From: Candidatus Pyrohabitans jungbluthii | Lineage (GTDB): Archaea; Hydrothermarchaeota; Hydrothermarchaeia; Hydrothermarchaeales; BMS3B | NCBI GenBank assembly: GCA_002010065.2 | Contig: MTMD02000014.1 | Location: 4,534-68,533, forward strand | Direction: 5' to 3' | Length of the DNA stretch: 64,000 nucleotides | In this document: positions 1-64,000 of the stretch, piece after piece | How positions within the stretch are numbered: position 1 is the stretch's first letter | How the letters are laid out: each line of letters begins with the position of its first letter | Position numbers and translations under genes: made by a program | The notes under the pieces: generated by a model | What the model saw: only the letters and a program-made list of their open reading frames with translations | What the model was told of the DNA's origin: nothing | The model's database searches: none

Positions 1-732
1 GGGAGGAATACCACGAAGCCCTTAAGTAAAGACCCCTGGGTTAAAATGAGGAGTATAAGGATAATTATAGCGGCAATGCTGAGGGTGAAGGCGGCATCGC
101 GAATGAGAAGTTCAAAGAGGGTGACTCTCATGAGTGGATTCCCTGTTAGGAGAATTTTTACCCCAGCGGGTTTCTCAAGGTTTTCAATATCTTCCCTTAC
201 CGCATCCACCAGGGCTCTGTTCCGCTTTTCATCACTCCCTATGTCAGAGTAGGCGTAGAGCACCGTCGCGGTGTAGTCTCTGCTGTAGAAGTCTTTAAGC
301 TGAGGGATAAGCTCTAAAAATTTCCTGCTCTCCTCCAGGGTCTCAGGGATTCCGATTCTTGAGTAGATGATATAGTGGGAGAAAACAGAGCTTATCTCGC
401 GCTCCTCCTCCAGAGTTTTATGAAGCTCCGCCACCATTGAGAGAACCCTGGGGTCTCTTATGTCAGTCACCCTGTTAGGAGAATCGCTGTCTCTATCCAG
501 CTGGACAATGATTACTATGCTGTCGGAGCTTCCAAACTTTTCACCCACCTCCTTCATCTTCTCAATTACCTCAATGCCTGAGGGCAGCTCCTTGTTCAAG
601 TCGGTCTGAAGCCTCATCTGGGGCACGCCCAGAAGCATTATTGCAGTGAAGATTAAGGCGGCTATGGTGAGGGCACTGTAGTGCTTTGCCTGAAATCTTC
701 CAAGCCTGAGGAGAACAGCTCTCAGAAACATA
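1..732 (-). CDS. RND/MMPL-superfamily exporter, N-terminal part (gene runs off the window start)
   Basis: Hand translation of the minus strand from ATG at 730-732 gives MFLRAVLLRLGRFQAKHYSALTIAALIFTAIMLLGVPQM... An N-terminal TM helix is followed by a large soluble loop and a second TM helix (AAFTLSIAAIIILILLIL), the usual layout of predicted RND-type exporters. It is absent from the ORF track because it is open at the window edge. Confidence 0.55.
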
Positions 733-793
733 TTACCACTGCCAGTGGTTAATAGGGAAAAATAAATAAAGCTTCGCGTATATAAATTTTTTT

Positions 794-1528
794 ATGAACA
801 CTGTGCAAAATCTGAAGCTCTTTGGGCTTAACAAATATGAAGCCCTCGCCTATATTCAGATCGTTAAATCCGGCGTTGCCACAGCCAAGGAGGTGAGCAG
901 AGGCTCGGGGGTGCCCTACTCTAGGGTTTATGATGTTCTTGATTCTCTTGAGAAAAAGGGCTGGGTTCTTGTGGAGACCTCAAAACCCCAGCGCTACAGA
1001 GCCAAAAAGATCGACACCATTCTTGAAGAGAAAAAAAGGGAGGTTATGGAGGAGCTTGAAGAGGCGAGAGAGGAGCTTATCAAGGAGCTTCTTCCCTACT
1101 TCAGTGAGGATATAAGAAAGGTGGGTGTGTGGACAATAAGGGGCGTGAAGTCAATTCACTCTAAGGTTTTGGAGATTATTAGCTCCTGCAGAGAGAGGCT
1201 TGACATTGTAGTTCCTTTCCTTCCTGAGGGCTTGGAAGATGAGATAAGTGAGATAGTGGAAATTATCAGGGAAAAGGTGAAGGCTGGGGTGAGGCTAAGA
1301 GTTGTAGCCGGGGAGAAGATAGTGGAAAGGCTGGACCCAAAGCTCTGCGAGGTTAGGGTTTCCGGGGAGCGCATGGGCTGGGTAATTCTAGCAGACTCGA
1401 GGGAGGTGCTCTATGCTGTGCCCTCTTCACCTGGAGATGAAGTTGGCATCTGGAGCAATGAGCCTGAAATGGTGCGCATCAGCGGAATTATGTTCAACTA
1501 CCTATGGGAGGGCTCAAAGGAGGTTTAA
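794..1528 (+). CDS. TrmB-family transcriptional regulator
   Basis: The N-terminus LKLFGLNKYEALAYIQIVKSGVATAKEVSRGSGVPYSRVYDVLDSLEKKGWV is the characteristic TrmB winged helix. A C-terminal sensor-like domain follows. Confidence 0.8.
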   Translation: MNTVQNLKLFGLNKYEALAYIQIVKSGVATAKEVSRGSGVPYSRVYDVLDSLEKKGWVLVETSKPQRYRAKKIDTILEEKKREVMEELEEAREELIKELLPYFSEDIRKVGVWTIRGVKSIHSKVLEIISSCRERLDIVVPFLPEGLEDEISEIVEIIREKVKAGVRLRVVAGEKIVERLDPKLCEVRVSGERMGWVILADSREVLYAVPSSPGDEVGIWSNEPEMVRISGIMFNYLWEGSKEV

Positions 1529-1638
1529 CAATCACCTCAGGGTTGCATGGGCTTTTTCCGAAGGGTTCATAAGATTTATATATTAGGAAAGTCTTTACAA
1601 TAATATTGGGGGGAAATAATATTAGAGGGAGGAATTTC

Positions 1639-3105
1639 ATGAAAAAAGGATTAGTAGCGCTATCTTCGCTGCTGTTAGGTATTTTATTTATGGCGAATGC
1701 CGGTGCGACTGAGGCATGCATATCATGCCACAAGTCAGTCACTCCTGGCATAGTTGCCGACTACCAGCAGTCGAAGATGGCGGAGGAAGGAGTAACTTGC
1801 CTTGACTGTCACCAGGGCGACCCTGCTAAAGATCCCAGCGTAAGGGACCATAACGGCTACAAGATAACTCCAGTGGTATCTCCGAAATACTGCGAGAGGT
1901 GCCACGAAGAGCAGGTAGAGCAGTTTTTAAAGAGTAAACACGCTTGGACGGCATTCATAGGTCCCCTGAAGCCCTGGTACAATGAGATGGTCAGCCAAGG
2001 CAAAGACCCGCTCAAGCTTGAGACAGCCTTGGCGAACAACCCCAGAGACTTCATAAGGGACAAGCTCACACCGCTCTATCCAGACAGCGGTGCATTGAAG
2101 CGCGCTGGTTTGCTTGACCTGGAGAGCTACAACCACGAGAACCAGGTGCTGGGCTGTCTTGAGTGCCACGGCAGCTACGTCATAGCCAAAGACGGCGAGA
2201 TCCTTGACGGCTGGCCCAATGTTGGCGTGGGCAGGGTAAACCCAGATGGTAGCCTCGGCTCCTGCTCCGCATGCCACACTAGGCACAGTTTCAGCAGGGC
2301 AGAGGCAAGGAAGCCTGAAACCTGCGGTCAGTGCCACCTCGGCCCTGATCACCCGCAGATGGAGATATACGAAGAGAGCAAGCACGGCAACATCTTCTTC
2401 TCCATGGAAGACCACAGCTTCCTTGAGGAAGAGGAGCTGACGCCGGAGAATACCCGTGCGCCTACCTGTGCAGTCTGTCACATGAGCGGCTTCAACGGAG
2501 CAAAGACCACCCACGATGTTGGGGCAAGACTCTACTGGGAGCTTCAGCCCAAGAAATCAGTGCCCCAGTGGGACGATCCCAAGCTTGTGCCTCTGGGCAA
2601 GCAGAAACCTGATGAGGAGCAGGCTAAGCGCGGAAGGGCAGAGATGAAGAGGGTGTGCAGAGGTTGCCACTCCCCAGCATGGGTGGACGGCTACTTTGAA
2701 AGCTTCGACAAGGTGGTTAATGACTACAACAAGGTCTACGAGTACACTGAGAAGCTCCTTAACACTGCGTACGAGGAAGGCCTAATAAGCAAAGATAACC
2801 CCATCGATGAGATTCCAGAGGTAATGTACTACTACATCTGGCACCATGACGGCAGGCGCTGGAGAATGGGCGCCAGCATGATGGGACCAGACTGGACCCA
2901 CTGGAACGGTGCAGTGGATGCGCTGATGGACAAGCTCAACATGATGGAAGAATGGATCAAGATGCAGCGAGAGAATAAGCAGCTTGAGGAGCGCGTTGCT
3001 GCACTTGAGCAGCAGAAGGGAGTGTGCGGTCCAACAGCGGTTGCAGCTTTAGCTCTGCTGCCACTCGCTGGCTATGCTACACTGAGAAGAAGAAGGAAGC
3101 TTTAA
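1639..3105 (+). CDS. Octahaem c-type cytochrome, hydroxylamine-oxidoreductase (HAO)-like family, with signal peptide and C-terminal CGP-type membrane anchor
   Basis: Eight CXXCH motifs are present (CISCH, CLDCH, CERCH, CLECH, CSACH, CGQCH, CAVCH, CRGCH). HAO-like context motifs are CGQCHLGPDHPQMEIYEESKHG, PTCAVCHM and GPDWTHWNG. The start is placed at MKKGLVALSSLLLGILFMANAGA (ATG 1639, GGAGG-like site upstream). The tail is GVCGP + hydrophobic stretch + RRRRKL. Confidence 0.8.
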   Translation: MKKGLVALSSLLLGILFMANAGATEACISCHKSVTPGIVADYQQSKMAEEGVTCLDCHQGDPAKDPSVRDHNGYKITPVVSPKYCERCHEEQVEQFLKSKHAWTAFIGPLKPWYNEMVSQGKDPLKLETALANNPRDFIRDKLTPLYPDSGALKRAGLLDLESYNHENQVLGCLECHGSYVIAKDGEILDGWPNVGVGRVNPDGSLGSCSACHTRHSFSRAEARKPETCGQCHLGPDHPQMEIYEESKHGNIFFSMEDHSFLEEEELTPENTRAPTCAVCHMSGFNGAKTTHDVGARLYWELQPKKSVPQWDDPKLVPLGKQKPDEEQAKRGRAEMKRVCRGCHSPAWVDGYFESFDKVVNDYNKVYEYTEKLLNTAYEEGLISKDNPIDEIPEVMYYYIWHHDGRRWRMGASMMGPDWTHWNGAVDALMDKLNMMEEWIKMQRENKQLEERVAALEQQKGVCGPTAVAALALLPLAGYATLRRRRKL

Positions 3106-3128
3106 GCTTCCTACCTATTTTATTTTTT
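3095..3128 (+). terminator. Possible transcription terminator (short hairpin over the stop codon, then a T-run)
   Basis: The hairpin ggaagc-tttaa-gcttcc spans the TAA stop and is followed by tattttatttttt. Archaeal termination commonly uses oligo-T tracts. Confidence 0.3.
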
Positions 3129-3254
3129 AAAAATCTGCTTCCATTTTAATCATACACAGTGTGCTTACCAGCTTCTAATGCTTTATCCCGAGTTCATTTA
3201 AAAAGAGTGTTATGGGTTGATTGACAAAACGGAAATTCATTGAGAGATGGAAAT

Positions 3255-3902
3255 TTAATCCTCACCCTTAACCTCCCTCTCCAGCTCCTCAAAGAAGAGC
3301 TTCATAAATCTGCTCCTGCGCTCTGCTATCCTTCTACCAGAGGCGGTGAACATCCTATCCTTCAGTTTTGATAACTTCAGCTCATACTCTGTGCGCGGTG
3401 AGTACTCTTCAGCGTTCATCCCGGGATAAAAGCGCTCTTTTTTGGGTTCTTCCTCCCACAGGCGCTGACCATACCTGCCCCCGAAGAGGTACGCTCTGGC
3501 GATGCCAACCGCACCAGTGGCGTCGAGCTTGTCAGCGTCGCTTAACACCTTAGCCTCGAGGCTTTTGGGTTCTTCATTCTTCCTGAAGCGGTGGCTTCTA
3601 ATACATTCGGCAACTCTCCGAGCGAACTCCTCGCTTAAACCACGCTCCAGGAGAAGTTGCCTTGCTCGCTCCGCAGACGCTACAGCGTGGCAGTCCACCT
3701 CTCCTTTATCCTCCCTCGCGCGTTCAATGTCATGCAGAAGCGCAGCGAAGCGCACCACCTCGAGGTCAGCGCCCTCCTCCAAAGCCAAGCGCACCGCAAG
3801 TTTAAGCACTCTCTCCACGTGGTCAAAGGCATGGGCACCGCCAGCCTCCATCTCTCTTCTTACGTACTCGTACAGCTCCTGAAAAATTTCGTCAAAGCCC
3901 AT
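3255..3902 (-). CDS. HD-domain metal-dependent phosphohydrolase
   Basis: HAFDHVERV ... LLHDIER ... SDADKLD match the H..HD..D signature of the HD superfamily. Confidence 0.75.
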   Translation of the reverse strand: MGFDEIFQELYEYVRREMEAGGAHAFDHVERVLKLAVRLALEEGADLEVVRFAALLHDIERAREDKGEVDCHAVASAERARQLLLERGLSEEFARRVAECIRSHRFRKNEEPKSLEAKVLSDADKLDATGAVGIARAYLFGGRYGQRLWEEEPKKERFYPGMNAEEYSPRTEYELKLSKLKDRMFTASGRRIAERRSRFMKLFFEELEREVKGED

Positions 3903-3910
3903 AGTCTCGC

Positions 3911-4813
3911 CTAGAGAGTGGTAACCTCACACCCATCGCTGGTCACTATTACAGTATGCTCCGCCTGCGAAACTGCGCAGCGCTGCTTCTCCCTCAGGAT
4001 TTTGTAGGCATATATTGCACCCGAGTATGCAAGCTCTCGGAGGGCGAAGTGAAGCTTGTGCTTGGGTGCGAGGTGAGCAATCCAGCGCTCCGCGAAGGGC
4101 AACGCACCAAAGTTTTCCTTCACGTAGGCGAGAATAAGCCTGGATTCTTTAAGCCTTAGAGGTCTGTCCTTCAGGTAGCGGAAGATTATCGCCTCGCTTT
4201 CGTCCACAACCCTGCCGAAGCCAGAGGTGGCGAAGGGTTCAATCGCGAAGACGTCGCCTTCGCGCAAAACGTCGCCGTGACGCGTTTTGATATTGGGGAT
4301 GGTGATACCTCCATGTAATGAGTAGCGTCCCAGCTTGTGCCCCGTCAGGTTCTCCACAGGCTTAAAGCCGTAGCTTTTTATGGTCTCCTCAACCACAGCG
4401 CCTATTTCGTTGGTCTTTATCCCTGGCTTAATCACCTCTATTGCGCGCTGAAGTGCCTCTTCACTCGCCCTTATTAGCTCATTCTTATCTCCACCTACGA
4501 CTATGCTTTTTGCAATATCTGCGATGTAGCCGTCGATATGCACGCCTATGTCAAGCTTTACCAAGTCACCCTCTGCAAAGGTGGAGTCGTCCCAGGCGGT
4601 GGGTGAGTAGTGCGCTGCAATGTCGTTGACAGAGATGTTCACAGGAAAAGCCGGCTCCGCCCCTCTCTCCTTAATCTCTGTTTCCACAAAATTAGCCAGG
4701 TCGAGGAGCTTCTCACCAGCTTTAATCCTCTTCAGCGCTTCGCGCATAACTCGCTTTGCAATCTCTCCTGCTTTGACGTAGTTTTCATACGCTTCCTCTT
4801 CCATGCACACCAT
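3911..4813 (-). CDS. map: Methionine aminopeptidase, type 2 (archaeal)
   Basis: AFPVNISVNDIAAHYSP, DIGVHIDGYIADIA, GHKLGRYSLHGG, FAIEPFAT and QAEHTVIVT are the conserved metal-ligand blocks of MetAP2. Confidence 0.9.
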   Translation of the reverse strand: MVCMEEEAYENYVKAGEIAKRVMREALKRIKAGEKLLDLANFVETEIKERGAEPAFPVNISVNDIAAHYSPTAWDDSTFAEGDLVKLDIGVHIDGYIADIAKSIVVGGDKNELIRASEEALQRAIEVIKPGIKTNEIGAVVEETIKSYGFKPVENLTGHKLGRYSLHGGITIPNIKTRHGDVLREGDVFAIEPFATSGFGRVVDESEAIIFRYLKDRPLRLKESRLILAYVKENFGALPFAERWIAHLAPKHKLHFALRELAYSGAIYAYKILREKQRCAVSQAEHTVIVTSDGCEVTTL

Positions 4814-4856
4814 CTCTGCGCCTCAATTATATAAAGGTTGAAGCTAACCTAGTAAT

Positions 4857-5915
4857 ATGCGCCCGGCTTTGCTTGTGCTCATCCTATTCCTGGGGTGCAT
4901 TTCAACGCCAGATGAGACTGAAAGCAACGCTACCATGCAGGAGCCTGTAGCAGTGGCTGGGGTGGGGGATTACGTGGTGGGAGAGTACTCCCTACACGAT
5001 TACGACCTATTCCTCATGAAGGAGAGATTTGAAGAGGTGCTGGGCGATGGAGAGGTTCTCCCTGGAATAGAGGAAGCGTTGATAGGGATGAAGGTGGGTG
5101 AGTCCAAGGAAGTAGAACTCCCACCCGAGAAAGCCTTTGGTTTGAGGAACGCCAGCTTACTTCACTGGGAGCCTAGGGCATTCACGCTCCCAAAAAAAAT
5201 TAACCTCTCCTGGGAGGAGTTTCGCGAAGCTTTTGGCTCAGCGCCTGAGGAGGGGGCAGCCTTTGAAAGGGGCTGGCTCAGAATGCGTGTTATTAAGGTG
5301 GGGCAGAGCCACGTGCTTCTGGAGCGTGAGCCCCTTTATAGCAAAGTCAATATCACCGGCGGGGTGATACAGATTACCCAGAACGCAACCCACATAAACT
5401 ACTTCTTCACTCCCAAGCTCAACCTCACAGTAATCGACGCCAAGGGCGAGTTTGTGACTTACCGCGACGCCAACGCTACGCATGTGCTCGTGGATAGGAA
5501 CCATCCCCTCGCAGGAAGGAGTTTAAGTGCAGAGGTTAAGCTTCTGAAGCTTGTTAAGAAGGAAGAGCTTGAAAAGATGCGCATCTCCTGGCGGGAGGAT
5601 ATTAGCGAAGCAATACGCGAGGCTGTGGGCACAGATAGGGTGGTTTTGGTATACTTCTACTCGCGAGACTGCGAAGGGTGCGCAGCTATGGAGGAGGCTT
5701 TCCAGGATGCGAGGCTTCGCCTTCTCGCGGATGATTTAATCTTCGTAAGGCTCGACCTGGAGAGAGAGGCAAACCTGGCGGCAAGGTATGGTGTAGCGAG
5801 GGCACCCGCCATCGTAATCCTGAACAGCAGTGGCGAAACTCTTGCCAAACTTGAGGACGAACTTTCGGCTCAGGAGATTAAGCAGACCCTGCGAGAGCTG
5901 GGAGTTATTTTCTGA
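4857..5915 (+). CDS. Predicted extracytoplasmic lipoprotein: SlyD-type FKBP peptidyl-prolyl isomerase fused to a thioredoxin-like CxxC domain
   Basis: The lipobox-like signal is LILFLGC. The FKBP halves are GDGEVLPGIEEALIGMKVGESKEVELPPEKAFG and NHPLAGRSLSAEVKLLKL, separated by an insert-in-flap region. The C-terminal thioredoxin fold is VLVYFYSRDCEGCAAMEE...ARYGVARAPAIVILNSSGE. I counted eight N-x-S/T sequons. Confidence 0.65.
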   Translation: MRPALLVLILFLGCISTPDETESNATMQEPVAVAGVGDYVVGEYSLHDYDLFLMKERFEEVLGDGEVLPGIEEALIGMKVGESKEVELPPEKAFGLRNASLLHWEPRAFTLPKKINLSWEEFREAFGSAPEEGAAFERGWLRMRVIKVGQSHVLLEREPLYSKVNITGGVIQITQNATHINYFFTPKLNLTVIDAKGEFVTYRDANATHVLVDRNHPLAGRSLSAEVKLLKLVKKEELEKMRISWREDISEAIREAVGTDRVVLVYFYSRDCEGCAAMEEAFQDARLRLLADDLIFVRLDLEREANLAARYGVARAPAIVILNSSGETLAKLEDELSAQEIKQTLRELGVIF

Positions 5916-6516
5916 GCACAGCCTCTATCTCCTTTTTGCTTATCTTCCCCTCCCTTAGTACTTCCCCGGTTTCAGGGTCGTAGATGGTTGATGGGACCCT
6001 CTCGGCGAGCTTTCCTGCGTCTATTACTAGGTCTACATCGCTTAGCTGAGCCATCGCCTCCTCTGCAGAAATTGGTGGAGCTTTTCCAGAGATGTTTGCG
6101 CTTGTAGCTACGACTGGCTTGCCTAGCGCCGCAATAATCTTCAGCGCAAGCTCATTCGCCGGGATGCGTACCGCCACCTTTGCCGAGCCAGAGGTTACAA
6201 TGTCGGGAAGATTTTTCTTTTTTAGGAGCAGGGTAAGGGCACCTGGTAGCATGGCTCTGGCGAGCTTCTCCGCCTTTTCGTCGAGCTCGCAGTATTCCTG
6301 CATCATTTCAAGGCTGGCGACGGCTATTGGGAGAGGCTTTGAGAGAGAGCGGCGCTTTATCTCAAACACCCGCTTCACAGCCTCTGGATTGGTTGCATCG
6401 CAGCCAAGGGCGTAGAGCGTGTCGGTGGGGTATACCACAATCCCGCCTTTGCTAAGGATGCGCGCAGCCCTCTCAATCACGCCCTCTTCCTCTGCACTAA
6501 TCACAAGCATGCTCAT
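5905..6516 (-). CDS. L-threonylcarbamoyladenylate synthase, YrdC/Sua5 family (YrdC-domain only)
   Basis: GGIVVYPTDTLYALGCDA, VKRVFEIKRRSLSKPLPIAV and VATSANISG are YrdC-domain blocks. Confidence 0.85.
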   Translation of the reverse strand: MSMLVISAEEEGVIERAARILSKGGIVVYPTDTLYALGCDATNPEAVKRVFEIKRRSLSKPLPIAVASLEMMQEYCELDEKAEKLARAMLPGALTLLLKKKNLPDIVTSGSAKVAVRIPANELALKIIAALGKPVVATSANISGKAPPISAEEAMAQLSDVDLVIDAGKLAERVPSTIYDPETGEVLREGKISKKEIEAVLRK

Positions 6517-6581
6517 TCATACCTCTTGCTATTGTTAACCGGAAAAAAGATAAATACGAGAGGTGTAATTATCCTTCGCAA

Positions 6582-6655
6582 GGGCCGGTGGTCTAGTTGG
6601 TTATGACGCCAGTCTCACACACTGGAGGTCGGCGGTTCGAATCCGCCCCGGCCCA
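6582..6655 (+). tRNA. tRNA-Val (anticodon CAC)
   Basis: A manual cloverleaf gives acceptor GGGCCGG/CCGGCCC, anticodon arm CCAGT-CTCACAC-ACTGG and T arm GGCGG-TTCGAAT-CCGCC. No CCA is encoded. Confidence 0.9.
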
Positions 6656-6801
6656 TCGCTTACAGTTCTGGAAAGTTTGATAAGTGGCTCATAACATGCC
6701 TTCCCTACTTCTGCCAACTTCTTACTAAATTTACTAAGGTGCTCGGGATTAGCCAAAGCTGCACCGGCAAACCTTAATATCAGTGAGGGAGATTTAGACC
6801 C

Positions 6802-7473
6802 ATGGAGCTAGTGGACCTAACATGGAAGGAGGTGGAAGAATATCTTAAGAAGAGGCAGGACATACTTCTTCCCGTTGGTGCGGTGGAGGAGCATGGGTAT
6901 CACCTTCCTCTTTCTACGGACGGAGACATAGCAAGAGCGGTGTGCGCTGAGCTGAGCAGGAGAACCGGCGTCCTCGTCGCTCCAATAATCTGGTACGGAT
7001 ATTCCAAGTCGACGCGTGGGTATAGCGGCACAGTTATGGTGGGGAAGGATGAGTTAAAGAATTATATTCGCAGCATACTCGAAGGCTTCGCGGAGAGCGG
7101 CTTCAGGGTAGTTTACATTGTATCTGGTCACTTCAGCAATGACCACCTGCGTGCCATTGAGGATGCTGCAGAGGAAGTTAGAGAGATTAAAGCCAAGCTC
7201 CTCGATTTTTCAAATCTTGATTTCTCAGACATCCTGGAGAGTGAGCCCCTACACGCTTGCGAGGCAGAAACCTCTTTAATGCTCTTCCTGCATCCTGATA
7301 AGGTGCAAATGGACAAGGCGAAAGACGAAGAGATTGCTTACGAAGGAGACATGCTCAGAAAAACTCAAAGCGGGGTTTTTGGGACCCCCTCTTTAGCCAC
7401 GAGGGAAAAAGGTAGACTGCTTTTTGAGCGAATAATTTCGGAGCTTGGAAAACAGGTGCAATTTTATTACTAG
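6802..7473 (+). CDS. Creatininase-family amidohydrolase (archaeal ArfB-like deformylase family)
   Basis: LPVGAVEEHGYHLPLSTDGDIA and the later HACEAETS block match the creatinine amidohydrolase fold. Its size (223 aa) fits the archaeal members. Confidence 0.7.
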   Translation: MELVDLTWKEVEEYLKKRQDILLPVGAVEEHGYHLPLSTDGDIARAVCAELSRRTGVLVAPIIWYGYSKSTRGYSGTVMVGKDELKNYIRSILEGFAESGFRVVYIVSGHFSNDHLRAIEDAAEEVREIKAKLLDFSNLDFSDILESEPLHACEAETSLMLFLHPDKVQMDKAKDEEIAYEGDMLRKTQSGVFGTPSLATREKGRLLFERIISELGKQVQFYY

Positions 7474-7479
7474 AGTATC

Positions 7480-7497
7480 ACGGGCCTGCCGGGATTT
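7480..7497. repeat. Distal copy of an 18-bp direct repeat identical to the tRNA-Arg 3' end (att-like site)
   Basis: acgggcctgccgggattt at 7480-7497 is identical to 11021-11038. The latter covers the discriminator base, 3' acceptor strand, T-stem and part of the T-loop of the minus-strand tRNA-Arg. Confidence 0.85.
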
Positions 7498-7716
7498 ATA
7501 CCAGTTTGGGTATAGGTCCACGACTTAAAGCCCCACAATGCAAACGATTTTGTTTAACTTACTCACATTTGATTGGGTAAATTCTCCGTATCTCTCTTTT
7601 TTAATTTCAAACATGTGGATATATAACTTTCGTTCGTTTGCGCTCATTTTAATCTCCTCGGGAACTCTTGAGCAGATTAAGAGCACAGATTGGACCTTGC
7701 ATTAATCAAGAATAAA

Positions 7717-8147
7717 CTAAACCCCTCTCCTCTCCATGTACTCTTCTATTCTAACCATAAACTCCTCCACATCTCCAAGGCTGTCCTCCACAATATTCAT
7801 GATATACCTCATATCAGCCTCCCAATACCTGTGGATAAGAAGATTCCTGAACCTTGCCATCTTTGCAAGCTTCTCTGCCAGCTCTTTGGGGATAACCTCA
7901 TGCTTTCCCAGCGTTATGAACATCTCTGCATACTCCTCAGCCCTCTCAAACCTCTCCGCTGAGATTATGTGGTTGGCGATGTCTATGCAGGTTCCACTAT
8001 CTCAAAAAGAGAGAATTTCAAAGCCTGAGAATCCTTATAACTTGCCTCTATCTCCTCCGGAGGCATGCCCGAATAGTTTTCCTGAATAAATTTGAGATTT
8101 CTCTCAATAATGTCAAACTTCGCCTCTATTATGTCTCTGTCTATCAT
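7717..8147 (-). pseudogene. hepT: HepT (DUF86) toxin gene, frameshifted
   Basis: The ATG at 8145-8147 overlaps the MNT stop (ATGA). Translation MIDRDIIEAKFDIIERNLKFIQENYSGMPPEEIEASYKDSQALKFSLFEIVEPA runs into TAG at 7982-7984. The DUF86 sequence continues in another frame (CIDIANHIISAERFERAEEYAEMFITLGKHEVIPKELAEKLAKMARFRNLLIHRYWEAD...). A one-base frameshift therefore lies near 7985-7995. Confidence 0.7.
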
Positions 8148-8530
8148 GCTCTGAGCCTCATTCTGTCGTACTCCCTGTAGTGAGGAAGGAAGTCAATATA
8201 AGCTTTGGTAACATGGGTTTCAAAAGCAACCCTGGCTCTCTCATCCCTGGAAAAGATAAGCTGTCCGTACCTCAAAACCTGGTTGAGAAACCTCAGGGGT
8301 TTTTTATTTAGAACCACCACCTCCACTCTTCTTAAATTGCACCCCCTCTCAATCTCCATGGCAATTTCTATCTCATAAAACGCTCCGGGTTTGAAATCTT
8401 CCAGTAGAAAAATTCCTATATCTATATCGCTTTCTATTCCAGCCTCGCCTCTGGCTACAGAGCCGTAGAGGTAGGCAAAGAGTATCTCGCTGTGCTTTTC
8501 CAGCACCCTGGCGATTCTGTCCAACTCCAT
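8144..8530 (-). CDS. mntA: MNT-type nucleotidyltransferase antitoxin (partner of HepT)
   Basis: MELDRIARVLEKHSEILFAYLYGSVARGEAGIESDIDIGIF carries the GS-x10-DxD nucleotidyltransferase motif. The start is placed at the internal ATG 8528-8530. The 54-aa N-terminal extension in the ORF track looks spurious. Confidence 0.8.
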   Translation of the reverse strand: MELDRIARVLEKHSEILFAYLYGSVARGEAGIESDIDIGIFLLEDFKPGAFYEIEIAMEIERGCNLRRVEVVVLNKKPLRFLNQVLRYGQLIFSRDERARVAFETHVTKAYIDFLPHYREYDRMRLRA

Positions 8531-8540
8531 ATTTACGTTC

Positions 8541-8897
8541 TTGTATAGAAGAAATAAAAAGATTGCCTTCTTCCAGTTTTTTTCGAGGTACTTTGGTCTG
8601 ATGAAGGGCGCTGAGTGGACTCTGCATGAAAGGGCAGGGAATGATTTCGACCAAGCTAATGTGTTGGTTGAGCTGTTAAGGGCTTCTGGCATACCTGCCT
8701 ACTTTGTCTACGGCACGGTGGAGATGCCTGTGGAGAGGGCGAGGGCTTGGCTTGATGTTAAAGATGCAAACGAGGTAATAGAAGCTTTTCAGAGGAATGG
8801 TATTCCAGCCAGGCTGGAAGGGGATAATATAATCTTTGAGCACGTATGGGTGGAGGCGTACATTCCCTTTGTGGAAAGGGAATTCTTCAGGTTCTAA
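8541..8897 (+). pseudogene. Fragment of a transglutaminase-like (papain-fold) protein
   Basis: ERAGNDFDQANVLVELLRASGIPAYFVYG ... FEHVWVEAYIPF resembles the G-x-C-x-DFA...RA.GIPAR...H.WVE core. Only about 100 aa remain, and the catalytic Cys position appears to be Asn. The fragment has about 60% GC, unlike its AT-rich surroundings. Confidence 0.45.
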
Positions 8898-9009
8898 ACA
8901 AACCATAGAGCAGCTCGCTCATGGGGACTCCTCTTTTACACGATACAGCATATATTTAAGTGGTGAAAGAACCGATAATTAACATGCTAGGATAGAAGAG
9001 GGGAAAGTT

Positions 9010-9198
9010 ATGCAGGAGAATATTCATGCGGAGATGGAAGAAATCAAAAAAGAGATCCAGAACCTTAAGATTCTGCTCATGAAGGCCGAACGGAAACCAA
9101 AGCGGGTTATAAAGTTAAAGGGGATGTTAAAGGGCATAGAAGTAAGCGAGGGTGATATCCAGAAGGCTAAAAAGTCCCTCTTTAAATTCGGTGCTTAG
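9010..9198 (+). CDS. Putative VapB-type antitoxin
   Basis: This 62-aa protein is encoded directly in front of the PIN gene (TAG followed immediately by ATG). It has a coiled N-terminus and a KGMLKGIEVSEGDIQKAKKSLF tail typical of archaeal PIN-associated antitoxins. Confidence 0.55.
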   Translation: MQENIHAEMEEIKKEIQNLKILLMKAERKPKRVIKLKGMLKGIEVSEGDIQKAKKSLFKFGA

Positions 9199-9585
9199 AT
9201 GTACGTAACCGATACCCACGGGTTGATATGGTTTTTGACAGAGGACAGGAAGTTGGGTAAAAAGGCGGAGGAGATATTCTTATCTGCCGATAGAGGCGAT
9301 GCTACTGTTGTAATTCCTTCTATTGTTCTATTAGAAATTTTGCACATCTGCGAGAAACAAAATGCAAAGCTCAAATTTAAGCAAATTTTCGATATGGTTC
9401 AAAACTCATTAAATTATCCTGTATATCCATTAGATATGGATGTTGTTGAAGTTTGCCAGAATATAAAAGAGACCCTCAGCCTGCACGACAGGGTAATAGT
9501 TGCAACCGCCAAGCTCTTAAACGCCAAGCTCATAACAAAGGATAAAGAAATCATAAAGTCCGGGTTAGTGGAGGTTGTGTGGTAA
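9199..9585 (+). CDS. vapC: PIN-domain ribonuclease toxin VapC
   Basis: MYVTDTHGLIWFL (first acidic residue), a central E in LLEILH and DRVIVATA (third acidic residue) fit a PIN domain. Size is 128 aa and the reading frame is intact. Confidence 0.85.
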   Translation: MYVTDTHGLIWFLTEDRKLGKKAEEIFLSADRGDATVVIPSIVLLEILHICEKQNAKLKFKQIFDMVQNSLNYPVYPLDMDVVEVCQNIKETLSLHDRVIVATAKLLNAKLITKDKEIIKSGLVEVVW

Positions 9586-9693
9586 TTCAATGCAAAAAAT
9601 AATTGCTTGTGTCCCTATCGAGCTCTACGGAAGGATGCCTACCTGACAATGATGCACAATGGTATAGTTGCGAGCTAGGGATAGGTGGAAGGG

Positions 9694-9897
9694 ATGTTAA
9701 CAGAGAATGCCATACGTGAGATTGTAAGGGAAGAGGTGAGGTCTGCCTTAAATGATGCCATGGAAAAGTTATTCGTTAGACTGAAATTTGAAATGCTACC
9801 CTACGTTTCTGATGAAGAGCAGAGAGAAATTGAAGAAGCTTTTGGAGAAGAACCACCAGAAATAGACGAGAAGGATTTTATAACAAGGGAATTGTGA
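9694..9897 (+). CDS. Putative antitoxin of the RelE/ParE-like pair
   Basis: This small acidic protein is encoded 4 nt upstream of the RelE-like gene. I see no recognisable family by eye, so the assignment is positional. Confidence 0.4.
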   Translation: MLTENAIREIVREEVRSALNDAMEKLFVRLKFEMLPYVSDEEQREIEEAFGEEPPEIDEKDFITREL

Positions 9898-9901
9898 CCA
9901 C

Positions 9902-10159
9902 ATGACGGGATGGAAGGTAAAGTATCACAGGGATGCCTAGAAGTTTTTACATAAAGAGAATTTCTTAGAGGCGTTTGAGGAAGTATTGAAGGATTTTATT
10001 TATAAATCCAGAAAAGTAGAAATAAAAAAGCTAAAAGGTAGATGGAAAGGGAAATATAGGCTAAGAATAGGGAATATTAGAGTCGTTTTTGATATAAATT
10101 ATGATGAGAGGACAATTTATATCGTTAGAGCAGGATACAGAGGAGATGTGTATAAATAA
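9902..10159 (+). pseudogene. relE: RelE/ParE-family toxin with an in-frame premature stop
   Basis: Translation is MTGWKVKYHRDA-TAG(9938-9940)-KFLHKENFLEAFEEVLKDFIYKSRKVEIKKLKGRWKGKYRLRIGNIRVVFDINYDERTIYIVRAGYRGDVYK. The KLKG..KG.YRLRIG..RVVF.I......I.I...G.R block is the RelE/ParE core. Confidence 0.7.
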
Positions 10160-10313
10160 TAGCCATCACTTGGTTGGGATGTCGTGAAGACAGCAAAAGT
10201 TTGGCCGGACGAAAACACCAGTGAGGCATAAAAAGCTGAGGTTCCGGAGAAGTATGTGCACGCGGTCTCTGTTGAGCTGTATGGAAGTGATTCTCTGGTG
10301 TGGGTCTAAAAAT

Positions 10314-10790
10314 TTATGACAGGCGTTCTTTCAAAACGCCTATCAAAATAATCGCTAAAATTATGCCAAACGCTATTGCAGTATCAGTGAATCCGTAATA
10401 GGCGATATCCCGTATTATTATAGATACGAAAAACAGTACAACGTCAACTATAAGCCATGCTAGCAGTACCTTCCAAAATAATTTACTCCATTTATCATAG
10501 AACCCAGTAAAATACTCATATACAGATACCATCCACAACGCGATAGGTAGTAAAAATATCATTATCCAAGTAATAAATGGCCATTGTGCAGGGGTCCAGC
10601 CGGTAGGTGGGGGCTGCGTTATTATATACCATATAAATTCTAGTGGGTCTTTCCAGGGAGCAGGAGCATCTTCAATAATAATATTCATACCTACAAGAAC
10701 CGCAATTAATATGGACATAAGCATAGCCACAAATGTTAACTGAATAACTTCCTTCCGCTTTTTTCTTTTAACTTCCTCCTTACTTTCCAT
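10314..10790 (-). CDS. Hypothetical polytopic membrane protein (paralogue of 56680-56970)
   Basis: It has a basic N-terminus (KEEVKRKKRKEVIQ) followed by about four hydrophobic helices. It shares KE..KRKKR..V.Q and GW.PA......I.I...L...E.....Y..W motifs with the small protein next to tRNA-Ile. Confidence 0.6.
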   Translation of the reverse strand: MESKEEVKRKKRKEVIQLTFVAMLMSILIAVLVGMNIIIEDAPAPWKDPLEFIWYIITQPPPTGWTPAQWPFITWIMIFLLPIALWMVSVYEYFTGFYDKWSKLFWKVLLAWLIVDVVLFFVSIIIRDIAYYGFTDTAIAFGIILAIILIGVLKERLS

Positions 10791-11020
10791 TTTACATCCC
10801 CAATGATTTGCTTCTATTTCTCCACCACTCCTCTACCAAATTATTTTTGCGACCAAACTTTTTAAATATTTTCTTCTATAGGTTAGCTAAATTTCAATTT
10901 GTTGCATAGGCATACTTGAGTCTAATTATTAAACTAAAAAGTTATAAATTACCAAAAAATATAGCAAAAATGCAATAAATAGATTAAAAGGTTGAAAAAG
11001 GCTGTTTACAATGACCAATT

Positions 11021-11038
11021 ACGGGCCTGCCGGGATTT
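11021..11038. repeat. Proximal copy of the 18-bp direct repeat (within the tRNA-Arg 3' end)
   Basis: It is identical to 7480-7497. Confidence 0.85.
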
Positions 11039-11095
11039 GAACCCGGGTTTAGAGCTCCGGAGGCTCCCGTCCTATCCTGGCTAGACTACAGGCCC
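11022..11095 (-). tRNA. tRNA-Arg (anticodon CCG)
   Basis: The reverse complement is GGGCCTGTAGTCTAGCCAGGATAGGACGGGAGCCTCCGGAGCTCTAAACCCGGGTTCAAATCCCGGCAGGCCCG. The anticodon arm is GGAGC-CTCCGGA-GCTCT. Confidence 0.9.
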
Positions 11096-11111
11096 AGGAA
11101 ATAAGCGCAGG

Positions 11112-11879
11112 CTAACCTTGTTCAAACCAGCTAAAAAGCTCAGGGTGGGCATCTTCAAGCACTGGAAAGCTGCTCCTCACCCTGGCGACTTCCTCTATGC
11201 TGAACTCCACCTCGAGCAAAGTTTCGTCGCTACCCGCCCTGGCGAGAACCTCGCCCCACGGTGATATAACGGCGCTTCCGCCCGCGTAGGAGTTGTGCTC
11301 GTCCTTACCCACGCGGTTGCATGCAAGCATAAAGCATTGATTCTCTATCGCTCTGGCTCTAACAAGGACATCGAAGTGCTCTTGGCGCGGTGCTGGAAAT
11401 TCGGCGCTCAGGAGAAACACCTCACTTCCAAGCAAAGTCAAACGCCGGAAAAGCTCAGGGAAGCGCACGTCGTAGCACGTTGCTAGGCCAAAGGTTGTGT
11501 CTCTCGCTCTCGCTACCACCGCCTTCTCACCTGAGGTGAAGTAGCGCTTCTCCTCGCCAAAGAGGTGGAGCTTGCGGTATGTGGCGATTACTCCGCTTCC
11601 GCTCAAAAGAACAAAGGTGTTGTAAAGCTTACCGCCATCGTTTTCCAGAAGCGTTCCGGCGATAAGCCTCTTGCCTGCGAGTTCGCAAAGCTTATGCACT
11701 GTTTCGCCGTTCAGCGGTTCAGCGAGCTTTTTGAGCCTGGGAAAGTCAAAGCCGGTGGTGAAAAGCTCCGGGAAGAGCACCAGCTCTGCTCTTGTGCGGG
11801 AGAGTGCCTCCTCCACCTTGGTGAGGTTTGCCTCCTTATCGCCCAGGGCTATATCCAGCTGTGCAACTGCAATGCGCAT
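11112..11879 (-). CDS. Carbon-nitrogen hydrolase (nitrilase/omega-amidase superfamily)
   Basis: MRIAVAQLD, FPELFTTGF, YRKLHLF and GLATCYDVRFPE match the E-K-C catalytic-triad blocks. Confidence 0.85.
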   Translation of the reverse strand: MRIAVAQLDIALGDKEANLTKVEEALSRTRAELVLFPELFTTGFDFPRLKKLAEPLNGETVHKLCELAGKRLIAGTLLENDGGKLYNTFVLLSGSGVIATYRKLHLFGEEKRYFTSGEKAVVARARDTTFGLATCYDVRFPELFRRLTLLGSEVFLLSAEFPAPRQEHFDVLVRARAIENQCFMLACNRVGKDEHNSYAGGSAVISPWGEVLARAGSDETLLEVEFSIEEVARVRSSFPVLEDAHPELFSWFEQG

Positions 11880-11880
11880 C

Positions 11881-12765
11881 TCAGAAAAGCTCTCTCAGGT
11901 AAATCTTGTGCTTTCCAAGATTGCCGCCATAGTTGCCAGCTGTAATTCTGCGCACGCCTTCCACCTGCGTAGCTGCCTCTATACCTAAGCGCATCGCCTC
12001 AGCCACGGCGTCGACGCTAACTCCGTCGATTACCACCTCAATCACAGCATTCACGCTGGCATCTAAGGCTGAGTCTTCAACCTTATCCTTGAGCGTGGGG
12101 CAAAAGCGCTCATTGGTAGTGGCGTGCATAAATTTATACTTCTTGGAGCCCACCTTTGAGCCGCTGGCTACGACGCCACCCGGGAATGGAGTTATAGTTC
12201 CCTCCTGCTCTGCAATTGCCTCCACGGCACGTTCAGCCGCGGCTAAGGCGCTCTCTGCACTTGAGGCGAGGATTATGAAGTTTCCGCCGGCGACGCCCTT
12301 GGCGATGGTCAAATTCCTCTCTATCATAAACTCCCCCATCATTATGGGCACCGCCACCATCTCCCTCTCAAAGGCGCTTCGAACCTCCTCGTAGCCGTCG
12401 CCGAAGTATTTGAGCTTGTAGCCCACGTCCACAGGCTCGCCCTCGCCCAGGCTGAACACCCTCGTTGTGGGAGCGGTAAGCACACACTGCCCTATGCGTT
12501 TAATCAGCTCCATGGGTAACTTCTTTTTTGGTGCGAATACCTGCACTGCGCAGCCAGGACGGGAGTCGGGTGTCTCGCTGGGCGAAAGAATGCGCTCTAT
12601 CCCCGCCTCTGCGGTGCACGCTATAAGTGAGGTTCCAAACCCGGTAGCCTCAGTAGCGGCGATGTGCGCCCACTTCTCGTTCACGGCGGTTATTATAAAC
12701 CTGGAATACCAGCTGTCAAATGCCTCCGCGAAGGTATCCTCCACCTCAACGCCGTTAACCTTCAT
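11881..12765 (-). CDS. ftr: Formylmethanofuran--tetrahydromethanopterin N-formyltransferase
   Basis: The N-terminus MKVNGVEVEDTFAEAF and the overall length (294 aa) match Ftr. ATEATGFGTS is a conserved block. Confidence 0.9.
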   Translation of the reverse strand: MKVNGVEVEDTFAEAFDSWYSRFIITAVNEKWAHIAATEATGFGTSLIACTAEAGIERILSPSETPDSRPGCAVQVFAPKKKLPMELIKRIGQCVLTAPTTRVFSLGEGEPVDVGYKLKYFGDGYEEVRSAFEREMVAVPIMMGEFMIERNLTIAKGVAGGNFIILASSAESALAAAERAVEAIAEQEGTITPFPGGVVASGSKVGSKKYKFMHATTNERFCPTLKDKVEDSALDASVNAVIEVVIDGVSVDAVAEAMRLGIEAATQVEGVRRITAGNYGGNLGKHKIYLRELF

Positions 12766-12890
12766 GTCCTCACCGTTTTATCATTTTTAATCATGATTTA
12801 TATGGTTTGTGTTAAGGTTATGGGTATAATATTTAGGCATAATTTTGCCCGAATCCATGAAAATAAAAAAAGAAAATTTAAGCTGCGCGC

Positions 12891-14177
<1,287 letters not shown>

Positions 14178-14180
14178 CTA

Positions 14181-15041
14181 CTATAAAAGGCTATTCCTGT
14201 AGTTTTCTGTGGCGTCGATTAGGCCGTTTTCCAGGAAGTAATCCCTCAGGCTTACGACTTTTTTCAGGGAGGTCATCTTATCCAGCTCCCGCTTCGCCTC
14301 CTCAGGCGAAGCTTCGACGTAGCGCATCTTCTCTATAAAGATGTCCCTCAGCTTCGCCGCATCCCCCTCGCTCTCAAGCAGCGATGCTAGGGTCAGGTAG
14401 TGCTCTCTAATAACCCCTGCCAGTCTCAGCCCTTCTTTTCCCAGCTTGAAAAACTCGCTGTCAGCCTCGCCTTTTAAGCCAGGGCACTCATCGCTGTGGT
14501 GCCTGAAGTCTATCCTCTTCGCTGGTATGTCTATGTTGGCGTAGTAGGGGTAGAGTCGGCATGTGGCTGGCTTCACCTCATGAATAAAGCACTCCCTGCT
14601 CAGAGGGTTGAAGAAGATGCACCTGCCGGAGTCCTGGAAAGTTTTCAGGATGTAATACTCTACAAAGTAATTCTGGGAGTCGAAGCTCCTTCCCACAGAG
14701 AAGAAGAAGTCGCTGAGCAGGTGCCTGAACTCATCGGCAAACTCAGCCTCGCCTATAAGCTCGGGCATCCCAGCAAAGGTCAGGTAGTCCCACGCAAATT
14801 CTTCAAACTTTTGCTTTTCTATACCCTCAAGGAAGCGCTGGATTGCTGAGACCTCCTGAAAAAACAGCCTTATACCTATTTTCCTGCTGCTACCAAAGCA
14901 GCATCTGCCGCACCGCTGGCATTCAAAGCCACTATCTATTGCTGTAAAGTCGAGATTTATCTCCTTCACACTCTGCCTCCACAGGAGAGGGATAGAGCAG
15001 GCGAATGCTCTAACAAGAGGAGATAATATGGTATTGCGCAT
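14181..15041 (-). CDS. YkgJ/UPF0153-family putative Fe-S/zinc cluster protein
   Basis: The CxxCxxCC motif FECQRCGRCCFGS is present near the N-terminus, with additional Cys later (CFIHEVKPATCRLYPY). The start was chosen at ATG 15039-15041 and is uncertain. Confidence 0.55.
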   Translation of the reverse strand: MRNTILSPLVRAFACSIPLLWRQSVKEINLDFTAIDSGFECQRCGRCCFGSSRKIGIRLFFQEVSAIQRFLEGIEKQKFEEFAWDYLTFAGMPELIGEAEFADEFRHLLSDFFFSVGRSFDSQNYFVEYYILKTFQDSGRCIFFNPLSRECFIHEVKPATCRLYPYYANIDIPAKRIDFRHHSDECPGLKGEADSEFFKLGKEGLRLAGVIREHYLTLASLLESEGDAAKLRDIFIEKMRYVEASPEEAKRELDKMTSLKKVVSLRDYFLENGLIDATENYRNSLL

Positions 15042-15214
15042 TTGTGCACTCGCGCACAATTTCGTCAGGTTTATATGTTATAATCTTTTTGCACATAATC
15101 AGCCTATGGGTAGCCAGCCCTTTCTTATGCTCCCATAGGCACCTCCTCTATATCCCCCTCTCTATCCCCCTAAATTATTTATTTGCGTTTTGTGGTATTT
15201 ATTCCGGTGGTTTA

Positions 15215-15634
15215 ATGCAGAGGGTACTTAGGGATACCAAGGTTAGGGATGTCATGACGCGGGGTGTAATAACCGTAAAGTTCAATGAGCCGATAAAAAA
15301 TGTGCTCGCAACCATGGTGGAGAATGATGTTTCAGCTGTGGTTGTGGTGGATGACCAGAACGAAGCCATGGGGGTAATTTCCACTGTGGATGTGCTGAAA
15401 GAGCTCAAGAATAGAAGCGAAAAGGAAATTGAGGAGATGGAGGCAGAGGAGCTTATGACCCCCTTCACAGTCTCAATAAGCCCAGAAAGCTCTCTGCAGG
15501 AGGCGGCTGAGCTGATGATAGAGAAAAGGATACACCGCCTGGTGGTGCTCCACGGCGGGCATATCGCAGGCGAGATGCCTGTGGGTATACTCTCGGCGAC
15601 AGATGTGCTGAGGGTGCTCCACAAAAATTTATAA
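15215..15634 (+). CDS. CBS-domain pair protein
   Basis: Two CBS repeats are visible (VRDVMTRGVITV...AVVVVDDQNEAMGVISTVDVLK; LMTPFTVSISPESSLQEAAELMIEKRIHRLVVL). The start is set at the internal ATG 15215. The upstream extension in the track is hydrophobic junk overlapping the divergent gene. Confidence 0.8.
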   Translation: MQRVLRDTKVRDVMTRGVITVKFNEPIKNVLATMVENDVSAVVVVDDQNEAMGVISTVDVLKELKNRSEKEIEEMEAEELMTPFTVSISPESSLQEAAELMIEKRIHRLVVLHGGHIAGEMPVGILSATDVLRVLHKNL

Positions 15635-15672
15635 AAGGTTATAAGACGGTATATTTGCGTGTTGCTTTACCC

Positions 15673-15745
15673 GGGCCGGTGGTCTAGGGGTTATGACGTC
15701 ACGCTTACAACGTGAAGGTCGGCGGTTCGAATCCGCCCCGGCCCA
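15673..15745 (+). tRNA. tRNA-Val (anticodon TAC)
   Basis: The acceptor is GGGCCGG/CCGGCCC, the anticodon arm TCACG-CTTACAA-CGTGA and the T arm GGCGG-TTCGAAT-CCGCC. Confidence 0.9.
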
Positions 15746-15912
15746 TCCAGGGGAGGGAATACCCCTCCCTTCGTCACGCCGGAAGCTTTGCTTCCGGGTA
15801 ACTTAGGTTAACCCCACCCCGACAGGGATACAATGGTAAATGCGGTGGAAACATAGCGGTATTGAGTGCAGCGAAATACCGCAATATGTTGATGCAACTG
15901 ACTGCAGTTGCG
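15746..15912 (+). other. Highly structured spacer (candidate small RNA or element remnant) between tRNA-Val and a second copy of its 3' end
   Basis: Four perfect hairpins lie within about 170 nt. They are gggaggg-aatac-ccctccc, ccggaagc-ttt-gcttccgg, gcggtatt-(11 nt)-aataccgc and gcaactg-actg-cagttgc. There is no credible ORF. Confidence 0.3.
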
Positions 15913-15934
15913 TTCTGAATCCGCCCCGGCCCAT
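15913..15934 (+). repeat. Duplicated tRNA-Val 3' end (att-like remnant)
   Basis: gttctgaatccgccccggcccat matches gttcgaatccgccccggcccat of the tRNA (15725-15746) apart from one inserted t. The last 18 nt are identical. The upstream bases cannot form a T-stem, so this is not a second tRNA. Confidence 0.8.
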
Positions 15935-15986
15935 TGCCTGCGAAAATTAATTAAGAGGTTATCATATATTATTATCCTCAGAACAC

Positions 15987-16060
15987 GCGGCCGTAGTATA
16001 GCCTGGCTAGTACACGAGCCTGCCACGCTTGTAGCCCGGGTTCAAATCCCGGCGGCCGCA
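15987..16060 (+). tRNA. tRNA-Gly (anticodon GCC)
   Basis: The acceptor is GCGGCCG/CGGCCGC, the anticodon arm CGAGC-CTGCCAC-GCTTG and the T arm CCGGG-TTCAAAT-CCCGG. Confidence 0.9.
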
Positions 16061-16085
16061 TACTATTCAAATACTTCTACTAGTT

Positions 16086-18551
16086 CTACTTTCTCAGGGG
16101 CAGTGTGAAGTAGAAGGTGGAGCCTTTTCCGACCTCGCTTTTCACCCAGATTTTACCCCCGTGTGCTTCTATTATCTGCTTCGTGAGTGCCAGGCCTGTA
16201 CCCGTGCCACCATATCGCCTGGTAGAGCTCGAATCCAGCTGCGTTAGCGGCTCAAATATCTCTTCATATCTATCCTCCGGTATGCCTATACCGGTATCGC
16301 TCACCCTCACCACCACGGCGTCGTCCTCTTTCTCTGTCTCAATCTTAACCTCACCCCCTTCGCGGTTGAACTTTATGGCGTTGTCTATGAGATGGGCTAC
16401 AGCACGCTGGATATAACGGAAGTCTGCATACACCTCCCCGGTGTAATTAAGGTTAACCTTTATCTCAATCTTCCTGCTGTGTGCATACTCTTCTTTCGCC
16501 TCAACTGCCGCTGAAATTATCTCCTCTATTTTTGCATTTTCAAATTTCAGGTGAAAATCTCCCCCATGGATATTCGCAAATGTGATGAAGTCGCCAACAA
16601 TGCAATCAAGGCGGAGAAGTGCATTAAGAACAGAATTAAGCTCATACCTGCGCACATCCTCGTCCTCCTCTTCAAGGGCGAGTTCCACAAAGCCCTTGGC
16701 AATGGTTATAGGCGTGCGAAGCTCGTGGCTCACGTTGGCTATAATGTTGTTTTTGAGCTCGTTAATGCTTTTCAGCTCCTCGTAGGCTTGCTTTAGTTCG
16801 TCATGAGCCCTCTCAAGCTTCTGGTAGAGTTCAGCCCTTTCCACGGTGCTTCCAATCTGCCTAGCAAACCTCATAAGGCGCTCGGCATCCTGCAACGTTA
16901 GCTCGCGCCGGGCGCCAATCCAGACAACTCCGATAACCGCCTCTCCACTCTCCAGAGGCACTGCCAGTACCTTTTTAATACCAGAAAGCGTAGCTATGCG
17001 CGCAATCAGCTTCTCCAGTTCACCCCCGCTTTTGTGCTCCCTTACAAGCCTCTCAACATCTGCGGTTATTATGTATCTCCTCCTGGCGACTATGTCCTCG
17101 AAGAGACCACCTTTAGTTATGGGGAGCCTGTACCCCACTGGCGAGTGTCTCGCAAGCTTCAGTTCCTCCACAATCTCCGGAGGTGCACTGTAAGCTGCAA
17201 CCTTGAGGGAGTCCTTGCTATCGCTAAGTCGGTACCCCACTGCAATATCGTAACCAAAGGTGTCCCGCAGCCTGTCAACTATCATCTGAAATATCCTCTC
17301 AGGCGTTGCCCCTGCTGCAAGCATGCCTCCTGCTTCCCTCAAAATCCTCTCTTCCTCCTCCCACTCAACCCGCTCTGTGACATCTCGCGATATGTGCACA
17401 ATGCTGACCACCTCCCCGCCCTCGTTGATAAGTGGAGAGGCAACTATTTCTACATACCGCTTCCTGCCGGAATTATCTTGGTGAGCGTGCAGAGCACTTA
17501 CAGTTTTACCTGTAGAAAGAACCTCCTCAAGGGGGCAGAGTTCTCTAAGGGTGGAGCATGGCTGACCTCTGCGATAGATAACCTCATAACATTTTTTCCC
17601 AACCACCTCTTCACGTCTCAGGCCTTCTGCTTTCAGGAAATAACGGTTCACCTCTAGGATATTGAAGTCCCTGTCTATAACAAGGAGGGAATCCATCATG
17701 CTGTCTATAACTGCACGGATGTGATGCTCGCGCTCTTTAACCTCATCGAAAAGCTGTGCGTTCATAACAGCAACCCCTATAGCCTCGCCTATTGCTGTGA
17801 GGAGCCTCAAATCATCCTCTGTAACCAGCCTTTTAGACCTGAAGGCGACAGTTATCACGCCTAGCCTTCGTAGCCCCGTCTCTATTGGAACACTCACCGC
17901 CGTGCTTAACCCCTCCTCTTTTGCAAACTCCATGAAAACACGCTCAGCATCTCCTGTGCTTGAGGGCATGCTATTTGAGGGCAGCACTCTGATGTGTTCC
18001 AGCAGCTTCCCGCTCAGCCCGTAGTGGGCTGCGAGCTGAAGCTTATCTCCATTCCCAAGATGCACAGTCCCTGCGTCTGCCTTCATAACTCTGAGAATCT
18101 CTCTCAAGGCTGAGTTCAGGATCTCATCCAGCTTCAGCGAGGACGACGCCGCTCTGGTGGTGCTGTATAAAGCTTCTAGCTCTTCGCTGCGTTTTCTTAT
18201 CGCCTCCTCTGCGCGCCTTCGCAGCGCAATATCTCTGTAAATCTTCTCCAGATTCTGATACATCAGCGCAAATATGCCTACGGCGATAAAAGTAAGCGTA
18301 TTAACCGCTCCGGACACAGGAGAGATAGCATTCCATAACTCCTCTTTCCCCAAAAAAAGAAGCATCCTCTGAACCATGTGCCCGAAGTAGCGCGACACAG
18401 CAAAAATAGCAAAAACCACTGCCTGCCCGTATAGGTAGAGCCACAGGGATTCCCCTCTTTCCCTCTGATAGAGCCTCCGGGCATGCCTCACGGCAAGAAG
18501 GCTGAGGGGGATGATAAGAATGCTGCCCACGATGTCAAATGCCAGGTTCAT
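16086..18551 (-). CDS. Membrane-bound sensor histidine kinase (TM region-GAF-PAS-GAF-HisKA-HATPase)
   Basis: The H-box is [11 protein letters not shown] and the ATPase boxes are DNAIKFN, SDTGIGI and [18 protein letters not shown]. Hydrophobic helices at the N-terminus are followed by a coiled linker. The start is set at ATG 18549-18551 (MNLAFDIV...), because the longer track ORF begins with TTG and overlaps the upstream gene. Confidence 0.85.
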
Positions 18552-18552
18552 A

Positions 18553-19041
18553 CTAATTAGAAGCTCTGCGTTCAAGGGTATCACCCCTCGCGGCGCCCTG
18601 GGCAAGGGCTCTAACTCCCGAAAGGAAGAATAACATCCCGCTCACTGCAAGCACGTGGTCAAGGAGGCAGCCTACATAGTACACCTTTGCGGGGAGCGTC
18701 TCAATAAACTCATCTCCAGAGAGTGTCTCGCTGGTGAGATACTCCCCTGCTATGTGTGTGAAAATAGTGTCGACATTCCACAGGGCAAATATCATAGCGC
18801 TTATTCCTATGTCACGCCATCCACCTCCATAGCCAGAAGTTCTTATCCTGATAAAAAGAACAACCATAGAAAAAAGAAAGAAGATGTGGGCAATGAGATG
18901 TGCCACCATACCTTCTGGTTGTTTATGAACCTGTACAGCGAAGGCGGATGGCAGAATGATTGAGAATATGATTATCTGAAAAAATACCCTGATTAAAAGC
19001 CGTCTCAGGGAGGGGAGTCCATTCCTACCAGTAAGAGCCAT
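18553..19041 (-). CDS. Hypothetical integral membrane protein, translationally adjacent to the sensor kinase
   Basis: It has about four predicted helices ([64 protein letters not shown]). Its stop lies 1 nt before the kinase ATG. Confidence 0.55.
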
Positions 19042-19155
19042 TGAAAATTTTTGATACCTGCGAGTATATAAATTTTTCTGTAATATATTAAAATATATTT
19101 TAACATGTTTCATTTGGCGCACCCTTTATATACCTGTAGAATTGAGTGGAAGAGC

Positions 19156-19950
19156 ATGAAGCAGAGCACAAAGCTCATCGTAGCACTCTTTGTTGTAGCG
19201 GTTGTTGCCGCTGGCTTTATTCCGCTTGAGAAGGAAGATATAAAAAAACCTGGGCCAAAGGAGAAGCTTGAAAAGGAGCTTCTAAAACACGGAGTGGTGC
19301 TGGAGGACTACTACACCACCACAGTGGCAGAGCTGGAGAAGGCGCTGGGTGTCAACATTTCAGTCAAGGGAAGCGAGAGGGTTGGCTTTGTGATGCTCCG
19401 CTCACCCCTCAAGGATGAGGCTTCTGTTTTTGAGCAAACCCTTGAAGCTGTTGTATCTGCCTTTCCCGAGGTGGAGGCGGTGGCGATGCTCCGCCTCGAC
19501 AGTGAACCTAAGAAGCTGGTGTACGCTCCGGTAGAGGTGCGGAGCTATGCGAATATGCAGAAGCTTCCGCTGGAGATGAGCAGGCTGCTCGACAGGGATT
19601 CGAGGGCACAGCTTATAGCCAAAGCCTTGGCTGAGAATGGCGTAAATGCACAGAAGGTTTACATACTCACCCCCGAGGAGGCTGCCAACCTCAACGCAAG
19701 CCTGAGCGATACGGGCGAGGTCGCCCTTCTCGCGCTGGTAATCCCGAGAGAGGAGTTTCCGGGCAAGCTGTTCGAAGCCTTCGGCATAGCCTTTGAGGTG
19801 GATAAGGAAATAAATACTGTGGTGGCGGGCAACCTGCTCGCGAAGAAGGCGAAGGCTATCACCTTCTACTACATTACGAGAGAGGAGTACGAGAAGAGAG
19901 AGGCTCTGAAGCTTGAGGAGCTTCCGACGATAGAGATACCGGTGGAATAG
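19156..19950 (+). CDS. Hypothetical N-terminally anchored protein
   Basis: MKQSTKLIVALFVVAVVAAGFIPL is a signal/anchor, followed by a soluble domain with no motif I recognise. The start is set at the internal ATG. Confidence 0.5.
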   Translation: MKQSTKLIVALFVVAVVAAGFIPLEKEDIKKPGPKEKLEKELLKHGVVLEDYYTTTVAELEKALGVNISVKGSERVGFVMLRSPLKDEASVFEQTLEAVVSAFPEVEAVAMLRLDSEPKKLVYAPVEVRSYANMQKLPLEMSRLLDRDSRAQLIAKALAENGVNAQKVYILTPEEAANLNASLSDTGEVALLALVIPREEFPGKLFEAFGIAFEVDKEINTVVAGNLLAKKAKAITFYYITREEYEKREALKLEELPTIEIPVE

Positions 19951-20153
19951 ATTGATTATTCCACCCATCAGTGATGATAAATATAGAGACTACAAAGAGA
20001 ACGAGAAAAAAAGGATTGGCCAACAGAAATGTCAGCCATATCCCCTCCACTATATCAAGTGGATATATAGCTTCATTGCATAAAAAAATTTCGAAATAAT
20101 ACTATAAATTTGGGACTTACTTACATTTAACTTTCACAGTGCCAAACATAAAA

Positions 20154-20161
20154 TTTTTATA
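20154..20161 (+). promoter_or_regulatory. Possible TATA box for the octahaem cytochrome gene
   Basis: tttttata lies in an AT-rich leader about 52 nt upstream of ATG 20213 and is preceded by purines (a BRE-like aaaa). Confidence 0.25.
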
Positions 20162-20212
20162 GAGACTTTGACTAACTAATAATGATAATCGTAGTTGTGC
20201 GAGGTGTTGGTT

Positions 20213-21793
20213 ATGGGGAAGATTGCAACTTTTTTACTTGGTGTCTTGCTTTTTGCCCTAGGCAGTGTGAGTGCCTTCGACCATAGTACGGTTATAGATA
20301 AGTATGAGGGTTCGAAAACCTGCATTGGCTGCCATGAAGATGAAGTAAAGGATGTTTTCAACTCCTTCCACTACCAGTGGGCGGGTGAGATCACTGACAT
20401 AGCTGGTAAAGGTAGCGTAGTACATGGAAAGAGGTATGCCTACAACGACTTCTGCGGTGCGGTCTTCTACAACGGAGAAGTTCCAATAAACTGGATAGGA
20501 AATGCAACTTTGAAAAAACCTCCTGAAGGTAAAGAAGAGTTAAAGGGGAAGGTTGTTGGTCAGGGATGTTCAACATGTCATATAGGCCTAGGCCTTGTTC
20601 CAAGTAAGGAACCAACTCAAGAACAGCTTGAAAATATAGACTGCTTCATATGCCACGTCCCCGGTTATGATAAAAAGAGCAGAATCCTTGTAAAGGAAGG
20701 AGATAAGTTTAAGAGGATACCAAATCCCAACCTAGACTACAAGGAGCTTGCCAAGAAGATTCAGAAAAAACCGGCTAAGGAGAACTGCCTAACATGTCAT
20801 GCCTTCTCTGGAGGCGGTCCAGGATTTAAGAGACCAAATTTAGAGCCAGCTTTAATCGGCAATGTGTCTGAAAGCATAGATGTTCACATGGCTAGAGGAT
20901 TGAACTGCGTGGATTGCCATCCAGTAAAGGAGCATAAATTTGGTGTAAAGGCTATGGACACATGGGTAAGGGAGCTAGAGGAGAGACCAAGCTGTGAAAA
21001 CTGTCATACAGATGCTCCGCATGGAAACGATATATTGAACAAGCATACAAAAACAGTTGCCTGTCAGACATGCCATATACCAAAGTTTGCCAAGAAGTTT
21101 AAGATAGATGTAAAGAGGGACTGGAGCGGCAAGGCTGAGTTCAACGAAAAGCTTGGTAGATGGGAGCCTGAAATTGAGCTTGGAGGCAATGTAACGCCTG
21201 TATATTCATGGTGGAACAGCAAGGATAGGGAAGCCTATCTGTATCCTGAGCCTTTAAAGCTTGAAAACGGTAAGTTCTACTTCTTCAAACCAGTTGGTTC
21301 TATAGATGACCCAGGATCAAAGATATACCCATTCAAGTACCATGAAACAGTTGTTCCAATAGACAAGGAAAAAAACATACCAGTACCTGTTAAGGTGGGA
21401 GTTGTTTTTGCAACAGGAAACACTACCCTTGGTATAATGAAGGCAGCACAACAAAGTGGGCTTAAGTTTACAGGAGACTTTGTAACAGAAGTGAGATATA
21501 TGGCTATAAATCATGGAGTGGAGCCTAAGGAAAACGCACTACAGTGCAACGATTGCCATGGCGGCAACAGACTTGACTGGACAGCCCTAGGATATAAGGG
21601 AGATCCAATGCAGGTTGGTGGAAGATTCAAGGCTGAAGAAGTGCCAAAGGAAGTTGAAAAACCCAAAGACGTGGAAAAGCCCGAGGAAGAAGTTCCACCA
21701 GAGAAAAAGGGAATCTGTGGACCAAGCATGCTTATAGGGATTGCACTTATTCCGCTAGCGATCTATGCATCTATTAGAAGATCTCCCAAATAA
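20213..21793 (+). CDS. Octahaem c-type cytochrome (possibly tetrathionate-reductase/Otr-like family) with signal peptide, acidic Pro/Glu/Lys stalk and CGP-type C-terminal anchor
   Basis: Eight CXXCH motifs are present (CIGCH, CSTCH, CFICH, CLTCH, CVDCH, CENCH, CQTCH, CNDCH). The signal peptide is MGKIATFLLGVLLFALGSVSA. The stalk is EEVPKEVEKPKDVEKPEEEVPPEKK and the tail is GICGPSMLIGIALIPLAIYASIRRSPK. The family assignment beyond octahaem is tentative. Confidence 0.8.
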   Translation: MGKIATFLLGVLLFALGSVSAFDHSTVIDKYEGSKTCIGCHEDEVKDVFNSFHYQWAGEITDIAGKGSVVHGKRYAYNDFCGAVFYNGEVPINWIGNATLKKPPEGKEELKGKVVGQGCSTCHIGLGLVPSKEPTQEQLENIDCFICHVPGYDKKSRILVKEGDKFKRIPNPNLDYKELAKKIQKKPAKENCLTCHAFSGGGPGFKRPNLEPALIGNVSESIDVHMARGLNCVDCHPVKEHKFGVKAMDTWVRELEERPSCENCHTDAPHGNDILNKHTKTVACQTCHIPKFAKKFKIDVKRDWSGKAEFNEKLGRWEPEIELGGNVTPVYSWWNSKDREAYLYPEPLKLENGKFYFFKPVGSIDDPGSKIYPFKYHETVVPIDKEKNIPVPVKVGVVFATGNTTLGIMKAAQQSGLKFTGDFVTEVRYMAINHGVEPKENALQCNDCHGGNRLDWTALGYKGDPMQVGGRFKAEEVPKEVEKPKDVEKPEEEVPPEKKGICGPSMLIGIALIPLAIYASIRRSPK

Positions 21794-22041
21794 TTTTTGA
21801 TTTTTTAATTTCTGTTTTATTTTGATCAAAACATATATCTGAAGTTTCTATAAGCGGCGTTGAAATTCCTCACAAACATGAGTGTTGACATTCTTGAGTA
21901 ATAAGGGAGTTGGGGATGTGGTAGTTCTTTAACAAGTTTCAGGAAAAACTTGAAGAAAGAAGATCCAAAAAAGTGGTGGAAGAGAGCAGCCCAACTCGCT
22001 ATCTTATTCGTTATGTCATTTGAGATCCATATTGAGCAAAA

Positions 22042-23343
22042 TCACCTAAGCACAAGACTCTTAAGCCTCTCGCATATTACCCCCATAACGGTGCAGGTTT
22101 CCAGGGGTATGCCGTGGCCAGTGAGTTCAACATGCTTTTCAGCCATTTTCAGAAACCTCTTAGGCAAGCCCTTCCTTCCCAGCCCCATGACTAGGCACGC
22201 TCTGCTCCCTTGCTCAACAATCTTTTCGATATCCACCTTTTTCTTTTCACCAGGCTTTGAGGTCGTGGCGATAAGCTCACCCACTTCAGGAAGGATGTTG
22301 TTATCTGGGTAGGGGAGGACAATGAGGCGGCCCTCCTCCTTTAGAAGTTTGAGATAGGCCCCTCCTTTACCTATATTTGTTTCGGCAGATACCCTATCAA
22401 CAGCCTCCTCTTCATTTTCAAAGGGAAATCCGAAGAGCACAAGCTTCATGCCGTACGCATAGCACAGCGGCGCAGCCCTGGCAACTGTTCTAGTGTGCAC
22501 CGCATGCAGAGAGCCATGGTAGGTATTGTAGAGTCCCAGGGAGAACCTCTCCATGCCCTTAAGCTCAGGCGCCCTCGGCACAGCCTCCTGCGCTGGGCGC
22601 GTTTCCGCTACTCTCGCTTTGATGCGCTCTCTTCTCGGTCTAACATTGGCTGCGCCTTTTTCTGGGGGCAATTCCACTCCCAGCTCCTTTAAAGTCTCAT
22701 CCACGTCGCTTTTATCCGCCGGCTTAAGTTCCAGACCGCGCAGGTAAAGAAGGATTTTAGCGGCATCTTCGGTGCGCGCTATGCGGGATATTACCTCCCT
22801 AACACCCATGCCGTGCTCAATCCCAAGCTTCGAAGCAATTTTAAGTGCCTTTATTCTCCTATTCCCCTCCAGCTTTTTAATCTTCTCAAAGGCTTCGTCT
22901 CCCTTTTCAGCTGAGAAGTGGGCTTTTATAGTCTGCTTCATTGGGGCATAGTAGTGCCTTGGGCTTTCAATTTCTGCAACAAGGTCAAAAAGCCTGCCCA
23001 GGTTTTTTTCACCTGCCCTCCTCATCCTCTTTGCAATCACCTCCAGAATCTCTGCCCTCCTCCATTCCTGGGGAACTTCGCCAGCCTTCTTCAGGGCAAG
23101 GCGGAAGTACTTTCTATATTCTTTCTTACCTTCCAGGGTGCCCCTTGCTGCGATGTAGCTTATAACCTCGGCGCTGTAGTAGCTGTCTGGGATTTTTATC
23201 GCTGCATCCAGAACAGGATTCAGGTTATCGACTTTTCCGAAGGATTCCCTGAATATCCTCTTTAGACCACGGCTATATGATGGAATGTGGCTTGCTTTAA
23301 GCCTTTTAATCTTCCTCTTAAGTTTATTCTTTGAATCTGCCAT
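22042..23343 (-). CDS. Hypothetical two-domain protein (helical-repeat N-terminus; C-terminal domain resembling the archaeal DUF531 family, possibly a SPOUT-like fold)
   Basis: The C-terminal block LGLYNTYHGSLHAVHTRTVARAAPLCYAYGMKLVLFGFPF...LVMGLGRKGLP...HVELTG is reminiscent of DUF531 proteins. No catalytic assignment is possible by eye. Confidence 0.4.
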   Translation of the reverse strand: MADSKNKLKRKIKRLKASHIPSYSRGLKRIFRESFGKVDNLNPVLDAAIKIPDSYYSAEVISYIAARGTLEGKKEYRKYFRLALKKAGEVPQEWRRAEILEVIAKRMRRAGEKNLGRLFDLVAEIESPRHYYAPMKQTIKAHFSAEKGDEAFEKIKKLEGNRRIKALKIASKLGIEHGMGVREVISRIARTEDAAKILLYLRGLELKPADKSDVDETLKELGVELPPEKGAANVRPRRERIKARVAETRPAQEAVPRAPELKGMERFSLGLYNTYHGSLHAVHTRTVARAAPLCYAYGMKLVLFGFPFENEEEAVDRVSAETNIGKGGAYLKLLKEEGRLIVLPYPDNNILPEVGELIATTSKPGEKKKVDIEKIVEQGSRACLVMGLGRKGLPKRFLKMAEKHVELTGHGIPLETCTVMGVICERLKSLVLR

Positions 23344-23565
23344 GATTACACGTTTTCAATTTTAAATAAATGTCTCTGTTCCAAGAGCTGCAAGCTTATT
23401 AATACATTCTGAGCCTCTGTTATACCCATGATTTCACAAAAGCTTTTTAGTTCGATTGCCGTAGTTGACCACCTCTCCTTTCTGAAGATTCATGCCTTTA
23501 ACGATAAAAAATGGCATAAAAATTAATAGTCTATCCCCTGAAGTGAATGGAGGTTTAAATAAAAG

Positions 23566-24252
23566 ATGCTCCACGTGGTCATAGCCGAGGCAGAGGTTGA
23601 GCTTGTACCCGCGAAGATAGCCAGGCACCCTGTGATAAAGAAGGAAGCTGCGCGAAGGCGGAAGAAACCTGAGGCGATGCTTCTCGACTCCTCGGTGCAC
23701 CACGCAGCGATGCGCAGCCTCACCGATGGCAAAAGGCGGGGGCGACCGGACATAGCTCACTACACTCTGCTTGCTCTGCTTGAATCGCCCCTCAACAAGC
23801 AGGGCATGCTGAGATGCTACCTGCACACCCGTAACGACGAGGTGATCTTCATAAACCCGGAGACCCGCCTCCCTCGCGCCTGTCAGCGCTTCCGCGGGCT
23901 GATGGAGAAGCTTTTTGCAGAGGGTAAGATAACCTCCGGCGAGGTTATGCTGCTGGAGATGAAGCGCATGGGCATAGCTCAGCTTGTGCGCAACATTGGC
24001 TCAGAGCACGTGGTGCTTCTCAGCGAAGACGGACGCGAAGCCGAGCCCTGGGAGCTTGCTGCTAAGCTCGTGAGCAAACGCAACCCCTGCGTTATAATAG
24101 GCGGCTTTCCCAGTGGTGGCTTTAGGGGCGACTACAGCTTCGCCCACGAGCGCATATCAATATTCCCCTCCCCCTTAGCGGCGTGGAGCGTTGCCGCCGA
24201 GGTTGTGAGCAGCTACAGAAGGTGTATTGCAGATGCGAAAACGCAACCTTAA
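23566..24252 (+). CDS. nep1: Ribosomal RNA small-subunit methyltransferase Nep1 (EMG1 family, SPOUT)
   Basis: LLDSSVHHAAM, RGRPDIAHYTLLALLESPLNK and YLHTRNDEVIFINPETRLPR are conserved Nep1 blocks. Confidence 0.85.
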   Translation: MLHVVIAEAEVELVPAKIARHPVIKKEAARRRKKPEAMLLDSSVHHAAMRSLTDGKRRGRPDIAHYTLLALLESPLNKQGMLRCYLHTRNDEVIFINPETRLPRACQRFRGLMEKLFAEGKITSGEVMLLEMKRMGIAQLVRNIGSEHVVLLSEDGREAEPWELAAKLVSKRNPCVIIGGFPSGGFRGDYSFAHERISIFPSPLAAWSVAAEVVSSYRRCIADAKTQP

Positions 24253-24589
24253 GCTGGAGCGTCGCATAGCGAGAGAGCGTATAGAGATACTCATGCAGCT
24301 TGCGAGAGAGGTCTTTCGCAACGACCCAGCGCTGGCGAAGCGCTATGTGGAGCTTGCAAGAAAGATTGCAATGCGTTACAACGTTAGGTTTCCCAGGAAG
24401 TGGAAGAGATTCTTCTGCAAAGCTTGCGGGAGTTTTCTTGTGCCAGGCGTAAACATGCGGGTGCGCTGCACAAAGCAGCGTGTCGTCATCACCTGTCTGG
24501 AATGTGGGCATGTGAAGCGCATACCCTACATAAGGGAAAAGAAGGCGATGAAAAATGAAGCTAAGCTCAAAGGAGAGGAAAAAGTTTAA
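24227..24589 (+). CDS. rnp4: RNase P protein component 4 (Rpp21)
   Basis: IARERIEILMQLA...RYVELARKIAMRYNVRFP...FCKACGSFLVPGVN...ITCLECGH shows the helical arm plus the zinc ribbon of Rpp21. Confidence 0.85.
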   Translation: MQMRKRNLKLERRIARERIEILMQLAREVFRNDPALAKRYVELARKIAMRYNVRFPRKWKRFFCKACGSFLVPGVNMRVRCTKQRVVITCLECGHVKRIPYIREKKAMKNEAKLKGEEKV

Positions 24590-24845
24590 AAGGGAGTTGC
24601 ACCATAGCAGGGCAAGCGTAATAATTGGCAAGGGTGGAGCAGCCTCGGCTATGGCTGAGGTTGATCGCCAGCTTGAGGATAAGGAGCTAATAAAGGTAAA
24701 GGTGCTTAAGAGCGCCGCCGCTGAGAAAAGCACAGCCGAGATTGCAAAAGAGATTGCAGATGCTACTAACGCCGAGGTAGTTGAGGTTATAGGCAAAACC
24801 TTCGGCTTATTCAGACCAAGAAGGAAAAAACGCAAGGAGGTTTAG
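24555..24845 (+). CDS. YhbY/CRM-domain RNA-binding protein
   Basis: LSSKERKKFKRELHHSRASVIIGKGG...ELIKVKVL...EVVEVIGKTFGLFR matches the CRS1/YhbY fold pattern. Confidence 0.7.
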   Translation: MKLSSKERKKFKRELHHSRASVIIGKGGAASAMAEVDRQLEDKELIKVKVLKSAAAEKSTAEIAKEIADATNAEVVEVIGKTFGLFRPRRKKRKEV

Positions 24846-24846
24846 C

Positions 24847-25287
24847 ATGGCAACAGTTTATGATGTTCCAGCTTCTGAGCTTATCCGCGAACTGTCAGCG
24901 GAACTGAAGAAAATTAAGACAATAAAGCCTCCTGAATGGGCCGCCTTCGTGAAGACGGGCGCAAATCGGGAGCGCGCTCCAACGCAGAAGGACTGGTGGT
25001 ATACCCGCGCGGCGTCGGTGCTGAGAAAGATTCATATTCATGGTCCTGTAGGCATTCAAACCCTGCGCCGCTGGTATGGTGGAAGGAAGAACTGCGGCTG
25101 TGCTCCAGACGCCGTGCGAAGGGGAAGTGGCTCTGTAATTAGGAATATTCTGAAGCAGCTTGAGGCCGCTGGTCTGGTTGAGAAGACTGAGCAGGGGCGC
25201 AAAACCACACCAAAGGCGATGAGCCTTCTCGATAAGACGGCAGCGAAAATAATCCGCCGCAGACCAGAGCTTCAGAGGTACAGGTGA
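24847..25287 (+). CDS. rps19e: 30S ribosomal protein S19e
   Basis: VYDVPASELIRELSAELKK, PEWAAFVKTG, WWYTRAASVLRKI and GSGSVIRNILKQLE are S19e blocks. Confidence 0.95.
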   Translation: MATVYDVPASELIRELSAELKKIKTIKPPEWAAFVKTGANRERAPTQKDWWYTRAASVLRKIHIHGPVGIQTLRRWYGGRKNCGCAPDAVRRGSGSVIRNILKQLEAAGLVEKTEQGRKTTPKAMSLLDKTAAKIIRRRPELQRYR

Positions 25288-25291
25288 TTTT

Positions 25292-25615
25292 ATGGACGAC
25301 CTGGAGGAGCTGAAGCGCAGGAAGCTTCTTGAACTTCAGCGTCAGCTTCAGGAAGAAGCACTGCGCCAGGAACAGCTCCGCCAGGTTGAGGAGCAGAAGC
25401 GCATTGTGCTCAAGAGCATACTCACGCCTGAGGCGAGGAGCAGGCTGAGCAACATAAAGATGGCACGCCCTGAGTTCGCTGCCCAGATTGAAGCCTTGCT
25501 GATTCAGCTCGCCCAAGCGGGGCAGGTGAAGCAGCGCATCACCGATGAGCAGCTGAAGGAAATCCTCCGACGCCTGAGCGCCAAAAAGCGGGATATAAAG
25601 ATAAGAAGGATCTGA
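25292..25615 (+). CDS. PDCD5/TFAR19-like dsDNA-binding protein
   Basis: LEELKRRKLLELQRQLQEE...ILTPEARSRLSNIKMARPEFAAQIEALLIQLAQAG is the conserved archaeal PDCD5 homologue pattern. The gene sits in the usual position after S19e. Confidence 0.8.
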   Translation: MDDLEELKRRKLLELQRQLQEEALRQEQLRQVEEQKRIVLKSILTPEARSRLSNIKMARPEFAAQIEALLIQLAQAGQVKQRITDEQLKEILRRLSAKKRDIKIRRI

Positions 25616-26214
25616 TGAAAGTTAGCCTGCTTTACAGCGGGGGCAAGGATAGCTCCCTCGCAGCTTGGATGCTCAGAAGGCTTGGCTACGAGGTTAAGCT
25701 GGTAACGGTGAGCTTTGGTTACGCTGATTTCGCCCACTACGCAAGGGAGAGCGCCCTTGCTTTGGGCTTTGAGCATGAGATAAAAAAGCTGAGCCAAGAG
25801 GTGCTAAGCCAAGCGTGCGAGCTCATCGCTGGCGATGGCTTTCCCAGGCGGGGGCTGCACCAGCTCCACATCGCCGCGCTTGAAGCACTGGCAAAAGAGA
25901 GCGAAGCCATCGCAGACGGTACGCGCAGAGATGACCGCGTGCCAATGCCGACTCTGAGTGAGGTGCAGAGCATTGAGCAGCGCTATCGCGTTGCCTATAT
26001 TGCGCCGCTGCGCGGATTTGGTGCGGCGAGCATAAAAAATTTAACCTCTCGCATATTCAATATTGAATATGCACCCAGCGAAGCTTCGAAAAGCGCCGAT
26101 TATGAGAAAGAGGTTAGAGCGTACCTCAAAGACAAGGGTTATGACGTTAACAAAATATTCCCCTCGCATGTGCAGAGCAGGGTGATAGGTTATAAGGGTG
26201 AGAACGATGAGTAA
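25615..26214 (+). CDS. PP-loop ATP pyrophosphatase family protein (DUF71/MJ0570-like, diphthine-ammonia-ligase-type N-domain)
   Basis: The PP-loop [18 protein letters not shown] is at the N-terminus. The size (199 aa) and neighbourhood are typical of the archaeal DUF71 family. Confidence 0.55.
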
Positions 26215-26359
26215 AGTTTCACTGGCGAAAAAGCTGAGGCTGGCTAAAGCGATGAAGCAGAACCGCCCTGTCCCCGTGTGGGTTGTGGCGAAGACCATGG
26301 GCAGAGTGCGCACCCATCCCAAGCGCAGAAACTGGAGGAGAAGTAAGCTGAAGGTGTAG
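26207..26359 (+). CDS. rpl39e: 50S ribosomal protein L39e
   Basis: It is not in the ORF track because it is shorter than 60 aa. Hand translation gives [50 protein letters not shown]. It overlaps the upstream gene by 8 nt. Confidence 0.9.
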
Positions 26360-26368
26360 GTGTTGAAA

Positions 26369-26617
26369 ATGGAGAGAGTGTACACTGTGCGATTCCACAA
26401 AATAAAACGCACGCCGCGAACAAAGCGCACAGTTAAGGCGGTGCGCTACCTTCGCAAATTTATCGGAAAGCACATGAAGAGCGAGCGCGTGCTCATAGCA
26501 GAGGAACTCAATGAGAAGCTCTGGAAGCGGGGAATCCAGAAGCCCCCTGCGAAGCTCAGAGTTAAGGCAGAGAAGCAGGACGATGGTAGCGTGGTTGTAA
26601 CCCTCGCGGAGTCGTAG
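26369..26617 (+). CDS. rpl31e: 50S ribosomal protein L31e
   Basis: MERVYTVRFHKIKRTPRTKRTVKAVRYLRKFIGKHM is the L31e N-terminus. ATG 26369 is preferred over the GTG at 26360 used in the track. Confidence 0.9.
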   Translation: MERVYTVRFHKIKRTPRTKRTVKAVRYLRKFIGKHMKSERVLIAEELNEKLWKRGIQKPPAKLRVKAEKQDDGSVVVTLAES

Positions 26618-26619
26618 CA

Positions 26620-27285
26620 ATGCTCCTCCGCGTAGACTACAACAGCAATCCGAACATTGGAATACTGGCTGCAGCTAACGATAGCGTGGCGATTGTGCCG
26701 AGAGACGCCCCTGAGAGCTTCGCCGAAGCAGCGAGAAAGGCGCTGGAGGTAGAGGTTATTCGAACCAACCTGTGCAGAACCTCACTGATTGGCGCGATGC
26801 TTGCGATAAACAACCACGGCGCTGTGGTGAGCGACCACGTGGAGCGGAGTGAGGTTGAAGCATTAAAAAGCGCAGGTTTAAGCGTGGCGGTTGTGAGCGA
26901 GAAGCACAACGCCCTGGGCAATTTAATACTCGCCAGCGATGAGGGTGCGCTTGTGTTCAAAGGGCTGAGGAAAAGCACTAAGCGGGCGGTTGAAGAGATC
27001 ATGGAGTGCGAGGTTACAGAGGTTACTTCCCTTGGCAGGTTCCGCACCATCGGTAGCATTGGTGTTGCCACCAGTAAGGGAGTGCTGCTACACCCCTCGC
27101 TGGGTGAGGCGGAGCTTGAGCTCGTGGAGGAGGCGCTAGGTGTTAAAGCAGAGATAGGTACTGTGAACATGGGTGTTGGCTTTGTTAAAACGGGTATTGT
27201 GGTGAATACAAAGGGCGCTCTGCTGGGAAGCGCCACCACAGGTCCTGAAATAATGCGGATTCAGGAGACTTTTGACCTGCTGTGA
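26620..27285 (+). CDS. eif6: Translation initiation factor 6 (aIF6)
   Basis: The pentein repeat pattern NSNPNIGILAAANDSVAIVP ... IGAMLAINNHGAVV ... LGNLILASDEGALV ... IGSIGVATSKGVLL ... VKTGIVVNTKGALL is visible. Confidence 0.9.
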   Translation: MLLRVDYNSNPNIGILAAANDSVAIVPRDAPESFAEAARKALEVEVIRTNLCRTSLIGAMLAINNHGAVVSDHVERSEVEALKSAGLSVAVVSEKHNALGNLILASDEGALVFKGLRKSTKRAVEEIMECEVTEVTSLGRFRTIGSIGVATSKGVLLHPSLGEAELELVEEALGVKAEIGTVNMGVGFVKTGIVVNTKGALLGSATTGPEIMRIQETFDLL

Positions 27286-27294
27286 GGTGATAGC

Positions 27295-27537
27295 ATGGAG
27301 GTTAAGACTTTCAGAATAAAGGGCAAGTTCCTAATGGGCAAGAGTATGCAGCCCTTCGTGTGGGAGTGCCGTGCCGTGGACGTGACCAAAGCGTATGAGA
27401 AGGTTTACTCCGAGTTTGGGAGCAAGCACCGCACAAAGCGCCGGAATATAATAATTGAGGAAGTTGAGGAGATTTCGCCTGAGCAGGCGGAGGATCCAAT
27501 GATCAGGATTTTTGCTGGAGTAGAGGAGCATGGCTGA
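27295..27537 (+). CDS. rplX: 50S ribosomal protein LX (L18Ae/L20A family)
   Basis: MEVKTFRIKGKF...AYEKVYSEFGSKHRTKRRNIIIEEVEEI. Its position between aIF6 and prefoldin alpha is conserved in Euryarchaeota. Confidence 0.8.
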   Translation: MEVKTFRIKGKFLMGKSMQPFVWECRAVDVTKAYEKVYSEFGSKHRTKRRNIIIEEVEEISPEQAEDPMIRIFAGVEEHG

Positions 27538-28003
27538 GGAAAAGCGCATACCCGTTGAGAAGGTTCTCGCAGACTATGAGATGCTGCGCACTCAGGCAGA
27601 AGCGTTGGGGCAGAACCTGGAGCTTGTAAATCAGCACATCTCCGAGTTCAAGCGCACCTTGGAGAGTCTGTCTGAGATTGAGAAGCTGGGCGAGGGGAAT
27701 GAGATTCTCGTGCCCGTTGGAGTGGGCTCCTTTGTTAAGGCGGAGATTAAGGATACGAGCAGTGTTATTTTGAGCTTGGGCGCAGATGTGGCAGCGCGCA
27801 AGAGCATCAGCGATGCGAAGGCCGACCTTGAGGCGCGGGTGAAGGAGCTTGAGAAGGTGCGAGAGGAGCACAGCTCCCGTTTGGCGGAGGTTATGAAGAA
27901 CCTCGAGGCTATTGCGCCGATGGTGGAGCAGATCATATCGGCGATGCAGCAGGCACAGCTCCAGAGGGGCGGAGCAGAGGATGTTCGCAAGCCTCAGGGC
28001 TAA
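27530..28003 (+). CDS. pfdA: Prefoldin alpha subunit
   Basis: Two coiled-coil arms flank the beta-hairpin block ILVPVGVGSFVKAEIKDTSSVILSLGADVAARKS. Confidence 0.85.
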   Translation: MAEEKRIPVEKVLADYEMLRTQAEALGQNLELVNQHISEFKRTLESLSEIEKLGEGNEILVPVGVGSFVKAEIKDTSSVILSLGADVAARKSISDAKADLEARVKELEKVREEHSSRLAEVMKNLEAIAPMVEQIISAMQQAQLQRGGAEDVRKPQG

Positions 28004-28943
28004 GATAGGAGAGCTAACAAAGAAGCTTTCTGGGGGAGAGGAGGAAAAGCAGCAGCCCAAGCTGGGAGTAGCTGAGAAAACCCTTGCTCTGCTCCGCGGC
28101 GAAGTTGTGCTGGACGAGCGTAAGCTTGAGGAGCTTCTGAGCGAGTTTGAGATAGCTTTACTGGAGAGCGACATCGCCTTCGATGTGGCGGAGAAGATAA
28201 TCTCTGACCTTAAGCAGAACCTTTACGGAAAGAAGTTCAAGCGCTCTGAGCTTGAGGCTGCAATAAAGGCCTCGCTTGAGCAGAGCCTGAGAGAAATTCT
28301 CGACCTGCCCAGCGTAAGCCTCGAGGAGATGATTCGCAGGAAGAAGGAGAAGCCCTTTGTTATACTCTTCGTAGGGATAAACGGCACTGGCAAGACGACA
28401 ACGATAGCCAAGGTGGCAAAGCGCCTTATGGGCAGGGGTTTTACCTGCGTTTTCGCAGCCAGCGATACCTATCGCGCTGGCGCGATAGAGCAGCTTGAGA
28501 GGCATGCGGAGAAGCTGGGGGTCAAGCTGATTAAGCATGCTCGTGGTGCTGATCCAGCAGCCGTAGCGTATGATGCGATTGAGCATGCGCGCGCAAAGGG
28601 CAAGGATGTGGTGCTCATAGACACTGCGGGCAGGATGGAAACAAATGTTAACCTGCTGGAAGAGATGAAGAAGATCGCACGAGTGGCAAAGCCTGACCTG
28701 GTCATCTTCGTTGGTGATGCGCTCACGGGCAACGCAGCCGTAGAACAGGCGGAGCGCTTCAACAGCGCCGTTAGCATAGACGGGATAATTTTAACCAAGG
28801 CGGATGCCGATGCAAAAGGCGGCGCGGCGATAAGCATCGCTCACACGATTCGCAAGCCGGTGCTCTTCCTGGGCACAGGGCAGAGCTACGACGACCTGGT
28901 TGAGTTCAGCGCAGACTGGCTTATAAGGGAGATTCTGGGGTAG
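27981..28943 (+). CDS. ftsY: Signal recognition particle receptor FtsY
   Basis: The NG domain shows GINGTGKTTTIAKVA, DTYRAGAIEQL, DTAGR, TKADADAKGG and the PVLFLGTGQSYDDL motifs. The start is set at ATG 27981. Confidence 0.9.
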   Translation: MFASLRAKIGELTKKLSGGEEEKQQPKLGVAEKTLALLRGEVVLDERKLEELLSEFEIALLESDIAFDVAEKIISDLKQNLYGKKFKRSELEAAIKASLEQSLREILDLPSVSLEEMIRRKKEKPFVILFVGINGTGKTTTIAKVAKRLMGRGFTCVFAASDTYRAGAIEQLERHAEKLGVKLIKHARGADPAAVAYDAIEHARAKGKDVVLIDTAGRMETNVNLLEEMKKIARVAKPDLVIFVGDALTGNAAVEQAERFNSAVSIDGIILTKADADAKGGAAISIAHTIRKPVLFLGTGQSYDDLVEFSADWLIREILG

Positions 28944-29008
28944 GGTTATTAAAAACCACTATTAACGCTGACTTTGGGGGAGGTGGATTTCCTCAAAGTG
29001 TGGAAGCC

Positions 29009-29287
29009 TCAGCGGGGCGACCTCGAAATTAAACCTGCGACAACAAGTGCGATGCTTGCAGCGCCCGCCAGGCAGGCGAAGAGAAGCAGAAGCACGGCTG
29101 CTATCATCGGCGTGGCAACCTCGCCAGGGTTCTGAAGCGCGACTATGCTCTGAGGCGAGGGGTGAAGGATGCTTCCGTAGAGGGGAAATACGTCCCTGTT
29201 GTTGCTGATAATCTCCAGCGCCTTTTTCAGAGCTGCAAACGAGAAGATAATGAGCACGCCGCCCACCAGGATAAAGCGGCTCCTCAT
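29009..29287 (-). CDS. Hypothetical small two-helix membrane protein
   Basis: MRSRFILVGGVLIIFSFAAL... and the C-terminal AAVLLLLFACLAGAASIALVVAGL are hydrophobic helices. The start is 1 nt after the upstream stop. Confidence 0.4.
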   Translation of the reverse strand: MRSRFILVGGVLIIFSFAALKKALEIISNNRDVFPLYGSILHPSPQSIVALQNPGEVATPMIAAVLLLLFACLAGAASIALVVAGLISRSPR

Positions 29288-29288
29288 C

Positions 29289-29648
29289 TCAGAATACCGG
29301 TGCCACATCGCTGTCCTCGAGCACTTCAATCATCTTGGCGATGTGCTCCGCGAAGCTGTACTCAGGCTCAAAGTCATAGCCAGAAATGAGCAGCTTTTCT
29401 ATTGCTCTGGCGAACCTCTCCGACTCCTGCTCAAGCTGTTCGCGACTCTTGCTCGCGATTATCCTCTCCACCTCGCTAGCCGGAGTTGAGCTGTTATACC
29501 CGAAGATCTCAAGTTTGAGTTTCTCGATAATCTCCTTCACGCGAGGATTTGTAACTTTACGATACTGAAAGCTCCAGTGGTTCTTCAGCTTAACCAGGCG
29601 GCGGAAAGTGGTCTCGTCAAGCTCAATCACCCTGCGCATGGCAACCAC
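29289..29648 (-). CDS. Hypothetical protein with a possible ribbon-helix-helix-like N-terminus
   Basis: RVIELDETTFRRLVKLK resembles the beta-strand/helix start of RHH (CopG/Arc) proteins. The rest is helical and acidic. This is weak, by-eye evidence only. Confidence 0.4.
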   Translation of the reverse strand: MVAMRRVIELDETTFRRLVKLKNHWSFQYRKVTNPRVKEIIEKLKLEIFGYNSSTPASEVERIIASKSREQLEQESERFARAIEKLLISGYDFEPEYSFAEHIAKMIEVLEDSDVAPVF

Positions 29649-30067
29649 TACTCCTGCAGAAGCTCGAGAGAAGAATAGGGGATGCTAACTTCCACAGCTG
29701 CTCTAAAAATTACGGGTACAAGCTCAAATTCCTGCGCCTTTCGCAGAGCACGCCTGCGCAAGCCGAAGAGGGCAGCATCGTTGAGCACTAAGCTAACGGC
29801 GTAGATTACCTTATCTTTCTCTGCCAGCAGGTCAGGTGAGGCTTGGACTCCCCCCTCTTCCTGCAGGCTTGCTATATACTCGAGCAGCGCAGAGAAGCGC
29901 TCTTCTCCAAGCGCGGTGCGCATTTCCTCTGCCTCTTTTTGCGAACCAGGGAAGTTCCACACCTTGAAGCCTGCTCTGCCAAGCACATCGAATGCGACTT
30001 TCTTCCCAATCCCGTGAAGCTCAGCCTCGAGATTGAGGCTTTTCTCGTATTCCTCGATACCTACCAC
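29648..30067 (-). CDS. Hypothetical protein, possibly a degenerate PD-(D/E)xK (restriction-endonuclease-like) fold
   Basis: E..LHG.G...A.DVL...GFKV ... PDLLAEKDKVIYAVSLV resembles the nuclease core topology, but the (D/E)xK element is not evident. Confidence 0.4.
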   Translation of the reverse strand: MVGIEEYEKSLNLEAELHGIGKKVAFDVLGRAGFKVWNFPGSQKEAEEMRTALGEERFSALLEYIASLQEEGGVQASPDLLAEKDKVIYAVSLVLNDAALFGLRRRALRKAQEFELVPVIFRAAVEVSIPYSSLELLQE

Positions 30068-30151
30068 CCTAATTTAATTGTACTCACGAGTATTTCTACT
30101 TACCGTCGGATTTATATAAAACCTCAGCTATAAGTAATTTGAGGTGTCAGA

Positions 30152-30334
30152 ATGCCGATGCTTGGTGGTCAGGAACTTCTCATAATCCTCCTCATAATCC
30201 TGCTTCTCTTCGGTGGGAGCAAGCTGCCAGAGTTAGCGCGCTCTCTGGGTAAGGCGAAGAAGGAGTTCAAGAAGGGAATGGAAGAGGAGGAGAAGGAGGA
30301 GAGCAAAGAAGAGAAGGAGGAGAAAAAAGAGTAG
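30152..30334 (+). CDS. tatA: Twin-arginine translocase subunit TatA/E
   Basis: LLIILLIILLLFGGSKLPELARSLGKAKKEFKKG shows the TM helix, hinge FG and amphipathic helix. An E/K-rich tail follows. Confidence 0.85.
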   Translation: MPMLGGQELLIILLIILLLFGGSKLPELARSLGKAKKEFKKGMEEEEKEESKEEKEEKKE

Positions 30335-30343
30335 GCGAGGCGA

Positions 30344-30637
30344 ATGTTGGGCAACACCGAAATCCTGGTAATACTAATTTTTGCCCTTTTGCTCTTCGGT
30401 CCGCAGAAGCTGCCAGAGCTGGCGCGTTCCCTGGGCAAGGCGGTGGCGGAGTACAAACGCGCAGCCCGCGAGATTGAAGAGGAGGTTAACCGCGAACTTG
30501 CAGGCGTGGAGAAGGAAATTAAAGAGGCAAAGGATGACATCAACCAGCTTAGGGCGATTGCTAAGGATATGAACATTGACCCCATGGATAAAAGCAAAGA
30601 GGAGTTGCTAAAAGAGATAAAAAAGCGCACCTCGTAG
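30344..30637 (+). CDS. tatA: Twin-arginine translocase subunit TatA/E (second tandem copy)
   Basis: ILVILIFALLLFGPQKLPELARSLGKAVAEYKRA has the same architecture. Confidence 0.85.
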   Translation: MLGNTEILVILIFALLLFGPQKLPELARSLGKAVAEYKRAAREIEEEVNRELAGVEKEIKEAKDDINQLRAIAKDMNIDPMDKSKEELLKEIKKRTS

Positions 30638-31378
30638 CTACCGCACTACCCGCCACGCATGGGTGTAGATGTTCATCCTCTTTCCACGCACAAAGCCTAT
30701 GAGGGTTAAGCCGGTGCGCTCCGCCGCTAGGATGCCCGAGAATATTGGCGCTGTACGCGAGGCTATCAACGGCACGCCAACGCGTGCAGCCTTAATCACC
30801 ATATCGCCGGGCATTCTTCCAGAGGTCAGGATGTAGCTGTGCTCGAAGTCTATACCGCGCTCTGCGGCTAAGCCTATTATCTTATCTATCGCCACGTGCC
30901 TGCTCACGTCCTCGACGAGGAGAAACGCATCGCCGCTCACCAGCGCTGCGCTGTGCACCCCGCCTGTGCGTCGCCACACTTCGCTCTGCTCCTGCATCCT
31001 GCGCATGTTCTCAAAAATCTCACCCGCGCTGAACTTTGCCTCTGAGGCGACCTTTATCCCCTCCTCCTTAATTCTGCTGCGCCAGCCGGTTAAGCACTCG
31101 CTGGAGATGTAGCGCTCATAAGCCTCGAGGAAGCTTTCATCCGCGAGTACGCGAATCTCGGCATAGTCAACCTCTATGCTTCTTATCGCTGAGACGCTCT
31201 TAACAAACCCCTCGCCCAGACAGTAGCCTAGGGCGAACTCATGCTCGTGCCCTGGCGATAGCTTTACACTGGCTATAACCTTGCCGTTAATCACCAGGCG
31301 AAGGTCACGCTCCAGCGCAACCTCATCCCATGCCTCTTCGCCGTCCTTCAGCGCCCTGACTTTGATTGATTTTTCCAT
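30638..31378 (-). CDS. fdhD: Formate dehydrogenase accessory sulfurtransferase FdhD
   Basis: GGVHSAAL, ILTSGRMPGDMVIKAARVGVPLIASRTAP and GLTLIGFVRGKRMNIY are FdhD blocks. Confidence 0.9.
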   Translation of the reverse strand: MEKSIKVRALKDGEEAWDEVALERDLRLVINGKVIASVKLSPGHEHEFALGYCLGEGFVKSVSAIRSIEVDYAEIRVLADESFLEAYERYISSECLTGWRSRIKEEGIKVASEAKFSAGEIFENMRRMQEQSEVWRRTGGVHSAALVSGDAFLLVEDVSRHVAIDKIIGLAAERGIDFEHSYILTSGRMPGDMVIKAARVGVPLIASRTAPIFSGILAAERTGLTLIGFVRGKRMNIYTHAWRVVR

Positions 31379-31418
31379 GCTTTATAATTAAGAGCACCGC
31401 AGGATTTATTTTTACTGC

Positions 31419-32306
31419 TCAGATGAGAGGCACGACAAACGCTTTTATGGCGCCGTGAACAAAGAGGAACCTGAGTGTAAGCCCACCCAGCAGCACCAGA
31501 GCAAAGAACGCCGGTAAGGCTGCGGCTTTTCTGGTTATCAGCACATAGCCCAATCCCAGTATGGGGATGATAATCCCAAGAAACATGAGCACTAGCCAGA
31601 ACGCTATTGAGTAGGCGCCGGAGAGTATAGCCGATGCAGACTTCACAGCGATGTCGCCCTGCTCCCCTATTATGAAGAAGTACAGGGGTACCTCTATAGC
31701 CTCGATGAGCAGCAGCACGAGTAGGGCGGCGAGGAAGCCTCTGAGCTTACTGTATTCCTTAACAGAGGCGAGCAGCAGTGTGGCGGCTATGCCTGTGGTT
31801 AGAGCAGATGTAAGGAAGAGTAAAGGAAGTTCGCCGCTATTCCACAGGGGCACGAACCTAGCGCCCTTAAGGAGGAGCCCGGTGTAAAGCGCCGTGGCGA
31901 TGCCAAGGGGCAGCGCTAGCAGCGCAAGCGTCCTTGAGTACCTCTTATCCGTAGCAAGGGAATAGGCAAAGGCGATGGCGACAAGAAGCGTGACCAACAG
32001 AATCCACGCCCCCCTCGCCATCCAGGAGGTGGTAATATTGGTGAAGGTCAGGGGCACAAGCATAGCGCGCAGCATCGCCTTTATTCCAGCGAGGTCGAGT
32101 AGGAGAAGCACAGAGCCGACGATGAGCAGCGGTGGAGCGAGATATGCACCTGCCCTGGCAATCTTAGTCTCTTTGCCCAATAGCAAGGTAACAGCCGCTG
32201 TGATAAGTGCTCCCGAGCCGACGCCGCCAAGGAAGATGTACAGCGCTATCTCCCAGCCCCAGCGCTGGTACCCGGGGAACACCATCACATAGTACGGGAA
32301 CTCCAT
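31419..32306 (-). CDS. NrfD/PsrC-type polytopic membrane anchor subunit of a molybdopterin oxidoreductase
   Basis: It has about eight hydrophobic helices. The N-terminal WGWEIALYIFLGGVGSGA motif is characteristic of the NrfD/PsrC/DmsC family. Confidence 0.85.
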   Translation of the reverse strand: MEFPYYVMVFPGYQRWGWEIALYIFLGGVGSGALITAAVTLLLGKETKIARAGAYLAPPLLIVGSVLLLLDLAGIKAMLRAMLVPLTFTNITTSWMARGAWILLVTLLVAIAFAYSLATDKRYSRTLALLALPLGIATALYTGLLLKGARFVPLWNSGELPLLFLTSALTTGIAATLLLASVKEYSKLRGFLAALLVLLLIEAIEVPLYFFIIGEQGDIAVKSASAILSGAYSIAFWLVLMFLGIIIPILGLGYVLITRKAAALPAFFALVLLGGLTLRFLFVHGAIKAFVVPLI

Positions 32307-32321
32307 GCTTCACGCCTCAAG

Positions 32322-32879
32322 CTAGAAGGTCAGGAAGGTCTTCTCCACACCTCTGCTCATCCTGTACCCAACTCTCTCTCGAAGCTTGGCAGAGATTTCG
32401 TCGGCATCGCCCGCTAACAGGTGCCCTGTGGCGCACACCATGGCACACCTTGGCTTGGGCTCGCGCTGAATCAGCCTGCCCTGCTCATCCTTCTGCTCAT
32501 ATGGCTCAACGCAGAAGGTGCACTTGTCCATCTTGCCCCTGTTTCCAAAGGTGCCCTTCTCGAACTGAGGTGCGCCGAAGGGGCACGCCATTAAGCAGTA
32601 GCCGCACCCTATGCAGGTGTCCTTGTTTACCAGCACTATGCCATCTTCCTTGCGCTTGTATATCGCCTTGGTGGGGCATACGTACATGCACGGGGGCTCA
32701 TTACAGTGCAGACAGGGCATGGGCATGTTTGTCTCCGTGGGCTCGCCCTCGTCGAAGGTTATAACCCTGATCCTGTGCACGCCCTCGGGAGTGCGGTTGT
32801 GCGTCTTGCACACCGCCATGCAACCGCCGCATCTGAGGCAGCGGTTCACATACATATCAAGCAGGAACTTCTTGGGCAT
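32322..32879 (-). CDS. 4Fe-4S ferredoxin-type electron-transfer subunit (PsrB/DmsB/FdnH-like)
   Basis: Four Cys clusters are visible: CLRCGGCMAVC, CLHCNEPPCMYVCP, CIGCGYCLMACP and CTFC...C. Confidence 0.9.
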   Translation of the reverse strand: MPKKFLLDMYVNRCLRCGGCMAVCKTHNRTPEGVHRIRVITFDEGEPTETNMPMPCLHCNEPPCMYVCPTKAIYKRKEDGIVLVNKDTCIGCGYCLMACPFGAPQFEKGTFGNRGKMDKCTFCVEPYEQKDEQGRLIQREPKPRCAMVCATGHLLAGDADEISAKLRERVGYRMSRGVEKTFLTF

Positions 32880-32894
32880 CTTTCTACCTCCTCA

Positions 32895-35684
32895 CTATGC
32901 CTTCGCAAGCCTTTCAATCGCCTCAGGGATAACTCCCGCTTTGGTGACTTCGCACAGCCCTGACTTTGTGGTCTGCATCTGTGTCTCTGGTGCCCAGCCG
33001 GGTGGTGAGATCGTGTTGGCGCACTCACCTATGACGATAGGCTTTGTACCCTCCGGGAAGCGTTGCGTATACTCTACAGTCTCAAACATACCCGCCCAGT
33101 GGAAGGGCAGGAACACTACGCCGGGAGGTACGCGTCGCGTAACCTTCGCCTTGACCTGAATGCGCGAGCGGTAGTGCCCAAGCTCATAGCCGCGGTAGGT
33201 GTGCACCCACACCACGTCGCCATCCTTTATTCCGCGGTCGTTGGCATCCTTGGGGTTTATCTCCACGTACATATCAGGCTGAAGCTCAACCAGTATCGGG
33301 TTGGCGCGTGTCATCGCTCCGCCACCCTGGTGCTCCACCTGCCTGCCAGAGGTGAACACCAGTGGATACGCTTTGTGAATCTCCTTCTCGAAGATGTCCT
33401 GCTCCTGTATGCTCCTTCCCTTCGTCTCTATCCTGAAGTGGGTTTCCCCGTAAACCTTGTCCTCGAAGGTCGGGTACTTCCTGGCAAGCTCTGGGCGAGG
33501 TGTCCAAACTGGCTCGCGGTGCACCGGCACAGGGTCTGGGAGATTCCACGCCCAGAATCGCGCTCTGCCCCTGCCGTAGGGCACTTTGTTTGCGGCGATT
33601 AGCTTCTTGTAGTCGGTGGTGAGGTCGAGCTTCCATCCCGGGCCAGGGGTGCCGTCCGGGTTGAGCTCAGCATGACCGTTGATGCCAGAGAGAAGTGTCT
33701 TTCCGTCTGGCGCTTTTGTTCCCCACTTTGCGCGGAAGTCGTGCCCACCCTCTGCGACGGGTATCTCGTTGCGGTAGAGTATAGGCGTACCCGGGTGCTC
33801 GTCGTTCCAGCATGGCCAGGGCAGACCCCAGTACTCGCCGTCGCATGGACCGCCTTCAGCGCGCAGCGTCTCAATATTAAACACGTAGTCGTACTCCTGC
33901 TGCCTCTTCAGCCGCCAGGTGGACTGCCTCATGGCTATCACACGAGCACCAACGCGGATCTCCTTGTCGTAGATATCCTCAGGAAGCTTCTTGAAGTTCT
34001 TTGTAAACTCCTCCCCGAAGCCCAGCTTATGCGCAAGGGCGATGAGAATTTCCACATCTGGCTTTGAGTCGTAAAGCGGGTCAATCACCTTGTTGCGCCA
34101 CTGCACCTGCCTGGAGGAGTTGGTTACAGTACCGGGGTACTCCCAGTTGGTGCAGGCTGGGAGAAGTATTATGCCGTCGTCGCGCTCAGGAAGCGCGGCT
34201 GCGCTTTCAACGTAGGGGTCGACGATTACCAGCATCTCCAGCTTCTCCAGTGCCTTTTTCACCAAGTACGTACCCGCCTGCGAGGGCGTGCTGTGCCCCC
34301 AGAATATGGCCATCTTTATTGGCGTGGGCTGTCCTATCTTATCGCCCGTCTCTTCAGCAAGCACAAGGTCGCGCCAGCGCGACATCGTCGCACCCTTGGC
34401 CTGCATTAACTCCTTGCTGGCAAACCTGCCCTGAAGCCACTCATAGTCCACTCCCCACACTTTTGCCCAGTGCTTCCACGCACCCTCGCTCAGGCCATAG
34501 TAGCTCGGAAGCGTGTTTGAGAGCACGCCCAAGTCGGTTGCGCCCTGCACATTGTCGTGTCCCCTGAAGGCGTTTACACCGCCTCCGCTCTTGGCGGCGT
34601 TACCTAGGAGAAGCTGAAGTATCGCGAAGGCGCGGATGTTGTGGGTTCCAACCTCGTGCTGCGTCGCCCCCATGGCATACTGGAGCGTTCCCGGCCTATT
34701 CTCGGCAAGGAGTTTTGCCGCCAGTTTTATCTTCTCAGCGGGTACGCCTGTGATTTCCTCAGCCACCTCGGGTGGGTATTGGAGTATAACCTCCTTCACA
34801 TACTCGTAGCCGTGGGTGCGCAGCCGTATAAACTCCTCGTCAACCCAGCCGTTGGTTATCAGCTCATAGCAGATGCCCCACACGAGGGGTATGTCAGTGC
34901 CCGGCCTGAACTGCAGATGCAGGTCGCTCTGCGCCGCGGTACGCGAGAAGCGCGGGTCGGCGCAGATCAGCACTGCTCCGCGCTGCTTCGCCTTGTATAT
35001 GTGGTAGAAGGACACGGGGTGCGCCTCCGCCGGGTTTGAAAAGAAGATTATACTCTTCGCGTGCCTCATGTCATTGAAGTTGTTGGTCTGCGCCCCATAG
35101 CCCCAGGTGTTTCCCAGCCCCGCGACGGTCGTGGAGTGACAAATCCTCGCCTGGTGGTCTATGTTGTTTGAGCCCCAGAAGGCCATGAATTTGCGTTGCA
35201 AGTAGGCAGCTTCGTTGGAGACATGAGCCGAGCCCGCAAAGAAGATAGCGTCGGGGCCATACTTCTCCCGAATCTCCAGCATCTTGTTTGCTATCTCAGT
35301 AAGCGCCTCCTCCCAGGAAATCTTCCTCCATTTCCCGCCTTCCTTTTTCATCGGGTACTTCAAACGTCGATCGTTGTTTATGCTCGCGGGGATGCTCGCT
35401 CCCTTTGAGCACAGCCTTCCCCGGTTTATCGGGTGGTTCTCCCAGGGTTCAATATCCACAAGCTGACCGTTCGCAACCTTCGCCAGAATTCCACAGCCCA
35501 CAGAACAGTGGATGCAAATTGTTTTAATCAGTTCAACCTTCTCTCCACCCTCCTGCGCTGCCACAGGCTCAAAAAGCTCTACACCGCTGTATTTGAAGTA
35601 TTTACCCAGCGTCGCCGCCCCTCCCGCCGCAGCAGCAAGTTTCAAAAAAGAACGTCTTTTCATTTTCATAGCAGACAATGCCAT
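32895..35684 (-). CDS. Tat-exported molybdopterin oxidoreductase catalytic subunit, formate dehydrogenase (FdnG)-like, Cys-type
   Basis: The twin-arginine signal is MKRRSFLKLAAAAGGAA and the N-terminal FeS motif is CIHCSVGCG...C. The active-site block DHQARICHSTTVAGLGNTWGYGAQTNN has Cys-His where selenoprotein FDHs have Sec-His. GHDNVQGATD and TSGRQVEHQGGG are also present. FdhD is encoded in the same operon. Confidence 0.8.
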   Translation of the reverse strand: MALSAMKMKRRSFLKLAAAAGGAATLGKYFKYSGVELFEPVAAQEGGEKVELIKTICIHCSVGCGILAKVANGQLVDIEPWENHPINRGRLCSKGASIPASINNDRRLKYPMKKEGGKWRKISWEEALTEIANKMLEIREKYGPDAIFFAGSAHVSNEAAYLQRKFMAFWGSNNIDHQARICHSTTVAGLGNTWGYGAQTNNFNDMRHAKSIIFFSNPAEAHPVSFYHIYKAKQRGAVLICADPRFSRTAAQSDLHLQFRPGTDIPLVWGICYELITNGWVDEEFIRLRTHGYEYVKEVILQYPPEVAEEITGVPAEKIKLAAKLLAENRPGTLQYAMGATQHEVGTHNIRAFAILQLLLGNAAKSGGGVNAFRGHDNVQGATDLGVLSNTLPSYYGLSEGAWKHWAKVWGVDYEWLQGRFASKELMQAKGATMSRWRDLVLAEETGDKIGQPTPIKMAIFWGHSTPSQAGTYLVKKALEKLEMLVIVDPYVESAAALPERDDGIILLPACTNWEYPGTVTNSSRQVQWRNKVIDPLYDSKPDVEILIALAHKLGFGEEFTKNFKKLPEDIYDKEIRVGARVIAMRQSTWRLKRQQEYDYVFNIETLRAEGGPCDGEYWGLPWPCWNDEHPGTPILYRNEIPVAEGGHDFRAKWGTKAPDGKTLLSGINGHAELNPDGTPGPGWKLDLTTDYKKLIAANKVPYGRGRARFWAWNLPDPVPVHREPVWTPRPELARKYPTFEDKVYGETHFRIETKGRSIQEQDIFEKEIHKAYPLVFTSGRQVEHQGGGAMTRANPILVELQPDMYVEINPKDANDRGIKDGDVVWVHTYRGYELGHYRSRIQVKAKVTRRVPPGVVFLPFHWAGMFETVEYTQRFPEGTKPIVIGECANTISPPGWAPETQMQTTKSGLCEVTKAGVIPEAIERLAKA

Positions 35685-35855
35685 AGCCCATCCTCCTCTA
35701 TTTCTCCCGTAGTATTAACTTGCCGTTATTTTCTATAAAAAATTTTCTGTTTTATTTAAAAATCTCCTCACCCATATATTAAAATTTTAGAAATAGTCCC
35801 AACCGATTTCAGGAAAACCAAAATTTTATTTAATGTGAAATTTAATTACCACTAA

Positions 35856-37859
35856 ATGATGCGGGGAATTTTCCTGTGCACCTGCGGGAGGCAGAACAAA
35901 TTAAATTTTAAAAAACTTAAGAATAGGCTTTCAAACCAGGGAAAAACCGAGATTTACGACTATTTTTGCTCGCCGAAGGGCATGGAGTACATCGCCCACC
36001 TTGCTGAGCGCTGGGGATTGAGCAGTATATACATGGCTGCGTGCAGCGATAAAGCAGAGAGCTTCGAAAAGCTGGGCGAGGAAATAGATGTGCCCATATA
36101 TACCATAAATATCCGCGAAACCTGTGGGTGGGTTCATGACAGAGAGGAGGCCACAGAAAAAGCGGCGCTTCTTGTTAAAAGCGCGATCGCGAGCGTTGAA
36201 GTCCAGCACGACGCCGCCCCTGTGGTGGTTGGTGGTAGAGAAGATGTGATTCTTGCCGGTGACTTTGAGAAGGCAAGAGAATTCGCCAACCTTCTTCCTG
36301 AGGATGTTAAGGTAAGAATGATTGCGAGAAGTGCTTCTCCGGAAGGGGTAGTGCAAGAGTTTCTTGCCGGTGAGATAAAGAGCATTTCTGGCGAATTTGG
36401 TGATTTTAAGGTAGGCTACGAGGTAGCGCCTATAGATTCGCGCACTTGCATAGGGTGCGGTAAATGCGAAGCTTCCTGCCCTGAGGGTGCAATCTCCCTG
36501 CTCACCTACTCCATCTCAGACTCCTGTACCCGCTGCGGCAAGTGCATTAAAGTGTGCCCGGTTGGTGCAATAAGCTTCGAGAACAGGGAGGCAATCGCAG
36601 AGGCGGGGCAGGTGGTAATCTTTGGCAACTGGATGGGCCCAAACAGGCATGGAATATTTCAGGTGAAGGGCGAGGGAGATTATGCGGAGGTGCTCTCCAA
36701 GCTCATCCCCGGGTTTTACAAGAGGGCTAAACCAAGGTACATCGAGGCGCGCCTTGAGCACTGCGCCAGTGGAAAGAGCACAATAGTGGGCTGTCAGTTT
36801 TGTGAAGCTTCCTGCCCGGAGGGTGCGGTGATAAGAGAGGGGGAGAGAATAAGATTTTCTGAAGTCTCGTGCGTCGGCTGCGGCGCCTGTGTAGCTGCAT
36901 GTCCCCTCTCTGTGCCCGAGCTGGTAACTCTCCCACAGGCAGCCATCGATTCCCAGCTAACCCAGCTTCTCAGCAGCGATAAGATGAGAAAGAAGGTCAT
37001 AGCCTTCACTTGCGAAAACCAGTGGGAGAAGCTGCTCGCTATGGGGAAGAAAGGGTTAAGCTACCCTCCTGTGCTTCCGCTACTCGTGCCGTGCATCGGC
37101 GCTTTGTCTATACCCAACCTGCTCTTACCCTTCGCAATGGGCGCTGACGGGGTTATTCTTCTGGGCTGCGGGGAGTGTCGCCACTCTTCCAGCACTCCCG
37201 CCGTGGGGTTCGTAACCAAGCTGCTTGAAGGTTACGGGATGCAAAACGCCCTGCTTGAGATCAGAGGCAGAACCCCTGAGGAAACAGCAGAAGCTATAAA
37301 GAGCTTTTATGGCAACCTCTCACCCTCGCCATTCGCTTCTGCCGGGAAAATTGACGGCAATCAGGTGCAGCGTGTGCTAAAAATACTCAAAGCTTTTTCC
37401 TCCTTTGATTTGCCAGAAATAAGAATACTCGACGAAAGGCTGCCCTTCGGCTATGCTGAAATTGCCCGAGAGAAATGCACCTTCTGCAACGCCTGCATCT
37501 CCATGTGTCCTACTTCTGCTCTTACTAAAGCAGACTCCAAGCTCGAGTTTTCCCATTCGAAGTGCATAAACTGCAGGCTTTGTGAAAGGGCATGTCCTGA
37601 AGGTGCGATAAGGGTGGAGAGTGTATTTGACCTGAGGGAATACGTGGGTGGGGAGAAGAAGATGCTTGTGGAGGAGGAGATGCTCCCCTGCGAGGGCTGC
37701 GGCAGACGCGTAATTCCCAGAGGCATGCTTAGGAAGTCTGCTGAAAAGCTGGTTGATGCCGGCATACCTGGGGATTCTCTTCAGATAAGGCTTCTTGAGT
37801 ACTGCGAGCGCTGCCGGGGGAAGAAGGTGTTAGAGCTTTTGATGGAGGGTAGAATTTGA
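35856..37859 (+). CDS. Cytoplasmic iron-sulfur protein: polyferredoxin with an MvhD/FlpD-like domain
   Basis: There are several CxxCxxCxxxCP clusters (CIGCGKCEASCP, CTRCGKCIKVCP, CQFCEASCP, CVGCGACVAACP, CTFCNACISMCP, CINCRLCERACP). An MvhD-like block is VIAFTCENQW...LVPCIGALS...MGADGVILLGCGECRH. There is no signal peptide. Confidence 0.7.
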   Translation: MMRGIFLCTCGRQNKLNFKKLKNRLSNQGKTEIYDYFCSPKGMEYIAHLAERWGLSSIYMAACSDKAESFEKLGEEIDVPIYTINIRETCGWVHDREEATEKAALLVKSAIASVEVQHDAAPVVVGGREDVILAGDFEKAREFANLLPEDVKVRMIARSASPEGVVQEFLAGEIKSISGEFGDFKVGYEVAPIDSRTCIGCGKCEASCPEGAISLLTYSISDSCTRCGKCIKVCPVGAISFENREAIAEAGQVVIFGNWMGPNRHGIFQVKGEGDYAEVLSKLIPGFYKRAKPRYIEARLEHCASGKSTIVGCQFCEASCPEGAVIREGERIRFSEVSCVGCGACVAACPLSVPELVTLPQAAIDSQLTQLLSSDKMRKKVIAFTCENQWEKLLAMGKKGLSYPPVLPLLVPCIGALSIPNLLLPFAMGADGVILLGCGECRHSSSTPAVGFVTKLLEGYGMQNALLEIRGRTPEETAEAIKSFYGNLSPSPFASAGKIDGNQVQRVLKILKAFSSFDLPEIRILDERLPFGYAEIAREKCTFCNACISMCPTSALTKADSKLEFSHSKCINCRLCERACPEGAIRVESVFDLREYVGGEKKMLVEEEMLPCEGCGRRVIPRGMLRKSAEKLVDAGIPGDSLQIRLLEYCERCRGKKVLELLMEGRI

Positions 37860-38497
37860 GAGAAATCATGGAGTCGAGAAGGGACTTTTACTACTTTCTT
37901 TCGTGGCTATACCTGGAAGGACCTCCTCAGGAGCTTGTGGAAGACCTGATTAATGGAAAGTTTCAGCTTGAGCACAGAAACAAGGATATGCAGGAGGGGA
38001 TTAGGATTTTAGAGGAATGGGCCACGAGCGTGGAGGATGTAAGGGAGGGCTATCTTAACGCTCAAGACGAGTTTGCAAGGCTCTTTATTGGACCAGGGAA
38101 GCCGCTGGTATCGCCGTATCAGTCGGTTTACGAGGAGGGCGCACCCTACGGCAAAGCCACGCTGAGGATGAAGGAGATATACGAAGAAGCTGAGGTGAGC
38201 AAGGGTACTGGGGTAAAAGAGCCTGAGGACCACGTGGGCATGGAGCTGGCGTTTATGGGCCTCCTCTGCAATAGAATTTCCTCGCTTGTGGATAGAAGCG
38301 AGATTCTGAGGAATTTGCACACTCAAAAGCAGTTCCTCAATGAGCAACTGCTTAGATGGGTGCCGAAGTTCTGTGAAGACCTCCTCAAGAGCGAGAGGGC
38401 CTTCTTCTATCGCGGTGTGGCGATGCTCACCCTTGGCTTCCTCGAAGAGGAGAAGCGCAACATAGAACAACTAATCGCGAGCTATGAGCTTGAGTAG
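37856..38497 (+). CDS. TorD/DmsD-family redox-enzyme maturation chaperone
   Basis: RRDFYYFLSWLY, EFARLFIGPGKPLVSPYQSVY and EDHVGMELAFMG are the conserved TorD-family blocks. Confidence 0.75.
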   Translation: MREIMESRRDFYYFLSWLYLEGPPQELVEDLINGKFQLEHRNKDMQEGIRILEEWATSVEDVREGYLNAQDEFARLFIGPGKPLVSPYQSVYEEGAPYGKATLRMKEIYEEAEVSKGTGVKEPEDHVGMELAFMGLLCNRISSLVDRSEILRNLHTQKQFLNEQLLRWVPKFCEDLLKSERAFFYRGVAMLTLGFLEEEKRNIEQLIASYELE

Positions 38498-38498
38498 G

Positions 38499-38912
38499 CT
38501 ATTCCACAAGCTTCCTATCGGTGCGGTAAACCAGCGCACTGCAGCTCGCCACAAGCCTAGCGTCCTGGTTTCTCACCTTTATCTCGTAGAGCCCTGTTTT
38601 GCGCGTGGTGTTTATCTCCCTCGCCTCGGCGCGCAACACATCCCCCTGCTTGGCTGGCGAGGTGTAGGTTACATTCATGCTCAGCGCCACGCTTACTATG
38701 CCCCGAGAGTTGCTCGCCAGCTCGAAGGCGGCGTCGATGAGGGCGAAGATGGCGCCGCCATGAGCGTAGCCGAAGATGTTCTCGTGCTCCTCACTCACCT
38801 TCATCTCCACCAGAGCGTAGCCCTCTTTCAGCTCCAGCAACCTTATTCCCAGCTTCTTTGCAAAGGGCTCCGCCTCGAACCTCTCCTTAAGAATCTCAAT
38901 GACGTTGCTCAA
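38499..38912 (-). CDS. PaaI/YbgC-type hotdog-fold thioesterase
   Basis: FAKKLGIRLLELKEGYALVEM...NIFGYAHGGAIFALIDAAF matches the PaaI family pattern. Confidence 0.8.
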   Translation of the reverse strand: MSNVIEILKERFEAEPFAKKLGIRLLELKEGYALVEMKVSEEHENIFGYAHGGAIFALIDAAFELASNSRGIVSVALSMNVTYTSPAKQGDVLRAEAREINTTRKTGLYEIKVRNQDARLVASCSALVYRTDRKLVE

Positions 38913-39164
38913 GGCTGAACACCTCTTATAAGACTATACCCTCTCTATTTTTATGTTTAAGCCAGAAAAATCCGAATCTTCTCCTGAGAGTAGAGTTGCA
39001 TCCATGCTTCTCCCACATCCTCTCTTAGCAGGGTAACCTGTACCTTACCGGTAATGCTGACAACTGTTCAAAGAATTAAAGAAGTAATAAATATTATCAA
39101 AAGAACTTAAAATTTATTAAGGGATTGCTGACTACTGATGCCCAATATTTGGAGAAGTGGAAAA

Positions 39165-39500
39165 ATGGCGGACAGACTAAAAGCCTACAGACAGAAAGAG
39201 GGGCACGAAAAAATAAGAGAAATTGGACATATCGACCTCTCCGATGCGGTATTAGCCGTAAGACAGTTGAAAATCTCCCCGGCAAATGTGGAAATTCCAG
39301 AGATGGTGGGAGTCCAGAGGGATAGAAGCTTTATTGAGTTCACAAAACTTGCGGATGGTGAGTATCAGGTAAGATACGAAAACCCCGGTGAAAAAGTATA
39401 CCTGATAGGCAGTTTGCCGGAGCAAAAAGCCATTGATTGCCTCACAGATTTCTTCAAAGGCGAGCGGCCAAGGTGGTGTGATGAGCTCGAGGAATATTAA
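39165..39500 (+). CDS. Hypothetical protein
   Basis: This ORF has a GGAG-like site upstream of ATG 39165 and overlaps the next gene by 20 nt. I recognise no motif. Confidence 0.4.
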   Translation: MADRLKAYRQKEGHEKIREIGHIDLSDAVLAVRQLKISPANVEIPEMVGVQRDRSFIEFTKLADGEYQVRYENPGEKVYLIGSLPEQKAIDCLTDFFKGERPRWCDELEEY

Positions 39501-40038
39501 AATAGTGCTGCTTCTCCTGATTTTACTTTCGGTGATTTCAGGCACGCTGCTTTATATTAAGTTTCAGAACCGGAAGTCTGATGCTTTGCTGCCAGAGAAT
39601 GCGACAGTCTCCAATGGCCCATCCTATTTTCCCGAGCTGTACCTTAAGCCGGAACAGGTTAAAATTGAGCCAAATGAGACAGCGGTTGTCAATGTGGTTC
39701 TCGTAAATGGCTCAGCCGTAGCGGCTCTTGATATTGGTATTGAATACGACGGAAATGTGATCGAGGTGCTAAACGTCACCTCAAACTACAGCATTAATTA
39801 TTCCACCGGCTATATACTCGACCACTTTCTTAAGAATGTCCTGGAGCTGGAAATATATCCTGAGAGACCCATCGAAAATGGCAGCATAGTGGCAAGCATC
39901 GCCATACGAGGGGTGCGTGAGGGTAAGAGCGTTCTGAGCTTCTCTATCTTTTCCGAGCTGTACGATGAAAAAGGAAAGCCGATAAACAGGGGGCTTTTCG
40001 ACATCGCGGAGGTTGTGGTGGGAAATGAGCAACTATGA
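39481..40038 (+). CDS. N-terminally anchored protein with a cohesin-like beta-sandwich domain
   Basis: The anchor is IKIVLLLLILLSVISGTLLYI. TAVVNVVLVNGSAVAALDIGIEYDGNVIEVLNVT and GSIVASIAIRGVREGKSVLSFS...DIAEVVVG resemble the strand pattern of type I cohesins. Confidence 0.45.
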   Translation: MSSRNIKIVLLLLILLSVISGTLLYIKFQNRKSDALLPENATVSNGPSYFPELYLKPEQVKIEPNETAVVNVVLVNGSAVAALDIGIEYDGNVIEVLNVTSNYSINYSTGYILDHFLKNVLELEIYPERPIENGSIVASIAIRGVREGKSVLSFSIFSELYDEKGKPINRGLFDIAEVVVGNEQL

Positions 40039-40056
40039 AGCCTCATCCAGTAACTC

Positions 40057-41730
40057 TTAGAGATAATGCCCCTGGACAGTTGACTCGGCGCAAACATATC
40101 TTTCCATCTCCCTCACCTCCCCATTTTTAAGCACCATGTACTTCGCGTATATTAGCCTGTCCTTCCCCAGGCTCTTTCTGTAGAGCCTTTCAACGATGAA
40201 GCCTCCGGCTTCTTCTCTCGCAACGGTGTGGGATATCGGCGGCTCCCTCAGGATTTTGAGCTCTCCTCCCATCTTCTGAGCCTCTTCCCTCATATCCTGC
40301 AGGACCTTCTGAAGCTCTCCCTCATTTACCTCCCGGTGCTCCCTTCCGTACCAGGAATTTGAAGTTTCATGAACCACAAAGCGCACATAGTCTGCCGCCT
40401 CTTCCGGTGTATCTATGGGCGCAAACAGGAAGGATGCCTGCTCCCAGCCTTCCACGGCGAAGCCCACGTTGTTGTATTCGGCGATGAGATAGCTGAGCTC
40501 ATCCGCTCCGATGCGCTGGTAGATGGGTCTGATAAGCCTGAAGCCCTCTCTGAGCTTTAGGCTGGGGTAGCGCCTTTTAACACCCTCTTCCGTTGAAATT
40601 ACCCCGAGACCCTCGGATATTTCAAACTCCTCGTCGAGGATTGGAACCTCCTCGCCGTTGATGATGAGGCGCTCCCTGAGACCGTCGTAGGTGACGTTGT
40701 GGGGTGGGAAGAACGCAGGAGCCCTCGCGTAGAAGCGGGACCAGACCTCAATGTTCACCAGATAGTTGCCCCTGACCTGCACAATGTCAAGAAGCGCCTC
40801 GCACCTGCTTTTAATCAGAGGCTCCAACCCTCTGCTCACTCTGAACAGGTCCTCAAAGGTGTAGAAGTTGCAGTGGTCTAAGGAATTATACGACTTGAAG
40901 TAGTATGCATTTGCCCCCCGGAGGGACATGCTACCCCTGTCCATCCACTCAAGCTCATAGAGGAGGCTGAACAGGGTAGAGGAGTATTTCTTCGGCAGGT
41001 ATCCCTTCGCCAGCCTATTCCCATCTTCACCCGGCCTGAGCTTTCTGATGTAGACCCTCACCGCCTCTGCGACCTCTCCGTCCTCCTCACGCCAGTAGGT
41101 CACAAACCTCTCCCCTCTCTTGCCGCCGAAAAAGCTCTCCAACCCCTCTGTTGAATTTGGCGGCGCCTCAACGACGCCCTCTTCACCCTTTATCCAGCCT
41201 TCCGGCAAGTAAGAGAAGCGTATATCCCCGCCTTCAATGGTCACCCCTCTGGCTACCTCCATAGCCTCGGTTTCCAGTATGTCACCCTTTTTATCCTGAG
41301 AAATGTAGGGATCGAGGTTTACGGTGAGATTCCCGAACACTCCTTTATCTATGGCGATAAAAGGCGGTGAATAGATTATGAGCAGATTCTCCGGATATGT
41401 GAGCGAAATAACCCTTCTGTCACCCTCCTTCATGGGCATGATGTACTCACCTTCATCTTTTTGATTCATAAGAATGAGACTGCGATAGCCGGTATCTGCC
41501 ACAAAATCGCCCCAGTATATGTTCCTAAGCTTTGGTTCTATTTTCTCAACCTCAATTACCACGTCGTAGTATCCTGTGGCAGGGTTCTCCCGCACCTCAA
41601 CAAGTTTGAATGTCACCTCGACAGGAGAGGGCGGCACCGGCGGGGATAAAACAATATACAAGAGCAGGGCAGAAATGACGACCACGAATACGCCAGCTAC
41701 GCCAAGAACTATTTTTAGAGACTTTCTCAT
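40057..41730 (-). CDS. Hypothetical large N-terminally anchored extracytoplasmic protein
   Basis: The anchor is LKIVLGVAGVFVVVISALLLYIVL. The roughly 520-aa ectodomain has no recognisable motif. A GGAGAG site lies about 10 nt upstream of the ATG, 53 nt after the upstream zinc-ribbon gene. Confidence 0.55.
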   Translation of the reverse strand: MRKSLKIVLGVAGVFVVVISALLLYIVLSPPVPPSPVEVTFKLVEVRENPATGYYDVVIEVEKIEPKLRNIYWGDFVADTGYRSLILMNQKDEGEYIMPMKEGDRRVISLTYPENLLIIYSPPFIAIDKGVFGNLTVNLDPYISQDKKGDILETEAMEVARGVTIEGGDIRFSYLPEGWIKGEEGVVEAPPNSTEGLESFFGGKRGERFVTYWREEDGEVAEAVRVYIRKLRPGEDGNRLAKGYLPKKYSSTLFSLLYELEWMDRGSMSLRGANAYYFKSYNSLDHCNFYTFEDLFRVSRGLEPLIKSRCEALLDIVQVRGNYLVNIEVWSRFYARAPAFFPPHNVTYDGLRERLIINGEEVPILDEEFEISEGLGVISTEEGVKRRYPSLKLREGFRLIRPIYQRIGADELSYLIAEYNNVGFAVEGWEQASFLFAPIDTPEEAADYVRFVVHETSNSWYGREHREVNEGELQKVLQDMREEAQKMGGELKILREPPISHTVAREEAGGFIVERLYRKSLGKDRLIYAKYMVLKNGEVREMERYVCAESTVQGHYL

Positions 41731-41783
41731 TATCTTATTCTCTCCTTCGGTTACAGCCTAAAGGAAGCGTAGAATTGGGCAAA

Positions 41784-41819
41784 CTACCATCCTCCGTCAT
41801 CGCCGCCATCGCCCCAGTC
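41784..41819. repeat. Left arm of a perfect 36-bp inverted repeat (codes the last 11 residues + stop of the minus-strand gene)
   Basis: The reverse complement of 41784-41819 is gactggggcgatggcggcgatgacggaggatggtag, identical to 43697-43732. Confidence 0.9.
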
Positions 41820-42452
41820 ACCATCATCGCCATCATCAGAGCCGCCGTAGCCGAAGGAGTCATCAAAGGCGGCGTCATCCGAATTTACATCCTCAAGTAT
41901 TGAGCTGTAGTCCTCCTCCGGAATTGCGACAACCTCTGCAACCTCCGATTGAGAAACACCCTGCGGAAGGTCGTTGAGGTAGGACATAACAAATATTGGT
42001 GCTGCATACCGCATTGCATCGTCCTCATCTTCCCTGATGATTCTCCCTATTTTCTTCCTGTCCTCCTCAACAATTTTTTCTGCTTTGGGTGTCAGCTCAT
42101 AGTACTTTTTCTTTCTAAAAAATCCCTTCTTCTTAACCCTGAGCAGGTCTCTTTTTATCAGCTTGTCGACAGTATTCCTGATGTAGGAGTGGGACTTTCG
42201 GACCATCTTTGCGATTATTTCCGTGTTGCTAATCCCGTGCTTCACCGCCATTAATACAGAAAGCTGTACCGGGGGAAGCGAGCATTTGATTTTCTTTTTC
42301 TTCGTCTTCTTTGTAGATTTTTTAGATTTTGCCTTGACTTTCCTGTTAGCCTTGCTTAAAATTGATTGTCTGTACTTCCTTAAATCTTTGCCACAGTTAG
42401 AACAGAAATTGTGCTTCTCACCCACCTCTGCCCCGCATTCAGGGCAAAACAT
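41784..42452 (-). CDS. Zinc-ribbon + winged-helix protein with an acidic Gly/Asp C-terminal tail (paralogue A)
   Basis: The zinc ribbon is MFCPECGAEVGEKHNFCSNCGKDL, followed by a Lys-rich linker. The wHTH-like block is LPPVQLSVLMAVKHGISNTEIIAKMV...LLRVKKKGFFRKKKYYELTPKAEKI. The tail is GGSDDGDDGDWGDGGDDGGW. The start is set at the internal ATG 42450-42452. Confidence 0.65.
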   Translation of the reverse strand: MFCPECGAEVGEKHNFCSNCGKDLRKYRQSILSKANRKVKAKSKKSTKKTKKKKIKCSLPPVQLSVLMAVKHGISNTEIIAKMVRKSHSYIRNTVDKLIKRDLLRVKKKGFFRKKKYYELTPKAEKIVEEDRKKIGRIIREDEDDAMRYAAPIFVMSYLNDLPQGVSQSEVAEVVAIPEEDYSSILEDVNSDDAAFDDSFGYGGSDDGDDGDWGDGGDDGGW

Positions 42453-42515
42453 ATTATCCCCTCTGGTTATGTTGGTATTTATATTTTTCGCAAACTGTGG
42501 CGGCTGAGGGCGAAT

Positions 42516-42529
42516 CGCATAAATTTGCG
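42516..42529. promoter_or_regulatory. Near-palindrome in the divergent promoter region (candidate operator)
   Basis: cgcataaatttgcg is a 14-bp palindrome with one central mismatch. It lies midway between the two divergent zinc-ribbon/wHTH genes and between TATA-like tracts (ggtatttatattttt and ctatttatatga). Confidence 0.2.
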
Positions 42530-42640
42530 GCAAAAATCGAAGATATTGTGATTTTGCTGTAAAACTGCGCCAGTTGGATATTATTACTTGCACACATAAA
42601 CCACAAACTATTTATATGACTAAAATTTTATAAGGATAAA

Positions 42641-43732
42641 TTGAACATGTTCTGCTCTAATTGCGGAGTAGAAGTGGAGGAAACTGACAAATTTTGTTAT
42701 AATTGCGGGCATAAACTAAAGGTTAGAGGCAGGGTTTCTAAGAGTGCTGGCGGGGAGGTGGAGAAGCAGGTCAGCAAGGCTAAATCTGCTAAATCTCCAG
42801 CTAGGGGTAAAGCTAAAAGTAAAATAAAGCTGAAGTGCTCAATTCAGGGGATGAACAAAAAATTCAAACCCAACGGCTCCTACAGGCTTTACAGTCTCGG
42901 GAGGGTTTCCCTCGAGGAGGCTCTGGAGTATCTGAGAATGATGCCTGAAAAGGAGGACTTTCCGCCAAAACTTCTGAAGAGAATTAAGAATATGGAAGAC
43001 GTGTGTGTGCCCCACTTAATCTTCTCAAACACCTACACCCTCACCTTTTTCACCTCAGACGGAGAGTCAATAGAGGTGATAACAGAAGACTTCACCGAAC
43101 TTGCAGGATTTAAATTTAAAAGTAGCTCTGCCGAGCTAATAGCGGTTGACGTCAGCAGAGAGGAGGCAGAGGAGATATTGAAGGATTTCTTCTGGAGAGT
43201 TGAGAGGATAAAGGAACTGAAGCTGAGGCTCTCCCCGCTTCAGCTGTCGATAATGACAGCCATAGACAATGGTGTAAGCAACTCGCACGCCATGGCTGCG
43301 GTTACTGGTGTGGGGCAGAGTGAGGTGAAGGATGAGATTAAGGAGCTGCTGGATAAGGATTACATTAAGCTCAGGAAGAAGGGCTTTATAAGGAAGAAGT
43401 ACTGGTATGAGCTTACTCCGAAGGGTGAGAGCATACTTGCGAGGGACAGGAGGAAGGTTGAGAAGGCGGTGGCAGATGATGACAAGATGCTGAATAATTT
43501 TGCTGCCCTCTTCTGGATGATGTATGCCCTGCATGTCGTTCCTGATACCATCACCGGAGACCAGATCGTAGATGTCATAGGCGAACCCCCCGGAGAGGTG
43601 GAGGAAGTGGTCGCCGTGCCGGAGGACATGGCATACGACATCGACGTAGATGCAGGTGGAGATGGCGACGATGGAGGCGATTATGGAGACGACGGAGACT
43701 GGGGCGATGGCGGCGATGACGGAGGATGGTAG
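42641..43732 (+). CDS. Zinc-ribbon + inserted domain + winged-helix protein with the same acidic C-terminal tail (paralogue B)
   Basis: It begins MFCSNCGVEVEETDKFCYNCGHKL, followed by a Lys-rich linker and an extra domain of about 125 aa. The wHTH block is LSPLQLSIMTAIDNGVSNSHAMAAVT...IKLRKKGFIRKKYWYELTPKGESI. The tail is GGDGDDGGDYGDDGDWGDGGDDGGW. Confidence 0.65.
   Translation: MNMFCSNCGVEVEETDKFCYNCGHKLKVRGRVSKSAGGEVEKQVSKAKSAKSPARGKAKSKIKLKCSIQGMNKKFKPNGSYRLYSLGRVSLEEALEYLRMMPEKEDFPPKLLKRIKNMEDVCVPHLIFSNTYTLTFFTSDGESIEVITEDFTELAGFKFKSSSAELIAVDVSREEAEEILKDFFWRVERIKELKLRLSPLQLSIMTAIDNGVSNSHAMAAVTGVGQSEVKDEIKELLDKDYIKLRKKGFIRKKYWYELTPKGESILARDRRKVEKAVADDDKMLNNFAALFWMMYALHVVPDTITGDQIVDVIGEPPGEVEEVVAVPEDMAYDIDVDAGGDGDDGGDYGDDGDWGDGGDDGGW
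43697..43732. repeat. Right arm of the perfect 36-bp inverted repeat
   Basis: See 41784-41819. Codons immediately upstream of the repeat differ synonymously between the two genes (gat gat ggt versus gac gac gga). Confidence 0.9.
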
Positions 43733-43742
43733 AGAAGCAGGG

Positions 43743-46490
43743 ATGAAAGACCGGCTTATTTTACTTTTGATTTTCACGGTTTTACCCGCTATTCTCCTGA
43801 GCGGCTGTTTTGGCGGTGGGGAGGAGTTTGTGGAGGAGGTGATACTCGAAAAAACCATAAATCCAGATGAGACCCAGACTGTGGAATTTGACGGCGGGAG
43901 TGTTACAATACCTTTTGGAACAATCGACGAGAATGATACCTTAAGAGTGGCAGTGGTGAAAAAAGCACCAAAACCAGAAGGTGCTGAAATATTAAGAGCC
44001 TACAATATAGATTTGGCCAAGACGGAAAATCTCAACGGATATATTGAGATAAAGCTGAGGCACACCGGGCCAGCCAAAAACATTGTGGCTCTGACCTACG
44101 ACGAATCCTCCAAGAGATGGGTGGGTGTGTTGTACAGAATAGTCGATGATGGCGTTATTATATACACCCCGCACCTGTCCTATTTTGCCACAGCTGTGGT
44201 GACTCACGAGTCAGGACCAATGGCAAAGATAAACTTAGATTACGTATCCGCAGCCGGCGTCTCAATGGATGAGGATAGAGCGTTAGCTGTGCTGCGGGAA
44301 TACGTAAACAACAACTACGAGCCTGGTCCCAATGCCTACAGGGTTGGCTGGGACGCCGCGATGGAGTATTTTGGAATTGGGGGTGCAGCATCAACCTTCG
44401 CCCAGCATGGGCTTGACGTGCAGACGCTTGATAAGTTCAACACATGGGCAACGCACTTAGGGGTTGTGTTTGCAGTAATACAGCTTGGCTGGGATCTGTA
44501 TGATGGAAATGCCGATGAAGGAACTGTTAACTTTCTGAAGAACATGATGTACTCGGCGGTGGGTGAGTTTGGCACCCCAGCAATGCAACTCAGCTTTGTT
44601 GGTGTATTTGCAATAGACTACTCTCTAACAAAGTTCATGGTAACCGCTATAAGCGACAGGGAGAAGATATGGGAGGAAGCCTACAAGCTGTACTATAAGA
44701 AAGATGATAGGGTAAAGCAGAAGAAAAAGATGAAATACTGGTATGATGAATTTTTAAAACTTTACAAGGAGAGCAGAACTCCTGCGGAATTAAAAGCAAA
44801 AATTGATAAAGCTATAAACGACTACGTTTACGATTTCTGGGAGGATGAAACCACAGTTGCTTTCTATCAGGAAGAGGTCATGAAACACGCCTGGACCGGC
44901 GGCGGTGGGCTGAACGAGGAGCTTAAAAAGAAAATCTCAGAAAATCATAAGGCGGAGCTTATGAATGCCCTAAAGCCAGTATTTTGGAGGCTTGAAGAGC
45001 AGATTTTACTTGAAATGCAGGCAAAAGCCACCAGACAATTGAAGAAAATGGCTGAGGAACTGAACAAAGTGTATACCCTGAATGTCAGGGTAAACGGTCC
45101 AAAAGATTTTGTTTCGGGGCTTGAAGTTTATATTCCAGTGAAGGCGGGTAATCAGGAGCAGTGGAGCTGGGAGACGGACGAGAGCGGCGAGTGCTTCATC
45201 AGGTTTACCCTCTACGGACTCCTGAAATCACAGGCAAAGAACAAGGTTGTGCTTATAACAAAGACTGGAGAAAAAATTGAGCAGGAGTTCAAGCTCACTT
45301 CTAGGTCAACGAGCGTTGTTTTTAATATAGAGGGCAAGGGTAGCATTCAGGTCAGCGTAACACCGAAGAGGGTTGCTCCCGGGGACAAGATTAAGGTGAG
45401 CGTTCAGGTAAATCCGCCTGTTGAAACAGAGCTGGAGATTAAGATAGAGAATATTGAGACGGGGTATGGAAAGAAATCAGAGCCGTGGAAGGTTAAGACA
45501 GGCAAGGACGGCAGATACGAGAGCAACTTTGTTATCCAGCCCAAAGATGTTTATAAGAAGGCGGGTAAGAATGTGTTAATTGTCACCGCCCCAGAGCTCG
45601 GAGCTGAAGGCAAAGCAACCTTCGAGATTATCAAGCCGGAGATCAGCGTTACAGTCTCACCCTCAACAGTTAGACCGGGTGAGGCTGTGGTGATAAAGGC
45701 GAGGGTTGAGCCGCCCGGGAGGTATAAAGCCAAGCTTTCCGTTTTGAACGCGCAGAGCGGTGCGAGCTACAGCGACATAAAATACACGGACAGCAGCGGA
45801 AACTTCAGATATCAGCTGAGGATATACGCGAAAAACATCGAGCAAAAGCTGGGAACAAACATCGTCAGCGTTGAGATACCAAAACTCGGGGTTATGGGCA
45901 CCGCAAGCTTTGTTGTTGAGGCAGAGGTGATGCCGACACCGAAGCCAACGCAGACGCCGGCACCCACATCTGAGCCTACAGGGACACCACTTCCAGGAGA
46001 GCCCACAACTACACCACAGGCTGAAAGTCCCTTCAATTTAAATAAGGAATATAAGGCAGGTTTTGTGGTAGATGTAGAACTCCAAGATGGAAAGCGCGAT
46101 TGGTTTAATTTAAATACCTATGGATATGGCAGTAAAGTAACTAACAATATATATCATGTTAAGTATGACTATCGTGGAGACCCAAGGACTATAGGAGAGT
46201 TCAAAGCAACTTTCGACCAAAATTACAGGCTCATGACAATAAATGCTTGGCAAAAGATATTAAATAAAAAAGGAGATGTCGAACTTGAAAAAGGATTAAT
46301 CTGCAACAATCTTGGATTAGATGTTTATGGCAGATCTTGGAATGGGGATAGGGTGAGATATTGGAGTGGAGATGAAAAATTGCTATCTTCTTCCTGTACT
46401 GCGTATCATCGACATTTGGGCACTGAAATGAAAATAAAGCGGGTCGTTGAACTGGATATTAAGTTTAGAATGATTGAAGATGAAAAATGA
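43743..46490 (+). CDS. Large predicted surface lipoprotein with tandem Ig-like repeats, a Pro/Thr linker and a compositionally distinct C-terminal domain
   Basis: The lipobox-like signal is LLLIFTVLPAILLSGC. Two repeats of about 100 aa are SVTPKRVAPGDKIKVSVQVNPP... and TVSPSTVRPGEAVVIKARVEPP... The linker is PTPKPTQTPAPTSEPTGTPLPGEPTTTPQ. The last 150 aa or so are encoded by DNA of about 30-35% GC. The start is set at ATG 43743, 10 nt after the upstream stop. Confidence 0.65.
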   Translation: MKDRLILLLIFTVLPAILLSGCFGGGEEFVEEVILEKTINPDETQTVEFDGGSVTIPFGTIDENDTLRVAVVKKAPKPEGAEILRAYNIDLAKTENLNGYIEIKLRHTGPAKNIVALTYDESSKRWVGVLYRIVDDGVIIYTPHLSYFATAVVTHESGPMAKINLDYVSAAGVSMDEDRALAVLREYVNNNYEPGPNAYRVGWDAAMEYFGIGGAASTFAQHGLDVQTLDKFNTWATHLGVVFAVIQLGWDLYDGNADEGTVNFLKNMMYSAVGEFGTPAMQLSFVGVFAIDYSLTKFMVTAISDREKIWEEAYKLYYKKDDRVKQKKKMKYWYDEFLKLYKESRTPAELKAKIDKAINDYVYDFWEDETTVAFYQEEVMKHAWTGGGGLNEELKKKISENHKAELMNALKPVFWRLEEQILLEMQAKATRQLKKMAEELNKVYTLNVRVNGPKDFVSGLEVYIPVKAGNQEQWSWETDESGECFIRFTLYGLLKSQAKNKVVLITKTGEKIEQEFKLTSRSTSVVFNIEGKGSIQVSVTPKRVAPGDKIKVSVQVNPPVETELEIKIENIETGYGKKSEPWKVKTGKDGRYESNFVIQPKDVYKKAGKNVLIVTAPELGAEGKATFEIIKPEISVTVSPSTVRPGEAVVIKARVEPPGRYKAKLSVLNAQSGASYSDIKYTDSSGNFRYQLRIYAKNIEQKLGTNIVSVEIPKLGVMGTASFVVEAEVMPTPKPTQTPAPTSEPTGTPLPGEPTTTPQAESPFNLNKEYKAGFVVDVELQDGKRDWFNLNTYGYGSKVTNNIYHVKYDYRGDPRTIGEFKATFDQNYRLMTINAWQKILNKKGDVELEKGLICNNLGLDVYGRSWNGDRVRYWSGDEKLLSSSCTAYHRHLGTEMKIKRVVELDIKFRMIEDEK

Positions 46491-46575
46491 ATCCAAGGTT
46501 GCCTTGAGTGACACAATTGATGAAACGCTATCCCGTAGCGTTTGCAATTTATTTACACCTGACAGGTGATAAAAG

Positions 46576-47553
46576 GTGTTTGGTTTGGAGTGGGAGTACG
46601 ACGTGATGTACTGGGTTAATGCGATAACTATTTCATCAGACAGCTCTTTCATCGTTGCCGGTTCTGCTGATGGAGGGATACATTCACTCGCCAGAAACGG
46701 CGAGCTTCTGTGGGATTATGAAGCAGAGGGCAGCATCCGTGCGATGGCTGTGGTGGAAGATGCCTCATGCATCGCCGCGGGCATAGACGGCGGGGAGGTG
46801 CTCCTACTCAGCAGGAGCGGTGAGCTTATCTGGAGCCATGGGCTTGAAAGCAGGGTTAGCTCTGTCTCCGTCCCGTCGGATGGGTCTTTTGTAGCCGCAG
46901 GTGCAGGTGGCTGGCTCTATGTCTTCAGCAGACGCGGAAAACTCCTGTGGAGCAGTAAGGTTGCCCGGAGCGTTGATTCGGTATCTGCATCGGCAAACGG
47001 CTCATGCATAGCTGTGGGAGCCAGAGACCTGAGCAGCGGTAAGGTTTGCCTTTTCGACAGGCATGGAGATGTGCTCTGGGAGCAGAAGACCGGCTGGAGC
47101 TTAGCCGGGAGCGTGAAGGTTGCAGCCTCTCAGAGAGGGACGCTGATTGCCGCGGGCTCGTTGCACGGTGTAAGGATGTTCGACGCGGGTGGTGAGTGTC
47201 TGTGGTACTACGAAACCGGAGGTGGCGTTGAGGATTTAGCCTTCTCTCCGGACGGCAACTACGTGGTTGCCGGCACCCTCGATGGGGCGGTTTATTTATT
47301 TAGCAAAGATGGAATGGTGTGGAGCAGAAAACTTAAAAGCTCAATCCGGGCGGTTGGGATTTCAGAAGCAGGCTGCAGCGTGGCGGCTCTGGACAACGGT
47401 TTCATTTACCTGTTTGATAGGGAGGGTGAGATTCTCTGGGAGAAGGAGACATACGAGGGCATTTGCAGTATAGACATTTCCCGCGACGGCTTGTGCATTG
47501 CCGCTGGCTCTGAGGACGGCGTTGTGTACATGTTTTCAAGGAGAAGAACCTGA
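46576..47553 (+). CDS. PQQ/WD40-like beta-propeller repeat protein
   Basis: About eight repeats of the form (S/A)xDG.....AG(S/T).DG.(V/I)(Y/H)(L/V)(F/L)(S/D)R.G(E/K)LLW are present. It uses a GTG start and has no obvious signal peptide. Confidence 0.7.
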   Translation: MFGLEWEYDVMYWVNAITISSDSSFIVAGSADGGIHSLARNGELLWDYEAEGSIRAMAVVEDASCIAAGIDGGEVLLLSRSGELIWSHGLESRVSSVSVPSDGSFVAAGAGGWLYVFSRRGKLLWSSKVARSVDSVSASANGSCIAVGARDLSSGKVCLFDRHGDVLWEQKTGWSLAGSVKVAASQRGTLIAAGSLHGVRMFDAGGECLWYYETGGGVEDLAFSPDGNYVVAGTLDGAVYLFSKDGMVWSRKLKSSIRAVGISEAGCSVAALDNGFIYLFDREGEILWEKETYEGICSIDISRDGLCIAAGSEDGVVYMFSRRRT

Positions 47554-47602
47554 GAAATCACTGAGTATTGATGCAGACGGAGCGTGTAGATGTTATATAA
47601 TT

Positions 47603-47911
47603 TCAGCGCAGCAGCCACTTCTCACCCCATCTTCGCAGCGCATTCTCAAGCTCACGCAGGTCTTTGCCCTTCTCGGTGAGGGAATACTCCACTCTTATAG
47701 GTGAGTTGTAAACTTTTCTTTTCACAATCCCCTGCTCTTCCAGCTCTTTTAGGCACTTGGAGAGGGTTTTTGAAGAAATCGCCCCGAGGCTACGCTTGAG
47801 TTCATTAAAGCCCTTTGGTCCATCAAAAAGGAAGTGGACTATTGCTAGGTGCCACTTTCTGCCCAGTAGATTTATCGCCTCCACCACCGGGCAAACTTCC
47901 CTCTGCCTCAT
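47603..47911 (-). CDS. HxlR-family winged-helix transcriptional regulator
   Basis: CPVVEAINLLGRKWHLAIVHFLFDGPKGFNELKRSL.AISSKTLSKCLKELEEQGIVKRKVY..PIRVEYSLTEKG is the HxlR signature. Confidence 0.85.
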   Translation of the reverse strand: MRQREVCPVVEAINLLGRKWHLAIVHFLFDGPKGFNELKRSLGAISSKTLSKCLKELEEQGIVKRKVYNSPIRVEYSLTEKGKDLRELENALRRWGEKWLLR

Positions 47912-47996
47912 CTAAATCACCACCGGGAAATCTGGTTACATCTAGGTTACGTTAAGTATAAATACTTTTCTATGGAAACTAGGTATAAAAAGGAAA

Positions 47997-48209
47997 TTGG
48001 AGGTGAAAGATGTGGCAAGGCTGGTGAAGTTGGAAGGAAAGGAGCCGAAGGTAATAACCGAGGAGGAGGCGAAGTTTCCCATAGGTATATGTACCTGCGG
48101 CTTAAGTGCAAACTTCCCATTCTGTGACGGCTCCCACAAGCGCTGCGCAGACGAGGAGGAAGGCTCGCTCTACGTCTACGATGCAAACTCCAGGGTGAGG
48201 GTAAAGTAA
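47997..48209 (+). CDS. CDGSH-type iron-sulfur domain protein
   Basis: The CTCGLSANFPFCDGSHK motif is present. The start codon is uncertain (TTG or GTG candidates at 47997, 48003 and 48012). Confidence 0.8.
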   Translation: MEVKDVARLVKLEGKEPKVITEEEAKFPIGICTCGLSANFPFCDGSHKRCADEEEGSLYVYDANSRVRVK

Positions 48210-48240
48210 CCCTCCCTCTTTCTTTTTCAGTGGAGTAAAA

Positions 48241-49140
48241 ATGCCAAAAATTGAAATCCTGTACTTTACAGACCCCTACTGCACCTGGTGCTGGGGGAGC
48301 GAGCCCATCCTCAGGAAAATAAAGGAGGTATACGGCGAGCAGGTGAAAATCACCTACATCATGGGGGGCTTGGTTGAGGACATGGAAAGCTTTTACGACC
48401 CTCTCAACGACATCTCACGCGCCGAGCAGGTTGCTCCGCATTGGTTGAGTGCTTCAGAAAGGCATGGGATGCCGGTTAGTGGTAAGCTCTGGCTCAGCGA
48501 CCCACCCCGCTCAACCTTTCCCGCGAACATCGCCTACCATGCGGCGAAGCTTCAGAGCGAGGAAAAGGCAGAGAAGTTTCTTCGAAGGATGCGTGAAGCT
48601 GCTGCAGCCGAGGACAAAAACATCTCAAGGTTGGAAGTTCTTGTTGAGCTTGCGGAAGAGGTGGGCTTGGACGCTGAGAGGTTTGTGCGTGACTTCACAG
48701 GAAGAGAAGCTAAGGATGCGTTTCTTAAGGATTTAGCAGTTATGGGCGAAGCCCTTGGTTTAAAGGCGCCTGAAAAATTCACCTCTGAGGCTGAGAAGGC
48801 TTTCTACAGAGACCTGAAGTATGCAAGAAATCTCGGTGTAACTGGCTTCCCCACCTTTCTGGTAAGGAACGAAAAGGGCGAAGGTATATGGGTCACCGGA
48901 TACCACCCCTTCAGCACCTTCGAGATGGTTTTCGAGAAGCTGTCTCCAGGGTTAAAGAAGAGAAAGCCGCAGAGTATTCTTGCATTTATTGAAAAGTACG
49001 GCAGAGTAGCGACGCGGGAAGTGGCAGAGGTTTTCGACCTAACTGACGAAGAGGCTCTTGCAAAACTTGAAGCGCTGGAAAAAGAGGGGAAAATAAGAAA
49101 GCTACGCGCAGGAAACGGCTATTTCTGGGAAATAGTCTAA
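48241..49140 (+). CDS. DsbA-family thioredoxin-fold protein with a C-terminal winged-helix-like extension
   Basis: EILYFTDPYCTWCWGSEP contains the CxxC motif, and GVTGFPTFLV is the cis-Pro loop region. The tail is ATREVAEVFDLTDEEALAKLEALEKEGKIRK. Confidence 0.7.
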   Translation: MPKIEILYFTDPYCTWCWGSEPILRKIKEVYGEQVKITYIMGGLVEDMESFYDPLNDISRAEQVAPHWLSASERHGMPVSGKLWLSDPPRSTFPANIAYHAAKLQSEEKAEKFLRRMREAAAAEDKNISRLEVLVELAEEVGLDAERFVRDFTGREAKDAFLKDLAVMGEALGLKAPEKFTSEAEKAFYRDLKYARNLGVTGFPTFLVRNEKGEGIWVTGYHPFSTFEMVFEKLSPGLKKRKPQSILAFIEKYGRVATREVAEVFDLTDEEALAKLEALEKEGKIRKLRAGNGYFWEIV

Positions 49141-49592
49141 TCCTTTGTCTTCCTCTTGTGATGCCTGTCCTCCCATGCACCGTACTTCGGGTTGGTTATG
49201 GTGTAGTGCTGCGGCGAGTATGGCTTAATGTCCAGCACCGGCGAGCCGTCCATCGCATCTAAGCCCTTAAGATAGAGCTTATTTCCCTCGATTTTTATAA
49301 TCCTGCAGGGGGTTATACCTATGGGGTTCGGTCTGAATGGACCACCGCTGGCAAAGACGCCTATCTCCTCATCGCCATGAGGTGGCTTAACCCGGAGTCC
49401 GCGAAACTCTGCGCGGTGCATGTGGTATATGATAAACACGTGGGAAAAGTGCTCGGCCAGGTTGTAAAGCCCGTCCTTGTACTCCTCGAAGACCTCCACA
49501 ACGCCTTCGCCAGAGTCCTCGAACTCTTCGTGCTGCTCTGGTGACTTAAACTCCGACCTCACTATACCAATGGGCTTGTAGCAGATTTCCAT
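49137..49592 (-). CDS. trmO: TrmO/YaeB (TsaA-like) family protein
   Basis: YKPIGIVRSEF, RPNPIGITPCRIIKIEGNKLYLKGLDAMDGSPVLDIKPY is the UPF0066/TrmO signature. Confidence 0.75.
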   Translation of the reverse strand: MEICYKPIGIVRSEFKSPEQHEEFEDSGEGVVEVFEEYKDGLYNLAEHFSHVFIIYHMHRAEFRGLRVKPPHGDEEIGVFASGGPFRPNPIGITPCRIIKIEGNKLYLKGLDAMDGSPVLDIKPYSPQHYTITNPKYGAWEDRHHKRKTKD

Positions 49593-49610
49593 GCCTTCAC
49601 CTCACCTAAG

Positions 49611-50801
49611 CTACACAAACCACACAAGAATAACCACGCCCAGAAGTACCATAACTATGCCTGAAGCGAGTCTCATACTCCTAGCCTTGGACTCTTCCCA
49701 GTCCTTCAGCCGCTTTGTAACCTTCTCATTGGAAGCCAGGGCGAGGATGACTATGAGGGGCACGACGAACATGAAGTTGTACAGCAGCAGGTAGGCCAAG
49801 CCCTGAAAATATGTGGTCTTCGCCGAGAGCAATGCAAGAATCGCCACGTATATTCCGCCAGAGCATGGGAAGGTGCACAGACCAACGAGAAAGCCCAGGA
49901 CGGCAGCGGAAGGGAAAGTGCCCTTGTACGCCCACCTTCTCAGTGTGGCATGGCTGAAGCTTGGAATGCGGAGGTGGATGGGCAGGATGAAGGGGTTGAT
50001 GTAGTCTTTAATGTTTATCAGCCCCAGGATTATTATAAGATAGGCGCCCAGTTTTGCCATGAAGTGGGGTCTGCCCGTAAATATCAGCGCCTTCATTATA
50101 CCAATGCCTATGAGGAAGTAGGCCAGGTAGATGGCTGAGATGTACACAACGCCCATCTTAAGCACGCCGGCGCGGGTCTTCTTGATAGTGAATAGGAAGG
50201 CGATGAAGAAGAGCAGTACTGCAAATGCGCAGGGGTTTATCCCATCGAGCAGACCTGTAACAATAACCAAGGGAAGTAAGCCGGAGGAGGCGTAGATCCC
50301 CTCAAGGTTGCTGGGCTTCATGTCTTTTAGCTCATTAAAGTAAGTTGAGAGGGGCTCGTCTATTGGATACTCCCGTATCTCTCCGCCAGGCACCCACACG
50401 CGGTAGCTCTTTGCATTCGCCTTCATGGAATCCTGGTATACTACCAGCTTGCCATCCCACTTCAGCGCTTCCCTCACAGCATGCTCCGGCACGTGTCCCT
50501 CGAGAAATATCCTCCCGTCTATGACAGCGGTAAGGTGCCCCTGCAGCCTTGGCGGAATCCCCTCTTTCTCATTGAGGGAGATTAGCTCTTTCCTGTAGTC
50601 TGGGTTATTTATATAGTCCTTGAGCACAATCTTGGTAACACCTTCCTCCTTAAGCAGCGGTATGAGCCTCTCTTTAATGTAAATAGTACAGTCTGTGCAA
50701 GCTTCGTTGTAGTATATCACAGCCTCGCGCTGCTCAGCGGCATAGCTGAGGGGCAGCGATGAAAAGATTAGCAGGAGCAGAAAAATATACCTAAGCCTCA
50801 T
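49611..50801 (-). CDS. Fusion of an extracytoplasmic DUF411(CopG)-like domain with a DsbD/CcdA-type thiol-disulfide transporter membrane domain
   Basis: After a signal peptide come YYNEACTDCTIY and LQGHLTAVIDGRIFLEGHVPEHAVREAL (similar to the ..HT.V.GY.IEGHVP block of DUF411). The membrane domain has GINPCAF and LCTFPCSGG Cys motifs typical of DsbD-family transporters. Confidence 0.6.
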   Translation of the reverse strand: MRLRYIFLLLLIFSSLPLSYAAEQREAVIYYNEACTDCTIYIKERLIPLLKEEGVTKIVLKDYINNPDYRKELISLNEKEGIPPRLQGHLTAVIDGRIFLEGHVPEHAVREALKWDGKLVVYQDSMKANAKSYRVWVPGGEIREYPIDEPLSTYFNELKDMKPSNLEGIYASSGLLPLVIVTGLLDGINPCAFAVLLFFIAFLFTIKKTRAGVLKMGVVYISAIYLAYFLIGIGIMKALIFTGRPHFMAKLGAYLIIILGLINIKDYINPFILPIHLRIPSFSHATLRRWAYKGTFPSAAVLGFLVGLCTFPCSGGIYVAILALLSAKTTYFQGLAYLLLYNFMFVVPLIVILALASNEKVTKRLKDWEESKARSMRLASGIVMVLLGVVILVWFV

Positions 50802-51217
50802 TTCTCTTCCTCCTTAACAACCACTGCAGTTAAAGGTATAACAACCTCCGGCTCAGCCGGGTCGTTTGTTAGAATGTACACTTCTCTGTAGACCTCGCCA
50901 AGTACCTCTACCTCCATTAGGTTGGGGTCGAAGGTTACAAGAAGCTCCGCCTCCTCACCGGGGGCGATCAAAGTCTTGTTTATGTACGCGCGCGTGCATC
51001 CGCAGGATGTACTCACCGCCTTTATCTCAAGAGGGGCGTCGCCGACGTTTCTTACAGTGAACACCTTCCTTACCTCCACGTAGGGAACCTCGCCGAAGTC
51101 GTAGCTCGCTGGCGTAACCTCTATCTTCGGCTCACCCTCTACAGAGAGGTACTTCACAGCGCTGACGGCGACAATAACTCCTGCTACAAACAGGAAGTAG
51201 AGGTAGAGGCTCTTCAT
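50798..51217 (-). CDS. DUF1573-family protein, N-terminally anchored
   Basis: YDFGEVPYVEVRKVFTVRNVGDAPLEIKAVSTSCGCT is the DUF1573 signature. The start overlaps the upstream stop. Confidence 0.7.
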   Translation of the reverse strand: MKSLYLYFLFVAGVIVAVSAVKYLSVEGEPKIEVTPASYDFGEVPYVEVRKVFTVRNVGDAPLEIKAVSTSCGCTRAYINKTLIAPGEEAELLVTFDPNLMEVEVLGEVYREVYILTNDPAEPEVVIPLTAVVVKEEEK

Positions 51218-51775
51218 TCAATCCACCTGAATAACCCTTATATACACCCTAGCCACTGGCTTCTGCGGGTCGTTGGTGTAGAGGTTTACATACCTCACGA
51301 CCTCACCTCTGAGATCGGGGTGAACCTTGGGATCGTAGTAAACCTTGAGGTAGGCTTTCTCTCCGGGATGGATTCTCTGACTCCACCACTTTGGATTTGT
51401 GCCGTGCTCCCGCATATTGAATTTTGGACCTTCCTTTCCATTGTATATGATAGAGGCGGAGGTGCACCCACAGGAGGTGTCCATATCGTCGATTACCAAA
51501 TCGCCATCACCTCGATTCTCAATAACAAAGGTGGTGGTTACCACACCGCCCCTGACGCTCACCGTGCCAAAGTCGTATGCCTCAGGGGTAATCACCATTT
51601 TCGGCGTTCCCTCGATTATCTCTTCGGATTTTGAGAATTTTAAAGAATAGATTCCTATCGCCAGAAGCAAGAGGGCTGCAGCTATGATATATATCCCTCT
51701 GTTATTTTTTCTTTTTGCATTTTTTGCCTTCACTTTTTCTTTATTTTTTCGATATTTTTTCTTTTTCTTAGCCAT
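51218..51775 (-). CDS. DUF1573-family protein with a very basic cytoplasmic N-tail and TM anchor
   Basis: The N-tail and anchor are MAKKKKKYRKNKEKVKAKNAKRKNNRG + IYIIAAALLLLAIGIY. YDFGTVSVRGGVVTTTFVIENRGDGDLVIDDMDTSCGCT follows. The start is set at the internal ATG 51773-51775. Confidence 0.7.
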   Translation of the reverse strand: MAKKKKKYRKNKEKVKAKNAKRKNNRGIYIIAAALLLLAIGIYSLKFSKSEEIIEGTPKMVITPEAYDFGTVSVRGGVVTTTFVIENRGDGDLVIDDMDTSCGCTSASIIYNGKEGPKFNMREHGTNPKWWSQRIHPGEKAYLKVYYDPKVHPDLRGEVVRYVNLYTNDPQKPVARVYIRVIQVD

Positions 51776-51786
51776 ATCTTCACCTC

Positions 51787-52488
51787 CTAAAGCAGGGCGG
51801 GGAAGTAAGGCAGAAGCTTTGCCTGTATATATCTGTCTACGCCAAAGAGGATGCCAATGCCTGTGAGTATTATCACCCACCCGGCGAACTTTCTCATCCT
51901 GAGTGAGTTCCTCCTTACCCACTCAAGTCTTGCTCCGTAGCGCTTGCTCCCATACGCCACGGCGAGCATGGGTATGCCGAGGCCTATGGAGTACACAAAG
52001 AGCATGAAGGAGCCCCTAAGTATGTCTCCACCCATGGCGACGTAGGATAGCACCGCTCCGAGCACCGGGCCGACGCAGGGTATCCAGACTATGCCCAGGG
52101 AGAGCCCCAGGAGGAACGCTCCGCCGAGAGAGTCTTCGCCGGTTTTTAAAGGTAAAAACTTTGAAAGCCTCCCGACGAGGGAAGAAGAGTGCTTTACATA
52201 AGCCTGGTTTAGTTCATCGTCCACCATTATGGCACCAAAGCCTATCATAAAGGCAATCGCAAGGTAGCGCATCACCTCGCCAGCGGCGCTCGCGGCGATG
52301 CCAAGAGCGGAGAACACTCCGCCCATAAGTGTGAAGGTGATGGACATGCCCAGGACTATAGCCAGCGGCCTGAGCTTGCTTCCAACGCTGCCCGCAAGGA
52401 GTGGTGGAAGTATTGGTATTATGCAGGGCGTCACCACTGTTAGTACGCCAGCGAGAAATACCAGAACTATTGAAGGCTCGGCTACCAT
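51787..52488 (-). CDS. ccdA: Cytochrome c biogenesis thiol-disulfide transporter CcdA (DsbD family)
   Basis: VVTPCIIPILPPLL and the second IPCVGPVLGAVL Cys motif are present, with six helices. Confidence 0.8.
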   Translation of the reverse strand: MVAEPSIVLVFLAGVLTVVTPCIIPILPPLLAGSVGSKLRPLAIVLGMSITFTLMGGVFSALGIAASAAGEVMRYLAIAFMIGFGAIMVDDELNQAYVKHSSSLVGRLSKFLPLKTGEDSLGGAFLLGLSLGIVWIPCVGPVLGAVLSYVAMGGDILRGSFMLFVYSIGLGIPMLAVAYGSKRYGARLEWVRRNSLRMRKFAGWVIILTGIGILFGVDRYIQAKLLPYFPALL

Positions 52489-52788
52489 GTTAATATACCT
52501 CGCTTCTTGACAGTCTGTTTATAAGCATAGGCAACAAAAAACACTCCCCACAGATTAATGTGAGGGATTATATCCCCCATATTCCCTTGGCCTTGTGAAC
52601 GCAGCATCCGCCGCGAAGGGACTTATCAAATTTTTGTACAGCATTTGCAGCCACCCTTCAAATTTTTTTAAATAGATTGATGGTTTTAATCACTAATAAC
52701 CTTTATTATTTACAAAATAGAAATAGAAGGTGTGTGTCATTTTCCACTTCGTACTATGGTCTGCTCAGCGTACCCCTCTCAGGACAGT

Positions 52789-53160
52789 CTACAGAGACTT
52801 CAGATAAGCCTCCAGTGCTGTGAGACGCTCGTCGTTCTCTGGCAGAGGCTTGCCCTTCATGGGCACCTCTATGCAGAAGTTTATTACCTCCTTCAGTGTC
52901 ATCTCCCTCTTTGCCATCTTGAAGTATCCCTTGGGGTTGTACTTATCGCCCACTCCGGAGAGCGTCGATGGCTCGGGATGGCAGGTCAGGCAGCTCTTCC
53001 CATTCGTGCCAAGGCTGGCATCCGCGAAAAGCGCCCTGCCGTACTCCACTAAGTTATCCGGCTTCTCTGTCTCTAGAGCCTCTTCAGCCTGAGGCCTCTG
53101 TGCACATCCTGCAAAAATCGCTGCAAGTAACACCACCAGGATTAATCTTTTCACACCCAT
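52789..53160 (-). CDS. Monohaem c-type cytochrome lipoprotein
   Basis: The lipobox-like signal is LLAAIFAGC. A single haem site sits in GRALFADASLGTNGKSCLTCHPE, resembling the first haem motif of the CCP/MauG-type family. A candidate distal Met lies later in the sequence. Confidence 0.7.
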   Translation of the reverse strand: MGVKRLILVVLLAAIFAGCAQRPQAEEALETEKPDNLVEYGRALFADASLGTNGKSCLTCHPEPSTLSGVGDKYNPKGYFKMAKREMTLKEVINFCIEVPMKGKPLPENDERLTALEAYLKSL

Positions 53161-53255
53161 CCCCTCACACCATTTTATATTATAAACATCGAACTATAAA
53201 AAACTTGTCTTTTCTGCCTTTCCAATCTCTATTTTATTTATTATGTATATTCACT

Positions 53256-53942
53256 TCAAACATAGCCCCTGTCGCGCAGGCTGACGTAGCGCCCATCGCC
53301 TATGATTAAGTGGTCCAGCAGCTCTATGCCGAGAAGCTCACCCGCTCGCTTGAGCGCTTTTGTTATGGCGATGTCCTCGCTGCTTGGCTCAGGGTCGCCG
53401 CTCGGGTGGTTGTGGGCCACTATTACCCGGGTGGAAGCCTCTTCAAGGGCGATTCTGAACACCTCGCGAGGCTGAACCACGCTCGCCTCAAGTCCGCCCT
53501 GGGATATGTTCACAAGACGCAGCACCCTGTTTTTCGAGTTCAGGTAGATGCCTGCGAAAATCTCAACCTTTCGCTGCGCCAGCCTAGGGTAGAGCACGCG
53601 AAATGCATCGCCGGAACTTTTAATCACCGGCTTCTCCTCTGCACGGTCCTCCGCTAACCTGCGTGCAAGTTCAAAGCACGCCGCTATCTGGCACGCTTTG
53701 GCGTCGCTTATACCGTGAATCTTCTTCAACTCGGCTACGCTTGCGCTGGCGAGGTCTTTGAGCGAGTACTCGCTCAGAATCCTCGTAGCAAGGCTGAGGA
53801 CGCTCTCCCGCTTAGTGCCCGTTCTGAGCAGGATAGCCAGAAGCTCAGCATTTGAAAGCGCCTCGCTACCATGGCGAATAAGCCTCTCCCTTGGCCTCTC
53901 TGAAAGAGGCATGTCTTTGATTTTAACCACGTACTCGGCCAT
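53256..53942 (-). CDS. radC: RadC-like JAB-domain protein (UPF0758)
   Basis: PRERLIRHGSEALSNAELLAILLRTGT forms the helix-hairpin-helix N-domain. HNHPSGDPEPSSEDI is the JAMM-like motif. Confidence 0.85.
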   Translation of the reverse strand: MAEYVVKIKDMPLSERPRERLIRHGSEALSNAELLAILLRTGTKRESVLSLATRILSEYSLKDLASASVAELKKIHGISDAKACQIAACFELARRLAEDRAEEKPVIKSSGDAFRVLYPRLAQRKVEIFAGIYLNSKNRVLRLVNISQGGLEASVVQPREVFRIALEEASTRVIVAHNHPSGDPEPSSEDIAITKALKRAGELLGIELLDHLIIGDGRYVSLRDRGYV

Positions 53943-53959
53943 TTCCCAAGTGCCAGAAG

Positions 53960-54397
53960 CTAGTTCTTTTGCTGCTGCTCCAGGAAGCGTTTTGCCTTCT
54001 CCCCAAGCACCCGTAGCACGTCTGTGGAAGTTACTATTCCCAGGGGCTTCTTCCGTGTGGGTGAAGCTGTAACCACAAGGCGATGAATTCCATTTTCAAG
54101 CATTACCCTCCCCGCCTCTTCTACGGTGGTTTCGGGGGTTACTGAGATGGTGTACGGCGTCATTATGTCCTCGGCGGTGTACTTGAAGTTAATCCCCGGG
54201 TTACCGTTGGCGAGCTTGAATATATCCAGCGCTGACACAACGCCCACCACATCACCGCCGCTGTCCACCACGACGACGCCCGAGATGTTATTTGTGACCA
54301 TCTTATCAAGAATCTCAGCCACAGTGGAGTCGAGCTTGACTGAGATAATATCCCGCGTCATTATCTCCCCCACTTTCTTGGTCTCCTGCATAACCAA
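53960..54397 (-). CDS. CBS-domain pair protein
   Basis: Two CBS repeats are present (VGEIMTRDIISV...GVVVVDSGGDVVGVVSALDI; IMTPYTISVTPETTVEEAGRVMLENGIHRLVV). Confidence 0.8.
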   Translation of the reverse strand: MVMQETKKVGEIMTRDIISVKLDSTVAEILDKMVTNNISGVVVVDSGGDVVGVVSALDIFKLANGNPGINFKYTAEDIMTPYTISVTPETTVEEAGRVMLENGIHRLVVTASPTRKKPLGIVTSTDVLRVLGEKAKRFLEQQQKN

Positions 54398-54465
54398 CCA
54401 CCTGTTTAATGCCTAAATTACTCTGTAATATAAAAAGGTTATTATTAAAAAGGTTATTATGCAGG

Positions 54466-55353
54466 TTATACAGGAATCCTCTTCCGCAGCTCAGGAAGCT
54501 CTTCCAGCACCTTCTCTGGTGAGTAGCTCCTGAGCTCTTCCACCAGCCTGCGCTCATTCAGCATGTCCTCGCTGAGAGGCAGGGCGACGCCGTCGACATT
54601 TTTTGCATCGCTCATATGCAGCGAAAAGGGCGCCCTGGCGAGCTTGCCACTGGGCGTCTGCGAAGGATCAAGGGTGAGCTGCTTTGCAAGCTTCTCGTGT
54701 CCGCCAGTGATGCGTATGCCCAGCGCAGACCTTATCTTCTCAGCCCATCTACCTGTGAAGCTTGCTAGCGGCGCCTCTTTTGAGAATCGCAGGTACCTGT
54801 TATAGAACTCCGGCGGAAGCTCCTTCTCCAGCAGGAGGTAAACGTGGAAGGAGGAGCCGGTGTACATGGGAAAAAGCTTATACTCAGGCACAAGCGCGTT
54901 AAACTCCTCATCTTCACGTATTAGCTCCACTAGCGCCTTTGTGGCACGCTGTGCCTCCTCAGGCTTGACCTCCTTAGCCCTGTCGATGTCGAAGAATATG
55001 CGCTCTATGGCTTTGCCCTCACCCTCGCCGTTGGTGGCATAGAAGAAGTCGCACAGCTTTCTCGGCAGGAAGTAGTTCCACACCCTAACCTGAGTCTCGG
55101 TAAGCTTCTCCCGAACCTCCCTGAGGGAGCGCAGTCTGAGTTTGAGAAACTCCTCATCAACACTCTCCACGAGCTGCTCAACATAAAGCGTGCCATGCCT
55201 TGAGCCCCGCTTTATTATCTTTGGCCCGCCCGGAATCCACACCCTGGAGGCAAGCTCCTTACCGCGCAGAAAGCCGAAAAGCGCCTTCCCCACCTCGCGG
55301 TAGTAGTAGAGCACGTCCAGCTTACCAAAAGGTGCAAGTACATCCCGAGGCAT
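54466..55353 (-). CDS. Archaeo-eukaryotic primase superfamily protein, LigD polymerase-domain (PolDom)-like, stand-alone
   Basis: The AEP motifs are IFFDIDRA (DxD), YTGSSFHVYL (sG..H) and LTLDPSQ...ARAPFSLH (hD ... aP(Y/F)S). The N-terminal YYREVGKALFGFLRGKEL..R..PGG resembles PolDom. The start is set at ATG 55351-55353. Confidence 0.6.
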   Translation of the reverse strand: MPRDVLAPFGKLDVLYYYREVGKALFGFLRGKELASRVWIPGGPKIIKRGSRHGTLYVEQLVESVDEEFLKLRLRSLREVREKLTETQVRVWNYFLPRKLCDFFYATNGEGEGKAIERIFFDIDRAKEVKPEEAQRATKALVELIREDEEFNALVPEYKLFPMYTGSSFHVYLLLEKELPPEFYNRYLRFSKEAPLASFTGRWAEKIRSALGIRITGGHEKLAKQLTLDPSQTPSGKLARAPFSLHMSDAKNVDGVALPLSEDMLNERRLVEELRSYSPEKVLEELPELRKRIPV

Positions 55354-55522
55354 GGTTTCCCCCTTAAGAAGGGTAAGTGATGGCGTTGGGAAGGATTGTT
55401 GGAAGCATCTTATTCGTATTTTCAAGAATTTTTATGGTATCCTCTGTCGTCCATAGTTTAGTAGATGATAATGTTATTTTAATATTACACAACAAAAACA
55501 GTGGCATAATATTTATATATCG

Positions 55523-56617
55523 ATGATCTGTATTATTTTTATGCACAAGATAAAAATGGTGTATTTATCTGGCTTTGTCTCTCTAATTGTGCTATATTCT
55601 TTATTTTTCACAACGTATACGTGTGCTTTAAGCGTTGAAAATCCGCTTCCGATGGAATACATGGACAGAATTTCTATAATCTCAGCCGAGACTCATAGTC
55701 CTACCGACTCAGGAGACGAAGCCCATCTGGAAGATATCAGAGAGCTTCTTTCAGCTATGGAGTCTATGCTGGTCTCTTTAATGGCAATATATCTGGTTGG
55801 CACATTCATATTTTTAATACTCAGAATGTCAGGAAAATTAGAATTTTTAAAATTTCATAGTTATGTCTACATAAGTGCATTTCTCATAGCAGTCTTTGGT
55901 TTTGGTTATTTGGCTTATCTTATATGGGGAATTTTTTATGCTCTGGCTACTGTTGTGGTGCTTTTATTTTTAGGTTATTTAGGTTATAGGAGTGTTTTCT
56001 CTCCTGACATCTCCATTGAGAAGTCTGAAAAAGAGCCTATATCGGTGTGGAAAGATGTTATTTATGTGGGGAAGAGGAGCTATGCTGGAGGGATATTCTT
56101 TGCTATATGGATGGTTTTAAGCCTATATGTTGCTTTTACAGCTTTTGGAGAAGATAACTGGGTTTCTATTACAGGTCTGTCTTTCTCATTTATTTCCTAT
56201 TGCGGTTTTGTAAGCTCCTTTTTTAGTAATCTAAAGTTATACAGGGAGGGAATATATCAGAGAGATATTCTCCTCAGACCTGAGTTTGTGACATGGAACT
56301 GTGTTGCTGATGTAAAAAAAGTCGAGCATTTTAAAGGTGGAGTAACCATTTCTCTGGAGATGAATAAATTCTGTCGAAAAGTTTATGGAGTGAAGGGTAT
56401 CAGTATATCCCCTTGGGAAGTCGATGATATGGGAAGGGTGTACAACATTATAAAAGAAATTCTCAGATACAGGAAGTCGGCCTCGAGTTTTGAAGAATGG
56501 GCGGAGGAGGAGAAGAGATTACTTCAGGATGCATTAAGCAAAAGACATATTAGTCAGGAACAATATAATAAAAGGATGGAAAAGCTTATGGAATGGGTAT
56601 CCATGATATGTGGTTGA
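55523..56617 (+). CDS. Hypothetical polytopic membrane protein with a cytoplasmic C-terminal domain (AT-rich island)
   Basis: It has six or more hydrophobic helices followed by a soluble tail of about 130 aa. GC is about 33% in spot counts. I recognise no motif. Confidence 0.5.
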   Translation: MICIIFMHKIKMVYLSGFVSLIVLYSLFFTTYTCALSVENPLPMEYMDRISIISAETHSPTDSGDEAHLEDIRELLSAMESMLVSLMAIYLVGTFIFLILRMSGKLEFLKFHSYVYISAFLIAVFGFGYLAYLIWGIFYALATVVVLLFLGYLGYRSVFSPDISIEKSEKEPISVWKDVIYVGKRSYAGGIFFAIWMVLSLYVAFTAFGEDNWVSITGLSFSFISYCGFVSSFFSNLKLYREGIYQRDILLRPEFVTWNCVADVKKVEHFKGGVTISLEMNKFCRKVYGVKGISISPWEVDDMGRVYNIIKEILRYRKSASSFEEWAEEEKRLLQDALSKRHISQEQYNKRMEKLMEWVSMICG

Positions 56618-56679
56618 AATTCAAGGCTTAATTCAGATCAAGTTTTATTTTATTGATACTCAAGCGATTAGAAGTAAGA

Positions 56680-56970
56680 CTATTGCATCTCTTTCCCGGT
56701 TTTCCAAAGTTTGTAATTCCCTTGGAGATATTGTTTGAGTTCTACGAAGAATAAAATTGTGCAAATTATTCCAATAATGATAATAATACCATGAGGTGCT
56801 TGCGGCCATCCATAACCCGGGGTAAAAAATACATGTTTCATCAGCCCAAAGATTGTTTCTTTGGGCGCTGTTTTAATAATATAGTAGGACCAAAGATCGA
56901 ATACTAGTGCTGCAATAAACATTTGTAATACCTGATTTCTCTTCTTCCTCTTTGCCTCTTTAATGTCCAT
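56680..56970 (-). CDS. Hypothetical small membrane protein (paralogue of 10314-10790)
   Basis: MDIKEAKRKKRNQVLQMFIAALVF... and GYGWPQAPHGIIIIIGIICTILFFVELKQYLQGNYKLW align with the protein beside tRNA-Arg. Confidence 0.5.
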   Translation of the reverse strand: MDIKEAKRKKRNQVLQMFIAALVFDLWSYYIIKTAPKETIFGLMKHVFFTPGYGWPQAPHGIIIIIGIICTILFFVELKQYLQGNYKLWKTGKEMQ

Positions 56971-57122
56971 GTTGTATTTTATTTAATTGACAAATTATAA
57001 AACTTGCTTCATTGATGGTTTCTTTATCTGCTCGAAAGGATTGAGCCATCTTAATTTTAAGCTTAGTTAAATTTTAGCAGGTTTAAATTTAAGCATGTGA
57101 TTAATCTACAAAGAAAGAGGTA

Positions 57123-57197
57123 TGGGCCCGCTGGGCTTCGAACCCAGGACCTTTCGCTTATCAGGCGAACGCGCTAACCAGGCTGCGCCACGGGCCC
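57123..57197 (-). tRNA. tRNA-Ile (anticodon GAT)
   Basis: The reverse complement is GGGCCCGTGGCGCAGCCTGGTTAGCGCGTTCGCCTGATAAGCGAAAGGTCCTGGGTTCGAAGCCCAGCGGGCCCA. The anticodon arm is TTCGC-CTGATAA-GCGAA. Confidence 0.9.
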
Positions 57198-57330
57198 TCG
57201 TGATTCGCCTGTGAGTTCACCTCTTAAAATTTTAATGAAAGTGTACCCAAGGTTTATATTCCTCATTCACCAATATTACCTTCGTTAAGCTTTCCCCTCT
57301 TTTCAGGAAGGTGAATACAAGTTGGACCTG

Positions 57331-59217
57331 ATGCAGTTCCGCACCACCGAGGAGATTGAGGTTCCCAAGAACCTCATCGACCAGGTGATTGGTCAGGAGA
57401 GGGCGGTTGAGATTATAAAGAAGGCTGCCCTCCAGAAGAGGCATGTTTTACTGATAGGCGACCCTGGCACAGGGAAGAGCATGCTGGGCCAGGCTATGGC
57501 AGAGCTTCTCCCCACGGAGGAGCTTGAAGATATTCTGGTCTACCCCAACCCTGAGGACAAGAACAACCCTAAAATAGAGGCGGTAAAGGCAGGCGAGGGC
57601 GAGGCGATAATTCAGCGCTTCAAGGAGCAGAAGCGCCGTGTAGAGGCGCCCATAAACACCATGTTCAAGGTGCTCTTCATAAGCGTAATGTTTCTGGTGC
57701 TGTACTACATGCTGGTGCTCCAGCAGCCTTATGTGCTGTTTCTCGGGATAATCGCCTTCGTCTTCCTGCTGATGGGCAGGCAGTACATTAAGGTTAAAGA
57801 CGATGTGCTCGTTCCGAAGCTGCTGGTTAACAACAAGGGCAGGACGAAGGCACCTTTTGTGGACGCCACAGGCTCGCACGCTGGAGCGTTGCTTGGCGAT
57901 GTGCGCCACGACCCCTTCCAGAGCGGCGGTTTGGAGACGCCTCCCCACGAGCTGGTTGAGGCGGGGGCAATCCACAAGGCGCACAAGGGCGTGCTCTTTA
58001 TAGATGAGATTTCCACTCTCGGTATAGAGAGCCAGCAGGCTCTGCTCACCGCTATGCAGGAGAAGAGGTTCCCGATTACCGGGCAGAGTGAGCGTAGCTC
58101 AGGTGCAATGGTGCGCACAGAGCCAGTGCCCTGTGATTTTATTCTCATTGCGGCGGGCAACCTCGACGTGGTCAACAAGATGCATCCCGCCCTGCGCTCC
58201 CGTATTAGAGGCTACGGCTATGAGATTTACATGAAGGATGTGATGGACGACACCCGAGAGAATCGCGACAAGCTGGTGCAGTTCGTAGCGCAGGAAGTTG
58301 TGAAGGACGGCAAGATACCCCACTTCACCCGCGAAGCTGTGATTGAGATAATTGAAGAAGCCAGGAGGCGCGCTGGCAGAAGGGGTAAGCTTACGCTGAA
58401 GCTTCGCGGGCTCGGTGGCTTGGTGCGCGCTGCTGGAGATGTTGCAATAAGCGAGGGTGCGCCCTACGTAGAGGCGAGGCACGTAAAGAAGGCAAAGAAG
58501 ATCGCCCGTACCTTGGAGCAGCAGATTGCCGATAGGTACATCAGTCAGAAAAAGGATTATGAGGTTTACAAGGTTGAGGGCGCAGAGGTGGGCAAGGTTA
58601 ACGGTTTAGCTGTAATCGGCAGCGACAGCGGCGTAATTTTGCCCATTGTAGCCGAGGTGACGCCTGCACAGAGCCGCGAGGAGGGCAAAATAATAGCCAC
58701 GGGCAAGCTGCGCACAATAGCGAGGGAGGCGATTCAGAACGTTAGCGCGATTATCAAGAAGCACACGGGTAGAGACATCTCGAATTACGACGTTCATATT
58801 CAGTTTCTGCAAACATACGAGGGCGTCGAGGGGGACAGCGCCAGCATAAGCGTCGCCACGGCTGTGTTCTCCGCCCTCGAGAATATACCAGTTGATCAAA
58901 GCGTTGCCATGACGGGCTCGCTCAGCGTGCGCGGCGACGTCCTGCCGGTGGGCGGTGTAAACGCGAAGATAGAGGCTGCGCTCAACGCGGGCATAAAGAA
59001 GGTGATAATACCTCACGGAAACCTCAAAGATGTGATGCTTGACCCGGAGAAGCGCAGGAAGATAGAGATTGTGCCTGTGAAGACGCTTTCGGAGGTGCTG
59101 GAAGAGGCGCTGTGCTGGAGCGAGGATCGCGAGGGCTTGCTCGACCGCGTGAAGAGCATGATTTCCCTGCCGAGGGTGGACAGGGCTCTGCCGAGTGTTG
59201 ACAAGCAGGGAAGCTGA
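57331..59217 (+). CDS. lonB: Archaeal membrane-bound Lon protease (LonB)
   Basis: The Walker A motif is GDPGTGKS. Two TM helices are inserted in the AAA+ domain (MFKVLFISVMFLVLYY...IIAFVFLLMG). Walker B is LFIDEI. The protease domain has GDSASISVATAV and a catalytic Ser/Lys region. Confidence 0.9.
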   Translation: MQFRTTEEIEVPKNLIDQVIGQERAVEIIKKAALQKRHVLLIGDPGTGKSMLGQAMAELLPTEELEDILVYPNPEDKNNPKIEAVKAGEGEAIIQRFKEQKRRVEAPINTMFKVLFISVMFLVLYYMLVLQQPYVLFLGIIAFVFLLMGRQYIKVKDDVLVPKLLVNNKGRTKAPFVDATGSHAGALLGDVRHDPFQSGGLETPPHELVEAGAIHKAHKGVLFIDEISTLGIESQQALLTAMQEKRFPITGQSERSSGAMVRTEPVPCDFILIAAGNLDVVNKMHPALRSRIRGYGYEIYMKDVMDDTRENRDKLVQFVAQEVVKDGKIPHFTREAVIEIIEEARRRAGRRGKLTLKLRGLGGLVRAAGDVAISEGAPYVEARHVKKAKKIARTLEQQIADRYISQKKDYEVYKVEGAEVGKVNGLAVIGSDSGVILPIVAEVTPAQSREEGKIIATGKLRTIAREAIQNVSAIIKKHTGRDISNYDVHIQFLQTYEGVEGDSASISVATAVFSALENIPVDQSVAMTGSLSVRGDVLPVGGVNAKIEAALNAGIKKVIIPHGNLKDVMLDPEKRRKIEIVPVKTLSEVLEEALCWSEDREGLLDRVKSMISLPRVDRALPSVDKQGS

Positions 59218-59226
59218 GGCTTGCGC

Positions 59227-60573
59227 ATGTTGCGAGAGGTTCGAGAGCTGTTAGAGCTGCCTGCGCGTTTTGTAGACGTCACCTTGCATGACGTTGAGAG
59301 CACGAGTATTTTGATGAAAGACGGCTCCGCAAAGGAGATTGCCACAGGCAGGAGTTCTGGAATTTCTGTGCGTGTGCTTGACCGCGGCTGGGGCTTCGCT
59401 TACGCGAGCAGTGTCCATGAACTAAAAGATGCGGCGGAGCGCGCCCTGCGTGGTGCCAAGCTTGCGAAGGAGAGGGTGGAGCTTGCTGAGGTGGATGTAA
59501 CCCAGGATAAAGCTGAGGCTATAGCAAAGCTGCACCCATCGCGTGCCACGCTGGAGGAGAAGCTGGACTACCTTTCTCGTGCCCATGAGGTGACAAAGAG
59601 CTACGAAAGCGTGGTGAGCACCAGCTTCGCGTACAACGATGCAAGCGTTAAGATAACCTACCTAAGCTCTGAAGGGGCAGAGGTGGAGATGCGCTACCCG
59701 CGTGTTGCCTTCTATGCGCAGGTTTTCGCCAAGGACGGGGCGAAGATTCAGTTCGCCAGTGAGCGTGTAGGCGCCACCTCTGGCTTAGAGGCTCTTGCCA
59801 ACGTGGAGAGCGTAGCAAAGGACGCATGCGAAAAGGCGCTGCGTCTGCTCCACGCAAGAGCACCGCCTTCCGGCGAGTTTACTGTGGTAATAGACCCGAA
59901 GCTCACGGGCGTATTTATCCACGAAGCTTTAGGGCATGCGGTGGAGGCGGACCATGTGGTGCAGGGCGAGTCTATACTCGCGGGAAAGCTTGGCCAGAGC
60001 ATAGCCTCCGAGCTGGTCACCATCTATGACGACCCTACGCTGAAGCAGGGGTTCGGCTCCTACTTCTACGACGCTGAGGGGGTTAGAGCGCAGAAGAAGG
60101 CACTTGTGGAGAATGGCGTGCTGCGCAGCTACCTTCATAGCCGTGAGACTGCGGCGAAGCTCGGGCATGAACCTACGGGCAATGCTCGCGCTCAGGGGTA
60201 CAATTTCCCGCCCATGCCCAGGATGAGCAATACTTACCTTGCTAAAGGCGATGCCAGCTTCGAAGAGCTTATTGAGGATGTGGAGTTCGGGGTTTACCTG
60301 CTGGGCTCTCGAGGTGGTGAGGTGGACACAGCGCGTGGGGTCTTTCAGTTCTCGGCTGAGGAGGGCTTCCTGATAGAGAATGGCGAGATCACCACGCCGG
60401 TGAGGGATGTGGCTCTGTCGGGGGAGACGCTTGAGATACTCCGCCGTGTAGATGCGGTGAGCAAGCATTGGGGGGTGCACATCGGCTACTGCGGCAAGAA
60501 TGGCCAGCTCGTCGCCGTGGGAGACGGCGGTCCGGCGATTCGAACAGTGGCAACGGTGGGGGGTACGCAATGA
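59227..60573 (+). CDS. tldD: TldD-family metalloprotease
   Basis: HEALGHAVEAD (HExxxH) is present, and the C-terminal GGP..RT.. block of the PmbA_TldD fold is visible. Confidence 0.85.
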   Translation: MLREVRELLELPARFVDVTLHDVESTSILMKDGSAKEIATGRSSGISVRVLDRGWGFAYASSVHELKDAAERALRGAKLAKERVELAEVDVTQDKAEAIAKLHPSRATLEEKLDYLSRAHEVTKSYESVVSTSFAYNDASVKITYLSSEGAEVEMRYPRVAFYAQVFAKDGAKIQFASERVGATSGLEALANVESVAKDACEKALRLLHARAPPSGEFTVVIDPKLTGVFIHEALGHAVEADHVVQGESILAGKLGQSIASELVTIYDDPTLKQGFGSYFYDAEGVRAQKKALVENGVLRSYLHSRETAAKLGHEPTGNARAQGYNFPPMPRMSNTYLAKGDASFEELIEDVEFGVYLLGSRGGEVDTARGVFQFSAEEGFLIENGEITTPVRDVALSGETLEILRRVDAVSKHWGVHIGYCGKNGQLVAVGDGGPAIRTVATVGGTQ

Positions 60574-61838
60574 CACCAGAGCAAGCGCTTCGCTGGCTGG
60601 AGAGGCAGGGCTGCGAGGGCGAAATATACGAGTTAAAGCAGCGCAGCTATGGGATTGAAATAAAAAGGGGCGAAGTTGAGCTGGTGGAAGCGGGGGAGCA
60701 GCATGGTTTTGCGATACGCGTGCTCCTCGCGCATCGCATGGGCTTCGCCTATGGGAATGAGCTTACTCAGGAGCTTTTGGACAAAGCACTGAGCGTGGCG
60801 AGAGTTTCTCCTCAGGATGAGCACTTAGCCTTCGCTGGAGAGCAGAGCTACCCCAGCGTTAAGGGAATTTACGACTCTCGTTTAGCTTCGCTTAGCTTTG
60901 ATGAGCTTGAGGATAAGCTGGAGGCGATGCTTGCGCCCGCGCAGAGCCTTGGGGTAGAGGTGACTCAGGCGAGCGTCGCTTGGGAGGTGAGCGAGGAGCG
61001 AATGCTCAACAGTCTTGGCGTGGAGGTGAGCGAAGAGGGCACGGAGATATATGCCCATCTCAGCGCGGTCGCAAAAAGGGGCGATGACGTAGCCACGGGC
61101 ATGCACTTCGACGCCTCGCGAAGTTTTGATTTAAATTTCGAAGCGGTTGGCGAGACCGCATGCCGCCTAGCTAAGGAGTCGCTGGGCGCGCAGAAGCTGG
61201 AAACAGGCGACTATGCCGTTGTTCTCCGCCCTATCGCAATGGCGGAGCTGGTGGAGAATGTGCTAATCCCGGCGTTCAGCGCGGATAATGTGCAGCGGGG
61301 GAGAAGCCGCTTGGCGGGCATGCTCGGCGAGCAGGTCTTTGGCGAAGAGCTAAGCGTAGTGGACGACGCAACCCTTGAGGCTGGGCTTGAGACCTCGTGC
61401 TTCGACGGCGAAGGTACCGCTTGCAGGAGCAAGGTGCTGGTGGAAAAGGGTGTGCTCAGAGGCTACCTCTACGATATATATACAGCGCGCAAGGCTGGTG
61501 TAGAGAGCACGGGCAATGCGTTTCGCAGCGGTTTCGCGACGCTTCCGCGCATCGACGCCTCGAACTTCATAATCCAGGGCAACAGCAGCTTAGACGAAGA
61601 CGAAGCGCTGGTGGTTCACGGTTTGATAGGTGCGCACACCGCCAACCCTGTTACAGGCGACTTTTCCGTCGAGACGAGAAATGCCTTTTATGGTGGCTCA
61701 CCCGTGAGAAAGGCAATACTTGCAGGGAATGTTTACGACCTGCTGAGTAGCGTTTCGGGCTTTGGCAGAGACGTAACCCAGATTTCGGGTGTGGTCACAG
61801 CGAGTGTGGGCTTTTCAAATGTGAGAGTTGTAGGCTAA
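60570..61838 (+). CDS. pmbA: PmbA/TldE-family protease partner
   Basis: It shows paralogous PmbA_TldD fold blocks (GFAIRVL, GNAFRSGFATLP, HTANPVTGDFSVE) without HExxxH. ATG 60570 overlaps the TldD stop (ATGA). Confidence 0.85.
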   Translation: MTPEQALRWLERQGCEGEIYELKQRSYGIEIKRGEVELVEAGEQHGFAIRVLLAHRMGFAYGNELTQELLDKALSVARVSPQDEHLAFAGEQSYPSVKGIYDSRLASLSFDELEDKLEAMLAPAQSLGVEVTQASVAWEVSEERMLNSLGVEVSEEGTEIYAHLSAVAKRGDDVATGMHFDASRSFDLNFEAVGETACRLAKESLGAQKLETGDYAVVLRPIAMAELVENVLIPAFSADNVQRGRSRLAGMLGEQVFGEELSVVDDATLEAGLETSCFDGEGTACRSKVLVEKGVLRGYLYDIYTARKAGVESTGNAFRSGFATLPRIDASNFIIQGNSSLDEDEALVVHGLIGAHTANPVTGDFSVETRNAFYGGSPVRKAILAGNVYDLLSSVSGFGRDVTQISGVVTASVGFSNVRVVG

Positions 61839-61848
61839 GCTTTAGCTG

Positions 61849-62295
61849 GTGGTTACGGTGAAGCTGTTTATAAGGACCCAGCCCCTGCGGAAGAAAATGC
61901 ACGGGAAGGAAGATGAGCGGATAAAGAAGAGCTATGAGGAGATTCTGAAGTATCTGGATATACCCAGCGATGGCATAGCTACGCACTGCTTTGGCGTTGA
62001 GGAAATCATAGAAGTCGAGAGATACCCCTTTCTCAGGGGGTACCAGCTGTGCATTAAGCACGGCAAGTCTCTTCGCAAATTTATCACCCTCTACCTGAAG
62101 CAGCGGTACAAAATTCACGATAGGCTCACGCTGTTCTTCGACGAAAACGGAAAGCACGTGGATACAGAGTACATCCACACTCTGGGCACTGTGCACCGGG
62201 TGGAGAAGAAGGAGAAGATTAAAGAGTACGAGTGTGGAATAGAGGTACTGTTCTCCCAGGTGCTGGGCGAGAAGGTGGAGCTTATAATAGAGTAG
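61849..62295 (+). CDS. Hypothetical protein
   Basis: The ORF has coding-like composition. It starts at GTG 61849, or possibly ATG 61897. I recognise no motif. Confidence 0.4.
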   Translation: MVTVKLFIRTQPLRKKMHGKEDERIKKSYEEILKYLDIPSDGIATHCFGVEEIIEVERYPFLRGYQLCIKHGKSLRKFITLYLKQRYKIHDRLTLFFDENGKHVDTEYIHTLGTVHRVEKKEKIKEYECGIEVLFSQVLGEKVELIIE

Positions 62296-62297
62296 CC

Positions 62298-62657
62298 ATG
62301 AAGAGCTGCTGTCTTGCTTCAGGGGCGATACTTGGCAGGAGGGTAGCGCAGGAATTGGGGAAGCCTGCCACGCTGGAGGAGTTTCTGCAGGAGTTTGCAG
62401 AGAAGGGTAAAGCTTACCTGAGCTATACCTATGAGATGCTCAACGATGGTGAAGCGCTGCTCCGCATTGAGAGGAGCGCCTTCTGGGAGGTTATAAAAGG
62501 CACCTCAATAGACAAGATTAAGAAGGCAGGTTGCAACTCTGAGTTCAGGTTCATCGAGGCGGCGCTCGGCAGCTTTTTTGACGCCGAGGTGGAGCGCCGG
62601 CGCTGCTACTGGAGAAGCTCTGAGCCGTGTGAGTTCGTGGTCAGGATAAGGAGGTGA
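62298..62657 (+). CDS. V4R-like (4-vinyl-reductase-type) small-molecule-binding domain protein
   Basis: The C-terminal pattern GCNSEFRFIEAALGSFFDAEVERRRCYWRSSEPCEFVVRI matches the C..e...G...G........E..C...G...C.F pattern of V4R domains. The start is set at ATG 62298. Confidence 0.5.
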   Translation: MKSCCLASGAILGRRVAQELGKPATLEEFLQEFAEKGKAYLSYTYEMLNDGEALLRIERSAFWEVIKGTSIDKIKKAGCNSEFRFIEAALGSFFDAEVERRRCYWRSSEPCEFVVRIRR

Positions 62658-63664
62658 GCACATTGAAGGAGCACATTGCGAGAATGCTTGGTAAGCGGAG
62701 CAGGAGCTTCTGGGAGCTTCTGAGCAGGTGGGAGTATCGCCTCAAGGATTTTGTTGATGTGGTAAATGAGATGCACTCCTCTGGTGAACTGGTAGTGAAG
62801 AACGGCAGGCTTGCGCTCTCAAAGCAGGCGCTCGCTACTGCACCCCGCGTGCTCGGAGACAGGACATGCAAAGCATGCAAGGGCAGGGGCGTGGAGGTTA
62901 AGGGTACCTCGCTGCTGAGGAGGTTCAGAGCGCTGCTGAAAGAGCGCCCGCTAACGACGGCGAAGTACTTCCAGGGGAATATGGACGCTGAGAGCGTTGT
63001 CGCAAGGGTATACCTCATGGATGCGCGCGATGGCTTGGCAGGGAAGCGCATAACGCTTGTCGGAGATGATGACTACCTCAGCCTTGCTCTAGCTTTGACC
63101 GGCTTGCCGTCCCGCGTGGTGGTGCTTGAGATAGACGAGCGCATAGGCGGGTTCATAGAGCAGTGCTCGCGGAAGTATGGGCTTGAGATAGAGTATGTGC
63201 CTTACAACGTGGAGCAGCCTCTGCCCAAAGAGCTTGTGAAGAGCAGCGATATGTTCTCCACCGAGCCCCTGGAGACGCTCTCTGGTTTCCTGACCTTCTT
63301 TGCGCGCGGTGCTGCGACTCTGCGAAAAGGTGGCGTGGGCTACGTGGGGCTGACCAACCTAGAGTGTTCCCTGGAGAAGTGGAAGCGCATTCAGGAGGAG
63401 ATACTGCGCATGGGTTTTGTTATCACCGACATAAAGCGGCGCTTCTCCTGGTACCCCATGGAGTACCCGGAGGATAAGGAGTACGTGGACCAGGTGCTCA
63501 GGGCGACGCGCTTCAAGCTGGAGCCCGCGAAGCGCAGGATATGGTACTTCTCTCACCTCTTCCGCGTTGAGGCTGTGGAGGAGGTTAAGCCCATGGTTGC
63601 GCCGGGAGAGGCGACAAAAATCGAGGTCTTCGACGAGGGTGATGACTTCACATATCCCAATTAA
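62654..63664 (+). CDS. bpsA: N4-bis(aminopropyl)spermidine (branched-chain polyamine) synthase, BpsA/DUF43 family
   Basis: An N-terminal wHTH-like region is followed by KRITLVGDDDYLSLALALTG, VVVLEIDERI and DMFSTEPLET, the DUF43 aminopropyltransferase blocks. The start codon is uncertain (GTG 62654, TTG 62663 or ATG 62684). Confidence 0.65.
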   Translation: MSTLKEHIARMLGKRSRSFWELLSRWEYRLKDFVDVVNEMHSSGELVVKNGRLALSKQALATAPRVLGDRTCKACKGRGVEVKGTSLLRRFRALLKERPLTTAKYFQGNMDAESVVARVYLMDARDGLAGKRITLVGDDDYLSLALALTGLPSRVVVLEIDERIGGFIEQCSRKYGLEIEYVPYNVEQPLPKELVKSSDMFSTEPLETLSGFLTFFARGAATLRKGGVGYVGLTNLECSLEKWKRIQEEILRMGFVITDIKRRFSWYPMEYPEDKEYVDQVLRATRFKLEPAKRRIWYFSHLFRVEAVEEVKPMVAPGEATKIEVFDEGDDFTYPN

Positions 63665-63696
63665 GCCATAGCCTCGTTAGGCTGGAGCAATATGGT

Positions 63697-64000
63697 ATGT
63701 ACTGGCTTCTTCGCCCGGACGCAGCGCGTGCCTTTGAAGACCGAGGAGTGAAGCACGCCTTAGGGAGATACATCAGCGTCGCCACCAATGAAAAGCAGGC
63801 GAACTTCAGAATAGCGCAGCTTGTGGCGTCTGACTACTCAGCCCAAGATAGCACCGAGGAGCTGTGGAAGCTTCACTCAGAGAAGCTTAAAGATTACGAG
63901 AGGCTGAAGGCAGAGCTCGACGCTGGGAAGAGGGATTACGCCTCTATCGCTAAGCCTGAGAAGACTCTGCTTGACCTTAAGCGAGAGCTGGCGTGGCGCA
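63697..64000 (+). CDS. Partial CDS running off the window (possibly the N-terminal region of a PflX-like radical SAM protein)
   Basis: Hand translation is MYWLLRPDAARAFEDRGVKHALGRYISVATNEKQANFRIAQLVASDY...KPEKTLLDLKRELAWR. The LLDLK.ELA.R segment resembles the region preceding the CxxxCxxC cluster in that family, but the cluster itself lies beyond the window. Confidence 0.3.
   Translation, partial: MYWLLRPDAARAFEDRGVKHALGRYISVATNEKQANFRIAQLVASDYSAQDSTEELWKLHSEKLKDYERLKAELDAGKRDYASIAKPEKTLLDLKRELAWR

Follow-up and report, generated by a model that had tools for sequence, protein, structure and literature searches.

A gene cluster combining MarR-fold regulators with predicted surface proteins in Candidatus Pyrohabitans jungbluthii and Ferroglobus placidus

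Seven adjacent genes between a PaaI-type thioesterase gene and an HxlR gene of the archaeon Candidatus Pyrohabitans jungbluthii raise the question of whether they form one functional unit and, if so, of what kind. A sequence-only reading had taken them for a self-contained, lineage-specific module that produces and controls variable surface structures. We analyzed these genes within a window of 64,000 nucleotides (contig MTMD02000014.1, positions 4,534 to 68,533), and in the reading that we favor, to which we give about an even chance, the block is a version of the conserved Ferp_0035-0041-type cluster of Ferroglobus/Geoglobus-like archaea, which combines a MarR-type regulator with membrane-anchored surface proteins.

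ORF calling returned the order and orientation that had been described for the seven genes (Table 1), and the Pfam and NCBIfam scans identified the flanking genes as a PaaI/4HBT thioesterase and HxlR. For g1, an alternative start lies at 39165, the left edge of the block as originally noted. The composition is patchy, as had been noticed, with GC ranging from 0.32 to 0.60 across the block. All seven proteins were scanned against Pfam, NCBIfam, PHROGs and PADLOC; g1, g3 and g6 gave zero matches in any of these scans, and g2 gave none in PADLOC. Hydropathy, together with the lipobox, assigned anchors (lipobox or signal) to g6, g2 and g3 and none to g1, g7, regA and regB, and the first three proteins are predicted to lie on the outer face of the membrane. 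The 3' end of g1 overlaps the start of g2 by 20 nt, g6 starts 10 nt past the regB stop, and 53 nt separate regA from g3; three transcription units, g1-g2, regA-g3 and regB-g6-g7, are likely.

Table 1 Features of the block, in positions of the window
Feature	Position	Strand	Description
g1	39138-39500	+	120 aa, no hydrophobic segment
g2	39481-40038	+	185 aa, N-terminal anchor
g3	40057-41730	-	557 aa, N-terminal anchor
regA	41784-42455	-	223 aa, short regB paralogue
regA-regB intergenic promoter region	42456-42646		AT-rich, divergent
regB	42647-43732	+	361 aa
g6	43743-46490	+	915 aa, lipobox LLSGC
Strain-variable low-GC segment	45967-46696	+	730 bp, end of g6 to start of g7
g7	46576-47553	+	325 aa, no signal peptide

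The description of g1 as a small cytoplasmic protein agrees with its hydropathy profile. This protein is the best-conserved member of the cluster, with 61-79% identity in L004, F. placidus (Ferp_0037), L016 and L021-24, and g2 is always the next gene downstream; a family-profile search with g1 found no PDB match. The protein encoded by g2 had been called anchored and cohesin-like. Its anchor is present, as a TM segment at residues 8-26 (hydropathy) beside one beta-rich ectodomain, while the cohesin call stays below threshold: 48 residues match Pfam Cohesin (PF00963) with 21 bits (E=4e-4) against a gathering score of 24.1, the L004 orthologue scores 14 bits, and the members from F. placidus and L022 have no Cohesin match in Pfam. 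A profile of seven g2 family members retrieved no cohesin chain from the PDB sequences (hmmsearch, E<=10), and no dockerin model of Pfam or NCBIfam matched any of the seven block proteins at E<=0.1. The homologues of g2 are Ferp_0038, which carries the UniProt label "Cohesin domain-containing", and Ferp_0040, together with two- and three-copy versions in L022, some of them with C-terminal TM helices. The label "cohesin-like" is weakly supported.

The larger ectoprotein, g3, is anchored as had been described, by a TM segment at residues 7-25 (hydropathy). It has a conserved C-terminal domain of ~210 aa in common with Ferp_0041, and its residues 338-548 are 31-35% identical to lipobox proteins in F. 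placidus and L016/L022. A search of 5.8 billion proteins gave only two homologue clusters for g3, and neither single-protein nor family-profile searches found a match among PDB sequences. In bacteria, divergent ~520-aa genes that lie upstream of g6 homologues were considered as counterparts of g3 and show no similarity to it.

The last gene, g7, does encode a beta-propeller of the PQQ/WD40-like type, with repeat models above their gathering scores (PQQ_2, 63.4 bits against 27.6; WD40, 68.4 against 27; DUF5711, 62.1 against 26.3). The protein is probably cytoplasmic, because both a signal peptide and a TM helix are missing. An assignment to BamB was rejected: the TIGR03300 score of 66.8 bits is far below the cut-off of 285.2, the protein lacks a signal peptide, and to our knowledge archaea have no outer membrane, which counts against an outer-membrane assembly factor. 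In the F. placidus cluster, Ferp_0039 (27-31% identity) corresponds to g7, and no propeller was seen within the 8.2-kb L022 contig. A Bacillota propeller that adjoins Lgt was also considered as a relative and shows no similarity to g7.

The two regulators and their shared promoter region

Both regA and regB carry a zinc ribbon (Zn_Ribbon_1 in Pfam, 31.9 and 33.7 bits, respectively), a MarR-like fold and, at the end, a conserved acidic tail whose last residue is Trp, in keeping with their earlier description as zinc-ribbon/wHTH paralogues. In regB, the N-terminal zinc ribbon is followed by a Lys-rich linker, a middle domain of ~115 aa, the MarR-like domain (residues 171-294) and a disordered acidic tail ending in ...GDDGDWGDGGDDGGW. 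The shorter regA has the same zinc ribbon, Lys-rich linker, MarR-like wHTH and acidic Trp tail without the middle domain. Between the two proteins, conservation is highest in the tail (73% identical in amino acids and 77% in nucleotides, against 37% and 53% for the wHTH).

By sequence, the regulators do not reach the gathering scores of Pfam MarR, MarR_2 or HTH_27, and apart from sub-threshold wHTH models their only match in the four scans is Zn_Ribbon_1. Sub-threshold Pfam matches of regA are HTH_27 (15.2 bits against 22.2), MarR_2 (14.1 bits against 27) and DUF4364; for regB, no MarR model is listed in the Pfam scan and the best wHTH matches have E values of 0.014-0.08. The NCBIfam model AdcR_fam scored 24 bits against a cut-off of 175. 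PADLOC returned only weak matches for the regulators (Csa3, CasR and MkoB; E 1e-4 to 5e-6), none of which extends beyond the wHTH region. By fold, the predicted structure places regB with the MarR family, as a wHTH flanked by N- and C-terminal helices in the alpha1-alpha6 topology. The AF2 model is confident for residues 171-294 only (pLDDT 70-95; mean of the whole model 57), with helices at 171-190, 197-207, 213-220 and 224-236, a wing at 240-256, and helices at 258-277 and 279-294. The best 40 Foldseek matches of regB in the PDB are all MarR-family proteins (TMt 0.44-0.60, E 1.6e-3 to 1.5e-2), including MexR, HcaR, AdcR, BldR and ST1710 at TMt 0.5-0.6 and E ~1e-3, and the F. placidus orthologue of regB is labelled a MarR-family regulator in RefSeq. 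The wing is basic and the predicted recognition helix Asp/Glu-rich. Hydropathy found no TM helix in regB, and its middle domain has a pLDDT below 50 in the AF2 model and no fold match. The acidity of the recognition helix, the sub-threshold MarR scores in Pfam, the Foldseek E values and the low mean pLDDT count against the reading that we favor.

The sequence-only reading had anticipated that profile searches might lead to well-characterized families. This holds for the fold class of the regulators, MarR, which is known, and not for the sequence family of regB, which is new: it comprises only 5 clusters in 5.8 billion proteins, and an exhaustive search of 1.84 billion representatives gave only 5 at E<1e-30. 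The idea that g1 is a free-standing copy of the regB middle domain was rejected, as the two show no similarity in BLASTP, and in hhalign the alignment was confined to a 19-residue ...AIDxLxDFF... motif with a probability of 16%.

The intergenic region between regA and regB has a GC of 0.38, with TATA-like elements ~25-30 nt from each ATG. Between the two genes lie two TTTGC-N-GYAAA palindromes (42524-42534 and 42553-42563), which we propose as candidate operators. They are the sole matches in the 64-kb window, a count that is itself not above chance; one copy is kept in L004, the closest relative, and the palindrome was not found in the more distant lineages compared. This narrow conservation and the chance-level count also weigh against our preferred reading. 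Upstream of the g3 ATG, the gap after the regA stop contains GGAG and no TATA-like element; g3 is probably co-transcribed with regA, as g6 probably is with regB. It is plausible that regA and regB regulate the surface genes.

The mirror symmetry that had been seen around the regulator pair is real in the window and in strain L020. It is not a conserved property, as regA is absent from the 79% relative (L004/L005) while present in L007, L009, L010 and L020. The mirror layout is a local accident of regB duplication.

The same proteins could be viewed not as transcription factors but as cytoplasmic partners of the downstream lipoprotein, acting in its targeting, tethering or quality control; the MarR-like domain would then be a protein-binding module and the acidic Trp tail would dock, perhaps to g7 or g1. 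The gene regB does directly precede or overlap the gene of a large lipobox protein, of whichever family, but its copy in Geoglobus is an exception without a lipoprotein neighbor, and an exported g6 leaves no cytoplasmic part to bind. While the acidic recognition helix and the strong conservation of the tail between the paralogues suit a docking protein, the fold, the topology and the basic wing are those of DNA-binding MarR proteins, and the divergent promoter architecture fits autoregulation. Several bacterial g6 members fuse cytoplasmic zinc ribbons through a TM helix, yet PF13240 zinc ribbons are promiscuous N-terminal modules. Even with a cytoplasmic propeller and a small cytoplasmic protein in the cluster as possible docking sites, we consider this partner role unlikely.

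Conservation of the cluster across genomes

In the comparative survey, the homologues of the block were found co-localized rather than scattered, in F. placidus and in uncultured relatives, which upholds the claim of a module. F. placidus DSM 10642 carries regB, g6, g1, g2, the propeller and a g3-like gene together as Ferp_0035-0041, all of them deposited as hypothetical proteins. Identities to the window are 47% for regB, 43% over the full length for g6, 61% for g1, 30% for g2, 27-31% for the propeller and 31% for the C-terminal domain of g3. The F. placidus order is regB-g6-g1-g2-propeller-g2'-g3', all co-directional and without regA; there are g2 paralogues with C-terminal TM helices, g3' is a shorter protein with a lipobox, and the cluster adjoins ribosomal-protein genes where that of the window adjoins the thioesterase and HxlR genes. 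All families but the propeller are also present in the L016/L022 lineage (regB-g6-214aa-g3'-g1-g2 paralogues), and some of them in L021 and L023; here the genes are rearranged and lie in other genome contexts. Synteny with the window is seen in L004 and L020.

With the exception of Geoglobus UBA235, all lineages seen have a lipobox protein encoded right after regB, even where this protein belongs to another family than g6. The L024 lipoprotein, considered as a remote relative of g6, aligned to it with an hhalign probability of 5.6%. The Geoglobus orthologue of regB stands alone among housekeeping genes, and its locus was the only one among the matches listed in a regB-profile scan of the genome collection; the lack of the other cluster genes there counts against our reading of the block. 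Since few lineages carry the cluster, its conservation rests on few independent observations. The term "lineage-specific" suits regB, g1 and g3 and fails for the core of g6, which also occurs in Bacillota.

Could the seven genes then be neighboring orphans without a common function, the apparent module reflecting only the shared ancestry of close relatives? Most of the families are tiny, and the synteny of L004, L019 and L020 is uninformative because these are close relatives. Geoglobus carries regB alone, and around the g6 homologues of bacteria the other families are missing. The window, F. placidus and L022 nevertheless keep the families together at 27-61% identity despite different order, orientation and flanks, and we regard a mere row of orphans as distinctly unlikely.

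The lipoprotein g6 and its variation between strains

The protein g6 has both the lipobox and the Ig-like repeats with which it had been credited. Its N-terminus, MKDRLILLLIFTVLPAILLSGC, matches the pattern [LVI][ASTVI][GAS]C with Cys22, and g6 is predicted to be a lipobox-anchored lipoprotein; the orthologues have FLSGC (F. placidus), LLSGC (L004) and LVTCC (L022). The public annotation starts g6 at ATG 43650, which yields a Met-rich extension in another frame of the regB tail. From the N-terminus, g6 consists of a beta-sandwich (30-153), a helical domain (177-440) with an invariant VGVFAIDYS, a second beta-sandwich (443-530), two Ig/MG-like repeats (534-725), a Pro/Thr linker (728-759) and a C-terminal beta domain (770-910). 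Foldseek searches of PDB and BFVD with the AF2 model (pLDDT 77) gave generic tandem beta-sandwich arrays only, with TM-scores of 0.1-0.2 (MG domains of complement and alpha-2-macroglobulin; phage Big-1, FN3 or BACON proteins), and no fold match for the helical core; a single-protein search found no PDB sequence match.

The ~500-aa core of g6 represents an unnamed family, and no Pfam model spans it. Residues ~25-560 are shared by 27 homologues (E 1e-19 to 1e-224), Bacillota included, with Ferp_0036 and P0011 as full-length orthologues, and K266, G287, V288, I291, D292, Y293, S294, F365 and W474 are invariant in a 26-sequence alignment. Bacterial members, such as MDW7740286.1 (a "DUF4339 domain-containing protein" from a Bacillota MAG), have the extracytoplasmic core at 25-36% identity, with an N-terminal beta-sandwich (HLSxFA), a helical part (VGVFAIDYS and GFTGGGGLNE) and a beta-sandwich. 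Unlike g6, they bear N-terminal cytoplasmic zinc ribbons or GYF_2 with a TM helix, or a lipobox of their own; their C-terminal regions are unrelated, and none of the archaeal partner genes is nearby. In two Bacillota cases, a divergent Lgt-like gene directly follows the g6-family gene. Given this pairing with a dedicated, divergent Lgt-like enzyme, g6 might take part in lipoprotein anchoring or envelope assembly, and the cluster might couple the state of envelope lipoproteins to gene expression in archaea, with the regB tail docking g7 or g1. We see only a slim chance of this, and if true, it would bear on how archaea make and monitor lipoproteins.

The window was compared with the near-identical strain L020 by blastn and codon divergence. 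The genes regA and regB and the N-terminal half of g6 are ~100% identical between the two, the regB protein 100%. The synonymous divergence of g6 is 0 for residues 1-165, 0.04 up to residue 440, 0.27 for 441-530 and 0.89 for 531-630, and past the Pro/Thr linker the sequences are non-homologous. According to blastn, both sides are colinear at 96.5%, and the low-GC segment of Table 1 (GC 0.32-0.40) has no counterpart in the 393 bp found in L020. It runs from the last part of the linker through the C-terminal domain of g6 and the g6-g7 spacer into g7, where it covers the first ~40 codons. In L020 and L004, g6 ends in short tails and the first blade of g7 differs; a homologous C-terminal domain is present in F. 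placidus and L016/L022 at 34-40% identity. In the variable part of g6, dN/dS is 0.1-0.3, and therefore recombination is what is shown, not demonstrable positive selection.

To judge from these sequences, recombination swaps the predicted membrane-distal half of g6 among strains. The mosaic divergence of this half and the replaced C-terminal segment lend support to the earlier claim of a variable surface structure, and the variation is what would be expected of a structure that meets a changing partner, be it viruses, other cells or a substrate. The passage from identical through highly diverged to non-homologous sequence within one gene makes this a clear case of recombination on an exposed archaeal surface protein, and it concerns hydrothermal-vent populations.

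A polymorphic effector, which the sequence-only reading had also suggested, would explain some of this variation: g6 would be a toxin whose C-terminal domain can be swapped, with immunity provided by g7 or g1. The domain that follows the Pro/Thr linker does vary between strains, being present in some and missing or replaced in others, but the nearest strains have a short tail instead of an alternative domain, and distant lineages keep the same domain at the identities given above. The replaced low-GC tract extends into g7, but the change in g7 is limited to the first ~40 codons, and no immunity gene that would match varies along with the domain. No toxin, peptidase or nuclease family was matched at any threshold, and g6 is predicted to be lipid-anchored, not released. 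This part of the earlier reading did not hold up, and we think an effector quite improbable. A mobile-element or provirus remnant, which would account for the span of GC values, for small zinc-ribbon/wHTH proteins of a kind typical of archaeal viruses, for the PIN toxin-antitoxin pair inserted at the left edge in L004/L005 and for the different genome contexts of the cluster, is very improbable, as the block and its flanks have no integrase, transposase, tRNA target or flanking repeats, no relatives were found in 2.9 million viral contigs or in plasmids, PHROGs matched the zinc ribbon and propeller only, and the flanks are identical in three strains. Nothing points to a toxin, a defense system or a mobile element.

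A model of the cluster and its place among known systems

In the reading that we favor, a conserved cluster of a MarR-type regulator and anchored surface proteins, the core would be the pair of a cytoplasmic, DNA-binding regB encoded directly upstream of the large lipobox-anchored envelope protein g6, with the anchored ectoproteins g2 and g3, the small cytoplasmic g1 and the cytoplasmic propeller g7 as companions. In this genome, duplication of regB would have placed a shorter copy, regA, between g3 and the shared divergent promoter, giving rise to the mirror layout and the three transcription units. We infer that dimers of regA and regB control how much of the envelope proteins is made by binding in the AT-rich divergent promoter region, and that the sensor-like middle domain of regB, its tail, or both may modulate this binding. 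The ectoproteins may assemble into one structure, with a possible role in adhesion or recognition.

Seven genes that would be passed over as "hypothetical" thus form a conserved cluster with an orthologue in a cultured vent archaeon, F. placidus DSM 10642, and therefore its expression and biochemistry can be tested. The regB protein adds a distinct architecture to the MarR fold, shared by a handful of relatives, and g6 stands for a widespread envelope-protein family that has no Pfam model and twice has an Lgt-like partner in Bacillota.

Cohesin-dockerin proteins occur in Archaeoglobus fulgidus and in cellulosome-type scaffolds. The protein g2 differs from these systems in that its match is sub-threshold and lost in other members and that none of the block proteins has a dockerin; it resembles them in its weak N-terminal Cohesin match and in being membrane-anchored and extracytoplasmic. 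Compared with MarR regulators (MexR, AdcR/ZitR, archaeal BldR and ST1710), regB departs from the definition of the family in its zinc ribbon, its Lys-rich linker, its 115-aa middle domain without known relatives and its acidic, Trp-terminated tail, as well as in its acidic recognition helix and in Pfam MarR, MarR_2 and HTH_27 scores below threshold. What it has in common with them is the predicted alpha1-alpha6 and beta-wing topology of residues 171-294 and, as in MarR regulators, a gene that adjoins its presumed targets at a divergent promoter.

Gene content and conservation of the block

The seven genes of the block (39138-47553), named g1, g2, g3, regA, regB, g6 and g7 from left to right, were recovered by ORF calling with the sizes, order and orientation claimed in the sequence-only reading, and profile matches confirmed the thioesterase gene and the HxlR regulator gene that it had placed at the two ends. 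A hydropathy scan of the seven proteins showed an N-terminal hydrophobic segment in each of g2, g3 and g6, that of g6 ending in the lipobox LLSGC, and none in g1, regA, regB and g7. The GC content is 0.38 in the regA/regB spacer and 0.59 in g7, and at the 3' end of g6 it drops to 0.32-0.38. When curated profile libraries (Pfam, NCBIfam, PHROGs, PADLOC) were searched, g1, g3 and g6 had no match, PQQ_2 and WD40 were both above threshold in g7, and regA and regB both carried a zinc ribbon above threshold, with all winged-helix matches sub-threshold. Since the ORF, hydropathy, GC and profile results agree, the initial description is accurate; its weakest item is the label "cohesin-like" for g2, whose Cohesin match is sub-threshold (21 bits vs a cut-off of 24.1). 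Given the 10-nt gap, the 53-nt gap and the 20-nt overlap, the genes here probably form three transcription units.

Within the 191-bp regA/regB spacer, TATA-like elements lie about 25-30 nt from either ATG. The spacer also contains two copies of TTTGC-N-GYAAA, which are the sole matches in the 64-kb window, yet statistically unremarkable, and which are conserved in the closest relative only. Beyond the block, a redox/disulfide-handling gene group lies just past the HxlR gene, and what looks like an uncharacterised respiratory module lies upstream of the thioesterase gene.

Features of the block and its surroundings, with domains and strain divergence of g6
Feature	Position	Strand	Description	Counterpart in F. 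placidus cluster
Upstream gene group	32895-38497		molybdopterin oxidoreductase (~925 aa); 667-aa polyferredoxin/FlpD-like protein; TorD-type (Nitrate_red_del) chaperone	
PaaI/4HBT thioesterase, flank	38499-38912	-	Pfam/NCBIfam profiles	
g1	within 39138-47553	+	120 aa	61% identity
g2	within 39138-47553	+	185 aa	30% identity; second g2-like protein also present
g3	within 39138-47553	-	557 aa	lipobox protein with g3 C-terminal domain in common, 31% identity
regA	within 39138-47553	-	223 aa	
regB	within 39138-47553	+	361 aa	regB-like, 47% identity
g6	within 39138-47553	+	915 aa, from Met preceding signal peptide	g6-like, 43% identity, full length
g7	within 39138-47553	+	325 aa	PQQ-type propeller, 27-31% identity
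HxlR regulator, flank	47603-47911	-	Pfam/NCBIfam profiles	
Downstream gene group	47997-52488		CDGSH zinc-finger protein; DsbA-like protein with C-terminal wHTH-like match; TrmO; 396-aa membrane protein; two DUF1573 proteins; DsbD; SoxA/TsdA-type cytochrome c	
g6, predicted structure	residues 30-153		beta-sandwich, pLDDT >90 across most of it	
g6, predicted structure	residues 177-440		helical domain	
g6, predicted structure	residues 443-530		beta-sandwich	
g6, predicted structure	residues 534-725		two Ig/MG-like repeats	
g6, predicted structure	residues 728-759		Pro/Thr linker	
g6, predicted structure	residues 770-910		C-terminal beta domain	
g6 codons, window vs L020	residues 1-165		dS 0; dN/dS not defined	
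g6 codons, window vs L020	residues 166-440		dS 0.04; dN/dS 0.14	
g6 codons, window vs L020	residues 441-530		dS 0.27; dN/dS 0.30	
g6 codons, window vs L020	residues 531-630		dS 0.89; dN/dS 0.19	
g6 codons, window vs L020	residues 631-726		dS 0.27; dN/dS 0.12	

The same arrangement is present on public contigs with an identical regB (L007-L010). A relative with about 79% amino acid identity (contigs L004/L005) keeps the thioesterase gene, g1, g2, g3, regB, g6 and g7 in order and lacks regA. Between its thioesterase gene and g1, this relative carries an inserted toxin-antitoxin pair, made up of a PIN-domain toxin gene with an 88-aa gene upstream (L004 163-812; L005 1-641), which neither the window nor the near-identical strain L020 has.

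The nearest named relatives for the block genes are Ferroglobus placidus and Geoglobus sp. UBA235. Locus L012, which carries the g6 homologue P0010, encodes proteins that match Ferp_0035-0041 of F. placidus DSM 10642 exactly, and there every block family is present and adjacent, with all genes in one direction and with ribosomal-protein genes alongside instead of the thioesterase and HxlR genes. In loci L016 and L022 the order is regB, g6, a gene for a 214-aa protein, a g3-like gene and g1, followed by g2 paralogues; L021 and L023 hold partial versions of the same gene set, and in L024 and L017 a large lipobox protein of another kind directly follows regB. Among the lineages examined, Geoglobus sp. 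UBA235 is the only one in which a regB homologue stands alone amid housekeeping genes. Since the families remain linked at 27-61% identity despite differing order, orientation and flanks, the cluster is a functional unit and not just synteny kept by descent, and the co-localisation in F. placidus and L016/L022, and partly in L021/L023, bears out the proposal that the genes form one module. We also considered that the seven genes have no common function, but specific evidence counts against this. The mirror symmetry around the regulator pair is species-specific, as regA, a local duplicate, is missing from the 79% relative and from all distant lineages.

The putative regulators regA and regB

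The regB family comprises 5 clusters among 5.8 billion proteins in a word-indexed search, and 5 representatives at E<1e-30 among 1.84 billion in an exhaustive HMM search, in which the remaining matches were confined to the zinc ribbon. In its members an N-terminal zinc ribbon is followed by a Lys-rich linker and, except in regA, by a middle domain of about 115 aa. Next come a winged-helix region, in which the motif KKGFxRKKYWYELTPKG occurs, two more helices, and an acidic Gly/Asp tail that has one Trp about 10 residues before the end and another at the C-terminus. An AlphaFold2 model of regB, built on an input alignment of 5 sequences, was confident for residues 171-294 only, and this part superposes on MexR, HcaR, AdcR/ZitR, BldR and ST1710 (TMt 0.5-0.6, E ~1e-3). 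Helix 279-294, which is moderately hydrophobic, is the counterpart of the MarR dimerisation helix and no membrane anchor. The F. placidus orthologue is already named a MarR-family regulator in RefSeq. The initial view of regA and regB as zinc-ribbon/wHTH paralogues is right and can be made more precise, the fold being MarR-like, though neither protein reached the cut-offs of the curated MarR sequence models in a Pfam scan. An alternative, that regB is a non-regulatory partner protein, was weighed, but specific evidence counts against it.

Between regA and regB, conservation is highest in the tail (73% amino acid and 77% nucleotide identity, vs 37% and 53% for the winged helix), which is therefore either under constraint or homogenised via gene conversion. 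In L022 (397-1595), regB stops early (...ISYDEW, 327 aa) with the acidic tail apparently in another frame, which reflects a frameshift or else a fault in the assembly; L024 and P0035, copies closely related to it, are intact. Another family member, P0036 (cluster member MDF2954220.1), is deposited under the bacterial MAG "Candidatus Thermodesulfobacterium syntrophicum" (contigs up to 576 kb), through either cross-domain transfer or a binning error. Two short stand-alone winged-helix proteins, P0096 and P0137, share the KKGF...YELT wing motif; behind it, a helix of strong hydrophobicity precedes an acidic tail whose last residue is hydrophobic (...DVDFDMEV, ...DVDFDVEF). They may represent a wider class of acidic-tailed wHTH proteins.

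The lipoprotein g6, its family and strain variation

Public annotation starts g6 at ATG 43650, giving a 31-residue Met-rich extension (MQVEMATMEAIMETTE...; window 43650-43742). This is the regB Gly/Asp tail read in the other frame, an artefact also found upstream of lipoprotein genes in L012, L017, L022 and L024. The predicted structure of g6 has an overall pLDDT of 77, and the best conserved motif, K266 ... VGVFAIDYS294, falls in the sole poorly modelled part of the core. No Pfam model covers this core, and fold searches returned nothing beyond generic beta-sandwich arrays.

We found 27 homologues of g6 with residues ~25-560 in common, including Bacillota proteins in which cytoplasmic zinc ribbons or GYF_2 plus a TM helix replace the lipobox, so g6 is not lineage-specific as had been thought. 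The archaeal partner genes were not found near the bacterial members. In two unrelated Bacillota contigs (L025 7001-11636; L026 7001-10023), an Lgt-like gene (PF01790) directly follows the g6-family gene; scoring 68 and 50 bits vs the Lgt equivalog cut-off of 118.9, it is a divergent paralogue and not the housekeeping Lgt. The next gene in L025 encodes a protein with GYF_2 and a beta-propeller. On the bacterial contig L027 (3535-8625), two g6-family paralogues, of 850 aa and 835 aa, stand in tandem beside an Xre/RES toxin-antitoxin pair, and each has a double zinc ribbon at its N-terminus.

Over 20 kb, the DNA of strain L020 is 96.5% identical to that of the window, and for the regB and HxlR proteins the identity between the two is 100%. 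DNA identity is 99-100% at 42000-44400 and 75% at 45300-45600, and for 45967-46696 no homologous counterpart was found in L020. In L020 and L004, g6 has a longer Pro/Thr linker and then ends in a short tail, and the first blade of g7 differs from that of the window. Since these tails are short and the C-terminal domain that g6 has in the window is homologous to those of F. placidus and L022, the low-GC segment is most simply explained as a recombinational import whose donor was a more distant relative. This bears out the foreign-composition C-terminal domain noted in the sequence-only reading. The pattern is one of recombination, rather than proven positive selection, in that half of a surface protein which lies away from the membrane.

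Proposed role of the cluster

Taken together, the cluster most likely couples the gene for a MarR-fold factor, regB, with that for a large envelope lipoprotein, g6. Genes for two further anchored ectoproteins, for a small cytoplasmic protein that is very conserved and for a propeller of the cytoplasm go with this pair. We infer that regA and regB would act in regulation, and the cluster may serve adhesion or recognition. A polymorphic toxin and a mobile element were also considered, but specific evidence counts against each.

Among the parts, the MarR-like regulator, the lipoprotein with Ig-like repeats and the beta-propeller are of known kinds. The novelty lies in how the regulators are built, in the families of g1 and g3 and the unnamed one of g6, and in the linkage of all these; in F. 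placidus these new elements are annotated as hypothetical.

Follow-up and report, generated by a model that had tools for sequence, protein, structure and literature searches.

A perfect 36-nt inverted repeat at the 3' ends of two divergent archaeal regulator genes, a probable footprint of short-tract gene conversion

Two back-to-back, divergently transcribed regulator genes lie within the 64,000-nt stretch of DNA analysed here (the window), from an uncultivated deep-sea Hydrothermarchaeota archaeon close to Ca. Pyrohabitans JdFR-17, and they end in the same 36 nucleotides, which form a perfect inverted repeat around the gene pair. We regard this repeat as the probable footprint of short-tract gene conversion between the inverted 3' ends of the two paralogues, combined with selection at the protein level on the C-terminal peptide that the repeat encodes. 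The identity exceeds what chance would give, it is confined to the tails of paralogues that are otherwise synonymously saturated, and it is polymorphic among near-identical strains. The initial annotation of the locus had named conversion or recombination between the two gene ends as one way to account for the repeat, and these observations speak for that suggestion.

Results

The left arm of the repeat (41784-41819, minus strand) comprises the last 11 codons (DWGDGGDDGGW) and the TAG stop codon of the shorter paralogue, and the right arm (43697-43732, plus strand) comprises the same 11 codons and TAG of the longer one. The left arm, CTACCATCCTCCGTCATCGCCGCCATCGCCCCAGTC, is the exact reverse complement of the right arm, GACTGGGGCGATGGCGGCGATGACGGAGGATGGTAG, and the nucleotide-level identity of the two gene ends described in the initial annotation is thereby confirmed. 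When up to three mismatches were allowed, the 36-mer matched only these two places in the window and had no match in 100 shuffles. The repeat continues imperfectly to 69 nt at 83% identity (41784-41852 and 43664-43732) across the D/G-rich coding region, and homology of this extent is enough to start a conversion event. As had been noted before, the codons just upstream of the arms differ synonymously; in the three concerned, GGT faces GGA and GAT faces GAC twice. An assembly artefact could be ruled out, the same sequence being present at 100% identity in contigs of three samples.

The short paralogue (41784-42452, minus strand) encodes 222 amino acids arranged as a zinc ribbon, a Lys-rich linker with a net charge of +17, a winged helix, a hydrophobic helix and an acidic tail with a net charge of -17. 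The long paralogue (42647-43732, plus strand; 361 amino acids from its ATG) has the same architecture with the addition of a 135-amino-acid middle domain (residues 58-194). The length given earlier for the short protein stands, and that for the long protein (363 amino acids) had been counted from a TTG at 42641 and needs correction, as all homologues start with MFC. The earlier description of loosely similar paralogues with a common zinc ribbon was accurate: the proteins are 33% identical across the winged-helix region (32% in the family comparison), and Zn_Ribbon_1 (PF13240) scores 31.9 bits in the short and 33.7 bits in the long protein, above the gathering threshold of 25 bits.

The 194 nt common to the 5' sides of both genes (42453-42646) probably act as a promoter/operator, judging from their sequence and from conservation with two related loci, L006 and L048. 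A putative TATA-like box precedes each ATG at a distance of about 25-36 nt (42477-42488 on the side of the minus-strand gene, 42611-42618 on that of the plus-strand gene), and the region contains a palindrome, TTTGCGGCAAA, at 42524-42534 and a related one, TTTGCTGTAAA, at 42553-42563. The conserved palindrome hints at sequence-specific DNA binding and transcriptional regulation by these proteins. A scan for sigma-70 promoters and terminators gave nothing useful and is not meaningful for an archaeon.

Each regulator gene is followed by a gene for a putative surface protein, and the spacings of 53 nt with a GGAGAG site on one side and 10 nt on the other are as previously described (ATG at 41730 and ATG at 43743). 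Downstream of the short gene, on the minus strand, a 557-amino-acid protein with an N-terminal membrane anchor is encoded at 40057-41730; with the Shine-Dalgarno (SD)-like GGAGAG in its spacer and no obvious TATA box, this gene is probably co-transcribed with the short gene, and family-profile searches returned no family match for its product. Downstream of the long gene, on the plus strand, a putative surface lipoprotein of 915 amino acids with Ig-like repeats is encoded at 43743-46490; it begins MKDRLILLLIFTVLPAILLSGC and its signal peptide ends in LSGC. Homologous large lipoproteins come after the long gene in L006, L048, L120 and L123. In the window a beta-propeller is encoded beyond the lipoprotein gene, at 46576-47553. 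A 946-amino-acid gene call that overlaps the tail was rejected as an artefact, GAT-GGN repeats having been read in the wrong frame; the gene in fact begins at the ATG at 43743. PADLOC, PHROGs and NCBIfam gave weak winged-helix or zinc-ribbon matches only and no defence or viral context.

The 36-nt identity is more than chance. Outside the tail, 32 of the 81 degenerate positions with identical amino acids in the two paralogues use the same codon, compared with 33.9 expected from the codon usage of the window. Within the tail all nine such positions do (3.5 expected), for which the probability is 1.4e-4, or 4.6e-5 if the stop codon is included. Fisher's exact test separates the tail both from the body of the genes (P = 5e-4) and from the adjacent D/G-rich codons (P = 0.005), which match at two of seven positions just upstream.

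Variation among close relatives also bears on the origin of the repeat. A second type of short-gene allele, about 1% different from that of the window, is found in JdFR-17 and in one metagenome contig (L005 and L119). Here the left arm is interrupted by a 3-nt indel and one substitution (GGC GGC has become GGA GAC GGA), which splits it into 14 + 18 nt, and one further difference sits immediately beside the arm; three of the eight differences along the 669-nt gene thus fall within about 40 nt. Both flanks of this arm are still identical to the long gene, and at position 41823 it is the JdFR-17 allele that matches the long gene and not the window allele. The right arm is unchanged in L005, L119 and L116-118. 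In the lineage next after JdFR-17, represented by L006, the short gene is deleted, and L006 and L048 lack the repeat because they lack this gene. With only two short-gene alleles to compare, conversion may have run in either direction and taken place once or more than once, and slippage in the (GAY/GGN)n tract could by itself have given rise to the allele of JdFR-17, with no need for a further conversion.

As a peptide motif the tail is conserved, since most full-length members of the family end in the pattern DW[G/W]DGD.DG.W and every one of them ends in Trp. A set of 11 tails shows no variation at G-D-W, D-G, D or the terminal W; the tails of L006 and P0005 deviate inside the motif yet retain the terminal W. 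AlphaFold predicts the tail to be disordered (pLDDT below 50 for residues 335-361), and the earlier proposal of a short linear motif gains support from this prediction and from the conservation. The net charges of linker and tail are complementary, +17 and -17 in the short protein and +13 and -19 in the long one. A canonical DxDxDG calcium loop was considered and rejected; it fits the family consensus DGDADG, not the DGGDDG of the window itself.

The family to which both proteins belong is tiny, with about a dozen clusters among billions of proteins (searches of 1.84e9 and 5.8e9), and occurs in Hydrothermarchaeota MAGs and in other MAG or metagenome contigs; a metagenome scan with zinc-ribbon patterns only gave at least two relevant loci, L048 and L049. 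The long paralogue is the ancestral, widespread form, and the short one was found only in the lineage of the window and JdFR-17. The winged helix of the short protein is 45-46% identical to the clade of P0004, P0155 and P0156 versus 32% to the neighbouring long paralogue. Since it groups with that clade, the common tail DNA is no relic of a recent local duplication, which is ruled out by synonymous saturation and by a tree that places the short gene elsewhere.

In the AF2 model the winged helix (residues 190-300) has a pLDDT of 73-94, and its top Foldseek matches are all MarR or AspA (probability about 1.0, best E about 5e-3), with the MarR-family regulators ZitR, HcaR and BldR ranked first and AspA among the top. 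The best match of the winged-helix sequence profile is AspA (E = 5e-4), and all winged helix-turn-helix matches in Pfam and NCBIfam were weak, falling below cut-offs or gathering scores. Both proteins are probably DNA-binding regulators with a winged helix of the AspA/MarR type. The middle domain, though confidently folded in the model, had no match to a PDB structure in Foldseek.

The initial annotation had also raised the possibility that recombination between the arms flips 41820-43696, exchanging the regulator and promoter that stand before each surface-protein operon and leaving both proteins intact. We consider such inversion very improbable, and equally so the phase variation that it would represent, one operating without a dedicated recombinase and with arms maintained because occasional inversion is useful. 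The geometry is compatible with it: perfect inverted arms bracket a segment that holds both inferred promoters, both reading frames would survive because each arm makes up the final 36 nt of its coding sequence, and each downstream gene, at a spacing of 10 or 53 nt, seems to share a transcript with the regulator that precedes it. However, each of the five contigs spanning the pair (the window, Ga0314846, JGI24019J35510, Ga0314848 and JdFR-17, from four samples or MAGs) has the order 557-short / long-lipoprotein, and this orientation is the ancestral one; assemblies give only the majority orientation, so that a rare inverted form could escape notice. The left junction in the reference orientation reads TAGAATTGGGCAAA-arm-ACCATCATCGCCATCATCAG, and that predicted for the inverted isomer would read TAGAATTGGGCAAA-arm-TCCGTCGTCTCCATAATCGC. 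The locus is indeed broken inside in two assemblies, but the breaks lie in the promoter region and not at the arms, and they coincide with a strain-recombination breakpoint (the L119 mosaic) and a scaffolding duplicate. In L120-123 the contigs end upstream of the long gene, which was discarded as a sign of switching because these regions are simply extremely AT-rich. The left arm is, moreover, imperfect in the co-occurring allele, and the sister lineage that lacks the short gene and the repeat has the same long-to-lipoprotein adjacency, as do more distant relatives. A Pfam search of the genes within about 10 kb found no recombinase, integrase or transposase, in line with the earlier remark that no recombinase is encoded nearby. 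In sum, the promoter-flanking repeats of an invertible switch are found here, whereas both orientations, a nearby recombinase and conservation of the repeat are not.

Selection on the 36-mer as a nucleic-acid element, be it a small-RNA or antisense target, a translational-coupling signal or a protein-binding DNA site, is likewise very doubtful. Such an element would present the identical sense sequence in both mRNAs, the G-rich 36-mer contains an SD-like GGAGGA, and the boundary of the identity is sharp. Against this, the distances to the downstream starts are unequal (10 versus 53 nt), and 17 nt separate the GGAGG from the ATG at 43743, more than the usual spacing of an SD sequence. No conservation of the 36-mer at the nucleotide level was found in the orthologues L006, L048 and L004. 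Between the window and L006, the last 11 codons of the long gene share two of eight synonymous codons and contain two amino-acid changes, compared with 179 of 277 synonymous codons shared gene-wide; the tail sites diverge normally between these orthologues, as would be expected without nucleotide-level constraint. Together with the polymorphism of the 36-mer between strains about 1% apart, where the JdFR-17 arm is split, this argues against the selection on DNA or RNA that the initial annotation had entertained. Finally, the notion that the same amino acids produced identical DNA by coincidence, helped by a tail of Asp, Gly and Trp only and by GGC and GAC as preferred codons, deserves hardly any credence in view of the probabilities given above, the poor match of the D/G-rich codons just upstream and the presence in both tail copies of the minority codon GGA, used twice, and of GAT, likewise used twice.

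Discussion

Gene conversion between the inverted 3' ends offers the best account of the repeat: a block of identity, normal divergence between orthologues, and strain variation with tree conflict, as seen in conversion tracts, are all found at this locus. The process would begin with protein-level selection on the C-terminal motif, which is acidic, Gly-rich, predicted to be disordered and Trp-ended. Because the motif is under such selection, the 3' ends have stayed about 83% alike over some 70 nt while the rest of the genes became synonymously saturated. This residual homology would let one gene end repair or replace its counterpart, creating a block of perfect identity that is bounded on one side by the stop codon, where homology ends, and on the other by the first synonymous mismatch. 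The block is recent and unstable, as it is perfect in one allele, split in the sister allele and absent where the short gene is deleted. We picture the event as non-reciprocal homologous recombination in which, most likely, the end of one gene was recently replaced by that of its neighbour.

Prokaryotic examples of gene conversion between paralogues, whether inverted or duplicated, include tufA and tufB of Salmonella and the genes for archaeal thermosome (chaperonin) subunits. As in those cases, patches of identity stand in diverged paralogues through non-reciprocal recombination, and the tracts vary among close strains. The present tract differs in being only 36 nt long and in not reaching beyond a C-terminal motif of low complexity, and the paralogues differ in being about 33% identical elsewhere and in having different domain architectures. 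With fimS/FimBE, Hin/hix and the invertons of Bacteroides the locus has in common that inverted repeats bracket a promoter-bearing segment adjoining surface-protein genes. Unlike those switches, it is without a site-specific recombinase within about 10 kb, its repeat is part of coding sequence and has its explanation in a protein motif, and the repeat is not conserved and was seen in one orientation in assemblies. If inversion did occur, the archaeon would possess a phase-variation switch that needs no dedicated recombinase and leaves both reading frames intact.

Each of the two winged-helix regulators would head an operon for a cell-surface protein. In their winged-helix domain, for which AspA is the best profile match and MarR-family regulators are the best fold matches, they resemble AspA, the centromere-binding protein of pNOB8, and the MarR and PadR regulators, beyond which this family adds the N-terminal zinc ribbon, the Lys-rich linker, the middle domain and the acidic, Trp-ended tail. 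On the strength of its conservation and charge, we speculate that the tail could serve in docking or in autoinhibition: it (-17 and -19) might fold back on the equally basic Lys-rich linker and winged helix (+17 and +13), or it might dock a partner common to both proteins, and with either role its retention in both paralogues would make sense. Acidic C-terminal tails occur in other DNA-binding proteins, such as the DDDIPF tip of bacterial SSB, the tail of T7 gp2.5 and the acidic tail of HMGB1. The tail described here shares with them predicted disorder, acidity, a terminal aromatic residue and a position opposite a basic region in a nucleic-acid-binding protein. Its sequence is unrelated to theirs, however, D/G-rich with two Trp, and here a partner or autoinhibition is hypothetical.

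We believe that the locus provides a clear-cut case of concerted evolution over a very short tract, in which a conserved C-terminal peptide motif retains just enough homology for conversion between otherwise saturated paralogues. It also advises caution, in that promoters may be bracketed by perfect inverted repeats without forming a switch. Of more interest may be the uncharacterised protein family that emerged along the way, which in several lineages stands directly before a large surface lipoprotein gene, and if its tail is indeed a docking or autoinhibitory element, it would constitute a new regulatory module in archaea.

Results

Positions 41784-41819 and 43697-43732 are exact reverse complements of each other, as the initial annotation had reported, and no further copy of this 36-mer was found in the window at up to 3 mismatches, or in shuffled sequences. 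Each arm makes up the final 11 codons (DWGDGGDDGGW) and the TAG stop of one member of a divergent gene pair, a short gene (41784-42452, minus strand, 222 aa) and a long one (42647-43732, plus strand, 361 aa from its ATG). The annotated coordinates were correct, while the length of 363 aa given for the long protein was counted from an upstream TTG. According to a repeat finder, the inverted repeat continues at 83% complementarity over a total of 69 nt (41784-41852 / 43664-43732). Both proteins contain a Pfam Zn_Ribbon_1 domain above threshold, and their winged-helix regions share 33% identity.

Beyond the short gene, 53 nt with a GGAGAG site precede the ATG start of a membrane-anchored protein of 557 aa; beyond the long gene, 10 nt precede the ATG of a 915-aa protein (43743-46490) whose N-terminus, MKDRLILLLIFTVLPAILLSGC, resembles a lipoprotein signal. 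These spacings, and the lack of a recombinase-like Pfam hit in any gene within about 10 kb, agree with what had been noted before. Gene callers started the lipoprotein at an ATG at 43650 (946 aa, overlapping the regulator tail), an out-of-frame artefact of the GAT-GGN repeats in 43650-43742, which give rise to many ATG codons; the signal peptide begins at the 43743 ATG. The 194-nt region shared by the two regulator genes (42453-42646) has TATA-like boxes 25-36 nt ahead of both ATGs. It also contains a perfect palindrome, TTTGCGGCAAA (42524-42534), and the related TTTGCTGTAAA (42553-42563), candidate operators for the two regulators. In a more distant Hydrothermarchaeota MAG (L006) and a metagenome contig (L048), TTTGCTGTAAA occupies the position of the first site.

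JGI metagenome contigs from three samples match the locus at 100% identity, and a contig (L005) of the MAG Candidatus Pyrohabitans sp. JdFR-17, which belongs to the phylum Hydrothermarchaeota, matches it at ~97%. The long protein of L006 has 79-80% amino-acid identity to that of the window, and L048 encodes one of the L006 kind among the matches listed. This is an extremely small family. Among 1.84 billion representative proteins, a profile search returned five matches below 1e-30, all others being to the generic Zn ribbon only; among 5.8 billion clusters, a word-indexed search returned ten. All members found are of the long type, save the short gene of the window and JdFR-17. P0055 (48 aa, from the representative library) resembles a collapsed remnant of the short paralogue, its Zn ribbon being fused directly to the first part of the winged helix, and P0077 (172 aa) is a distant winged-helix relative that lacks the Zn ribbon, differs in its acidic tail and contains a long hydrophobic stretch.

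The full-length model (pLDDT 74) comprises an N-terminal Zn ribbon, a disordered Lys-rich linker, a compact alpha/beta middle domain, a winged helix, 2-3 more helices and a disordered tail. The best Foldseek matches were exclusively MarR-family regulators and AspA (probability about 1.0, E about 5e-3), and AspA was also matched when the family profile was compared with PDB sequences (E = 5e-4). We infer that the two proteins are DNA-binding regulators, each at the head of one surface-protein operon. The middle domain (window 42818-43228, residues 58-194 of the long paralogue) is missing from the short paralogue; modelled alone (AF2) it folds with very high confidence (pLDDT 93), and Foldseek found no structural match for it in the PDB (best E = 0.5, TM about 0.3). 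Cys64 and Cys120 are invariant in this domain, which also carries the motifs IQGM..P.GS and DFP. It could represent a new domain for sensing or interaction.

Discussion

The nucleotide identity of the two tails is real and recent. When identical, degenerate amino-acid positions were counted in a codon alignment of the two genes, with expectations drawn at random from the codon usage of the window itself, the same codon was used outside the last 11 codons at 32 of 81 positions against 33.9 predicted; synonymous sites are thus saturated between the paralogues. Within the tail, all 9 degenerate positions carry the same codon, as does the stop, for which the chance is 1.4e-4, or 4.6e-5 with the stop included. 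The D/G-rich codons directly upstream, of the same composition, match at only 2/7 (Fisher P = 0.005 for the tail against these, and 5e-4 against the body).

Gene conversion or recombination between the gene ends, one of the origins initially considered, is supported by this difference and by the phylogeny. Over the winged helix and the helices after it, the short protein shares 45-46% identity with another clade of the family (P0004/P0155/P0156) and only 32% with its neighbour, and a neighbour-joining tree groups it with that clade, which rejects a recent local duplication as the source of the identity. Since the short protein is closer to another clade and yet has the 36-nt block in common with its neighbour, a later transfer of sequence from one gene to the other is called for, by gene conversion. 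The identical block ends at the stop codon, the flanks beyond being unrelated, and on the other side at the first synonymous mismatch.

In JdFR-17 and in a metagenome contig with the same sister allele (L119), the short gene (223 aa) ends in ...GAC TGG GGC GAT GGA GAC GGA GAT GAC GGA GGA TGG TAG, which splits its arm into 14 + 18 nt, the long-gene arm being unchanged. As this allele still agrees with the long gene to either side of its indel, at least one conversion preceded the allele split. Thereafter, either the window allele regained a perfect arm through a second conversion or the other allele was changed by slippage; a second conversion is more parsimonious given the clustered change, with three of the eight differing positions in 669 nt lying within about 40 nt at the tail. 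At position 41823 it is the JdFR-17 allele, not the window allele, that matches the long gene, so that, judged by two alleles, conversion may have gone in either direction. In L119 a short allele of the JdFR-17 type is joined to a long allele of the window type, and hence strains recombine in the shared promoter region (42453-42646), which explains why the assembly of one sample splits there (L002, L117). A 100-N gap lies at the same place in the JdFR-17 scaffold (L005 9690-9790), and the duplicated 55-nt stretch around it is a scaffolding artefact.

A further proposal was that the segment between the arms inverts, swapping the regulators and promoters of the surface-protein operons. The geometry is attractive, as a flip would leave both reading frames intact, and infrequent flipping through general homologous recombination across 36 bp is possible, if improbable. 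The evidence does not, however, favour a switch: the order 557-aa gene, short gene, long gene, lipoprotein gene was found in 5/5 assembled contigs spanning the pair, assembly breaks fall in the promoter region, away from the arms, and the long gene adjoins the lipoprotein gene also in lineages without the short gene and the repeat. In the more distant L120 and L123 contigs it is likewise followed directly by a homologous large lipoprotein gene (34% identity over 200 aa, E = 3e-28). It follows that the orientation seen in the window is the ancestral one. Large lipobox proteins with shared Ig-like repeats (800-915 aa) follow the long regulator at L120 1234-3861, L123 1262-3838, L006 about 11100-13427 and window 43743-46490, so that, judged by sequence, regulator and surface-protein gene are a conserved pair in four lineages. 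In other members (L040-L049) the neighbours are a histidine kinase and SurE.

Selection on the DNA or RNA itself, also suggested initially, is not supported: across the window, L005, L119, L006 and L048 there is no sign of nucleotide-level selection on the 36-mer, whose short-gene arm is broken in the sister allele and lost with the short gene in L006 and L048, while the last 11 long-gene codons diverge normally between window and L006 (2/8 synonymous codons shared and two replacements, against 179/277 gene-wide, at 81% nucleotide identity). At L006 9690-9830 and L048 about 380-520 (window 41731-42460), the promoter of the short gene persists together with its opening codons (ATG TAT TGT CCT G...), indicating that the gene was deleted there and that the pair is ancestral.

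At the amino-acid level, the identity of the tails reflects purifying selection on a short C-terminal motif. The same pattern recurs in most full-length members (GDWGDGDADGAW, GDWGDGDADGDW, GDWGDGDGGW, GDWGDGDGDGW, GDWWDGDGDDGW and GGDDGGADGAW); two depart in the inner pattern, L006 (GDGGGDGGW) and P0005 (EWIDMDDGDMNGW), and all retain the terminal Trp. Residues 335-361 are predicted by AlphaFold to be disordered (pLDDT <50), and in the 1.15 Mb of loci that were fetched, tails rich in D/G with a final Trp are confined to this family. The motif initially described is accordingly conserved, whereas its docking role is speculative, as is the alternative of electrostatic autoinhibition; linker and tail carry charges of +17 and -17 in the short protein and +13 and -19 in the long one. 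A 325-aa WD40/PQQ-like beta-propeller without an evident signal peptide is encoded at the end of the long-regulator operon (46576-47553) and conserved in L006, and one might speculate that it is a partner for the Trp-containing tail.

The initial annotation was thus partly right: its observation is confirmed, and there is support for gene conversion and a tail motif, but not for a switch or a nucleic-acid element. The 36-bp repeat is most likely a fresh instance of an already known process, gene conversion, and the uncharacterised archaeal protein family in which it occurs is of some interest of its own.
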